Below, in pieces: positions 1-64,000 of a stretch of 64,000 bases of DNA. Positions within the stretch are counted from its first letter, which is position 1; each line of letters starts with the position of its first letter. The position numbers were made by a program, and so were the translations under genes. Below the pieces are notes generated by a model. That model had not been told where the DNA came from. It saw only the letters and a list, made by a program, of their open reading frames with translations, and made no database searches. This DNA comes from Oikopleura dioica (lineage: Eukaryota > Animalia > Chordata), in assembly GCA_907165135.1 (NCBI GenBank), contig OU015568.1:7998001-8062000 (forward strand), written 5' to 3'.

Positions 1-1
1 A

Positions 2-1962
2 TATGCCTCAGTAGACTCTGCGACGCCGAACCCGACGCCGCTGACTAAGATTCTTACGCCATTGCTGCTTCATTTGGTGCACAAGCAACTCGCCCAAGAC
101 TCCGTCATCGGACAAGACGGAAGCTGCAAAGAAATGCCCACACAGTGGCACACGGACTGGAAAGAACTGAAAGACTCCAATTCGCTGAAAAAGTGGCTAG
201 AATTAGCAGCAAAGAAGGTTAATCCAATTAACACGACGGTCAGAATCAAAGAAGTCGGCAAAGGAAACTCCAACTGGATTCTCTGGATCCCCTACAAAGT
301 GGTCCCCCAATTATGGGTCATTAATTACGGCGAGGACTCTGAGCATCTCAGAGAAAGATCCCTACTCTCAGTGGCAGCCCACCCAGCACTGGTACCACTA
401 GAATCTGAAGCGCTTGAGAAGCTGGCCTCGGAGCCGTGGACGACTCAAAACGTCAAGAAATGCATCGCGGCGTTCCAGAAACCAACCAGAAATTATTACG
501 CCTCCGGAGCCTGCATAGTCGGAATCAACCGACCCTTCCGAACTCAGAAAATCATCCTCGAAATCATCGCCAAAGTCGTCAAAGACTCCAAAGCCCACTC
601 CCATTTACGATCAGTCGAACACAATTTGGGAATCTTAACAACCGGCTGGAATTGGGCAAACGGGAAAAGATTCAGCCCGGACAAAACCCTCGACAGCTTC
701 ATCAGCACTTGGATGCGAAAAAGAGAAGAAGTCACAGGAGTCACGAGACTCAGATTCCTCCATTCACGCCCCGAGAAGCGCGAAAGATCTTGCGAATGGC
801 CAATGTGCGGAGAAGCCGAGGCAGATTCAACTTGGTGCAAAACACACCAAGGATTCCGAGAACTGAAAGAAGCCCGACAGCAAAACTGCTCACCAAATTG
901 CCAAGAAAGAAACGGCTTTGGCCTAATCAAGCCCACCCAAGAACACACCAGAATGGCTATCGACAGCGAAGAATGGCAGCAAACCTTTCTGAAGCTCTCA
1001 GAAACATTCAAGACAACAACGCTGAAAGACGCCGACGAAGAACTCATCGGGAGAATCCAAAACACAGCGGTGGAAGGTTTTGACTCGATTCTTGAGGCCT
1101 GAAATCTACGGCAGTCCTTTTCCAGGGAGAAAACGACACAACGTCGAACATTGCCAAAGGACTCAAAAAACTCGGCGGAGTCATAGAAAGACCAAGATTC
1201 GAAAGACCAGAAGCAGCAGGAATTGTCATCTATCACGCGGGTCTGGAAAGATGCGGAGGCAAATTCGATGCTTTCGTAGTTGGAAACACCACGGCCCCGA
1301 AGAATCTACACCTCCAAGAACTCGCTAAATCCATCGCAAGCGAATCTGGAGACAGCTGGTCGGAAGTGGCGAGACTCATCAAGGAACAGACATTCCAAAA
1401 GGACACTGTTCTGGTCCTCCCAGCCCAAGAAGATGCCAAAGCCCTAGAAAGAGCCCTCAGCACTTGGTCCGCCCCGTACGTCAAATTCGTCACCCAAGGC
1501 CTGATGAAGGATTTTCACCAAAAGCTTCGAGGAGACAAAAACCCAAGATTTTCGGGCCTTTGGGAAGTTTTTCAAATCGCTTGCGATTGCGGCTATGAAT
1601 CCAGATTCACCCCATGCTGGGCACACCCTAGGGTGGCGGAAATGATGGCCAGATGCTGCAACGGCCTCGACTCTAGAAATCGAGCTGTCTCAAAAATAGA
1701 CAAGCTCAGACTCAGGGCTAACAGAACAACCTGGGAAAACGTCACAGACAAGTCCCACGATTTGTCCCAGAATGCTCCATTCACGACTCACTTCAGAGAC
1801 ATCCTCTTAGACGGAATCAAAGCGGCGGAGAATCTAAACATGGACGAGGGAGCAACTGCCGGAGCCGAGAATCTCTTCCCAAACACTTGGACTCAGAACC
1901 TCCAGACCATCGAGGAAAGATTCGCACGAATGAATATGACCAAAACCCGAGAGAATAACTAG
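2..1962 (+). CDS. Element accessory ORF A, unknown (>620 aa, open at window edge), with C-x4-C-x9-C-x2-H motif
   Basis: Frame open from base 2 to 1076. GT-AG intron 1077-1114 (38 nt) joins it in frame to 1115-1962. Motif CEWPMC-GEAEADSTW-CKTH. Confidence 0.7.
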
Positions 1963-2755
1963 GAGAAATAGAAATCTGAATCCGCTTCTAGACTCTATTA
2001 GGAAAAGGCTCGAACGTAGGCCGTAAAAACGGACCGAACTTGAAATCCCCGAGCCTGGAAAAGACTCAAAACTCATCTCAAAATTCTCACACTGCTGTCA
2101 ACTGTTCAAAAACCTTCAAAACAGGAAAAGACTCGCCAAATATGAAGATTCTCAGCCAGAAATGAATCCCATAACACATAATACAGGATAATTAGAATCA
2201 AAAAGAGAGTCTTGTAAAAGAAATTCACTTCTTCCCAAAACGCGCAAAACTTCACAGCGATACCCATCAAAAGAGAATCAGAAAGCTTCAGAATCAGGAA
2301 ACGGACTCAAAATGTTAAAGAAATCCAAGCCAAAAACCAAAAGAATCCAATTTTGAGACCGTGGGAAAGTGAAAATTGACTCACGAGACGCAGCGCGCTG
2401 ATTGGCGGAGCACCTGGAAAGCCAAGGATAATCCAGCACTCATAACAGAGACGGCCAAATTGAATCAAATTTTTCTAAAAAAAAGAGAGAATCACCCTGG
2501 AATCCTTCTAAAGAGAAACATCTTCGACGCAGAAGCTTCAAACGCCCAGGACGCACAAAATTCTAGAGTCAATCTGTGGTTTTTCCGATTCTGAAAAACA
2601 GATTCCTTTTTTATTTTTATTTCTTTCTCTCAAATAAGGGAAAATCTTTTCCTTTCAAAAAAAAAAGAATTTTTCCTTTGCGCTCTCTCAAAAACCCAGC
2701 CAAATCTTAAAATTAAAATATTCGTGGCTAACAAGAATCAAAATTCAGACTCAAA

Positions 2756-3697
2756 ATGACTAAAGACGCAATAAACGCCCAGAATCCCGATGCCAAAGAG
2801 CTCGAAAGACTCAGAGAAGAAGCTGGAATCATCAGAGACCCGATCGACCAGCCAGACTTCTGGAGAGAGAGGAAATCGGCGATCAAGAAAGACCCAGTGA
2901 CTCAATACCCTCAGGAATCAAAAGGACGAATGCTCATCCGACTCCGTCTCAGAATTGGCGACAGATTCAAAGACCTGCTTGAGCAGATGGTCCAAGGAAT
3001 GGGTCTTATTAAATATAAAAAGTAAAAACTCTTCAAAACAAAAAGAATCAAATAGAAAAACCTAGCCATAACGACCCACACATAAGATTTCACGAATCCC
3101 AACGTCCAAATGTCGCTCGACAGCTGGCAAGGCTCAATCAACACGGTCTCCCGAGTCCTCTCCGAGCTTGTGCGCGAAGAAAATGCGAAAATCGCCGAAG
3201 ACGACCGAGCCCAGTCAAACCAGAGCCTGTTCTATGGATGCCTCAACGCAGCGAAAGCTGCCATCGATGTCCATCCGCTCCTCAACATCGTCTACATCGA
3301 TGAGTCCCTCGAGATTCCAGAAGCAAGACTCCCAGCATATCAAGAACGAGTCTCAGCTCTCAAGGAAAAGGGTCAAAATCGAGAATCTTACATTCAAAAA
3401 AAAAATAGAAAAAACCCTTCCAAAAGTCAAGAGCGGACTTTCTGTTCCGAGAAGATCGACTCCCCAAGGAGGAACTTCGCGATTGGAAGAGGACTCGACG
3501 AAGCGAATACGTCAAAGATGGAGTCCCCAAAGACATCGCAGCCACGCTGGCAAGACGCGACTCAAGAACCATCGGCTGGACTTCTCGTCGAGACGGAACT
3601 ACACAGACTCACCCGGTCGAAGCTCAACGAGCCAAATGCCAGGAAACTCAAACCTATCAAGGAACGGGCTGAAAAGAATCTCAAATTGAGTCCTTAG
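2756..3697 (+). CDS. Element accessory ORF B, unknown, spliced
   Basis: ATG 2756 follows cAG|actc. GT-AG intron 3003-3086 joins it in frame to ORF 3110. A likely further A-rich intron at ~3372-3426; final reading frame uncertain. Confidence 0.55.
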
Positions 3698-3925
3698 TAA
3701 TTTTAGATATTCAAAACTAAAAACTCTCAAAAAAAAGAACGCCATAAAACTAAACCACGCAAGCTAGCGTGGGAAAATCTCTGAGCCAAGAAAACTGACT
3801 CACACTAACTAATTCAAAAGATAGAATCAGTCCTGATCTCAAAAATCCAGGATAAATAAGGGCTAAAAGAAAACCTTAATTTTAGACACCTTTTCAGTCT
3901 CAATTCAGAATCAACAGATTCCTCG

Positions 3926-5417
3926 ATGCAGACAGAGACTCAAACCTCAACCAACTCGACTCAAACTCAACTGCCACTGCCATCAGACGACTCGAACAAC
4001 AACGAGCGAGCAAGCATTGACTCCGGCCCAGACTTCTTTGAAGACTCATACAACGCACGCTCAGGAAAGAGTCTTAGAGAAATCTAAAAAAAAAAAAGGA
4101 ATCTAATTAGTAACGGGACAAATCAAGACTCCACTAAAAGACCCATCCCAGCTGATGCCTTCGGCGAGCCACGGCCATCCAGCGGACTCCCCTGAAGACG
4201 GCTTTTCCTCAGACGAAGAAGTCCTGGAAGACTCAGAAGACGAAGGAGCCGAAGCCACCGCGGGATTCCCAGAGCCACAAAGCCAGGACAACCATCAAGA
4301 CTGGAGCCGAAGAACGGATACACTCTTCGAGTCAGCGGAGGAAGAAAAAGCAGCGGAAGAAAGACGACTCAGAATCGCCGCACGATGGAAAGAGCCGCTG
4401 GAAAACATAGAAGAAGAATCCGAATCCAACGCGTCGGCCAGAATGCACCAAAAAGAAGAGGCGGAAGAACAAAGGCGACTCCAAAAAGAAGAAGTCGACA
4501 GGCTCAAGAAGCTCAAGGAAGATCAGGAAGACAGAGAAAGAGTCAAAGAAGCCATCAGAGCCCGCATGAGACGCCAAGTGGAGGAGAACACGAGAATCCG
4601 CCGTGAATACTTCGAGGAAATCCAGCGGAAAAAGGAAGAACAAGAAGCTCAAGAAAGACGCCTGGCTCGAGACAGAGAAGCGGAAGAAAAGCGCCAAGCA
4701 GCCATCAAAGCGGAAGAAGATAAGGTGCTCACGAAGCCACAGGTGGGAATCTTGCTCGTCGCGGAAACCGGCAGAAGAGGAAACCATTACTACCTGTCGA
4801 AGAAAGAATCAAAGCTGATGAGCAGAATCTCAGGAATGGTTACACAGAAATCTAACTAATTAAAATCACAAACATAAGTAAAAAAGAAATCACTGTGTAA
4901 CCAAAAACGAGTCCGAGCGATGCTTGACAACCGCCGAATCGAAAACTTCGAAGAAATCAGACAAGCCTGGTTCAGCAGCGAGGGACTCCTCAAATACAAA
5001 GACTCCCAGAGCCCCGGCCATCGCCAGTTCAAGTACAACACCAGAGCCGGCTGGACCATCAAAGAAGGAACCGAAAACTGGAGATTGGACCCAGTTGCAG
5101 CACTCACCGCCGAGGAACGACGAATCGTCCATTACCTGGTGGAGTTCCTCAACTACCAGGGAATCAAGCGAAGATTCAAGGAAGCACTGGGTAAGTCAAC
5201 TCCCGTTAAAAAAAAAGAGAATCTAACTTATGATTTAGACCACGGACTCCTCGACCCCGCCAAGATGGACGCGATCCTCGTCTTCGCCTACAAAGTCTGC
5301 GGTGGTAACCTGGTCCACTACATCCGTTTCGTCTTCGTCCGCCTCTACAGACTCAACGACATCCCCATCCCTCCAGTCCACCAAGACGCCACACCAAAGC
5401 CACGACGCTTCCACTAG
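3926..5417 (+). CDS. Element accessory ORF C: acidic N-terminus, long E/R/K coiled coil, globular C-terminus
   Basis: ATG 3926. GT-AG introns 4071-4110, 4839-4886 and 5191-5238 join ORFs 4155-4859 and 4920-5417 in frame. Confidence 0.7.
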
Positions 5418-5811
5418 AAGAAGCCAAATCCAGACTCTTAGACTCAAACTGCCTTTTTATGCCTCAAATCACTGAAACAGAATCTTACCCTTTCTTCATT
5501 TTTCCAAATTTACAGAAAAGCTGTTCATAATAAATAATTTCGATCTCATCAGAAGATCCTCGCCTCTTCCTTTAGAAAGCATTAAAAAAAAAAATAAGAA
5601 ACTCTTTAAAACCAAAGCTGGAAAAGAAAATCAAAAACCAAGAAACACCAAAAATAGAATCAAAGTTCAGAATGGAGAGTCAAAGTTCAGATTCGGATTT
5701 GGAAGGCTTTAAACTCCCATCAGAATCAGGCTCGGGCCCGTAAGAAAATAAAAGAGTCACTCAAAATAAGAATAAACTTCTCAAAACATAAAAAAAAAAG
5801 ACTCTAAATAG

Positions 5812-7140
5812 AAGCCCCAAAAAACAGAGGATTCCGATGCAGAAGCCCCCACAACAGATCACCCAAAAAGCCCAATAGCGGCTAAACAAGCCACGCCGGA
5901 AACTCCCCCTCAAACGCGAAACTCTAGCGTGAATCTGGAGAGGCTCAAAGGCCTTGTTTGGGATATCCAAAATAGCCTTAATACGAATGCGTCAATCCCG
6001 CCAAAAAGAATCTTATGCTATGGAGAAACGCTAGAAGATCGAATTAAAAACCTAGCAACGGAAGCCGCGAGAATCATCTCCGAATCTCAAGAATCCTCGA
6101 AAATCATGAAAGCGATCCTTCAAGAGGCTGAGCATGAAGGCCTCCAGGGAATCCAACTAATAGATGCCTTCCAAACAATCGCCACAATCGCACATAGCCC
6201 ATCCATCGGAATCAACCGTAGACTCGCATCCACAAATAAGGTGGAGCTCGAAATGATTCAAGGCAAACTAGAACACTCGGTTAGACCAGTAGTCGAGAGA
6301 CTCATGAAACAGGTGCACGAATCAAACGTCTATAACTCAGCGGAAATAGTTTTTTGGGCAAAAATGATGGAACCATTGGAAAGAGACTCTGTCTCAAAAG
6401 CTGACCTTCTGAAGCTGGAAGAAGCAGTTTCCTGGATATTGGGCAGACTCTGGAATGACTCAGCAGAAGCCATCTTCAGAATGATTCTGGCGCGCTGCAA
6501 ACCTCCAGAAAACCTCAATTCACGTGCCTCTCCGCGAATGACGCTCATCGCCCACATTTGGAACATTAGGTTCAAAAATATACTAAACCTGAGCCCGGAA
6601 AAGCGTCGGGCATCCTTCGCGAACGAGAGGCAACTCTGCTCCTCCATCACCAACGCGATATTCGGGGAGATTCTTTTTCAACTTACTAACACCAGATGCA
6701 TCTTTCCGAGACTCTTATCAAGTGCAGCAAGATCAGCCTGGACTCACCTAAACACAATCTTCGGAGTCTCAAATCCAATTAGCATGACGCTCAGAGAGTT
6801 TTTAACAAACATCGACGCAAATCAAGATTTCACCGCCTGGGATGCTATCAGGACGCTTCGGGCAATCTGGCCACCAAGAGATCGCATCGCAGCCGCAGAA
6901 TACAGAGTCCTTAATCTCAACGACATCGACAACCGACTTGAAAGAGGACTCGAAGACCCATCCTCGCTTCTCGGCACTACATACGAGAAACTCTTCTGGA
7001 AGATTCCGATCCCAAGAAGCTATGAATCCGCCCGCGCAGCCGCAGGATTCAAAAGAAAGAGAACAAGCCAAGAAGCCGAAGAGCTGGAAGTCCATCGAGG
7101 TGGAAATGCGAGCACTAGCGGACAAGGGAGTCTTCAATAG
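5812..7140 (+). CDS. Element ORF D, helical protein in gag position, overlapping the start of pol
   Basis: Open frame 5812-7140 (track ORF 5929-7140), overlapping the RT frame from 7022. A possible first exon from ATG 5672 was not resolved. Confidence 0.65.
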   Translation, partial: KPQKTEDSDAEAPTTDHPKSPIAAKQATPETPPQTRNSSVNLERLKGLVWDIQNSLNTNASIPPKRILCYGETLEDRIKNLATEAARIISESQESSKIMKAILQEAEHEGLQGIQLIDAFQTIATIAHSPSIGINRRLASTNKVELEMIQGKLEHSVRPVVERLMKQVHESNVYNSAEIVFWAKMMEPLERDSVSKADLLKLEEAVSWILGRLWNDSAEAIFRMILARCKPPENLNSRASPRMTLIAHIWNIRFKNILNLSPEKRRASFANERQLCSSITNAIFGEILFQLTNTRCIFPRLLSSAARSAWTHLNTIFGVSNPISMTLREFLTNIDANQDFTAWDAIRTLRAIWPPRDRIAAAEYRVLNLNDIDNRLERGLEDPSSLLGTTYEKLFWKIPIPRSYESARAAAGFKRKRTSQEAEELEVHRGGNASTSGQGSLQ

Positions 7141-9524
7141 ACCAAAATTCCCAATCATAAACCCTGTCAACATTTATAACGAACCCATCACAGGCCCAAA
7201 ATCACTACCCGAATGGAAAATCTATGAGACAGACCTTCTTCACAGAGTCATAAGAGTTCTAAACAACGAGGCCAAACCCGACTGGGAAACCCTTGCGCTG
7301 AGAAAAGAATCTGACTTCATCGCGGGCCAATGGACTCATAACAAAGATAACTGGAGAGTCCTCATCCATCAGATGCCTGAAAAAGTGAAGCCGCTGATCT
7401 ACCATTTCGTCCATGGAGGAGCAGACCTGTTCTTGAATCTCAAAAGAATACCCCCCAAGAAACCTGCCGAATTCAAGCGGAAGGAGTTAGTGACAATATG
7501 GAAGCGAAATTCGGCCAACTCAGACACTTTGAGAAAACTAGGCGGAAATTTCAAAACCTGGTACAACCACAGACTCAGACTCTCAAAATTCGTCCCCCGG
7601 CCATATGAGAAGATCGGCAAACGCTACAAATCCCTCACGATTCCGAGCCAAGAAGCTGTAAGAGAAAGAAGCGACGAAATTGTCCAACAAATCACCGACT
7701 GGTGCGAAATGGGCTCGGTAACAAGAGTCACAGATTCAAAAGGATGCTGGATCCGAGCGGGATTCGTTCTCGTCGACAAACCAGGAAGAGAAACCAGAGT
7801 CTGTTGGAACGGTGGAGTCCTCAAGCCTCTGCAGCTGTACACATTTCCATGCAAATTAGAAAGCGTCGGTGCTGCAATCCAAATGCTCAAAAAGGGAGAC
7901 CTGCTGTACAAATTCGACGATAAAAAGGGTATCTAACTTAACAGCAAAAAAAAAGGAACCTAACTTAAAATCTAGGATTCCACCAGCTGCCTCTCAGCGA
8001 AGAGAGCAAGAAACTCGCTTGCTTCGATTGGGGCGGCCAGTACTTCAGAAACAATATACTCGCATTCGGAATCCCAGCCGCGCCTGGAATCTACCAGCTG
8101 ATGAATCTATGTGGAGTCAATTTTCTGAGGAAAAACGGAATCAAAATAACACTCTACCTCGATGATAGACTCCTAGCCGTCACTCCAGAATCTGAAGAAG
8201 ATCGACGCCAGCTTCTAGCGGGAGAGAAAGTCGGCAAAGAAGTCTGGGCAACAGTAGCGACGCTGGTGGCACTCGGCGGCTATGTGAACATCACCAAAAG
8301 CACCTTCAAACCCACCCAAAGAATCGAATTCCTTGGATTCATTTTGGACACGGAAAGCGAAACAGTGGAGATTCCGATGCAAAGATGGGCAGCCCTCAAA
8401 AACCTTATGAAAGAAGCCGAAGCGAAAACTGAAGTTCCGTCCCAGATGCTCGAAAGAATCAGAGGCACAATGGCAAGTATGGCCGAAGTCCTTCCGAACA
8501 TGAGAATGCTCATCCGCCAAACGACAATCCTCATCAGCCAAGCGCTCAGGGAAGAAAAAGAATCCTGCTTGCTGACAAAGGAAGTCCGCGAGGAATGGAG
8601 ACTCTGGACTCTTCTGAAAGAAAAAGGACTCAAAAGACATTGGACAAAGCTGAACCGCCAAGAAACAGGACTCATAATCTACACAGATGCTTCTTCACAC
8701 GCAGGAGCCATCGTCATCGAGCAATGGAAGCTGGAGGAGAGATTTGCTTGGGAAGCAGAAATGGCTGATAAACACATAGGAATCAAAGAAGCCCTTGCGA
8801 TTCAATTCACCCTCGAGTGGTACGGCCAAAAACTAAAGAACCAAAGGGCGCTGTTCCTCTGCGACAACGACAGTGTAGTCCAAGGAGCCATAGCGGGGAG
8901 CAAAGATCCCGAAATGAACACGATTCTAGTCAGAATCTGGACTCTCGCTCAGAGATTCAACATAGATATGAAAGTCGACTGGGTCAGCACAAAAGCAACT
9001 GGCTGACGCTCCCTCCAGGGATTTGGACTCCAGAGAACAAAAACTAACGGCAAATGGATTCGCTTATCTGCAATCTCACCTTTCGGACCCGCTCGACATT
9101 GACGTGGCAGCAACGGTAAGATTCGAAGAGAGTCGCCTTCCAAATCCAAAATTCCTTTTAGCCACTCAACAATAAATGCAGAGACTTCATCGCGCGCCGA
9201 GAGACAAAAGGAGCCTTTGGAAGAGACTTCCTAAGCTTCCCAATCCATGAACTAATCGGAAGAAAGCTGTACGCGTTCCCACCTCCGAAAATCGCCCACA
9301 AATACTACAATAGACTCACCGAAATAGCGACGCCATGGGCTTTAGTGGTGCCGTGTTTCGAAGCCGAGCCTTTAGTCGTAACTCAAGCTAAACTCAAAGG
9401 CTACAGAGTCTTTGACATCCCAGCGGATTCCATTTTAACACCAGCGAAGGTGAAAACCATCGAAGGCTACTGGAAAGTGGCGACCAACGTCTCAACAATC
9501 AAAATTATCGCAAATAGACTCTAA
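7022..9524 (+). CDS. pol: reverse transcriptase - RNase H - DIRS-type methyltransferase-like domain
   Basis: Exons 7022-7928, 7976-9115, 9162-9524. Intron 7929-7975 restores KFDDKKGFHQLPL; YLDD motif; RNase H acidic residues. A frameshift at ~9000 precedes LADAPSR. Intron 9116-9161 restores DIDVAATPLNNKCRDF...YAFPP. Confidence 0.9.
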
Positions 9525-9643
9525 TCAAGACTCTTTATACTGTTTTTCTCCTCTCTCTCTCAGATTCCCCATTCGGCCAAATCACACAAAGAAACAGAAA
9601 TTTTGACTCTCAAATTCCATTTTAGACTCGGAATCACTGAAAA

Positions 9644-10933
9644 ATGACGGAGCAGTCCAAAGCCCTCTCCAAGCTTCTCTCGGATCACACGAAGCTCACG
9701 GAACAAGAAGCGAAGACGCGGGCGGTCAGAGTCCAGATCACCAAGGCAGCATTCTACGAGCACACAAAGACTCAAGCCCAGACGGAAGAAGCCGATCGAC
9801 TGGTCGTCGAAATCGAAGATATCAGGAAAGATATGGCGACTCACGACAAACTCACCGATAGCCTTATCGTAAGTAAAACCCAAAAGAAAACTATTTCCTA
9901 TCATAGAAGGAAATCGCGGAACTCGAAGCAAACCGCGACAAGAGTCTCGAGATCAAAATGCGTGAACCCAACGCCAAAAAACGCTCGGAGGAGGAGAATA
10001 AATTCTACGACCGTTGGAATCCGTCGGAAATAGAATCAAAACTCCGCCGCCTGATCGCGGACAAAATGGAGCGCTACAGCCTCAAAGGAGCCATGTTCGC
10101 TCAAATTAAGACGAGAGAGACAAAAATCACTGAACTCTCTCAAAATACGGCCGAATCCGCAGCTGTATTCAAGGAAAAAGACCCTCTTACAGGCGTCGAA
10201 TCCTACTACATGGTAAGTTAAAAAAAAAAACACCAAGGAATCATCCTGGCCCTCCAACCCTTTCTTAGACTCAAGTCGGCTCCACAAACTTGCCGCAAGA
10301 CGAAGGAGACTCTCTCCGCGACATGGGCAAGGAATTTCGGGCTTTCGTCACAGACGCCAAGACTCAACGGACCTTTAGACGGGAAAAACTCCTGAAGTTG
10401 CTCGGTAACTACAAAAGAGCCATGACTCCCGAGTACACCGAACGAGCCATCATCGAAAGCGTCGTCGACGAACTGATCCGGATGCCGGATATGACTCGAA
10501 AAGATGCACTGCTCTCTCTTACGGTACGCGTTTGACTCTAAAAAGGAAAACTCACGCACCAATTAAGCCTCTTATGCGTCCGAATGTGCGCCACCAATTC
10601 GACAGAGCCATGACGATGAACACGACTCACCCAACCTTCAAGAAAATGATCATCAACCCCTGCGACGGTTCAGAGGACTGGCGATCTGAGCGAGACTCTA
10701 AACCGGGCCGAGGACGTCGAGGAGGACACGGAAGCGGAAGCCAAAGCAAGAAGCAAAAGACGGACCACCAGAGCGAAAACGCGAATCCCACCCCGGAAGG
10801 CAGCGGAAGCTCCGGAGGTCGTGGCCGAGGCCGCGGGCGAGGCCGAGGCCGAGGCCGCGGGCGAGGCCGTGGCGGAGGAAACAATCAAGGAGGAGACGCC
10901 AAAAAATTCCAAGACCAAGGCGGAGTCGAATAA
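9644..10933 (+). CDS. Element ORF E: coiled-coil protein with C-terminal RG-repeat tail (nucleocapsid/Gag-like), 383 aa
   Basis: Three phase-0 GT-AG introns (9869-9906, 10213-10268, 10524-10567) join four track ORFs in frame. Ends with a GR-repeat tract. Confidence 0.8.
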
Positions 10934-11146
10934 GAATCAAAAAAAAATAATCTAGAACCATCTTCGAAAATACTTCACTCCACGACGGGGATTAGCCCCT
11001 TATAGTGCGCGTTTCTTCATTTAGATTCTGTCTCAAAATACTAAAAAAAAAAACCCCAGCCGCAATCCGGCCAAGAGCCCCTTTTTTAATAAAAAAAAAA
11101 ACTAGGTTTTCCGAATTCAAACCATAAAAAATCACCGTTTAGACTC

Positions 11147-12330
11147 ATGACCTGGCTCGACTTTAAGAATCTTCTAGAGCACTGGGAGGTGGCAGAAGCA
11201 ATGGCCACTTTCAACTACAATGAGGCGGAAATCGACGACGTGATCCAACACTTCCTCGACAGACTCCTCACAAGACCAACGCTCAAGGCTTATGCGTACG
11301 AAAAAGGAATCACAACGATTCAAGATGTAGTCGCATCCCAGATGAAGAAGACTCTCACAGCAAAACAAAAAAGGAAGATCAAGACCTGGTGCGAACACAG
11401 AGCCCGTGAATCAGCAGCAGAAACCCTCCAATACCCCAAGGTAAACTCGCCTTTCGCATCGTAGTTTAAAACCTTCTAGCAAGCGGAAGTTGTGGACGAA
11501 CCAGAGGCAATCCGGCTGTGGGAGGAGCTCATGAGGACAAACAAGCCAAAGCCAAGAGAAGCAGCCATCGCCTTTTTCATCTGCTTCACCACGGGCGCTA
11601 GAATGAAGGAGGCACTCAACCTCAGAATCGAAGACCGCGAGATCGTCAAGGAAGAGGGGAAAGAGTTCTGGCGATTCCACATTCGAAGCAGCAAGACGGA
11701 CCCATTTTGCAAGCGCATGGAGACTCTAACCATCCCCATGGAGATGAAACACGGCGTCCCGCTGGCGCTGGAACTCAGAGCGCAGTTAAGAGACCGAGAT
11801 TCAGGTAAAAATGCTAGCGAAGCTTCTAAGAAATTATCTGACCATCTCCTTAAGGACTCGTCTTCAAGAATCTAGAAGGTCACACCAGAATCGCCTCGGA
11901 CTACCTGGCCCGCTACGGAGCAAAAGCGGAACTCCCGAAAAAAGTACAAAGACTTTAGAATCCACACACTTAAAAGACTCCTGTTCAGGTCTCCGCGCAT
12001 TCGGGCAGAGTCAGCTTCTACATCGAGGGACGCCGCTCAGGCCTTTCTCAGCAAACCCTCGCGCACACGCTCCGATGGGCTCCAGGAAGCTCAATGCCAG
12101 ATTACTACGAAAGATGCTGGCTCGAATGCAGTAACTTGGGAGCGCCCGTCAGCGTCGCGAAATCAAGAGCCAGAAAGCGAAACGGAAGCAACAACGAGGA
12201 TAACCATCTTCAGGTAAGAGTGGCAAAACAATTAGGGTTCAATCATAAAGGTTTCAGACACCACAAGAACCACAAGAAGCCAAGCAAGAGCAAAAGAAGC
12301 CGAAAACATCTGAGTCCTGAAAGAGCATAA
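11147..12330 (+). CDS. Tyrosine recombinase
   Basis: GT-AG introns 11441-11479, 11805-11854 and 11944-11988 restore one frame with FTTGARMKE, SSKTD, HSGR, LRW and MPDYY (R-K-HxxR-W-Y). A possible fourth intron at 12214-12250. Confidence 0.9.
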
Positions 12331-12429
12331 AAGATTCCTGCATCACAAAGAAAAGATTCTCCCTTTTTCCTGCCAAAAAATAAGAATCCTTTAGCAATCG
12401 ATTGATGAGAATAACGAGAATGGTAGGGA

Positions 12430-12474
12430 GGGAATATTCCCATTACCATTGTTATTTATGCGTGATTATAATAC
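12430..12474 (+). repeat. 45-bp direct repeat copy 1 (B1 of split direct repeats)
   Basis: gggaatattcccattaccattgttatttatgcgtgattataatac, identical at 12865-12909. Confidence 0.95.
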
Positions 12475-12864
12475 GAATCTAGGACAAAGGGATTAGCAGC
12501 CCGCTAGAAATAGAACGCGGCAGGAGAGCCTAGTAACCAATGGCAGGGACTCCCAGGACGCAGCAAAAGGTGACAAAGGCGCCCGAGAGCACCTGGTTTC
12601 GAGCGGGTGCACCGGAATCACGCAGGTTCACTCTAAAGGTTCTTAGCCTGCAGCTAAAACCTAAATCGAGAAATTTAAAATAGAGGCTTTTTCTCAGCAG
12701 AAGCATTACCAATAAGACTCCTAGCTGAATCAAAAGACTCACCCGCCCACCATCCCTGAAATAAGCAGTAAAAGTAGGGTAAACGAGCACACGCCCTACA
12801 TACTGCCCAGTCCTTATCCTTAGAAAGACATTTCTCTACCACAGTATTGTAATTGCGCGTGCTC

Positions 12865-12909
12865 GGGAATATTCCCATTACCATTGTTATTTATGCGTGA
12901 TTATAATAC
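12865..12909 (+). repeat. 45-bp direct repeat copy 2 (B2, element right terminus)
   Basis: Identical to 12430-12474. Host coding sequence begins immediately after. Confidence 0.95.
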
Positions 12910-13720
12910 AGGGCGAGCCCTTTGAGATTTGCCAGCCAGTTGTGGGTGTGCATTTCACGGAAGTGTCCACTTTTTGGCCGGTTGAGCATGATGCCTTTTT
13001 GGGTTAGATAGGTATAATCAAAATATCAATGAAGATTTTCTAAAGGTATATTTTTAACCATTCCTTACAAGTCACCGAGCCTTTCTTACTTTTGCATCTC
13101 CACTGAGCACCAGAATCTGCAATAGGAAACTCTGTGCTAGCATCTTCTTCTTTGCAAGAAATTTTACTACACGCATCTTGCCAGTATTTGCCTAAATCGC
13201 TGCTCTTGAACTTCCCATTTTTCTCGAAGCATGTCACTGATCCTTTGCTGCCTTCTTCAGCATCGCAAAGAACATCATAAACTGTGCTCGTTGGAGAAGA
13301 AGACACAGAGAGGATGGAGCCTTTGGAAATTTGCATCGAATCAGGGCAAGATTTGACAATTTCAGAGCATTTCAAAGGGTCTTTTGGGAAGCTTTTTGTT
13401 TTGAATTTGAGATCCTCGGGATTCTCTGTTTTGCAGCGGACGAAAACTTCCGGGATTTTCTTCTTCCAGTTCCCTACTAAGCCGTCATCACAGATGGCGA
13501 AACACTTCACATCTGACGCTGAATTTTCTAGCCCTTCGCAATCTCCAAAGTGACCGTTTTCAATTTGCATCTCTTCTCTTGCCAGGAAATTTTTCATTTC
13601 TCTCTCGCAGGGTCTTTCTGTCACCGTCCGGGGAAAATTTAACGGTTTTATTTTGTTCTCCCATTTGTCTTTCCATGCTGATTCAATAGAAGATATCTGG
13701 GCAAGAATAAAAAGCTTCAT
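12910..13720 (-). CDS. Secreted Cys-rich modular protein (possibly house/oikosin-like), 3' end abuts the YR element
   Basis: ATG 13720 with short hydrophobic leader; repeated C..C..G...C..W..C modules. GA-AG intron 13063-12995 gives TCK|ASCSTGQKVDTSVKCTPTTGWQISKGSPC. Confidence 0.7.
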
Positions 13721-14865
13721 TTTTGAAATAGAAATGTATAAAATGAAGGCTTAAAAATTCGCGTTATCGCTACTACTAGAAGAGGGCGCTGCAACAAGCG
13801 GGGGTCCCCTAAGTGCGGCTAATTCCCAATTGGACTTTCTCAAGAAACACTGATGGATTGATAAGGCTCAAGCGCCTCAAAGAACCTGATGGAGCACGTG
13901 TAAACACGTTAGCGTGTTTTGTAAAGCTTGATAAAAAAGCTGAACAGCAAATGTCTTCCTTATAGGATTTGGTCCACTTGCAAGCCTCTCAAAGATATAT
14001 AGGATATCAATAATATTATGCGCTTGTCTATGTGCTTGTCTGACATTTTCCTGCAAGAATTAAGTAAAGACAAGAAGCTGTATAAAATACACGTTCACAT
14101 AAGTAGCGGTGAGCGCGAGGGTGAAAAATGCGACCCGCGCGGCAACTCGTAGCGGTGTACCGGACCGGCAACTAGTAGCGGATGGCACAGTACTGTATTT
14201 ATACTGCTGAATTTATTTCTAAACATTAGCGTATGAGTTTATTTTCAATAGTCTTGAAGCTGTTAGAATAAATTGCTGAAGGCATCGATGAAATTGAAAT
14301 TGAATGTTACGGGAAAAAGTATAAACAGTAGAAATTCTAACTAAAGTAAATACAAAAATAATAAACGAGCAAATAAATTGTAAGAAGAAAAGGGGATTTG
14401 TTGGAGCTTTTGTTGGAGGCAGGGTTCTAAATCGACTAGTCGAGTTTCGACTAAAGTCGAAGTCGAGTCGAGTCTTAGTCGAAAAGACTAGCTCGACTCG
14501 ACTTGGTTGCTTGTGAGAAAAAGTCGACTCGACTCGACTAGAAAATCATATTGATTTCGACTTAATTTCGACTAGTCGAATAAGTCGAAAAAGAAGTTAA
14601 AGATGTAGTCGAAAAAGTCGAAAATCAAGTCGAAAAAGTCGAAAATTGAGTCGAAAAAGTCGAAAATCAAGTCGAAAAAGTCGAAAATTGAGCCGAAAAA
14701 GTCGAAAATTTAGTCGAATAAGTCGAATTGAAAAGTCGAAAACATTCGGCAGTGAACTCAAATCTTTTCTAGATTTTATAAAAATAGTAAGAATTTTCTG
14801 AAGATATCATATTTCATATTTTTTTAGAAGCGCTTCATCGGTCGCCATCTTTCTTTTTACCTCGC

Positions 14866-15955
14866 GCACCCTTGTTCGCTCCTCCTCACCCATTTATCCC
14901 TTGCTCGCCGCGAGACCGCCAAAGTCTAGCTCGGATTGGGTCGCTCTTACTTTCCATTAACCCGATAACGAGAGCGGGAGCACTAAGTGCTCCCAAAGCT
15001 AGTTGTTGCATTGTGATTTTCTTCAATTTTGAAGATAATCCAAGAATTAAAAAAAACTTAGATTCTAGCACCTATTCCTCACTTAGTTTGACTTTAAGAA
15101 ATCTTCATACTCTTTATTTAATCCCTATTTTTTACAAAAAAGGAGCAAATTTTTGCAAATTCGTCTCGAGAACTCAATGTTACATAACATTCATCAAGAG
15201 AGCGCGCGTTCTTTTCGCGTTTTTCCTCACAAAAAAGAGTTCTCAGGAGTTCTAGACCGAGCATTTTTCAAAAATCCGACGAAAGCGCCGTCTTACAGAC
15301 GAAGAAAACAAGCAGTTTTGCCCTCTTTTTGCTTAAAATTGTTCTAGATGGCCCGGGTGCACTAACTGCTCCCGCTCTCGTTATCGTATAATTTCAAACT
15401 CGCGTTATCGGGTTAAGCTTTTCATAAAGAACAATATTTTCGATTTTCATGAATATTTTGACAGCAACTAAGCTTGATCGTGTGACTTCATATGTACATT
15501 TTTACTCAAAGTAGTCGGATCTTCAAGTTCAGGCTGGTTCTTTAAACAAACGCCGCGGAAATCCCCCGTAAACAATGCAAAAAGAGCTTATTTCACCCAA
15601 GCCTTCTTGGTAACCCAGATTTATCCGTTAACTCTTTCGAGAAATCTCAATAAATGAATTTTGAGAAAAAAGCATGAGATTTTTAATGAAGACAGTCTCA
15701 AAGTTTCAATCCAAGTTTAATTTCAAGCCTTCTTGCGGGGCTTCAAGAGCGAACAAGGGATAACACTGAGAAAGGCGGGCGAGCAAAGGTGCGCCGTCGA
15801 AAGCAAGGAGGGCGAACAAGGGGGCGTAGAAAGCAAAAGAAGGAAAGCGAGCAAGGGAACTTTGGTGACAAAAAATGAGCGACCAAGGGGGGTCTTGTTG
15901 GAGTTTAACTAAGCGAGTAAGGGAAAAATGTTCACAAAATGGGGGCGAGCTAGGG
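14866..15955. repeat. Inverted array of cccttgYtcgc / gcgaRcaaggg motifs (inner foldback-like element)
   Basis: Two copies on the left (~14869, ~14898) and about seven reverse-complement copies on the right (15749-15955). Termini not defined. Confidence 0.55.
14961..15412. mobile_element. piggyBac-like MITE
   Basis: TTAA|cccgataacg ... cgttatcggg|TTAA. Extended inverted match cgataacgagagcgggagca / tgctcccgctctcgttatcg. Confidence 0.85.
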
Positions 15956-16799
15956 GGGCGGTACGTTATATCCTTACTATTTAGTAATAAATTTTTCTGA
16001 TCTCGACTTTTCGACTTTTTATTCGACTTTCGACTTTTTCGACTTATTCGACTTCGTTTCGACTTTTCCGACTTAATTTCTTATTTTTTACAAAATTTTC
16101 GACTTTTCGACTAATTAGTCGAATAAGTCGACTCGACTCGACTCGACTCGACTTAGGAGTTTCACAAAGTCTTTCGACTCGACTCGACTCGACTAGGGAT
16201 TTTTCGAGTGACTAGCGACTCGACTCGACTCGACTTTTGATTTTGGGCTCAGATTTAGAACCCTGGTTGGAGGAGTTTAACACTAGAGATAATAAATGTA
16301 TATAAATAGCGCTAGCCCATTCGAGTGCGATGGCACTAAATGGGCCAGTATGCGGGAACAGGTTATTTTCTGAAGAGAGAGAACTGATTAACACGTATGG
16401 AACTGAGGAGGAGGCGAGAATACCGAAATACTGAAGCAATAATAGATATTGATTGAAGACGAATTAGGTGAGAGAAAAAAACTAAAAAGCACCGTCATCC
16501 ATATGTACAGTAACTACTGTCAGAATGTCAACTACGCTTGCTTATCGAGGCGGACGTAGACTGCTCGTAGGAATATTTTCTTTTGATGGCCATTTTGTCC
16601 AAGGAGCTGCTTTTGTCGGTGGATGTCAAACTAGTCAATTGAAATTTGAAGCTATCACTTTGAACTATTGACAGTTTTACAACACTTTTCGAGCATTTGA
16701 CACCTTAAATTTTGGGTCACAAAAATAAATTCGACAAAAGCCCGAAAAAATGAATAAAAAGCAAATCTTGCAACAAACATGCAAATAATATACAAAATA

Positions 16800-18560
16800 A
16801 TGATTCCGACACATACCTTACCTGTTAAGAATCTCCAGCAATTGCGGAGTCTTAGAGGTATCAAAAGGTTCACGAGTAATTGGGCGGTAGCCCTTTGCCG
16901 ATCCCCCTTTGAGCTGGTGCAAACGAGCGGCTTTCAATTTGATTTCATTGAGCTTTTGAGCACGGCGTTGGGTGTCGAAGCATCGTGCATCGTCGCACAG
17001 GGCGATGTTGATGTTGTTGAAGTCGTGGGCGTTCGAGTATTCCTTCAAGATACAATGAAAAACATGTCGAATACAAATCGACTTACTTCTATCAGAAGAC
17101 GATTAGATTGCGAAATGAATTCACTCGGAAACTGTGATACTTTTACACTAGAACTCCTAGACAGCGTCAATTCCAGCGAGCAACCCCAAGAGCTAGGATT
17201 TATAAGGTAAATACGACTAGTTTTTTGACGCTAGTTACCAGAACTGAATGATTCCTCTAGAACTGATGGCGATATAAACACTATTCGGTATTTTCTTGAG
17301 ATTTTCGATCACCAGTTGGACGCGTTTCCAAGTGGCGAGTTGAGATAAAATGGCGGTGATGTTCTGGACCTTGGAGAAAGTGAGGGATCGTGCGAGCACG
17401 ACTTTTGACAGGAAGAGGTTTTCTTTGAATTTTGCTTGAGTTTGGGCTTGACTCGGAGAAAAAATAATATGAATGTCAGGTAGTTGGCAAGCATACTTCA
17501 ATAAGTCAATTTAGAAGAGCGTCCCTTTCCTAATTTTGCAGAAGTAAAATCAGTGACTTTTGCCTGATTGAATTGTGTGAAGCTTGCTGGGCTGAGCAGA
17601 ATGGGCTTTGAGAAGAAGAGTTGATACTGGTGCTCCGAATCGGAGGACAGCGAGAGTTCTCCGAAAAGATCTTCTGTCCCGTTGCTTGAATCAATTTGAT
17701 TGGAAATAATTAGATTCTCTCTTACCCGAAAGAATTCAAAATCGGCACTCTGAGAAAGTTCATGCCCGCACGGAGATGGCAGCCAGGTACAAGTAGATTT
17801 ACTCGGTTTTCACATTCCTAAGAAGCAAGTTCATCTGCTGACGGCAAGATGGGATTATGAACCTGTAAAAGCCGCTTTCTGCTGGCTATTTTTGAAGGGG
17901 TTCTGTCACTCTTTGATCCAAAGAATTCCATTAGTCTCCTTTAGAATGAGCGAATTTAGAATCGGTTAATTTGAAATCTACTCGCCTTATTTTCGTTTCA
18001 ATCGTGTTCCACTCTCTTTTCTGCAGACTCTCGCTCGTCGCCTGACACTCTTGCCACTTTCCCTCGGCAAAGTTCCCGAAATTCATCGAATTTATGAAGC
18101 ATTGCTTTACGTGGCCAAGAGTGAACTTTAGATAGATGTAGTTTCCTTCGTGGACGAACAAATCTTCGCAGTTTCCATTTTGACTGGCTGATTTTTGAAG
18201 ACCGACTTTTACAAAAGCTTTCAAAAAAGAATTTCAAATCAAATTTATCATATAAAAAGTCATACTCTGAACTCAACAACCTGTGTAGAAACCTGAGTCA
18301 GGGTCAGGATTCTACACAGGTTGCGAGACCCAGCAGCCAGTAAGCATAAATGAAAGCGCTTTCCTTCAAAATGTTGCTCCTTGGCGAGTCGTCTGATTCT
18401 GATGAACAACTCCTGGCTCCACTGATCCTCGGAGAGATTCCTGACATCGATGCTGCTCTCGAGCTTCTTGACGAGATCTTCTGGCCACGGGGACAGCTTC
18501 ATGGCGATGGCCGACCAGCGAGATTTCAGCATAACTCACGACGCATTTCGATTCTGAAAG
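16800..18560 (-). pseudogene. Decayed minus-strand coding remnant, probably TE-derived
   Basis: Series of protein-like minus-strand ORF fragments (18260-18532, 17931-18224, 17235-17501, 16818-17048) broken by in-frame stops. Family not recognised. Confidence 0.3.
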
Positions 18561-19222
18561 GATAAACTTGGTGTTTTACTATTTTAGATATCGATAAATA
18601 GGCATAGATATCTCTGAAGACACATCACATGATTCCGGTCCCGTGATATTAATTTAATTTTATTTTTTTCCAACCAACCGTACTACAAAGACCGTGTCCT
18701 TTGTGAAGCGTTTTCGATCAAGTTAAATGATCCTTGCTTGAATAAGCAGATCAAATTCGCTGAAGTTAAATTTCTGTAATGGAGCATTTGTAATTCGCTT
18801 TCTTCTGGCGCTCCATTACATCTGCCCGCGAAAGCGAATTATGTTTTTATGTTTTCAATCTCTGCCTTCATTCGAAATTGTCCACTCTAGGTGAGAGACT
18901 GTTTTTCCTGTTTTTGAACTTTCATTTAAAATCTGTACTTAGGGCTGACGAAGGTCCACTGAGACCGAAACGCGTCCCAAAAAATAAATTTCAATCATCA
19001 ATTTAATTTTCACTCAAATTTTCTATCGATCTCTCTAATATTCTTATTCGTCTTTGACAGTAAGTTACTGTAAATCAGAGTATATTTTCTTATTTTACTG
19101 AAAGCAAAAAGCCGGTTCTGTATCTCCCCGGCGATTAGCTTCGATTCGCTCTCGGTAAATCCTCGTTTCGCTCGATTTCGACTCGAAAAAAATGGGCACG
19201 TCGCCATTAGTCACGTACGCGC

Positions 19223-19245
19223 TGACGTCATAAAAGTGTGACTCA
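19223..19245 (+). promoter_or_regulatory. CRE (TGACGTCA) and AP-1 (TGACTCA) sites upstream of the plus-strand cluster
   Basis: Exact motifs at 19223-19230 and 19239-19245, about 180 bp before the DnaJ ATG. Confidence 0.45.
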
Positions 19246-19419
19246 TTTAAGATTGAAATGATGCAGAAAGAAATCTTCTGGAAATTTGATTAGAGATCTT
19301 GCCATAGAAGATTTTCTCATGAAGCCTTTTATTTTTTGAATTTAATTTTATCGAGAAAATTGAAAAATTTTAAATCAGAAAATACTTTAGATTTATTTTC
19401 ATATTTTTAGATTAAAATT

Positions 19420-20016
19420 ATGTTACGAATTCGTTATCGGAGAATACCTCAAATTCTAGTTCCTGTTCGTTCGAATCATTACAAAACACTTGGAGTAGAT
19501 CGCCACGCGACGCAAGAAGAGCTCAAGAAAGCGCACAAGGTACTGCTTTTCAACTTCACTTGCATTTTGATCATTTCCAGGTTTTAGGCTCTTGCTCGAA
19601 AATATCACCCTGACAGACCAAACGGAGACGAAGCCAAATTCGTGGCTGCTCAAGAAGCCTATACGATTTTATCCGACTCCTTGACGAGAAAAGACTACGA
19701 CGAAAGCATCTTCGGCGTTGAAAAAGAAGCGTACAAAGCAAACGATGAGAAATTCATGGCCCAGGGCGTGCCCAAACGCGCTCCGGGCGAAGCCTTCGTC
19801 TCCGGCCAATACGAAGAGGCAAACAATCAATTTGACCGGTTTGAAAGAACAGTGAAAAATAGAATCTTCCTTGTCAAATCTCTCGCTGACAATCCTTTCC
19901 AAAACTTGGCGAAGTTGATCATCATTTGTACAGTAATATACGGACTGGACCGGGGATCAGAAAATGGCTTGCCTGGCTTTGTTCCGAATATCTTTACGAA
20001 GAAAATGAACGGCTAG
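19420..20016 (+). CDS. DnaJ-domain protein (probably mitochondrial)
   Basis: MLRIRYRR leader; NHYKTLGV...KKAHK|ALARKYHPD...AYTILSD. Intron 19540-19587. Confidence 0.85.
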
Positions 20017-20055
20017 TGGAACTTCCAGGTTTGTAGAAAATATATCGAGAATCCG

Positions 20056-20763
20056 ATGATCTTTGTAGAAATCAAGAAGCTGCTTGCGGCTTTGGGCGAA
20101 AATTACATAGAAAATTAATCCTTTCTCAGGAACGGAAGGCTACAAAGCAAAGCAAGAATACATCGAAAGACTAATCGCAGAAGTCCCAGAAAACCCTCAA
20201 GATCAATACGCCGAATACGGAATAAGAAAAGACTGGCTGATAGAATTCTACATGCATGCAACGAGAGCACAGCTCCGTGGCGAAATCCCGACTCTCCAAA
20301 CGGCGCTCAGATATTTGCCCTTCGTCGGAATGGATTTTTTAAAAGGCGAAATTCCGTTAAACCCGGCGGACGATTTTCACGACGGTTCCGCGAAATGTAT
20401 TATCTGCCAGTTTATCTATGGACAGATCTCGAAACATTATCCAGCCGAGTTTTTGGAGCAGCATAGTACCCGTTGTGCTGAGTTTTTGAGGAGCTTCTTG
20501 CCTAGTAAAAATGTCGATATGCAGTATGAAACTTTTAAAGGTAAAGAAATTTTATTTGATCACCATTCATCCCTACGCTAGTCGATAATCCTGACTACAT
20601 CGAACACGCAACAGGAGAAAGAAACAAAGATGGCCGTCAATTGCGTCACAATCCACTGACAAACCAGTACGATTATGGCGATAAAATCCACAACAGAGAC
20701 GTTTTCTACGGCGATGTCAATTACGAAATGCACAGGCGAAAGCGCGATCTCAAAAATTACTGA
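20056..20763 (+). CDS. Unknown protein with saposin-like Cys pattern
   Basis: Exons joined by a GC-AG and a GT-AG intron; CIIC...C motif in ORF 20252-20581. Start uncertain. Confidence 0.45.
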
Positions 20764-20888
20764 AAAACAAGAGATTTCCGTTGAAACGAAAAAAGCGACA
20801 CCCTGAAGTAGCGCCATCTTAAAAACTTAACGCGACCGTTTCAGATTGGGATCGAGAAAACAGTCTTGATTTGGAATTGTTGAGAATA

Positions 20889-22689
20889 ATGTTGAGTTTT
20901 TTGAGAAAAGAGCAGCAGGGAGGCGCTTTCGGCAGTCCGCCAAGGCAATCATCCTCGCCAAAAAGAGTGTTACCGAGTCAGGAATCGTATGTAACTGGAC
21001 AACCACTGCTGTTTAACATATTATAACTTAAAGTTATTCTTTAGGGTCGACGATTCCGACCTTCCAAAGCCGAAATCAAGTAAAATCGCCGATCAGCTCA
21101 CCGGAGCGAATCTTCTCTCGAAGATTTCCTCCGCAGTTTCCTCGTATTGTCCTTCGCCGGGGATCAGAATGAAAAAGAAGAAGAATTTTGGATCGAGAGG
21201 TAAAACATTCACACTAGGAGTTATTTTGATCGATTACTAGAGGATGTCTCGTGGCGAACAACGGGCAGTCCATCGGCGTCTAGGAAAGGTCTCGTGACAA
21301 AGCGATCTTCCCGTCCGACGACGCCGATTATGAGTAGAAAGAAAGCCCTGACGAAGGACGATTACAAGGAGCTGATTGAAATGCACTCGAGAAACTTGAA
21401 AGAGACGCACTCAGCGCTGAGCTTGACGTTTGTGGACTTGACGGAGGAAGATCTTCCTTCCTTCAAAAAGTCATGACGGTAAGAGCTTGTGATTTTCAGG
21501 AGACACGTGATAATCTCACGAGTGATCTCAAGTCTTTCCTTGAAGAGATATAAACTGATTGTTCAGCCAACTCCAGCGCAACGAGTTGCAACGAGATTGA
21601 AAATTCTGGAAGAGAAGGAAAACAGAGCTCCTCCAGAATTAAAGGATACGCCCAGCTCTCAAGAGGGACCATTCCTGACTCAAGAGCAATTGTTCTACGA
21701 GATCCAGGACCGAGAAATCGGCGAAGAAGTGGCTAAGCTAGAGAAGGAATTGGAAAATATCCGTCGCAAGAGGGTAAAAATGCCGTTTAAAAATCAAGGC
21801 TTATTGTCAATAAGTTATTGAGTAAATTTTAGGAGGAAATGAGAAAATCGCGCGAGAAAAAGAATGAAGCTTCTTTAGAAGCGATTCTTGCGAAGTACTT
21901 GCACATAAACGAGTCTTTGCCGCCCATTCCAGAGCTGAGTGAGGAGCACCTCGCGATCGTCGAGTCCGTTTGGTCGCGAGGACGCGATAAAATCATATCT
22001 GAAATCGCTGGCGAGGAATGCAAGAAGAGTGATCTCGCGACGCTCAGAGGTGAGTTAGATCCGTTAGGGGCAAAGGTCAAACGACGTATCTTTAGGCACG
22101 CAATGGTTGAACGACTTGGTCATCAATTGTTACTTCAACCTGATGATGCAACGCGCAGAGGCCGACAGCGAACTTCCGCGAGTCTTTTGCTTCAAGACAT
22201 TCTTCTACCCCAAAGTGAAACAAAACGGGCACAAGGGCGTCAAACGCTGGACGAAGAAAGTCGACATCTTCGCTATGGACAGACTGCTCTTTCCGATTCA
22301 TCTCGGTGTTCATTGGACGATCGCAGCGGCTCTCATGAAGGAGAAGAAGGTGATTTATTTGGACTCCATGGGTGCATCGAACGAAGAATGCAGAGAGCTC
22401 ATTCTCGAGTATCTTAGAGTTGAGCATGAAGGTACCTTTCAGTAAGTTATTGTCCTCTCATATTTTTTTAGTCAAAAAGGGCTCGGAACTGTCCGATGAC
22501 TGGATCACAGAGTCCTGGTCTCACGAAGTGCCACAGCAAGACAATGGCAGTGATTGCGGAGTCTTCACCTGCAAGTTCGGAGACTATCTTTCCCGAGGCT
22601 TCACCAAGTTCAACTTCAAAGCCGAAGACATGCAGACTATGCGAAAAGCAATTCTGGTCGAAATCGCCCAAAAACGCATGATCTTTTAA
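20889..22689 (+). CDS. SUMO protease, Ulp1/SENP family (peptidase C48)
   Basis: LNDLVINCY, IHLGVHW, IYLDSM and QQDNGSDCGVF catalytic motifs; multi-exon low-complexity N-terminus. Confidence 0.9.
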
Positions 22690-22860
22690 ACTTCTTTCAA
22701 TTCCAAATTCTCTGTTCATATTTATTTTCACCGCCTTCCATTTAGTTTTTCGTACACTGCCCCTTACAAAAAGCTATTCAATAAAAAGCCCTACTTTTGA
22801 AAAAAACTATATTGAATCATTTGTTTTGTTACAGATTGAAAGTCGGCTCATTCGGTAATC

Positions 22861-24329
22861 ATGACCGAAACGAAACCACAAGAACCGAAGCCCGTCCCAG
22901 CGCAAGATGCTGCGGAGCAACAATCGCCTCAAGAAGTCGACGAGGCACAAGACAAGTTTCAGACAGTTGGCGCCAAAAACCACCGCGTCGAGAACATCAA
23001 GAAAAATTACTCAAAACCGGTGATTATCCCTTTTTCTTTCCAAATCAATGACCAATGCTTAGAATATCAGAAAACGAACAGAGTCCTGGTCGCAAAAAGA
23101 TCATCAGCTTACCCGAGCGCTTGCAGGCATCCTGCGCCACGGAATGATGGGCTTTCAACCTGACGAGTCTGGATTCCTCTATCTTGACGACATCCTGAAG
23201 CACCATCACTTCAAGGACACGCTCAAAGTCGGAGAAGACGACCTCAAGCGGTAAGCTACGCTTAAATTGCTATAAATTTAATTCTTCTTAGAGTTGGCGA
23301 GCTGGAGGACAAGAAGGGCGTTAAAATGTTCGAGCTCGTACACGACGGGTAATTCCGCATGTCCGTTGTTCCATTTTACTGGTTTAAGTAAACTGTGGAA
23401 GATGCGTGCCCGAGCGACAAACAACCCGGCTGGAGTCGAGGTCTCGCTCAAAATGGCTGCCGAGTACCCCGTCTGTGTCCATGGCACCTGGTGGAAGGCA
23501 TGGGAGGATATGAAGAAGAAAGGAATTTCCCGTCTCGGCCGTAATCCTATTCACTTCTGCTCCGGAATGATTGGCAGAGGTGAGAACTAGTCTTCTAGAG
23601 CCGCTTATTCAATAAATAAAGGTGGTGTGATCCCCGGCATTCGATCCAACTGCGAAGTCCTCGTCTACATCGATCTCCAGCGCGCTATCAAGGACAAGAT
23701 CAAATTCTACCGCGATGAAGACGGCGTCCTCAGCACTCACGGAAACAAGCACTCCGTAATTTCACCAAAATATTTTACCCACGCGATTCACGTCTCTCCT
23801 ACCACCGGACAGCAAATCTACTGTGAAGACTTATCAAGTAACTAACGCCTTACGATGATGTGCTAACCATCTTCAGATTTGAAAGGAGTAGAGGGAGAAG
23901 CCCACGAGTCTGTTCGCCCGCAGAGAAATCAAGGAAATCAAGGCCGTGGTGGACGCGGCGGCGGACGTGGAAGAGGTCGTGGTCGCGGAGGTGGTCGAGG
24001 TGGATCCAGAGCTGAGTCAAGAGCGTCTGAAGTCAAGCCAGACGGACCTGCAGGAGATAACACTGAAAATCCAACAGTAAGCCCTTCCTGTATCATCATC
24101 TGCTAACCATTATTAGATCAATGAAGATGGCAGCGCTGCGGCAACAAAACCAAAAAACAACCGACCTCGTCGCAATCGAAATCGTAACAAAAACAAAACG
24201 GATAACAACAAGGACAAACCAGCACAGGATGAAACCAAAAAAGAGGGAACCCCAGCGAACTCCGATGAAGTTCAAAAAGTCACCGAGAAAGTTCAAAAGC
24301 TCGATGTTGCTGCTGAAGAGTCGAAATAA
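22861..24329 (+). CDS. TRPT1: Divergent tRNA 2'-phosphotransferase (Tpt1/KptA) with RGG-rich C-terminal extension
   Basis: ILRHG, VCVHGTWWKAW, GRNPIHF, GIRSNCEVLVYID and ISPKYF motifs across exons. RGG tract at ~23940-24000. Confidence 0.75.
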
Positions 24330-24648
24330 AAAAAGCATTTCCACTTTCAGAAACAACGAAAAAAAGTAGAAAATTCACAGAAATAGAAAAATACACCGAA
24401 AAAAAACAAAAACTATGTGTCTGTACCTTAGGACCTCAAAGCAAGCACCGCCAAAAATATATTATATATAGATAGAAAAATTTAACTGCTACAACTCTTT
24501 GGAAACATAATGCGATAAAATATCAAGAAGATTTATCGTTATTCAAAAATTATTACCGCCTGTGACAAGTAAAAACACAGTTTATAGAAAGAAGAAATAT
24601 ACAAATGCAATAGTTCCAAACTCGCTTTTCAAGTTTAATCTTCAGAGC

Positions 24649-25262
24649 ATGAATACTTCTCGCGCTCTCCGGGGAATCTGGAAGGAGCACATGAAGCCCA
24701 TCAAGAGGCATATCGAGGGTTTCAAGCAGGCCAAGGCCAAGCACAACACCTGGCTCCCAGCAAGCATCCAGGGTCCCCTGACTCGACTCACCAGAGACTC
24801 GTACATCAGGACCGGTGATCTCGTCGGAACTGACTCTCGAGGTAACTTTTAGCCACTCTTCCGGGTTCTTCAGAGTTTATTTTAGGAAATACTTATTACA
24901 TGAACAACGACTACCCTATTCCTCGACAGCGATGGGTTGTCTTTGCTGAGGATACTTGGGAGAAGCGATGGGACTTTGATGCATCTGATGTTCCATCTGA
25001 ATGGCACAGGTCAGTCCGCCTTTTCCTTAGAAAAAGAGTGATCAATTCTTTAGATGGCTCGCTTATATGACCGATGATCCACCAACTGCCTACGGTGTTC
25101 CTCCAACTCCTCGGTAATTCTCTTATATCCAACGGCTCGGACTAATCTTTCTTTAGAAAATTCATCACCGCTTACGAACGAAACCAAACCGGTACCGTCG
25201 ACCGATATGTTCCCGCCACCACCACCCGAAAGAAGATTGAAAGCTGGGATCCAGAAGCCTAA
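24649..25262 (+). CDS. NDUFA12: NADH dehydrogenase 1 alpha subcomplex subunit 12
   Basis: GDLVGTDSRGNKYY...RWV...DASDVPSEWHRWL...PPT motifs over four exons. Confidence 0.9.
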
Positions 25263-25602
25263 TCTCATCCAGTTTATGTTCCCATGTCTGCGTGACTATT
25301 CGAAATCTATTTATTGAAAATACAAGTTCAAGAAATTTACTTCATAAGACAGATTCATAGTTAGACTTTTGAAATTGTCTCCAACTAGAGCGCGTGTTAT
25401 TTATACAAATTAGCCACGAAGACCTTTTGCCAAATATTTATCAACACTCTCAATTAACTAGCCGCTAAGTAGAAGATTCTCTAAACACGTTAAATTCGTT
25501 CAAAGGCCGTTCTAGCTAAATTCCTTCTGAAAAGCAATCATAGTAGGCGTCGGTAAACAATTGACCGCAATATTTTTCAGAGGCAAGAAAAAGATCGCAA
25601 AA

Positions 25603-28600
25603 ATGAACTCGCAAGTTAGAAAAAGTACTCTTTTGCTCGGAGGTGCGCTGGGGATTTTCATCTATGCATTTTTCAAGCGAAAAAATAGAGGACCTAGGAA
25701 AGTTGGGAAGGTGGTAGAACTCGTTGTTTACCCACTCAAATCGGCAAAGGGAAATTATCATGAAACGTAAGTAGAAAAGAATTTTTTCAAAAAATAGAGT
25801 TTATTTAAAAAATAGAAATATATGGGCAGATAGTATTATTGAAAAGAGGGTCTAAAAGATGTTCGTCTTCGTGCTGGAAGCTCGTCTGCTTCTTCTGGGA
25901 TTATTTCCACGTCGTTGTCCTGATTATCCTGACCGTACATTCCAGGCTTGAAAGAGGTTCTGCGACGAGCTGCGTCGCCACTTTTGGTGTCCACTTTCGT
26001 CCTGATGACTTTAGGATTGTAGGTCATCCGACGTTCCGCTTGCTTTCGCTCAGCGATACGACAGAAAACGCACTTTCCAGTGAAGAGATTTTCGTTTGTC
26101 GTAGAAACCGGGAAGGGGCGGGCGCACTCGATGCAAAGCTCAGTACGTACTCCTGCGTCTTTTTTGTTGTTCTATCAATGAAATTGTTGAGTACAAGTTT
26201 TATTTGCGTTACCTGAACTAAGGGAATCTTATCGATGTCTTCAATGTTCCAATATCTTATCGTTCCGTCTTTGCAGCCAGATATTACTCGAGTACCTTCA
26301 ATATTTCCTTCCACAGTATTGACCCAGTCTTGATGCCCCTGAAGGGGAATTTGCGCCATTTCGTGATCAAGATTCCAAAGCATAACTCGTTTGTCGTAGC
26401 CACCAGAAACCATGTGCTGTCCACGGCTGTTTTTTTATACTTATTTATTTATCAAAAATTTTATTACCTGTAAATGCGCACAGAAGCCACACTTCCATGA
26501 TGAGCAATGGCGAATTGCTCGCGAAGTGTCCCTTTTCTTCTATAATTACCAGTGGAAACATCCATCATCCTTATCGACTTGTCCCAGCTTCCAGAGACAA
26601 GCATTCGTTCGTCTTTATCAAAGCAGATTGAGGAAACGGCGTTCGAATGCTCGTGAAACTTGAGGGTGAATTTTCGAGCTTTGACGTCCCAAATCATGAC
26701 TTCGCCCTAAATAAGACTGTTTTGGAGTTCTCAAATTTATTTTACCTGTAGAGTACCAATGGCAATTCTTTGTGAGTTTGGGCTGAACTCTAGACAAGTA
26801 GGTGTGGAGTCAAGTTGAATCGTATCAAATTTGTTATCTGTCCTAGCATCGTAAATGATCGCTTCATTCTTGATGTCCTGCGTTACTGCGTAGTATCTGG
26901 AGTTGTTAGAATAGTCACAGCTTGTCAACAGACCCTCGTGGTCGATATCTAAAATTTCCTCGCCAGAGTGTTTGTCAAAAAGATGCAGAGTTTTGTCCAA
27001 AGATACGGCTTTTGGAGATTTCAATTTTCAATTCCTGTTCCGCGTTAAAAGAGCCCTGTCGGACCCATCAAAGATTATATAATAACATAACATGTTTAAA
27101 ATTAATGTTGCTCAATAATTGCATATTATACCTTGTTAAAATATTTTGAAAGAGATTCGGTTCTACAAATATGGTTTTCTTGGTGTATTCTTTGGATATA
27201 AGCCCTCAAAAAGGACATTCAAAAATAAAATTTAATACAAAACGTGTCAAAAGATATTAATTGAGATCTTATTCAATGGAATACTTAAATTAATTAAACA
27301 CGCGTTCATTCACTAAGGTTTATGATATTCACCAGTTAATATTTCTCTAGAAATAATTGAGAAATCTCGTACATAAAATGACATCTTCATTATTTTCGAC
27401 TGATTTCAACGCTGCCGCGTTGTGCCCAAACGTCGACAAGGCCTGTCCAGTCTCTACTTCCCACAGGGTCGTGTTAGTATCATCAGATGCTGCAAGAAAC
27501 TGGCGCTGGTCTTTAGTAAATCGAATCGTGTTGATCGCCGCATCTGCTCCCTGAACACAGCGAACGGGATGTTCGATAGTTCCTCTTGCTCCCACGAAAG
27601 ATTCATCTTTTGATTTTATCAAACTAGCAAAAACAAGGAGAAAACTAGAACTAGAAAATGCTTTTACAAAACGATTATTCAATTGTTTGTGCTATGACTA
27701 CTTTGCTTTGTTTAATATTTTCCTAGCGCTATTGCTGCGAAAACTGGACTTCAAGGAGAAAATGACGGACTTGTGGATAGAACTTTCGCCATAAGAAGAG
27801 CGGATGATAACACGAAAAGTAAAAGAAAAATTATGAAACTTTCTATCTAAATTTGAAAAGTTAGCGGTCGTGAATGCCCGAAACTCGTCCTGGTATCCTG
27901 CCGAAGAGAAGGGGATCAACTCGTTGTCACTGGACCCGGAATGGAACACGAGTTGCACGTTCCAGTGAAGAGCTCGGGAAATGACACGAAACTTGAACTA
28001 TTTGGAACGTGGATAGATTGCCAAGAGGGATCTGAAGAAGCTGCCAAGTGGTTTACTGAGTACTTGGGCCTGGAAGTCAAGCTTAGCATCAATGCAAACG
28101 GGCGTTTTCTCCGAGACAATGAAAAGGATTGGGCGCGCACGTGGCGCTTAGAAGGAGTTCCAGAGGAAGACCATGAGACAGCTTTTGCTGATGGAGCACC
28201 GATTCTTATGCTTAGTACGCAGAGCTTGGTGGATATCAATTCAAGGATTCAGCACAAGTCCTATACCATGAAGACCTTTAGACCAAACATCATCATCTCG
28301 ACAGAGAACGGAAAACCATGGGATGAAGATGAATGGTGTGGAAAGCTACAGATCGGAGAAGCAATACTGGCAGTTTCTAGCCCGTGTCCTAGGTGCATCT
28401 TTACAACGATCGATCCTGAAACTGCGCAGAGGTAAATTTTAACTGATAGCCTTTCAGGAATGCCCTTCTTTACTATACTTTGCAGAGACAAAGAGTTGGA
28501 GCCCCTCAAATCACTTCGAAAATTTCGCATGTCAAAGGGAAAAGATGCAAACTACGGCATTGATTCTCCTCTAGTTGGAGTCAACGTCGTTATTATCAAA

Positions 28601-28648
28601 CAAGGAAAAATTTTTGTCGGTGATGATATCATCCTACTCAACGAATAA
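25603..28648 (+). CDS. MTARC: Mitochondrial amidoxime reducing component (MOSC domain)
   Basis: N-terminal TM, VYPLKSAKG, long intron 25767-27726, then FADGAPIL, FRPNII and PCPRCIFTTID motifs. Confidence 0.9.
25836..27606 (-). CDS. WD40-repeat protein (WDR88-like), nested antisense in MARC intron 1
   Basis: Several GH...WD/WN/WE repeats in ORFs 27347-27682, 26737-27024, 26464-26697 and 26024-26413. One apparent 1-nt frameshift near the start. Confidence 0.8.
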
Positions 28649-28769
28649 ACATACAAAATTGATAGAAGAATATTTTATTCAAGATTTAATGCAGTGATAC
28701 AAGTATTCGATTTCGCTACTAGAGTTTCAGTTAAAGCAATAGGTACAGAATGAATTATTATAGGTCAGT

Positions 28770-30170
28770 TTACTTTCGTCCTCGATTAAGGAGTCCCCAT
28801 CTGTTTGGTCGTTTCTTTTGTTTCTTTTTTGGCTTTTCCTCTTCTTCTTCCTCGACAAAGTCATTGCCGAATCCAAGGCCAGTATCCATCAACATTCCGT
28901 TGTTGTTACAGGAACCGTCCTTCACGTATCGAATAGAAAAGTCATTTGCACAAGATGCACTTTGGAGGAAGCTGAGATTGGTGTATTCTATGCCATCACT
29001 ACCGCAGACGATTCTCATGTCACGAGTTTGGAATTTCGGGCAGCATCCGCCAGGGTGGACAACTTCGATAGGGATGTTTTGCTCGCATGCAGCTTTGTCC
29101 ATCAAGCATGAGTTGGTGTAGGTTACTCCATCTGAGCCGCAGACTTCACTTCTGAAAGTTCCACAGCTAGGGCACAATTTAGGGATTCCAACATCCATTT
29201 GCATGCCATTGTCTTCTTCTTCTTCTTCCTCTTCCTCTTCGGCTTCACATGGACCTTGTGAGACGATTCTCCAAGTTTGAGCAGATTGATCATATGTATC
29301 GGCGCTATTGTCTTGAGCCTCGCACTTGGCCCAGAGGAAAACGATATCGTTTGCGTACTCTTCGCCGTTGCTAGCACAGACAGGAGCGTACATTCGATGT
29401 GGTGGATTTAGACGAGTGATCTTCTCATCTTGGAAGCAAGCAGTGACTTCCATAGCGCACTCGTTACTGTATCTGTTTCCGTCGGAGCCGCAGACCGGGT
29501 CGAAGATAGCAGGACAGGCTTTTTCGCAACGTTGAGCACGGGTAAACGCACACGCACCATCAGTAGCTTCCCAATCGCGTGCGTTCTTGTCTCCCTCTCG
29601 TTGAGCGTCGCATTTGGCCAGGACAAACATGTCTCGATTGCCATAAGTGACACCGCCGTGGCAGACTTGATCAAGCATTCTATTGGCGCCGACTTGCTCG
29701 CGTACATCACTGCCGTTTAGGCAATTCTGGAGTCTCATCTGACACTCATTGTCATAGAGAACGCCATTGTCGCCGCAGACGGGATCGTAAATACGAGGAC
29801 AGTAAATGCGGCACTCTGGCTCTTCTGGCTCCTCGATTTCTTCCTCTTCTTCCTCTTCGCCGACGTCTAGGAGCATTTCGTTGACGGAACAGTCCGTGCC
29901 CCGTCGGAGAAACTCGAGGTCTTTGTTTCCGTAGCAGTATTCCGATTTGAAGATGCAGGGGTTCGCTCTGTACTTGCCGTCAGTACCACAGATTGGGTCC
30001 CAGTAGAGTTCCGTGCACAAGTTTTTCTTCAAGTAGTTGGTGCAGTCAAGCTCCTCCATTGGCTGCGTCTCGAGGTCGAAGTCTGGCTCCTTAATTGTAG
30101 GTCTGACGATGTAGCTCTCGAAGTCCCATCTTGCAGTCGCCGTTGCAACAAAAGCAGCAAAAGTTTTCAT
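28770..30170 (-). CDS. Secreted multi-Kazal (about 7 domains) protein with poly-Glu linkers, intronless
   Basis: ATG 30170 (MKTFAAFVATATA); repeated PVCGSDGxxYxNxC motifs in a single open frame. Confidence 0.9.
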   Translation of the reverse strand: MKTFAAFVATATARWDFESYIVRPTIKEPDFDLETQPMEELDCTNYLKKNLCTELYWDPICGTDGKYRANPCIFKSEYCYGNKDLEFLRRGTDCSVNEMLLDVGEEEEEEEIEEPEEPECRIYCPRIYDPVCGDNGVLYDNECQMRLQNCLNGSDVREQVGANRMLDQVCHGGVTYGNRDMFVLAKCDAQREGDKNARDWEATDGACAFTRAQRCEKACPAIFDPVCGSDGNRYSNECAMEVTACFQDEKITRLNPPHRMYAPVCASNGEEYANDIVFLWAKCEAQDNSADTYDQSAQTWRIVSQGPCEAEEEEEEEEEDNGMQMDVGIPKLCPSCGTFRSEVCGSDGVTYTNSCLMDKAACEQNIPIEVVHPGGCCPKFQTRDMRIVCGSDGIEYTNLSFLQSASCANDFSIRYVKDGSCNNNGMLMDTGLGFGNDFVEEEEEEKPKKKQKKRPNRWGLLNRGRK

Positions 30171-30358
30171 TTTTTGTATTTGATTTGAATCCTCGTTTAG
30201 TTTTCTAACTAGGGATTGATGTGCTGGAGGAGAGCTGGAGCTGGTTAAATAGCAAGAGAGCCCTATGCCAGCGGGCACGTTCGCCTCGCTGACACCACCA
30301 GTTCTAACGCTCCACCACCATGAGAAACTATGACTAGGACCATCAGCAGATGCATTCG

Positions 30359-30455
30359 TGACGTCAGATGTACGAAACGTCAGAATTTTACGTCACATTA
30401 TTAAAACGTCACAAATTCCCTAGGCAATCATCCCAACCGGTCCGCTCTGACGTCA
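30359..30455. promoter_or_regulatory. Cluster of CRE sites upstream of the Kazal gene
   Basis: TGACGTCA at 30359 and 30448; ACGTCA half-sites at 30377, 30390 and 30406. Confidence 0.5.
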
Positions 30456-30659
30456 TGTTCTTCTGAGTATAAGAATAACTTTAAGGACAGGTAACCTGTG
30501 AAAAAATAAACTTCAAGCTAGAATTCAAGATTAGTGTTAGCACCTTGCTGCAGGTGTTGAGATAGACCTTGTTTATGGTCCTACGTCGCTAAAAACGAGT
30601 TCAAATTCAAAATAATTCCTGTCTTGGAATTTAATCTTGGAAAGAGGTTCACAGTAGAA

Positions 30660-32441
30660 GAATGGAGAGTCTCTTAAACTTTTCCTGGAGATTACCGGAG
30701 GAGATTAAAGAAGATTACTTGAGTGGAAAGTTGAACAGTATTTACTTTGTTTCAGCAGGTACAGCTTCTTGATCATTTTCTCTTGGAAACAAATGACTAG
30801 ATGAGACGAGAAAAATTGGCCTTGGTCCTTACTACCCGCCGTTATTCTGTCAATACACCAGAAAGTGGGTTGAATCTGGAAGAAGATTACGTTTCAGATC
30901 CCCTTTTCTTTTCCGATAAAATATGATTACCTTTGTGGATCCTTTTGAAGTCATGTTATATTCAAGAACTTCTCGTACGAAATTGTCAAGGCTTACGCCG
31001 ATTACCTCCACGAGATCGATATTAAATGTAAGTAAAGAGAGTAATTGTTCTTGCGATACATTATTTTCTGATCGCATTTTCCATCTTGTGATAAAGTTAA
31101 TTGATTCAATTTGATGAAATTCAAACCTGACATAGAATATCAATCTAATACTGTTATAGTGAAGTGTCTGAACGATTGGGTTCAAATGTTAGAGTTCGCC
31201 TGCTATATCGGACGAAAGGATCTTTTGGATAAAGCATTGGCTCATTTGTGCGAAGTTCAGGAAGGGTTCAAAATTTCGGCCTAAATCTACAATTAGAGAA
31301 AGTGTTTTTGAATTTATAAAAGCCGAAGCTCGATAGAAGATCAGCAGTTTATTCCGCTTTGGCAATCATGAACGTTTTAGAAGCAACCAACCATCGGTTT
31401 TGAAAACATTATTCTAAAACCAGTCAGTCATATACGCAATAAGCGAGTCCGAGAGCTTGTATTACGGCTGACACTTGACTTCGAAATAATAGAAATGGCA
31501 TCCGAAGTAAACCGTAAGAAAAACTTCTTGCTCCGTCTTATCTAGCTTTCAGAGCTGCTGAACAACATCGAAGACCTAAAAAGCAGGTTCATTAATTGCA
31601 AATAATCAATTAACCGTGATTATTTCAACATAATTAATTACTCTCTATCAGTCTCTGACGGTGTTTACATGAGCGAGAAGGACAATATCATGGGAATCAT
31701 TGGTAATTAATTGTTAAACATCATCACCGTTAATTTTTCCGATAAGCGAGGACGCTGCGCCACAGAAAAGAAGAAGTCGACAAGTCAGCAATACGAAACG
31801 ACATCTTTAATCGCTTTTCGGCATTGAAAAGAATGGATAGGCCTACAATGCGTAAGCCGCTTCAAAAATATTTCGAACTGATTTTCAGATCAATGGGATC
31901 CCGCAAACTCCTCGAGGGAACTTTTAAACTTCGACCCGAACGACCCAGGTCACATCTGGCAAGAAGACCAAAAAGGATGGAAATATGCAGTTTCAAAGCT
32001 TGGCCACACGAAGAACATACAGTTTTGGCACACTGAGTTTATCGATTCTAGTTATCCGAAGATTCCTACGCTTTCACTTGGAATCTGCACTCTGCCTTTT
32101 GACTCGGATGTTCAAACGAGAGGCATTTATAACTGCAATTCTATTTGGGTTTATACAGGTACTCTCTGAAAAAAGAAGAAAAATAAGCATTTTCAGCCCA
32201 CAATGGAATGTGCTACCACAAGGGAAAATCGACTAAACTGGATACATTCACGATAGGCGACATCGTCACGCTCAAACTTGATCTCACAAATCGTAAGCTG
32301 CTCATTTCACTCAATGGAGGACTCTTTCGGGAGGGATTCTCCTGCCTGCCCCGTAACGAAACTTTCTATGCATTTGCCAGCCTTTCGGATACCAAGGGTA
32401 ATCGAACCGACGAGATACGTATTGTCCGATACCCGAGATAA
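30660..32441 (+). pseudogene. Disrupted gene ending in a SPRY-like domain
   Basis: GDIVTLKLDLTNRKLLISLNG...FYAFASL resembles a SPRY C-terminus. Upstream exon-like fragments contain stops. Confidence 0.35.
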
Positions 32442-32856
32442 TTTAATAAATGCCGCAAATTAAAAATTCCTAAAACGCTCTTTTATCTGCCCGCGTCACT
32501 GATAATAGAAACCATCAAACGGAGATTGAACTATATGTTTTTGATATATTATGTACAGTATAAAAAGGAATTCGACGCCAGGCTATTGGAGATATTGGAG
32601 AATAAAATTAAGGCGGTTTATATACAAAGTGGCGGTTTCACATCGGGAATGCCGGTCGTTTGGTCTGGAATGGCAGCTGGTGGAAGCGCGGCGGCCATAG
32701 CTCCGCCGCCAAGTGGAGATGAGCCGGATGATCCAGGGGAAGAACCGGAGATTGAGTTGAAGCTGTCCAGAGTTCCGTGCTTCATCTAAAATTTCAGTCA
32801 GCGAAAAATGAATTACTTTGGATTTCGACGCGTCTTATTGATATCGAAATCGTCAA

Positions 32857-33910
32857 CTAATCAAAACTCTTGGTACTTACATAATCATTAGGGATCGGAG
32901 TCGAGTACATCTGGTTGATGGCTGCCGCTTGTGGTCCAAAAAGACTACCGTGAGGAATCGCTGGGTAATTCATTCCTCCAGCATTCGGCCAGAAGTAATT
33001 GCTGCCCCAGTGATTGCCGAAGCTAAATCTATCATTATTTTTAGCAGAGCACAAATTTTTCTAGGACTTACGAGTTGAGTGGGTATTTTGGGGCGTCTTC
33101 TGGCTTCTTTGTGCGCTTTCGTTTTCGCTGAGTAAGGGGAGCATCTGGTCGGGCGAGTTCTAGCGGTCGGTGGCGCTAAAAGGGAGTTTTAACTTTTCGA
33201 TTGATGTATAAATCGGAATCAGAGTGCGCGGAATCAAATCTTTGGACGTAACTGGACTGAATTGGTGATGGCGGAAGCCTCAGTACCGATACGGTGACAT
33301 GTTTGCCCAGACAACTCAAACACTTTTGCTAATTTTCCGGCCCTAGTCGACACTCGATGGCGACCACTCATCATTCAAAAGTCAAAGGTCGCAAACTCAA
33401 AGAACTTCTATCGATGCTTGTTTAAAAATATTTAGCAAAGAGTAAACCTGGGAGTAACTGACGGGCCTTGTCAGAACGGAGACAAATGGCGGGGTAACTG
33501 TTACGTTACTGTAAAGAAAGTTTACTTACCCCGTGGAGCGACCAGTAAAGTGTGCAAGCGTTGCATCCGAGCTGTCCCTCGATCTCTGGTCGGCTTCTGT
33601 CGATGGAAACGGAAGGCTTCTTCTTTTGGATGGTCTTTTTGACCTCCTCGGCAGTCTTGAACTTTCTCCAAAGGCTCGTTGTCGTCGTTTGGCAATTCGG
33701 GCACTTCTTGTTTTGCTTCTCGCGCTTGTTCCGCGAGTTAGTCAGCAGCGATGGGTGGCCCGTTGAACCGACTGAGCTTGCTTCCCAGGTGCGTGGCGAA
33801 CATGCTGGGCACAGCATATTTCCAGTCTTCGGATCAGGCTTGCCAGTCTCGCGGACAAATGAATTTCCGCACGCGGGGCATTCCTCCTTGTCTCCAGATC
33901 GTCCTTGAGC
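32857..33910 (-). CDS. Divergent GATA-type zinc-finger transcription factor (5' exons unresolved)
   Basis: CPNCQTTTTSLWRK...CNACTLYWSLHG, preceded by a CPAC-x19-CPAC finger. P/Q/N-rich last exon 32857-33054. Confidence 0.75.
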
Positions 33911-36900
33911 TGAAAATATATTTAGCTTTATTCAAAAACGTAGGAATTTAAAAATTCCAGAAGATACGAAAAAGGCATTTGCGTCCATTTTCCATTTATT
34001 AACGAGTGTATAAAATTTATTTTACGCTTGGTGACATTTCTATCCCGGGCGTGGCGAGGCCTGTAGCTCAGGATAATCAGGGGCGATACCAAGTTCCGAT
34101 ATCTAACATTAGGGCCGCCGATAACGGCAGCTTTCCTCACTTTACTTAGATAGGTGATAAGGGAACAAGAGATCAGCATTGAGTAGCACTGAGCTCCGGA
34201 CGGAGCGGATTAACTTGTGTGTGCCCAATCGAGCGATAAGGGGTAGGCACGCGAGTTGGGCACGCGAATACAGACCCATCAATCAAAAAACTCTTATCAA
34301 AGCCGAGAGTGACAGATTCGACGTTTTTGGAAAAGAGATTTGAAAAATACAAAATTTAACAATCCGAGGTTACGAATCGCGAAAATTGTAACATCGAAAA
34401 ACCGCATGAGAATTCCGCTTTACATAATTTTAATTTGATTTATCGGCCTGTCCCACTAAGGTGTTAGAATGGTCGTAATGATAAAATCGAAACTGTAGCG
34501 CAAATGGTAAGTTTGATAAGCGATAAATCCCTTGGCAGGAGCTCTTGGCCCGTCGGAGAGCGCGAATTTTACGAACACTTCCGGCGTCGCTAAATTTGGC
34601 ACTATAATTCAGCGCATGTTGGTGCACTCGTCGCCAGTTGCGACCGTGCACCCTCCGCGGTCGTCCGTTTACGACATCCGGAAACGCGTGGTTTTTAACC
34701 CCTTATCGCGAGCATGGCCACTAGAACTCGATATCCGAATCTACATTTCTGGGAGCTCTCACACCGCAAGATCATCAAATGAAACACAGACAGACAATTA
34801 AAATCATGTCTAAGTGATCCGGGACGCATTTTCACATGAGAGTCATCATGAATACCGTAAGCTACTACTAGTTGGCGCCTCATAACTGTATTTATAAGTT
34901 AAAAGTAGCGGGCTTATTTGCGCAGTTCCATGAAAGCTTCCTGTACCTGGGCGCCACTTCCGGAAATTTTTCGATTTCAAAAAAGTCTCCCCAGGCCCCA
35001 CCAAAACGTCGGAGTCTTTACTGTCAATATTTATCAAAAATGTCAATCAAAGGCTGTTTACTATGCGTCGCCAATTGATGAGTGACCTTGAGCAAGCTCA
35101 AAATGCAAAAACTTTTTACCCCACGGGCGCATGTGCCCAAAAATAGGGACTCAAACAGGCGTATTTATAAACAAATCAAATGTGTGTGAGCGCGTGTGCC
35201 CAAATTCGAAAAAAATGTCAGGGGCAAGTTTGGGCACCTTGACACATGCAGTCACATTAGCATTGAAACAACAATGAGTTTTTGTGTAAATGCTTCCTCG
35301 AAAAGCAAATTCCGTCTTTGAGAAAACATGAAAGCTTTGTTTTTCCTCCATGATTTCAATGAAACAAGCAATTTTATACAGAAAAGTGAGCATATTTAGT
35401 CACCAGCTTGTAAAATATGAAATTTTTCATAGTGCAAATTTTCATTATTCCTTCACTACATGAGCCGGAAACCACTTTTAAATGTCAGTTCGCGATACTG
35501 TCGCTCTAAAGATGATCCGCGCGGACTGACTGGCGGGACTTGTAAATCCGCTCGGTACCAGAAAAGCGGCAGTATCAAAGAAAGTTTTGGTTTTACCGCA
35601 GATGCTCTTATAAAACTCTTACCTGACAGTGCTCCGATATCCTGTGGATAAGCAGCTGGGAAGGAGTAAGACTGAGAAGTGAAGACATTGTCCTGAAAAT
35701 TGGTTAAAACAAAAATTTACTTTTCCACCAAAAGAACTGTATTTATTTGCTCTGGTCTTACCTGGGAAGTAGGAAACTGGGGGTTCCACTGATGGGGAAA
35801 CGCATAGTGCGAAAATGAGTTGTAGAGATTGTGTTGATGATGTCCGTTCGGGAACATTTTGTCCACAGCGAAGTTCTCTGAAAGAGAATAAATCTCTAAT
35901 ATAATTTTTGATTTTCACGATTTTAGCGATAGAAAAAACGGTTACTGTTAGCCCACGGTGCTTGTTTGATGGCCAGATGCGCTAATCAAAATGATAAGGG
36001 ATCCTCGTCCTTTTGTTATTTAGCTTCTTACTGGAGTGCGTAAGAGAGGGTGACGGGAAAAATCGTTAGTTTCAACGTACCTATTTGTTCGATCTTGGTG
36101 GCAGCTGATAAGTCGAGTTCTGCGTGATTGCTGTGACTGGGGATGAGTTCGAGATCAGGCGGAGCGACGGTTTGCGGCGGTTGTTGTCGGGAAGGCTCCT
36201 CAGTGGGTGGGATAAGAGTCTCGTATGCAGTAAAGGACGTTTCCGCCGATGTTCTCTCCTAGAAGTAGCGATTGGAACTCTGATTGGAAGTGATTTAATG
36301 TGAGCAAGTGCGCCATCGCGAATTCGCGCGAGCGTGCCTCTGTGTGCCCAACTTGCGCTCGCGATGTTATCCCATTGACAAACACGCTCAGGGAATAAGG
36401 GGCGATACCTGTTTTATCTCGGACTCGTCTCTCATGATGACGCTCGTATCTCTACTCAATTATCTCTATCTCGCGCTTGCGGGCAAGATAGGCTACGTGT
36501 GGGACCAGAACTTTCGTGCCTCCAGGTTTTTTTCGCCGACGCGCTGGCGCCAACCTCCGAGAGGGTCGAGGGAGGGGGCTTATCACCTACCTACATTCCA
36601 ACGCGCACTCACTCATTCTCACAATCTGGTTGAAAAAAGGAGAAAACTTCAACCAACCCGGCCGAAATTCTTTTTCAATGTTCTTTCTCACACGAGCCAT
36701 CGATGATTCAACTGACCCGGGCTTACCTCATGTGGGAAACTGTATTTGGCAACTTTTGCCACTGGCGGTCCATAGTCGTCCAACTCAGGTGAAGGTACCT
36801 CGAGGGAAGGCATTTTTATTTATCTCGGCGATGATATGAGGTTATCAGGTTTTCAGCTTCTATTTGAGGGAGATATAAATAGATGGCGCTATTTTGTGCT

Positions 36901-38135
36901 CTGCGCTACATTAGGATATCTCTCAGCCTTGCGGGTAATTAGCCTGTCACCACGATCTCCTGCTGATACATAATGATACCCAGTGCGTCGCTTTTCTTTC
37001 GATTTGAAGGTGATGAAAGACAGACAAATATCTACCCATTTTCACAAAAGACGAGAAAACATAATTCTCGCAAGATATGAAGATCCCCTTCTATGTACTC
37101 TTCCTTGATTTCAATATTTGCCCGGCTCATTTTTATCAAATTGGAAGCGACTTTTAAACGAGGATAAGATTTTTGTGCAAGGAACAAAAAGAAACAGTCA
37201 TTTCTTCACCGGGAGAGATTGGACTTTTTACGTTGCGGAAAACGCGTGGCGGGGCCGAGATTACGAGGTGACACTATCAGCCTCATGATGTTTAATTTTG
37301 ACTTGTGTGGCGCCTATGAGATGGATGGGTGGATGCAAGAATTGATGGAATGAAAATGAAGTTTTGCCATTCTGCTTCCGCCTGTCAAAAAGAAATAACA
37401 GATAACAACTTCAACGAAAAAAAATCAGCTATCATATTTATAAAACAACAATAGAGACTCATCATTTGACTTCCACATCTATTCAGCAGGTTACAACAGC
37501 AATACAAATTTGCGCTTTCAAAACTGATGTGCTAAGCATAATCCAAAGACTGTAGCTATGCCGTTTATATAAAATTATGAAAGTTCTGAAGAGCCGCTTG
37601 AGTAACCTCCCTTCTTCGCCGTTTTCTGATAAGACTTCAAAGGGGACCGTTTATCGAAATTGCCAAGGCAATGATCCGATGTTATCAATTTACTTGTGGC
37701 CGAAAATTTACGAAGCTATCGCTTTCAACAATTTGAGGACTTTTACTTTGTTTATTCAGTTGTGATACGCGCAGTCAAGAATATAGTGAAAGTGGCATAA
37801 ATGATTTATCGCCTTGATAAATATCACTTTCCCGCAGAGCCGTGATAAAATGAAGAGGTACCTGGATTCTGGTAGTTACCGAATGATTCTCCTGCGTCAG
37901 GAAATTGTCTTTTTCAGTTAAAAATAGAATGAAAAAGTGCCTTCGTGGAATTAATTAACTTTTCCTGTTTCGCTGGATGCCAAATTGAGATGGATAAGAT
38001 GCATTACTGGACTGTTGATTGAAATTCTGTTCATTTCTTCTGTTTTGCCCGAAAGTACCAGGGTTTCCACTTGCTCCGAAAAATGATCCCCGATTTATCT
38101 GCTCCCCCTCTTGATTCCGACTAACGGGATTTGCG

Positions 38136-38818
38136 CTATTTTGATGTCGCTAAAATAAGAATAAAAATAGAAAACTGTGATTCAAAATAACTTGAAAGCT
38201 CGACATAAACGAGTTTCCTCCTGTTGACTGGTTTCCCAGAGAATTCGGCGCAGGTGTTAATCCATGCATTTGATTTGGGAAAGTAGACTTTCCAGGAGCA
38301 CTTTGATAACGTTGATTCTAAAAAAAGTTGATAAGAAGGTGATAAAAATGTGTTCATACTTGGTTGAAGTTTGACTGTGCATTCATTTGAGGACCAAACA
38401 TTCCTTGTTGGTGGTAATATTGCTGATGGGGAGCATTTTGTGGAGTTTGATGGTACGGGTTCTGATGGGGGAACGCTCTTTGTGCAGGCTGTTGTCGCCA
38501 AGGCATTTGAGCATGTCCTTGGGCCCAATGATTCAGACCGAGATTTTGAGGAGCATAATGTTGATTTTGACCGGGCATGGGAACTCCTGGATGGGACATT
38601 TCTTGATGAGGAAAGTTAGAACGAGGATGAAAGTTTTGCTCTTGAAGACTTTCGGCTCCTCGTTGATCATGCTGAGTTTTTCTAATACGAGATGAGCCCT
38701 GAGAGTTCGTTGATTTCGACGAATGAGCAGGTGATGACTTTCCAGTTTGCTGATGGAACGCTTGCTGGTGCTGCAGATGCTGGTTATAAGCTTGTTCTTG
38801 CGCTTTCATGGCTTCCAT
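38136..38818 (-). CDS. Q/H/P-rich protein of unknown function (3' end unresolved)
   Basis: ATG 38818 after ttttAG, 27 bp downstream of the aminopeptidase stop. Low-complexity ORF 38354-38848. Confidence 0.5.
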
Positions 38819-38844
38819 TTGTTCTAAAAAGTTGAAAGTTTTTG

Positions 38845-41501
38845 TCAATTAGGTGTCATACTTTCACGTTGATCTTCTTCAAAAGCTTGCGCTTCAGCAT
38901 ATTCAAGCCATCGTTTCTTGAGCATCATTTTCGGCGCCGCCTTGGAAATCGCTTCTTTCAACTGCGGAAACTCCTTCTGCAATTCATGCGCTTCCTTCAT
39001 CATTTCTTTTGACGAGAATGAACCCAACAGATTTCCAATGAACTCACCGCAATTCGGATAGTTTTTCACTTAAAATTTGTCGTTGCATGTTTTCGAGAAT
39101 CAAATTTTTACAAAAGTCGTCGATATTTGTCTTCAACCAGATCCAAACTTTTTCCTTCGAAACTTGCGATAGCTTTGAAAGACCCTCAATAACATTGGCT
39201 TCTGGATCGTTCATAAGTCCCTGAACCAAGGTAGTGCCGTTATCTTCAGATATTCGAACTTACCTCAATAGCGGGAAGGACAAACTCGTCCGGGACAAAA
39301 TCAAGCAAATGACTGTATCGGCCTGTCGTTTCCGGCCTTAGATCTTCAATAACTGTCCGAAGTTGAGTTTGTTCAATATCATTTGGATTGATCCACTTGA
39401 GTGCACTGCTTCGCTCGCCATTTTTCAGCAGATAGCCGCAGATAATTGCTTTCAGCGCTCGATCTTGTTGTATCTGTTTGGTTTTACATTATCATAAGAA
39501 CTAGAATAAAAAGCGAAGGATAAAAGTAAATAGAAAACCGTATCAGATGATTTGAGTTTTGGAACCACGTCGACCATCGTTTTGATAAGGCTGCATTTCA
39601 AGGAATCGTCAGAATCGTCTGATAGAAGGGGACATCGCTCGAGATCGTCCAAGAGTGACCTCCAGACAAATAGATTGGTTTCTGCCTTGAGTGTCTCGTA
39701 GACGACTCCGAGCATTCTAAAAATAGCTTGTATTTCGGAAACGATTTCAGTGGTTACTTTGGTGGGAGAAGACACTGCTCCGCAAAAATAAATGCCGAGT
39801 GGTAGAAAAATTGTCTGTCGAGTGGGCTCATCTCGCCGATTACTTTCAGTAAATTCGTCAATATTGCTGGATCATAATTGACGACAAAGTATCCAGTTGC
39901 ATTTTGATTGAAAAGTACCCAGCCAGTTTTTTCGTCGACCTCAGTTACTGTGATTCGAACGGATTCACTTTCTAGCGGCAAGGACATTTTTTCTTCTTTG
40001 TCGGAAGAAGTGAACTGGATCCATAGTGGCCAGATCTTTGGACTTGGCGTCGAGCTTCGTTGAGAAATTTCAATAGTCAGATTGCTATTCTGCCAGTTTA
40101 CAACTCTGACGGTGACGATTGGGTATCCTTCTTGCTCAAGCCAAGGGAGAATTGTTTCTTTTTCTTCGAATGCTTCGAGGACATCTTCTGTTTTGATCGT
40201 CTCTCCTGCTTTTGAGCTGATAAGTTCTCGAATTTTGTCACGGAAAACTTCAAAGCCGAGTTTTTGCTGCAAGTGAAGGAGAACAGTAGCGCCTTTTGAG
40301 TAGCTGAGAGGGTTGAATGCTTCATGTTCTTTCCCAGGAGCGATTTCTTTCAAAACAGAGCCGTTCCCAAAGTCCGCTTTGAATGCGGTTCTCGTGAATC
40401 TGGAGAAGAACCATTCGAAGATATTCCAATCAGGGAAGATTTCATCTATGGCGAGATGCTGGAATAGAGTGGCAAATGCTTCTTTGACCCACATGTCGCT
40501 CCACCATTCGATACTGACAGAATTCCCAAACCATTGGTGTGCAACTTCATGAGCGATTGTTAACGCAACATGAATCTTCTCGAGAAAAGTTGTTTCTCTG
40601 GTTAAAAGAAGGACATCAGACTTGAAAATAAGCAATCCTGGGTTTTCCATCGCCCCGGCAATCATCTTGGGAACTGCGAGCAAATCTAATTTCGGGAAGG
40701 GCATTTTGGAGGCGAAGTATTTTTCGAAAAACTCGATGCATCCAAGAGCGACTTCAAGAGCAAAGTTGTGATTTTTCTCCGGCTCCGCTTCATAAGGTTC
40801 AATTCGAAATTCCTCTAAAACTCAGAATAGGTATTATCGAAGTAACCTTTCCTGAGAAAATACGAACGGGACCCACTTCTGCTTGGCAAGCAAAGTTTCC
40901 AGAAGCAAATGCGAACTGATAAGTGGGAATCGCTTCCGTTCGCTCAAACACAACTAAGTCACCATCCAACTCTGACTTGTGGAGAGTATTTGAAAGTACT
41001 GTAGCTCCCTCATTGACTCGCAGTCGAAGAGTAAACGGAGTTCGGTGGACAGGCTCATCAAAGCACGGAAGGGCTTCTCTAGCGTGAGTGGGTTCGAAGT
41101 GAGTGAAGATTATGTTGGTAGAGGGGTCTTTATTAATTCCAAGAGTGTTTGTGGAGTACGGAGCACTGTAAATTATTCTGATTTCATGATCTCCTCGACT
41201 GATTACACCGTCACGTGATCTGATGGTCAACATATCGGAATTTTCATCCCAAGTGTAGTCCACATCGCTGCCATCAACGCTCACCTAAATGATTTGCCAC
41301 AAATGCCAATTTGCTGCTCTACTATTTGCCAAATTTCCTAACCTGTTGATACTTGAACCCCTTGGCGTGCACACGCAGCTGCTCATTTTCCGTCTTTACA
41401 TTGACCTTTATTTTGACATCTCCGGCAAAATGTTGACTCTCGCGCAGGTCCAAGGTCAGAAAATACTCTACAGGTGTGACGCTTTTGCTCAAAAAGTACA
41501 T
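38845..41501 (-). CDS. M1 family zinc aminopeptidase (puromycin-sensitive-like)
   Basis: GAMEN, HEVAH-x18-E, YSKGA and FEPTHAREALPCFDEP motifs; ERAP1_C-like tail over several exons. Confidence 0.9.
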
Positions 41502-42032
41502 ATTTGCGAGTAAAGGGGACTATGCCAAACGCTCCCCGGAACTGGACCATTTCCGTCGTTATATAACCTTATCAAAACTACCATTTCCTTATATAATTGC
41601 TATGAATAATTTCAGATACTTTTTTGATTTTAAGAATCAATCAACAGTCATTCGCTTTTGACATGGCTCAAGCAGGACGATAAGCGAGTCAAACTTTTTC
41701 TGTTTCGTTTCCAAATTGTTTCTCTCTGCCGGAAGCGATTCTCCCGATACTTTCTAGTTTATCAACGTCAAAGTAAACGAACTCCCCAACGATACTGTCA
41801 ATCACAGCTCCGGACAAATCGGCTACTACAGCAAAGCTTAAACGAGTTCTATCTAATGGCGGATATCGTGGAAACTTAGAGACACTAACATTTATTTTTC
41901 CATGATTTTGATCACGCTTAGATTGCTATTTTTATAACTCTCTCACGTATTCATCGTCAGTGATACCAACCGTTTTCCCTTCTCAATATAAATTCGCTTC
42001 AGCTTTGAAATAGAAGTTTAAAAATATCTTCA

Positions 42033-43570
42033 ATGGAAAAAACAAGTTCTTCGATTAGAGATTCTTCAAAAGAACAAGAAAAATGTTCTGTTAAATCCGT
42101 TTATGATGAGAATGAAACAGAATTAGAGGCTACGCAAGAAACGAAGCTGATATCACCAACTTATCAGCCGTCAAGTTACCAGTATTCTGAGAGTTCGATT
42201 GGAGAGTTTAGGGACATTGATATTACTGACGTCGCGATGCTAAACATTCTCAAACCAATTCCCGAAGAAGAAGAAACGAAGGTGAAGATGAAAAAGAGTC
42301 GAGGCTACCAGTTTTTGTCAATTTTTCTTGGGATAAGTTTGCTTATATTGATAGGTGCATTTATATGGTTCACAAAGACACCTTACAATATCCGCTTGCA
42401 AAATACAATTAACGAGTTGCAAGACGAAACCCGGAGCATCTCACAAAAACTTTTTCATAAAGTGAAGATGAACAAAAAGCTAAGAGAAGGAACCTCATAT
42501 TGGAATTTGCCTCACGAAAATACGCTGATGATTCTCGCAGCGTCTGAAAATAATAAAATCAGCTATCTACTGAAGCAAAACTACTGGTCGAAAAATGTTA
42601 CTATTAATATGCCTTCTTCAAATCAAAAATCTCAGTACCTTCAAGACTCGATATCAGCTTCTATCCGCGGAAAAATTTACATTTTCGGAGGTTTTATTAC
42701 AGCTAAAGACAGTTATGCAGCATCTTTCCGGGTAAATTCACTGCGTTTTTGAATAATATTCGTAAAAATTAAAGATTGCAATGATCGATGACTGTCAAAT
42801 CAAAGAGATAGATCTGAGACTTGGGCTATCAATTAATTTTCAGTCCGCCGCAGTTACGATGGCTGATCAAGAATCAGGTTTGGAATTCTAATAAACCCTT
42901 CTAAAAAATTATTTCAAGCGTTGATTTGCTTTGAAAACCAAAGTTTCAAGAAATGCGAAGAGTTCAATGGCAGCGACGTTGTGTCAAGACCCTCAACAAC
43001 CTATTCTCACGACAGTGCTTGTATGGGAATTCACGAAAGGAATTCGGTAGTTGTTGGCTCTTTTGAGGAAGAAGGCGCCAATAAAGTAGAAAAATTCAAT
43101 GGAACAAGTTGGACAAAACTTCCCGATCACCCGAAGTAATTTAAAAGACAACGCATATTAATTTCTATACTAGGGCATTAAATGGTCATTCTTGCATCGG
43201 AGTTGAAGCTGGCATGCTTGTTCTTGGCGGCTTTGACAATGATGAAGACAGTTATAATGTGGAAGTCTTTTTGCTGAGGGATGCGATGTGGACTATTGTT
43301 GGGCAGCTGAATAAATTCGTTAGAATCGTCAGCCTTTTGTGAAATTTCATATTTTTTTTTAGCATTGGTTCTCCTCTCCACTCAAAATTGGCAAATTTAT
43401 ATATCTCGTTAGTGGCTATGAACAACCGTAAGGCATTCTTATTTATCAGCAACGTAAGTTTCTTAGCTTTCCTGTGGAAGAGCTTCAGTGGAATGGAACT
43501 GAAGTAACGAACGCTAAGGTTATTGGCAACAATTGTTGTCCCACCAACAGACCGATCATCTTTCAAGTTG
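42033..43570 (+). CDS. Type II membrane protein with kelch/beta-propeller-like ectodomain
   Basis: Single TM (FLSIFLGISLLILIGAFIWF), then IYIFGG, VVVGS..VEKF..W and LVLGG motifs in successive exons. 3' end approximate. Confidence 0.6.
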
Positions 43571-43850
43571 ATGAGTTTTACTGCTTCGACACTGCGAAAT
43601 AAGATCTGCGAATAAAGAAAACAAAAAGTTTCGAAGAATAATTTCAAGGAAACTTTTTCAAAGAATGGAAGAAGACCAGCAAAATTTATTTGAACTTAAA
43701 AACTAACATGTTGGGCGATAACACACAAAACTGGGGGAATGAGCGGTTTACGGTAATTTTGATGGTCCGATCCGCCAATAAGTTAAGGGTAGGTTAAACG
43801 ATTTTTCGATTTTCAGATTAGTCGTTTACAGAAAGAATGGGAATGGCTCC

Positions 43851-45969
43851 TTAGGCTTTGTAGTTAGCAGCGAATTCGACTCCCTTCTTAATTTCTCCGG
43901 CGAGCTGCTTGCAAGCGGCAGAGACGAGGTCCTGTTCGAACTGGTTGAGCTCGCCGAGTCCAAGGTTCTCCTTGACTCGACCGTCAGCACCGAGGAGGAG
44001 TGGGGTGGAGAAGTAGTCAACATCGACACCGGGGAGGTTCTCGGCCTTGATGTAAGCGCACTCGACGACTTCCTCGCCGTTCATGGCTCGGATGACGGAG
44101 TCAGCGAATCGGGCAGCGGCGTAGGCCATGGAGAGAGTGGCAGATCCACCACCAGCCTTGGCCTGAACGACTTCGGTACCGGCGTTCTGGATTCGCTCGG
44201 TGAGGGCGGAGATCTCATCAGCGTTGAGAGAGTCGATGCAGCCAGCGGGCTGGACCTGGGAAAGGACGGGGATGATGGTAACACCAGCGTGGCCACCGAT
44301 GACTGGGACGTGGACGTCGTTGGGGTCCTGGGATCCGAGGACGGAGACGAACTCGTTAGCCCGGACGATATCTGTAAGGTTTTATGAGCAAATGAATATT
44401 TTGACTGTTTTTACCGAGGGTGGTGACACCGTAGATTCGGGAAGCATCAACGCCGAGCTGCTTGTAGACCTCGGTGGCGATTGGGACGGTGGAGTTGACG
44501 GGGTTGCAGATGATACCGACAACAGCGTTAGGGGCGGCCTTGGCACAGGCAGCGGTGAGCTGAGCAACGATGGTGGCGTTGGTGTTGAAGCTAGATAAAA
44601 ATGAGAATCGGTAACAAGGATCATTGACTTACAGATCGTCTCGGGTCATGCCTGGCTTTCGTGGGACACCAGCGGGGATGAGGACAACATCGGCACCTCG
44701 GACGGCTTCCTCCATTGTGGCGGAGTCAGAACCAACGAATCCGGTAACTCGGGACTAAGAGAAGCGGTTAGAAGTAGTTTTCAAACAAATTCTTACTTTG
44801 GTATCGATGTGGGAAAGATCAGCGGCAACACCAGGGGTGACTGGGTTGACATCGAAGCAAGAGACGTTGGTGACGGAGTTGTTGCACTTGAGGAGGAGGG
44901 CGAGGGGCTGTCCGATTCCTCCGGCGGCGCCGAGAACAGCAACGTTCTTGTTGACCTGGGTGGTGGTGGAGAGGGCTCGGGCGGTGGCTCGGGACAAGGT
45001 CTCGGATTTGATGTGGCCCACTGTGCGCGAAAAGGGTTCTTCCAAAATGGCGCACAAAAAGATGTGCGTGGGTTTTTCGGAGCGCAAAGGAGCTGCGATC
45101 GAGGCTCGATCACACCGCGGATATTTGGGATAATCTCGCGCACATATTTTTGTGATCGAGTCACAGCGACCGAATTCTGATGAGTTTTGTTCATCAATTA
45201 AATAGTTTATTCTATTGAATTATAATCATGGACTTAATTACCTTAATTTGAATTAATCTTATCATAATAATAAGTAGAGAACATTAATTAAATTATTGAT
45301 ATTTTCAATTTATGAAAGAAATTTATCTTATGACTAAAATAGACGAATAAACTCCTGATTTAGGAGTCAGAATCCGAACTTTCGATTGATACCTCATTTT
45401 AAATAGGTTATTTACTTGGTTTCAATAAGTATCACGTGAGTTATGGCTGTTTGAAGACGAAAAATTATATATTTTCCGGCCAATCTGATTTTACTGACAC
45501 TTCCTGGCGCCAAGCGCCACTGACAGGGATTACCACGACCTATTTTTGGGGGTACGAGAGGTAAAAGGGCCTCACCGATAAAAAAAAAACTCGTGTTCCG
45601 GGTTCGTGTTAATCAATTAATCTTATGATTCGTAAGTTATGAATATTATAAATGAATTAAATTAACAACTTTCATAAAAGTAAGTTAAAAAAAGGCGCAT
45701 GATTCATTATTTCCTTGTTTTCAAAGTCATGAATGCCCATCCCTTACTTTTGAATCACGCGAATTTTGTGACTGAAAATTTTCGATCACATCAATCTGTG
45801 ATCGAGAGCTGTGACCGGCCACATCAGATTTGGCGATGTGCGCGAGTGAATCACAGCACTTTCTGTGATCCGCGAATCCCGCGCACATCTTTTTGTGATA
45901 CATTTCGGGGGACTCATTTTCTCGCACAGCGGGCCACACCAAATCCGAGACCTTGGCTCGGGAGAACAT
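43851..45969 (-). CDS. MDH2: Mitochondrial malate dehydrogenase
   Basis: [45 protein letters not shown]-type region, [11 protein letters not shown] and [18 protein letters not shown] 45969 is separated from the rest by a 951-nt TE-derived intron. Confidence 0.95.
44995..45955. mobile_element. hAT-type MITE (961 bp) inserted in codon 5 of MDH2
   Basis: ~39-bp TIR caaggtctcggattt(g/a)tgtggccc... with 3 mismatches. 8-bp TSD gctcggga at 44987-44994 and 45956-45963. Confidence 0.93.
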
Positions 45970-46026
45970 TCTAAAAGAATTCAAATTAAGATTGGATCTG
46001 ACTCGTGGGAAAGCTAGTAGTTGTTA

Positions 46027-46502
46027 TGTAGTGGTTATTACTATGCTGCGAATATGACTTTTGCAGCAAGTTCAAATCGAGCGCGCTCAATGGTCATAAA
46101 ACCATTAGCGCGCGCATTTCAAAACCGCTCACCTCCAGCGCTGGCCCAGCATGGCCCATAAAACGATTACCGCCCTAGCCCACTACAAAATTTTACGACT
46201 ACCTCCCTTTGTGGCTACTACCTACCGCTACCTCATTGGCTACCACCGACACGGTTGGTACCCATTGTTCTGAATACGGCTACCACCTACTGTCTATAAA
46301 TAGCGCCTCATCCTTTTCTGTACACTCATACACTCATTCACCATTCACGCAAATCCACGAAAGCCCAAAAAGGGTAAAATACTGTTCTGCTCCTACTGAC
46401 TGCTCTGTCAGTACAATAAACGCTCCGTAGTTGTTTCAACTACCCCCACAACAAAACGCGTTAGTCTCCAACATTTGTTATTGCATATATAAAAGCACTA
46501 CA
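46027..46502 (+). repeat. 5' LTR
   Basis: Direct repeat of 53855-54330; contains TATAAA and AATAAA. Confidence 0.97.
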
Positions 46503-46833
46503 AATTTTGGTGACTGAAAAACGGCGAGGAACTTTAAGACTAGAGTCCATCGCTTAAAGTTCGAAGACCCCCGAAGCCTACTTTACCGACAACGATACGA
46601 AAAGAGCTGCTGCCTACGATCTCCGAAAAAAGAAACCTTCAACAAAGGTTAGTACCCGGTTCAAAGGTCCCTAGATATTTTCAATAGTCCAGAGCGAGTC
46701 CCACTGAGCGGAGTGACTTCCATAAGAAGCGCCACCGACAGGAAAGCTTTTAGGACTTATAGGATCGGACCTTTAAGAAAAAGGCACCAAACCAAGAGCT
46801 CTTACCAAATTTCTACTCATTCTATTTGAAATC

Positions 46834-48170
46834 ATGTCTGAACTCTATTTCAAGCACGTACAAGACCTTAACAAAGGGGAACTACTAGTTATTTACGATA
46901 ACCTCGAGGGAAAAACTTACCCACCAAAATCCCCATAAGCGATAAAGAATCAATTTGCCACAATATTCTAGCTTTGGATAAAGATTTCTTTGTCAAAAAT
47001 AGGAAATATGTCTTTGAGAAAAGTGCTGATGGCCAATTCGTAAGATATTTTCCTCAGTACCAAGAGGACTGCCAAAACCAAAAATTCGCGCAAGCTCGTC
47101 ATAAAAATGACACAGAAAAGATTTTGGCGTCCCGAAATGTAGAAAATCTAGATGCTTTGATCACATCGCTCAAAATAGAAACTGAATCTGTTTCAGGCTC
47201 AGAGCTTTCAAATGATTCGTCAGCTGATTCAGCTGATGAAACGGTCATTCAAGACGGCCAGGAAGCTCCGAAGCCACGAAAACAAAAGGTGAAAACTGAA
47301 AAGCCGGAATCAAAAGATGTGCCGCGTTTCAAGAAAGAATCGAAATCGACACACATTCCAAAGCAACAGTTTGAACCAAAAATTTCGCGTTCTTCAAATC
47401 TAAAAGTAAAACCCCCACGTTATGACGCATCGATCCCGATCCCAGCTTGGCTTAAAATCTTGAAATCTATGCACGATGTTCAAATCTTTCTAGCAGCGAA
47501 ATTATAACCGTTGCACTAACATCGTTGCTCAATGAGTCCGAAGGATCTCATATAATCCAATCTCTGGAGTCGGAAGACATGCAAGACTGGGGCAGATTTA
47601 AAGATCGATTAACAAGTATGCTTGGGAAGGATAAAGAGTTCTTTAAACAGCAATTTAAAGATTACCAAAGAGGTAGTGACAGTTTCGGACTAGCCCTCTC
47701 AAAGATCACATCATACTATAAACAGGGCTACGACCTCACTCACCTCAATGAAAATGATCGTTCTATAATTATAGAAAGATTTTGCGAAAGCCAGTATCAG
47801 AAAATGAAAGAACTTTTGATGCGAGAAAAGTCACAGCTCACTCTTGAGAACATAGCGAAGCGAGCAGCGGAAATTGAGGCCTCCATTCCAAAAGGAGATC
47901 AACTTCAGTATCCAAGCTGAAGATGATGAAAAAGCTCGTTTCCGCGAACTCGTTAACAAGCTCTACCAAAAACTTGACTCTTCCCAAAGCACACACTCCA
48001 AATCGGGCAGCAAACGATCAAAAAGGTCGAAAATCGACATTGAAAAACTGAAAGGGCACTGTTTTTCGTACACAAAGTACAACAGATGCAAATTTGCAGA
48101 AAACTGCAAATACATCCATTCTGACAAAGTTCCAGCAGACGTTTTGGACTATGTGAAAAAACAGGAGTGA
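46834..48170 (+). CDS. gag: gag (three apparent 1-nt frameshifts) ending in a CCCH zinc finger
   Basis: ATG 46834; fragments 46974-47507, 47525-47920 and 47874-48170 join by single-base shifts. CFSYTKYNRCKFAENCKYIH motif. Confidence 0.8.
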
Positions 48171-51100
48171 CTAGACGGCCATAAAAATGCCAAAATTTTC
48201 TTTTGTCCAAACTATAGATCCGCTTCTTCAGACCTAAAATTCATCAACGTCATTGTCGAAAACTTTCAGTATCCAGCCTTGATCGATAGCGGCTGCACCC
48301 GAACTTGCATTAAAGACACCCTCCCTTTTGTTCGTAAAACAATAAGTTCTGATGTTGAACTCTTGGTCGCAAATGATGAAATAGTGCGCCCAAGAGTAAT
48401 GTGTTCGCCCGTCAAAATAACGGTTCCTTCTGATGATGGTAAATTTACCCTAGATCCCCTACCTTTGGTTGTTTCGAACCTATCTTGCCCAATAATTTTA
48501 GGACTTGACGTCTTAAAAAGCGTTTCTTTTGCGATGGTGAGAACTTTATCACCCTTGAAAAACGTCGGGTAAAAACAATTAACCCATCAATCTTCTCGAA
48601 ACAATCAACGAAAGTCTCAGCAATCATCGAGGTTGACCTAAACTCTGACCTTGAATCAAAATCGCTTGAGAACTTTCAATCAGTGCGGGAAGCACAAGCG
48701 AAAAGGGCGAATTTCATTCCTGAAATAGGAAATTACGGGGATGCTTCTCAAAATGAAAAACTTTCACTCCAGGGTCTTACCGAAAAATATAAACTTGCAT
48801 TTTCTATGTCACCAGATGACCTTGGCAAGTTACATGGATTCAGATTCGCGCTCCCAACGCATGACGAATCCCTGTCAAGCCACCAACCTCCTAGACCAAT
48901 TCCAGTTCACTTGCGTGACCAAGTTGAAACCGAAATCAACAACTGGAAAAATCTTGGAATCATAGAGGAGACCCAGTCCGATTTTAACATCCCCCTCATT
49001 ATTCTCAAAAAGCCCGATAAAACAATTCGAATTTCGCTTGATGCTCGTGGGTTAAACAAGCTTCTAAAGCTAGATCGGTTCCCACTTCCCCACATGCTAA
49101 CTGTAATGACTAGAATAGGTGAAAAACTAACAAAGGGAGATGCATGTTACATAAGTAGTCTTGATTACCACCGTGGCTACTGGCAAGTACAGTGCGCCTC
49201 ATCTGACTCACATAAACTTGCCTTCAGCTTTGGTAACAAGCACTACCAAGCAAACAGAATGCTTTATGGAACAGCAACAGCTCCGAGTGCGTTTTCAAGA
49301 ATTATGTCAAAACTCATGAACCATCCCTCGATCATCATTTATTTGGATGATTTGATTATTATTGACAATTCTTTCGAAAAACACCTCAAAACACTCGAAT
49401 TTATTTTCCAACAGTGCCAAAATCACGGACTTCTACTAAGCGCGAAAAAGTGCAATTTATGCATGCGCGAAACAGATTTCCTTGGGCACAGAATTTCGAG
49501 ACAGGGAATCCAACCATCAGATAAGCACATTGCAGCAATACAGAAAATTGCTGTACCAACATCTAGAAAAGAGCTTAAACGCTACTTGGGAATGGTTACT
49601 TTTAATGCAAAATATGTCAAAGACGCATCCATAATTCTTGCGCCTTTGTATGAGCTCACAAGCCTGAAGAAAGAATTCAACTGGACGAGTAAACACCAGC
49701 AGGCTTTCGAAATTATGAATCAAAAGCTCAAAGAAAAACCAACACTTGGCCATTTTAAACTCGGCGCGAAGCTTCTTCTCGTGACCGACAGCTCAGGGCG
49801 AAGTGTTGGCGGGACCCTCTACCAATATCAAAATGAAAAACTAGTGGTTATTGGTTACTTTTCAAAAGCTCTCACGGGTCCTGATCTGAAAAGAAGCATG
49901 CGGGTAAAGGAACTCTTTGCGTTAACTTGGGGAATCAAATATTTCGAGTTTTACCTCCTCAATACAGAGTTCGATTGTGTTGTAGACCACAAAAGCCTGC
50001 TCTTTCTTTTCAAGGAACAACAACAGTCCAACTTGGATATCAAACTCACCAATATCCACTGCTATCTCCAGCAGTTTGATTTCACAATCATCCACAAGCC
50101 GGGAAACAGCCCGATCATGGCAAGTGCGGATTACTTTTCTCGCCTTCCAAGATCAAAAAGCTCCGACTTAGAGGACGATTCGGTGAACTTTGAGCTCCTT
50201 CCAGAACGCGTCTGTATGTTCCATCTTATGAACAATGATGAAAATGAAGTTATTTTCTCTTTCGGTTCCGAGAAAATAACAAAAACAAAAATGAGGAAAT
50301 TGCAAAAAGAGTGCAACCTCACCAACAATAAGCTCATTAAAGTGGAGAAATACAAAAAATCAAGATTCACGCTCAAAGACGGAATCTTGTTCTCCAAAAA
50401 TAAACTTGTTATCCCAGACCAACTTGCAAATGAATTCATACAGTACCTGCACTGTATAACGGGACATGCTGGTGCGCAGCAATTAAGCCAAATGTGCCAA
50501 AAATTTTTCATTAGCAATATCCAAATGAAACTTAGAGCCGTAACAAGCTCTTGCCCCACTTGCATTCAATTTAAACCGATCAAAAAGCTCAAACCATCAA
50601 TGATCGAGCGACGCAACTTCGAGTCAGTTCCTTTTGAGAAAACTTTCCTCGACCTTGTCGACTATGGAAGAGTTGACTCATCCAATAAAAGGTATCTGCT
50701 GACTTGTTGCGACTCTCTTACTGGGTTTCTAGACGGTTTACCATTGGGAACCAAGAGTGACAAAACTGTCGCCCAAGCGATCCTCACTCTTGTTCTCAGA
50801 CACGGGATCACCGAGGTTGTTGTAACTGACAACGGGCGTGAATTTGGACCGCTTTGCAAGCAAATTTTCGAGCGATTCCAAATCCGCCACGTTACAACAA
50901 CTGCATACCGATCCTGTTCAAATGGGAAAGTTGAAAGAATCCATCGCGAGATTCACATTCAACTCAAACATTTGAATGCAAATGATCGCAATTGGTCACA
51001 AAAATGGGAGCAAGCTAAATACTATCTCAATAACCTACCAAAAGCGACACTAGATGGGCTCTCAAGTAATGAAGCTCTCTACGGTAGGCCTTTTCATGTT

Positions 51101-51550
51101 CCTTACAAAATTGGAACATCAAATGATGGTGCCAAAGAACCATTTATAAAAGCTCTTAATGGTTATATAAAACAATTGCACCCTGCGATCCAAGCGTTCC
51201 AGGTACAGAGGTACCAAAAACTCCTCCGAAAAGATAAAAATAATTGCCCAGTTCTTGAACTTGGTACCCAAGTGCTAGTCTGGAAACCAAATCTTTTTGA
51301 CGGGAAATTAGGTACAAACTGGAGCGGCCCATATTATGTTCATAAAAGAATCTCTAAAGATTCTTACATTCTTAAATGCTCACTCACACAACGTGAGTAC
51401 CGCCGACACATAAGTCTGATCCGACCTCTCAAAAATAAGATCGGCGACTCAACAAAATTCGTCTCGATCAATGACGAAAATGATCAATCATCCAATCCCG
51501 ATAAAAACTCAATTGTGTCTCAAAAGAAATCAAGGAAGACACCCAAATAA
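48171..51550 (+). CDS. pol: pol: protease, RT, RNase H, integrase
   Basis: LIDSGCT protease in the gag frame after TGA; 1-nt shift at ~48530; YLDD, VTDSS RNase H, H-x4-H...C-x2-C and D,D35E integrase motifs. Confidence 0.95.
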
Positions 51551-52347
51551 AAATTCAACTGCATCAAAAAAGAATGCAGAAACTAAAAAGATCCGAAAAA
51601 CAAAAATAATGATCCTGTTGCGCCCTCAAAAATGATCCTTCAAATTGGTCAAAACGATTACGACCCCGAAAATAAGTTCCTAAAAGAGGAGGGGAAGGGG
51701 AGAGATGCATTGTTGGTTTGCACTCTCATGAGCCCACTGTGAAGAGAGAGCTTGCTCTTGCTCTAAGTTTACATTTTTGGAAATCTTAATTTAGCGCCAT
51801 CTCAAAAGCACTAAAACTATTTTCAAAAATAGCGTGGAATGAGATATCTTGCTCTTGATATGTCCATGCACCCGTTTCATTCTAGATCCCTGATCGATCT
51901 CTAGAATTCGTTTACTAAGGGGGAGAAGTTATTACCGCCGGGACAACAATGCACTGAGTTAACCAACACCGTACCCTAGGAATGTAAAACGATTATCTTC
52001 TTGGACCTTCGATAAGAATTTCGACTGTATGCTGGAAGTCCATCACCACCCGCTTAAGCAACGTTCAATTTCAAGTGCCATGAGCCTGCATTAGCTCATG
52101 AAAAATATCCGTGGTAAGTCAGCTTAGTCAGCAGAAGGAACCTGCGATATCAAACCCTGCCACAGCCCGCACAGCACATTTGATGGCTACTGGACGCGTT
52201 GACCTCTACAACTGCTGGAGTCTGCTCCCAATGGCGCCAAACGGGTTCAGATTTACCTTCAGAAGCACGTTACACGACTACAGTAGAAGCGAAAATTGCC
52301 CGCTTCGCATGCAGCTTAGTACACGAAACCCGAGTAACATCCGATTC

Positions 52348-52670
52348 TGCTCGTGTGGAGAAGAACTGATGAAAGAGACTCAAATGCTTACAAAAGAAGC
52401 ACCAAAAATTATCACCAAACGAGTCTTCTCGTGTGGAGAAGAATTGGTGACTGCGATTCAAATGCTCACAGACAAAGCATCAAAACATCAAACGAGTCTT
52501 CTCGTGTGGAGAAGAATTGATGACTGCGATTCAAATGCTCACAGAAGAAGCATCAAAACATCAAACGAGTCTTCTCGTGTGGAGAAGAATTGATGACTGG
52601 AATCCAAATGCTTACAGAAGAAGCATCAAAACATCCGATTCTGCTCGCGTGGAGAAGAAACGATGAAAAC
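52348..52670 (+). repeat. Tandem repeat, ~73-bp unit, about 4.4 copies, inside the LTR element
   Basis: Unit tctcgtgtggagaagaattgatgactgcgattcaaatgctcacagaagaagcatcaaaacatcaaacgagtct at ~52348, 52427, 52500, 52573 and partial at 52642. Confidence 0.9.
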
Positions 52671-52689
52671 AATCTACAAAAGTAAGATA

Positions 52690-52810
52690 GCGCGGCAAAC
52701 AAATCGCCACGAGGCGCAAAGATCACAAAAGTAAGACTGCGCGGCAACCAAATTGCCATGAGGCGCAAAGATCACAAAATTAAGACTGCGCGGCCAACAA
52801 ATTGCCACCG
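52690..52810 (+). repeat. Tandem repeat, 49-bp unit, about 2.5 copies
   Basis: gcgcggcaaacaaatcgccacgaggcgcaaagatcacaaaagtaagact repeated. Confidence 0.85.
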
Positions 52811-52883
52811 TATTACTACTTATTTCCTGAGGCGTTATTCCATGATAAAGCTAATTCACAAAATCTGCCGAAGTTTTTTCAGA

Positions 52884-53813
52884 ATGCCAACCATGGGCGA
52901 CACAATGCGATATGACTTCTATCACTTCTACGATGGCAGCAATAAACAGATGTTTAACCGATACTGCCTCCCTTACCTATTCAATCTCCAAGTGGACGTT
53001 TCGATCCTGGACTCTGCGAAATGGAAAAGACTGTACGATGTGACAAACCTGATCCAACGAAGCAAACAAGTCTTCTACGATAGGTCAAACGAAGAAAGAA
53101 TCTACTTCACTGAAGGCGACTATCAACATGTTTTCGACTTCTGGAAAGAAGTTGTTGCCGGAGAACCACTGCTTACTTGGCTGGCGAAAACTGCTGCGAT
53201 CAATGAGGTTCTGCTGTGTCTTGAAATACCACAAAAGTATGGACCAATGGTACTTACAAAGTTCAAACAACAGTTCAACGCACGACGACGAGTATTCAAT
53301 GACCTTCGCACCTTCCGGACATTCGAAACCGAAGCAACTGAAGCAATTTCCTCACTGGATCAGTTTCTGAAAGAGTTAGCCCAGTTGTCGGAAAACTTAC
53401 ACCCGTCGCAAAGCTCAACCCATGATTTACACTCAGTCCTGAGCAACGCGCAATCAACGATGACCAACGCTGACCCGCCCTCTGATCCATCAACAATTAC
53501 AACTGCTTCCTTATCACCAAAGAATGCCGAGAGGATTTCAACTGAACTGTCAACAGAAGAAACACCAACAACAAGTGCCACCCAGATACCACCAGACCAG
53601 CCGATATTACAAGCAACCCTAGATAACCCATTCGATTTCGATTTGAACGACTGGCTCAAGAAACAAGAAAGCAACCCGCCTTTATACTCGACCAATTCAG
53701 CCGACCTAGACTCTCTATTCAGCAGCAGCACGCCGTACGATCAGTCTCCATCCAGCAATACAGTCCTTGGAGCGTCAGTGGATGACACGATTGATTTGAT
53801 CCGCAATGGATAA
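52884..53813 (+). CDS. LTR-element accessory ORF (309 aa), not Env-like
   Basis: ttttttcAG|aATG; intact frame up to 28 bp before the PPT. No signal peptide or TM segment; acidic S/T/P-rich C-terminus. Confidence 0.75.
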   Translation: MPTMGDTMRYDFYHFYDGSNKQMFNRYCLPYLFNLQVDVSILDSAKWKRLYDVTNLIQRSKQVFYDRSNEERIYFTEGDYQHVFDFWKEVVAGEPLLTWLAKTAAINEVLLCLEIPQKYGPMVLTKFKQQFNARRRVFNDLRTFRTFETEATEAISSLDQFLKELAQLSENLHPSQSSTHDLHSVLSNAQSTMTNADPPSDPSTITTASLSPKNAERISTELSTEETPTTSATQIPPDQPILQATLDNPFDFDLNDWLKKQESNPPLYSTNSADLDSLFSSSTPYDQSPSSNTVLGASVDDTIDLIRNG

Positions 53814-53854
53814 ATACAGGTGCAAAAGTCATAAATTCTAAGAAGGGGAGAATT

Positions 53855-54330
53855 TGTAGTGGTTATTACTATGCTGCGAATATGACTTTTGCAGCAAGTT
53901 CAAATCGAGCGCGCTCAATGGTCATAAAACCATTAGCGCGCGCATTTCAAAACCGCTCACCTCCAGCGCTGGCCCAGCATGGCCCATAAAACGATTACCG
54001 CCCTAGCCCACTACAAAATTTTACGACTACCTCCCTTTGTGGCTACTACCTACCGCTACCTCATTGGCTACCACCGACACGGTTGGTACCCATTGTTCTG
54101 AATACGGCTACCACCTACTGTCTATAAATAGCGCCTCATCCTTTTCTGTACACTCATACACTCATTCACCATTCACGCAAATCCACGAAAGCCCAAAAAG
54201 GGTAAAATACTGTTCTGCTCCTACTGACTGCTCTGTCAGTACAATAAACGCTCCGTAGTTGTTTCAACTACCCCCACAACAAAACGCGTTAGTCTCCAAC
54301 ATTTGTTATTGCATATATAAAAGCACTACA
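53855..54330 (+). repeat. 3' LTR
   Basis: Direct repeat of 46027-46502. Confidence 0.97.
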
Positions 54331-54359
54331 GTTATGAACGTTGATCTGAATGATCTGCT

Positions 54360-54650
54360 TTGGACAGAGTCGATTAAATAGGAGTAAAATTCTTCAGAGG
54401 GAAAGGTGGAGAACTTCGTCCGCTTTACATCTCCCATGGGAAGGAGGCGAGGATGAGCCAGCAGGCGAGAACAGCGTTGCAGAGGTTGATCTGGGGAGTT
54501 CTCGTGCAACTCGAGGGGTAACCTGGGGAGTTCGAAGGAGACCAGCTCGGGCCTACAAAAATACCGTTACTCGAGCCATTCTAGAGATAAAGGACTTACG
54601 CCGCCGGAGAGCTGTCGCATAGCGGGAACGGCCAATCGTCGGGCGATCAT
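54360..54650 (-). CDS. Small two-exon gene with mitochondrial-transit-like N-terminus, identity unresolved
   Basis: cAG..ATG 54650 MIARRLAVPAMRQLSGG followed by a 47-nt GT-AG intron. Downstream frame ambiguous. Confidence 0.4.
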
Positions 54651-54814
54651 GATTTCTCTGAAGAGAAAAGATATTTAGACAATGTTTGCTGTCGGAATTA
54701 GACATTAGGGCAGTAGAATAATCGCTAGAAAGAAAGGAAATTGGTCTAGGTTTCCAGAGGGTGAAACAGCAAAATACGATTTAGGAGCGAAGATTGAACA
54801 AGACGAAACACATT

Positions 54815-62456
<7,642 letters not shown>

Positions 62457-62799
62457 TTTCGATTGGCGACTCCGGTTTTCCGATGCCCGATTTCTGCCGA
62501 CTGACTCTAGAATTCCGCATTTAGCAGTACTTTCTCTCTCAGAGAATTTTTCAGAAAGGCAAATCTGATTTCGCAGCTCATGAAGTTGGATAAGAAGTTA
62601 CTTTCGATTACATAATTTTCATACGGTTATATCTCTAGAATTTCGCTCTTCGGAAAATCTCTAAAGATTCATCAAAATGTCTCTTAATCGTGTCTCAATC
62701 AAATTTCACGTAAATTTCGGTATCGGGAGGAATGCAGTGGGAGATAAGGAAAAAGGAAAGTTACGCTAGTGTTGTCTGAGAATTGAAGGATCGAGGCGG

Positions 62800-62842
62800 T
62801 GGCCAATCAAAATCGCGAGCCGGCCAAATGAGAGGCCAATCG
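62800..62842. promoter_or_regulatory. Paired CCAAT boxes in the divergent PRPF8/TMEM218 promoter
   Basis: Two ggccaatc motifs between head-to-head genes. Confidence 0.4.
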
Positions 62843-63322
62843 AGCGGGACGCTCTTGGGCGCGCGTTGTGCAATTCTCACGAATCGACGCGAAAATGAAG
62901 AGATTCGCGCCCAAGGAAGACATCCAATCTACTGAAAACACGCCTCTGGCCAGATCTCATTAATTTTGCCATAGAATCTTACCCAGATTGATAGATCGAA
63001 ATATTAATTTTTCAGTATCAAATACCTAAATCTTTTAGATTTTAATATTAATTAGTAATAAATATTTATTTTAATCGGTAAAATTAATTATTATTTAGCA
63101 GAAATAGAATTTATACATTATGAATTATGCATAATTATGGTGGAATAAAGAAAACCATGGATAAAAGCGTTTTAAAGTTCTCTCTTTTTAGAAATTGATG
63201 GTACATTTCCTCTGACATTACACTTTTCCCATGTAATACTGTGTTAATCTTTCAGTCACACTTTGCACGTGGCTTTTCGAACTACAGTAACTCGACTAAA
63301 GATTACAAGTAATCTTCCTAGA

Positions 63323-63838
63323 ATGATTGGCCCTGGAGTTTGGATCCTCATCGTTGCTTGGAGCCTCGCGCTCGTTGGGTTTCTCTTCTTCGTAAGAAAA
63401 ATGGCGTGATTCTGACTCTAGCGTTTCTTTTCAGAGCAGAGCAGAAAAGATGGTCTACGCGATATTTCTTCTCATGGTCGCCGTAGCCACTACGATTTTG
63501 CTTGCTGTACTGCCAGAGGAAAGCGCGAATCCGATCTCAAGAACAGTTGAAGAAGAGGAGACCAGTATCAATTCTATTTTGCAAATAGGTAATTATTTAA
63601 ATTCAAGATAGTACCCATAAAGTTCTCTATGTAAGAAAAAGTAAGAAATTAATAAATCGTCGGTCTTTGACTCAAGTTTTTAGATTTCCCCCTTTCTCAG
63701 ATGATACTCATGAGTTCAAATAAATTTTTAGTTTATATCATATTTGCTCCGACCGCACTTCTATCATCCTACGTCGCCTATTACTACACCACCGGGGTCA
63801 TTTCTCTCCGTCCGAAGCCGATCAACAAGCCCTGGTGA
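63323..63838 (+). CDS. TMEM218: TMEM218-like three-TM ciliary membrane protein
   Basis: MIGPGVWILIVAWSLALVGFLFF|SRAEK...LLAVLP...|VYIIFAP...PINKPW resembles the TMEM218 topology and motifs. Confidence 0.65.
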
Positions 63839-63942
63839 ATCATTCTTCTTTGCTCAATGTACAAAACACTTGTTTTATTTTTCTACCTGTTTCAAATCTA
63901 TTCTTTTTTTAACGATTCGTGTGTAATTTTTTTATCGCAGAA

Positions 63943-64000
63943 ATGGAGGGGATCGAAATGGACGTAGACTATGAGCGAGACAGGCAGAAAGAAAAAGAGG
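63943..64000 (+). CDS. Start of next gene (truncated by window edge)
   Basis: ttttatcgcAG|aaATG MEGIEMDVDYERDRQKEKE, about 100 bp after the TMEM218 stop. Confidence 0.5.
   Translation, partial: MEGIEMDVDYERDRQKEKE

Follow-up and report, generated by a model that had tools for sequence, protein, structure and literature searches.

A probable seven-gene tyrosine-recombinase retrotransposon of 14.7 kb, with accessory genes, in Oikopleura dioica

The first 12.9 kb (positions 1-12909) of the window, that is, of the 64,000-nt stretch of DNA analysed here, are the right-hand part of an element of 14,686 bp (OU015568.1:7,996,224-8,010,909) in the tunicate Oikopleura dioica (assembly OKI2018_I69, Okinawa), which is very probably a single tyrosine-recombinase (YR) retrotransposon of DIRS order, with seven genes, split direct repeats and accessory genes. 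Four of these genes are additional and without recognised function, and the size is more than twice that reported for elements of this kind. DIRS-type elements of O. dioica have been listed since 2004; it is the organisation of the element, and not the presence of such elements in this animal, that looks undescribed. Its layout is A1-[seven genes]-B1-A2-(124-nt unique spacer)-B2, and the parts found within the window are the following (L numbers denote the loci of the copies):

1-1962, + strand: ORF1, here its final 1.96 kb; the whole gene has 2.96 kb and begins 1,001 nt outside the window, on the left (L006:4846)
2756-3697, + strand: ORF2, basic protein of ~260-280 aa in two or more exons, with homologues in L004/L005 and in L008 of the Bergen assembly
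4155-5417, + strand: ORF3, acidic Glu/Lys-rich first part and conserved basic C-terminal domain
5929-7140 (stop-free from 5812), + strand: gene D, all-alpha protein, overlapping the start of pol
6842-9524, + strand: pol, with N-terminal extension, reverse transcriptase (RT; RVT_1, YLDD motif), RNase H, conserved 120-aa C-terminal domain (9162-9521) and two shared introns
9644-10933, + strand: gene E, four coding blocks, basic product of about 384 aa with an Arg-Gly repeat (10815-10878) close to its C-terminus
11147-12330, + strand: YR, about 331 aa in several short exons (Phage_integrase, HxxR, Tyr)
12430-12474, + strand: B1, 45-nt repeat identical to B2, starting with the 12-nt palindrome GGGAATATTCCC (12430-12441)
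12475-12740, + strand: A2, 266-nt repeat whose twin A1 is the left end of the element (L006:4070-4335)
12741-12864, + strand: unique spacer of 124 nt between A2 and B2, with no counterpart behind A1
12865-12909, + strand: B2, right end of the element, perfect copy of B1 (palindrome at 12865-12876)

A first-pass annotation of the window had proposed one oversized YR retroelement with accessory genes, still open at base 1, and had predicted a left A1 repeat beyond it. Both proposals hold: the element continues for 1,776 nt to the left, where A1 was found, 1.78 kb from the window and identical to A2 at 266 of 266 bases, and all seven genes lie within one pair of split repeats. A1 precedes ORF1 and does not lie just upstream of D, the position that the annotation had named as speaking against its proposal. 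The A repeat, which it had placed at 12475-12864, is real, but extends only over 12475-12740. At the right-hand end, the 45-nt direct repeat is perfect between 12430-12474 and 12865-12909, the window contains two occurrences of its first 13 nt where chance would give 0.09, and both the composition and the similarity to other copies end at 12909. On comparison of the ends of the element a target-site duplication was absent, and neither inverted terminal repeats nor an internal complementary region were found in it. The order A1-[genes]-B1-A2-spacer-B2 without target duplication is the split-direct-repeat layout of the Ngaro/PAT-type YR retroelements, defined as A1-[ORFs]-B1A2B2 (PMC8547959; PMC13465315).

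The same arrangement is present elsewhere, with A1/A2 identities of 98.2% in L004, 96.9% in L005 and 100% in L009-L011. Four of the six complete Okinawa copies show no difference between A1 and A2, a sign of recent insertion, and the window copy is a young one. The palindrome GGGAATATTCCC is exact in L002, L004, L005, L006, L010 and L011, and the B repeat, 85-92% identical across two families as against 64-70% for the pol DNA, is the best conserved DNA between them. Within one family the best conserved DNA is that of the termini, and the spacer at 12741-12864, 91-95% identical among copies of the same family, ranks with the most strongly conserved parts of the element. This 124-nt spacer between A2 and B2 falls outside the textbook split-direct-repeat scheme.

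Six complete copies of 13.9-14.9 kb were read in the Okinawa assembly (L004, L005, L006, L009, L010 and L011, L006 being the window copy), and in the Bergen assembly four copies belonging to a distant family (L001, L002 and L008 among them). In every non-truncated copy of both families, and in two O. dioica lineages, the genes follow the order ORF1, ORF2, ORF3, D, pol, E, YR, so that the accessory genes accompany pol and YR throughout, a point that the annotation had raised. Its count of seven same-strand genes also stands, although not its partition: the genes that it called A and B are one (ORF1), and the stretch from its B to its D holds ORF2 and ORF3. It could be argued that the block is a composite, in which an ordinary YR retroelement of 6-7 kb (D-pol-E-YR) lies beside, or nested in, an unrelated element or cluster made up of ORF1-ORF3. 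These three genes have no recognisable retroelement domains, L007 consists of the ORF1-to-D part only, and the synonymous divergence is uneven (dS ~1.5 for ORF1 and D, against 0.45-0.85 for the other genes), which could also be due to recombination between lineages. However, the repeat upstream of ORF1 is the same as that which follows YR, all copies read are free of A- and B-type repeats in the stretch from ORF3 to D, order and spacing are equal in two families too diverged for their non-coding DNA to be aligned, and L007 is cut off by an assembly gap (more than 2 kb of N). The composition is also uniform, as previously annotated: the + strand is A-rich throughout the element, with an AT skew of 0.19-0.51 from base 1 to about 12,500 in the scan of the window and of about 0 thereafter. 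A composite origin is, on these grounds, scarcely credible.

In pol, Pfam RVT_1 matches window:7969-9003 with 35.0 bits (E 1.5e-8; cut-off 29.6 bits), and its relatives carry PF00078; the domain goes unseen in scans of ORFs trimmed to the first start codon because an intron splits it. The RT/RNaseH/MT label previously given to pol is therefore sound for RT and weaker for RNase H, for which RT_RNaseH reaches only E 0.15, neither Pfam nor PDB giving confirmation in the window pol, while two relatives (P0004 and P0005) bear the UniRef names “ribonuclease H” and “RNase H type-1 domain”. As for MT, the 120-aa C-terminal domain occupies the position of the DIRS “MT” domain, but its designation as a methyltransferase finds no support in Pfam or PDB. 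The YR assignment is upheld: in the window, L001, L002, L004 and L008 the best-scoring Pfam family for the box-I exon is Phage_integrase (15-23 bits, below the cut-off), PF00589 (Phage_integrase) is on record for the YR gene products of L001, L004 and L006, in L001 for the spliced product, and HSGR (HxxR), with a Tyr further downstream, can be read at window:11974-12327.

Public gene models imply about a dozen introns per element, three of them in gene E (L004, L010, L011), whose blocks are collinear in all copies, and four, of about 45-50 nt, in YR. In pol, intron i1 (40-60 nt, phase 1) is present in nine of nine copies; i3 (45-77 nt, phase 0) was placed in eight, and the public model of the ninth has a 54-nt intron there; i2 is found in L001 and L002 only. 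Added together, i1 and i3 match the total intron length of the public models for L004 (95 nt), L010 (105) and L011 (104). If these “introns” were instead frameshifts and stops hidden by the gene predictors, the family would be a dead, non-functional relic. Real disruptions do exist, a single frameshift each in ORF1 and pol of the window copy (that in pol relative to L004, L010 and L011) and others in at least L004 and L005, and the public models vary between copies. Yet the pol interruptions coincide in codon and phase between nine copies from two families, with GT-AG ends, host-typical lengths and freely varying sequence; one pol intron is cleanly missing from seven copies, in which the coding sequence is continuous; and the A1/A2 identity of four copies speaks against decay. 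So do the dN/dS values of 0.06-0.38 over the seven genes: 0.08-0.19 for ORF1, 0.36 for ORF2, 0.22 for ORF3, 0.06 for D, 0.09-0.11 for pol, 0.12-0.14 for E and 0.06 for YR. Every gene is, by this comparison of sequences, under purifying selection, and a relic is the least probable of all the explanations considered.

The accessory proteins are predicted to be soluble and are highly charged, one of them with the Arg-Gly repeat. ORF1 encodes about 984 aa, as a single intact ORF in L004 (3218-6172) and L005 (6251-9205) and within a stop-free stretch of 1,004-1,020 aa in L009-L011. ORF2 is represented in public models by one gene of 258 aa in L004 (6960-7863) and by two in the window copy (L006:8602-8871 and 8956-9543), its product being 70% identical to those of L004/L005 and 31% to that of Bergen L008. 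The first part of ORF3 (window 4155-4859) corresponds to protein P0024, and its C-terminal domain is conserved in all the Bergen copies (31-36% aa identity). Gene D has nine homologues (44-87% identity), of which the Okinawa assembly contains six; its AlphaFold model is all helical (pLDDT 69.5), with no match in PDB or BFVD, and by position only it may be Gag-like. None of ORF1, ORF2, ORF3, D and E received a family or fold: ORF1 matched nothing in Pfam, PDB or fold searches, and Pfam gave nothing for ORF2, ORF3 and E. The product of E may bind RNA.

Could ORF1-ORF3, and perhaps E, then be captured host genes, passengers that serve the host or nothing at all, and not the element? Their architecture is host-like, with many introns of about 45-60 nt (the O. 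dioica median is about 49 nt; PMC8008620), and DIRS-type elements are known to take up foreign domains (PMC5890265). Against this, the relatives of ORF1, 17 among the 1.84 billion representatives searched, come only from O. dioica or marine metagenomes, and every homologue with readable surroundings (L001-L011) sits inside such an element, the remaining matches being short metagenome or unplaced fragments; the unlinked single-copy host genes that the annotation had named as contrary evidence were not encountered. Moreover, purifying selection would not persist on passengers in all copies of two families that have diverged. Passenger genes are thus very unlikely; the genes may, however, have been captured long ago and then recruited by the element for itself, which would be compatible with the single retrotransposon preferred here. 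Another explanation is an endogenous virus, the integrated form of an infectious reverse-transcribing one with ORF1-ORF3, D and E as its structural proteins, in place of a purely intracellular retrotransposon. Such viruses have genomes of comparable size and gene number, selection acts on four orphan proteins, related sequences turn up widely in marine metagenomes, and O. dioica hosts the envelope-bearing Tor elements (PMC4402516). However, no membrane segment is predicted in any ORF, sequence and fold searches of the element's proteins recognised no capsid, protease or envelope, larvacean DNA in plankton samples explains the metagenome matches equally well, and about a dozen host-type introns suit a resident nuclear element better. 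A virus is, therefore, unlikely, and “virus-like”, as the block had been called, goes no further than an analogy in splicing and in the number of genes.

If we accept a single retrotransposon, its cycle would follow the published circle-and-recombination model for YR elements (PMC3266345). The full-length transcript would be reverse-transcribed by pol; its redundant ends, guided by the internal B1|A2 junction, would give rise to a DNA circle in which B2 meets A1, and YR would insert this circle without target duplication, the B repeat with its palindrome being a likely cis site for the insertion step. Short spliceosomal introns are inferred in six of the seven genes and are kept by every copy, from which it follows that the copied template must have been wholly unspliced RNA, while the proteins would be made from spliced messengers. 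Directly upstream of most gene starts there is an acceptor-like T(C/T)AG, at 25 nt or less in 14 of 21 starts as against 22% of all ATGs, a count that treats related copies as independent and in which some start codons are gene predictions; the internal genes would thus probably be reached by splicing. O. dioica is an operon-using animal, and spliced-leader (SL) trans-splicing of a polycistronic precursor would be the best guess for how they are reached. Splicing, trans-splicing and an unspliced genomic RNA are all inferred here from sequence. The accessory proteins would most likely build or regulate an RNA-protein particle, or keep the genomic RNA unspliced.

Ngaro elements are also present in zebrafish and fungi. 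They share with the Oikopleura element the split-direct-repeat layout (A1-[ORFs]-B1A2B2), a YR with HxxR and catalytic Tyr encoded behind RT/RNase H on the same strand, and the absence of DDE integrase, protease and target-site duplication; they have, in contrast, about 6-7 kb, three (sometimes four) ORFs and no reported introns, as against 14.7 kb, seven genes and about a dozen introns, and they lack the 124-nt spacer and the conserved extra domain behind RNase H. The far smaller usual size stated in the annotation agrees with the literature, as all described DIRS1-like elements have less than 6 kb and three ORFs (PMC3266345) and the Ngaro of Cafeteria burkhardae has roughly 6 kb (PMC8547959). 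With DIRS1-like and PAT-like elements (PMC3266345; PMC13465315) the element shares a pol of RT, RNase H and extra domain followed by YR, and with the latter also the split direct repeats; it differs in having neither inverted terminal repeats nor an internal complementary region, and the MT identity of its extra domain is unconfirmed. The ReDoSt screen, based on RT, MT and YR profile hits in order, picked up four sequences of two families in O. dioica (PMC3266345).

Complex retroviruses and the Ty3/gypsy Tor elements of O. dioica (PMC4402516) are alike in outline, with several genes beyond gag-pol, a copied unspliced full-length RNA and spliced or separately initiated downstream messengers (probable, for the Oikopleura element), but the Oikopleura element lacks LTRs, protease, DDE integrase and envelope and would integrate by YR. 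Its pol, moreover, would need splicing to be read, and retroviral pol does not. The Terminons of bdelloid rotifers, reportedly described by Arkhipova and co-workers in 2017, are likewise giant retroelements with many accessory ORFs, and their Penelope-like relatives can retain introns. Terminons are telomeric and have a Penelope-type RT, often a GIY-YIG nuclease, and no YR, whereas the Oikopleura element has RVT_1, a Ty3-like RNase H region and YR, with nothing to suggest a Penelope-type RT. Finally, SymbioDIRS-Dnmt3 of Symbiodinium (PMC5890265) shares the DIRS order, the A-coding-B-A-B repeats and the gain of an extra function, which there consists of a single recognisable host-derived domain fused into pol, and in Oikopleura of four separate orphan genes.

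Tyrosine-recombinase retroelements are usually described as compact, with three ORFs. The lineage considered here is stable at 14.7 kb, and its four extra genes are maintained by selection in two diverged families; therefore, accessory-gene complexity is not limited to the retroviruses and Terminons. DIRS1-type elements have been listed for Oikopleura dioica since 2004. The ReDoSt survey, in which a hit to the MT profile was required, reported four O. dioica sequences in two families (PMC3266345); all the DIRS1-like elements known to this 2011 survey were shorter than 6 kb, the sequence was extracted 5 kb to each side of the RT (PMC3266345), and flanks of this length would have halved the present family. 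In the searchable literature, the scope of which did not include Volff et al. (2004) and Denoeud et al. (2010), no description was found of a 14.7-kb, seven-gene, intron-bearing organization.

In the window, the plus strand is A-rich from base 1 to about position 12,500 (AT skew 0.19–0.51), with a skew of about 0 beyond, all the long ORFs of this block lie on the plus strand, and a perfect 45-nt direct repeat (B1/B2) closes it; no second occurrence of the block sequence was found in the remaining 51 kb of the window. The first-pass annotation had predicted that 12475–12864 would be a repeat, A, with a left-hand copy, A1, to the left of the window. The ORF at window 4155–4859 matches exactly a protein of the Okinawa assembly, OKI2018_I69. 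The left-hand copy was indeed there when the locus was read with its flanks (L006, OU015568.1:7,992,155–8,012,859, in which position 5847 is window base 1), although the repeat is shorter than was proposed: B1 and B2 stand 390 nt apart, with 266 nt repeated and a unique remainder of 124 nt. The whole element thus occupies L006:4070–18755 (14,686 bp), of which 1,776 nt fall outside the window, on the left, and its terminal features are the following:

L006:4070–4335: A1, identical to A2 at 266/266 positions
window 12430–12474: B1, 45 nt
window 12475–12740 (L006:18321–18586): A2, 266 nt
window 12741–12864: unique spacer, 124 nt
window 12865–12909: B2, 45 nt

The layout is, in other words, A1-[genes]-B1-A2-spacer-B2, and in each of six copies, that of the window among them, A1 matches A2 and B1 matches B2. 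A1 was found in the Okinawa loci and in the left flank of the window copy itself, and was absent from the window and from L001–L003 (two loci of the Bergen assembly and a metagenome contig), which are too short on the left. No target-site duplication of fixed length is shared by the flanks of the six complete copies, and there are no inverted terminal repeats, the only inverted pairs found being of 18–29 nt, at chance level, and none of them joining the termini.

The Okinawa assembly was read for five complete copies besides that of the window, and all six span 13.9–14.9 kb.

Complete Okinawa copies other than the window copy (locus; location; length; A1/A2 identity)
L004; chr1; 14,723 bp; 98.2%
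L005; Y-specific region; ~13.9 kb, with an internal deletion; 96.9%
L009; X-specific region; ~14.85 kb; 100%
L010; chr1; 14,507 bp; 100%
L011; PAR; 14,604 bp; 100%

The Bergen reference assembly carries a distant family, at L001, L002 and L008 and, truncated, at L007, in which the A-rich composition extends over more than 14.6–15.2 kb; its RT protein is 59–64% identical to that of the window's family, and its non-coding DNA is past alignment except for the B repeat, the sole non-coding segment that can still be aligned between the families (85–92% identical, vs 64–70% for the pol DNA), which starts with the palindrome GGGAATATTCCC. Within the window's family, conservation is 0.91–0.95 in the termini, 0.75–0.88 in the coding blocks and 0.44–0.62 in the intergenic segments. 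One more relative of ORF1 is found on the metagenome contig L003, and another on a 12.9-kb JGI metagenome contig. The block order (ORF1, ORF2, ORF3, D, pol, E and the tyrosine recombinase gene, YR) is constant across all the non-truncated copies, and the accessory genes travel with pol and YR. In the public annotation of both O. dioica assemblies these genes are entered as ordinary unnamed host proteins, and the gene models vary among copies; for example, D and pol are merged into one model, as are E and YR, and ORF1 mostly lacks an annotation.

With an RT, a YR and no target-site duplication, the element fits the DIRS order on the criteria tested, and its termini place it among the split-direct-repeat elements, the scheme that defines the Ngaro and PAT types (PMC8547959, PMC13465315, PMC5890265). 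With these it shares a 5′-terminal A1 and a 3′-terminal B1-A2-B2, to which it adds the 124-nt spacer between A2 and B2. The comparison with the known groups gives the following: (i) Ngaro elements have no MT domain after the RNase H; a conserved 120-aa domain is found there in the element, which would argue against Ngaro, although it matches no methyltransferase in Pfam or PDB; (ii) DIRS1-like elements sensu stricto have inverted terminal repeats as well as an internal complementary region, and the element has neither; (iii) DIRS1-like and Ngaro-like elements carry three ORFs (gag, pol, YR) in less than ~6–7 kb, in contrast to seven genes in 13.9–14.9 kb; (iv) and finally, of the LTRs, protease, DDE integrase and, in some cases, envelope of the LTR retrotransposons and retroviruses, none was found: the element lacks LTR-type direct repeats of full length at its termini, and it has no match to the Pfam protease, rve or envelope families.

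The pol had been read as RT/RNaseH/MT. RVT_1 of Pfam was matched at 35.0 bits (cut-off 29.6) on window:7969–9003, in stop-to-stop pieces, and at 35.8 bits on L004; in the window it is the final two thirds of the profile that are matched, since an intron cuts off the first third. A protein search with the YLDD-bearing piece returned relatives 60–67% identical, with PF00078, from Oikopleura dioica and marine metagenomes, and the protein searches gave close relatives of Oikopleura type only. For RNase H the signal is weak (Pfam RT_RNaseH, E 0.15 in the window), with a TDAS motif visible in the translation, and UniRef labels the relatives P0004 and P0005 as RNase H; the RT/RNase H profile had no match in PDB. 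The 120-aa domain downstream, at the position of the DIRS “MT,” is 54–61% identical in amino acids between the families, and neither Pfam nor PDB, including a profile search, gave any methyltransferase match for it; a Dam-like methyltransferase, as in the pol of DIRS1-like and PAT-like elements, has indirect support from the O. dioica sequences of ReDoSt (PMC3266345). In YR, the motif HSGR (HxxR) and a downstream Tyr are visible in the window, the box-I exon of five copies has Phage_integrase as its best Pfam family, below the cut-off because introns split the domain, and the spliced YR product in L001 has a recorded PF00589. No match was obtained in Pfam or PDB with ORFs trimmed to the first start codon, nor in PDB with single sequences of the pol and YR pieces. 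The DDE integrase family rve had no match in the element, whereas the probable Tor pol elsewhere in the window does match it.

The genes A and B of the first-pass annotation proved to be one, ORF1, which is a single ORF of 984 aa in L004 and L005 and runs stop-free over 1,004–1,020 aa in L009–L011. A profile of it, searched against 1.84 billion representatives, found 17 proteins, all those with a stated source being from O. dioica or marine metagenomes. ORF2 is a basic protein; ORF3 begins with an acidic part rich in Glu and Lys, and its C-terminal domain is basic and conserved; D, which overlaps the start of pol, is all-alpha in its AlphaFold model; and E is basic, with an Arg-Gly repeat. For ORF1 and D no match was obtained to a Pfam family, a PDB sequence (profile search included) or a fold, and Foldseek returned nothing significant from PDB or BFVD for their AlphaFold models (pLDDT 55 and 69.5, respectively). 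From its position alone D might be called “Gag.” There is no evidence for either a capsid or an envelope among the ORFs of the element; an envelope gene was considered and rejected, as a membrane segment is predicted in none of them.

Selection on the seven genes was estimated by comparing the codons of the window copy with those of L004 and L005, the codon counts being pooled over separate gene pieces.

dN/dS of the window copy against L004 and L005
ORF1: 0.08–0.19
ORF2: 0.36–0.38
ORF3: 0.22–0.23
D: 0.06–0.07
pol: 0.09–0.11
E: 0.12–0.14
YR: 0.06

In these same copy pairs dS is uneven between genes, approximately threefold, at ~1.5 in ORF1 and D vs 0.45–0.85 in ORF2, ORF3, pol, E and YR, which may be due to recombination between element lineages, or to saturation. 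The insertion of the window copy looks recent, because its terminal repeats are identical. Where its relatives have uninterrupted genes, its ORF1 and its pol are each shifted in frame once, by small deletions outside long homopolymer runs, and no further disruptions were detected, given the predicted exon models for ORF2, ORF3, E and YR; L004 and L005 are disrupted too, and we make no claim that any one copy is fully intact.

Exon-intron structure accounts for most of the shattered appearance that pol and YR have in the window. The public Bergen gene models have short GT-AG introns within pol, and these were sought in each copy by choosing the GT-AG interval whose removal gave the best protein alignment over the junction.

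Introns of pol (phase; copies; length)
i1: phase 1; 9/9 copies; 40–60 nt
i2: phase 0; L001 and L002 only, the coding being continuous in the other seven; 48–51 nt
i3: phase 0; eight copies by the alignment test, with a 54-nt intron there in the public model of L001; 45–77 nt

The sum of i1 and i3 equals the intron total of the independent Okinawa models (95 nt in L004, 105 in L010, 104 in L011). In the public models, as rebuilt from spans and product lengths, E has three introns and YR four, each of ~45–56 nt; ORF1 is intronless, the models of ORF2 and ORF3 remain ambiguous, and for D there is no GT-AG solution. A joint optimization of the E and YR intron bounds over copy pairs preferred implausibly long “introns” and was discarded. 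The pol introns and the rebuilt models together would give roughly a dozen introns per element, of a size typical of the host, a figure for which the cross-family test covers the pol introns and the counts in E and YR come from the public models and the shared block structure; host introns in O. dioica have a median of ~49 nt (PMC8008620). As an element copied through RNA retains these introns, the template must be a wholly unspliced RNA, and spliced messengers are needed for the proteins. As for i2, which is lineage-specific, it would fit a gain as well as an occasional loss via a partly spliced template. The conserved introns of pol, E and YR thus pose the question of how an RNA-copied element keeps about a dozen efficiently spliced introns of host type.

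A second question is the expression of a polycistronic retroelement in an animal with operons and trans-splicing. The motif T(C/T)AG stands no more than 25 nt upstream, and often immediately before the ATG, at 14 of 21 gene starts, which belong to copies related to each other and are in some cases predictions, vs 22% of all the ATGs of the elements; these acceptor-like motifs are suggestive only. The 5′ leader was searched for a conserved GTRAG donor and none was seen, and therefore cis-splicing from a common leader is unsupported. On these sequence signals we would favor a polycistronic precursor that is trans-spliced, or else internal promoters, over a leader splicing of retroviral style; internal promoters occur in some Tor elements, the Ty3/gypsy elements of O. 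dioica (PMC4402516). More tentatively, and as a reading that we consider rather unlikely, ORF1, ORF2, ORF3 and E could form a dedicated machinery, be it a new particle or a Rev-like handling of RNA, by which a fully unspliced 14.7-kb RNA, with its dozen or so host-type introns, would escape the spliceosome and be reverse-transcribed, the same locus also yielding spliced, and perhaps SL trans-spliced, messengers. If so, a retroelement would have risen, independently and in the larvaceans specifically, to the level of genome complexity of viruses.

The surroundings of the element hold host genes and a second, unrelated retroelement:

L006:3109–3940, minus strand: trypsin-family gene, left of the element
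window 13040–13720, minus strand: Cys-rich ORF of 226 aa with no Pfam match, 130 nt right of the element end and on the opposite strand
window 27941–28435, plus strand: ORF with a MOSC domain, an ordinary host gene
window 28770–30278, minus strand: protein of 502 aa that has acidic runs of Glu and six protease-inhibitor domains of Kazal type
window 39754–41284, minus strand: exons of an M1-family aminopeptidase, an ordinary host gene
window 46974–47507, 52111–52593 and 52758–53813, plus strand: ORFs near the second retroelement
window 48683–51550, plus strand: intact 955-aa pol of Ty3/gypsy type (RVT_1, RT_RNaseH_2, Integrase_H2C2, rve), of the second retroelement
window 56316–61148, minus strand: PRP8 (PROCN, RRM_4, U5/U6 snRNA-binding, domain IV), a single uninterrupted exon, 1,610 aa

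The second retroelement is probably a Tor element, and the 351-aa ORF downstream of its pol, which has no Pfam match, could be its third gene. Near two of the element copies, an 82-nt stretch (window 14419–14500 and L010:1033–1114) is 94% identical in opposite orientation and, from the sequence, looks like a short dispersed repeat. Approximately 2 kb upstream of the Y-region copy there are inverted repeats (L005:2665–3393), with arms of 228 and 104 nt that are 93–94% complementary, unrelated to the element. Finally, starting ~600 nt downstream of the L002 copy, a 97-nt repeat occurs twice, 3.2 kb apart (L002:15237–15333 and 18435–18531), and resembles the O. dioica spliced-leader RNA gene, in which the leader ends in ...AACAG and is followed by GTAAG.
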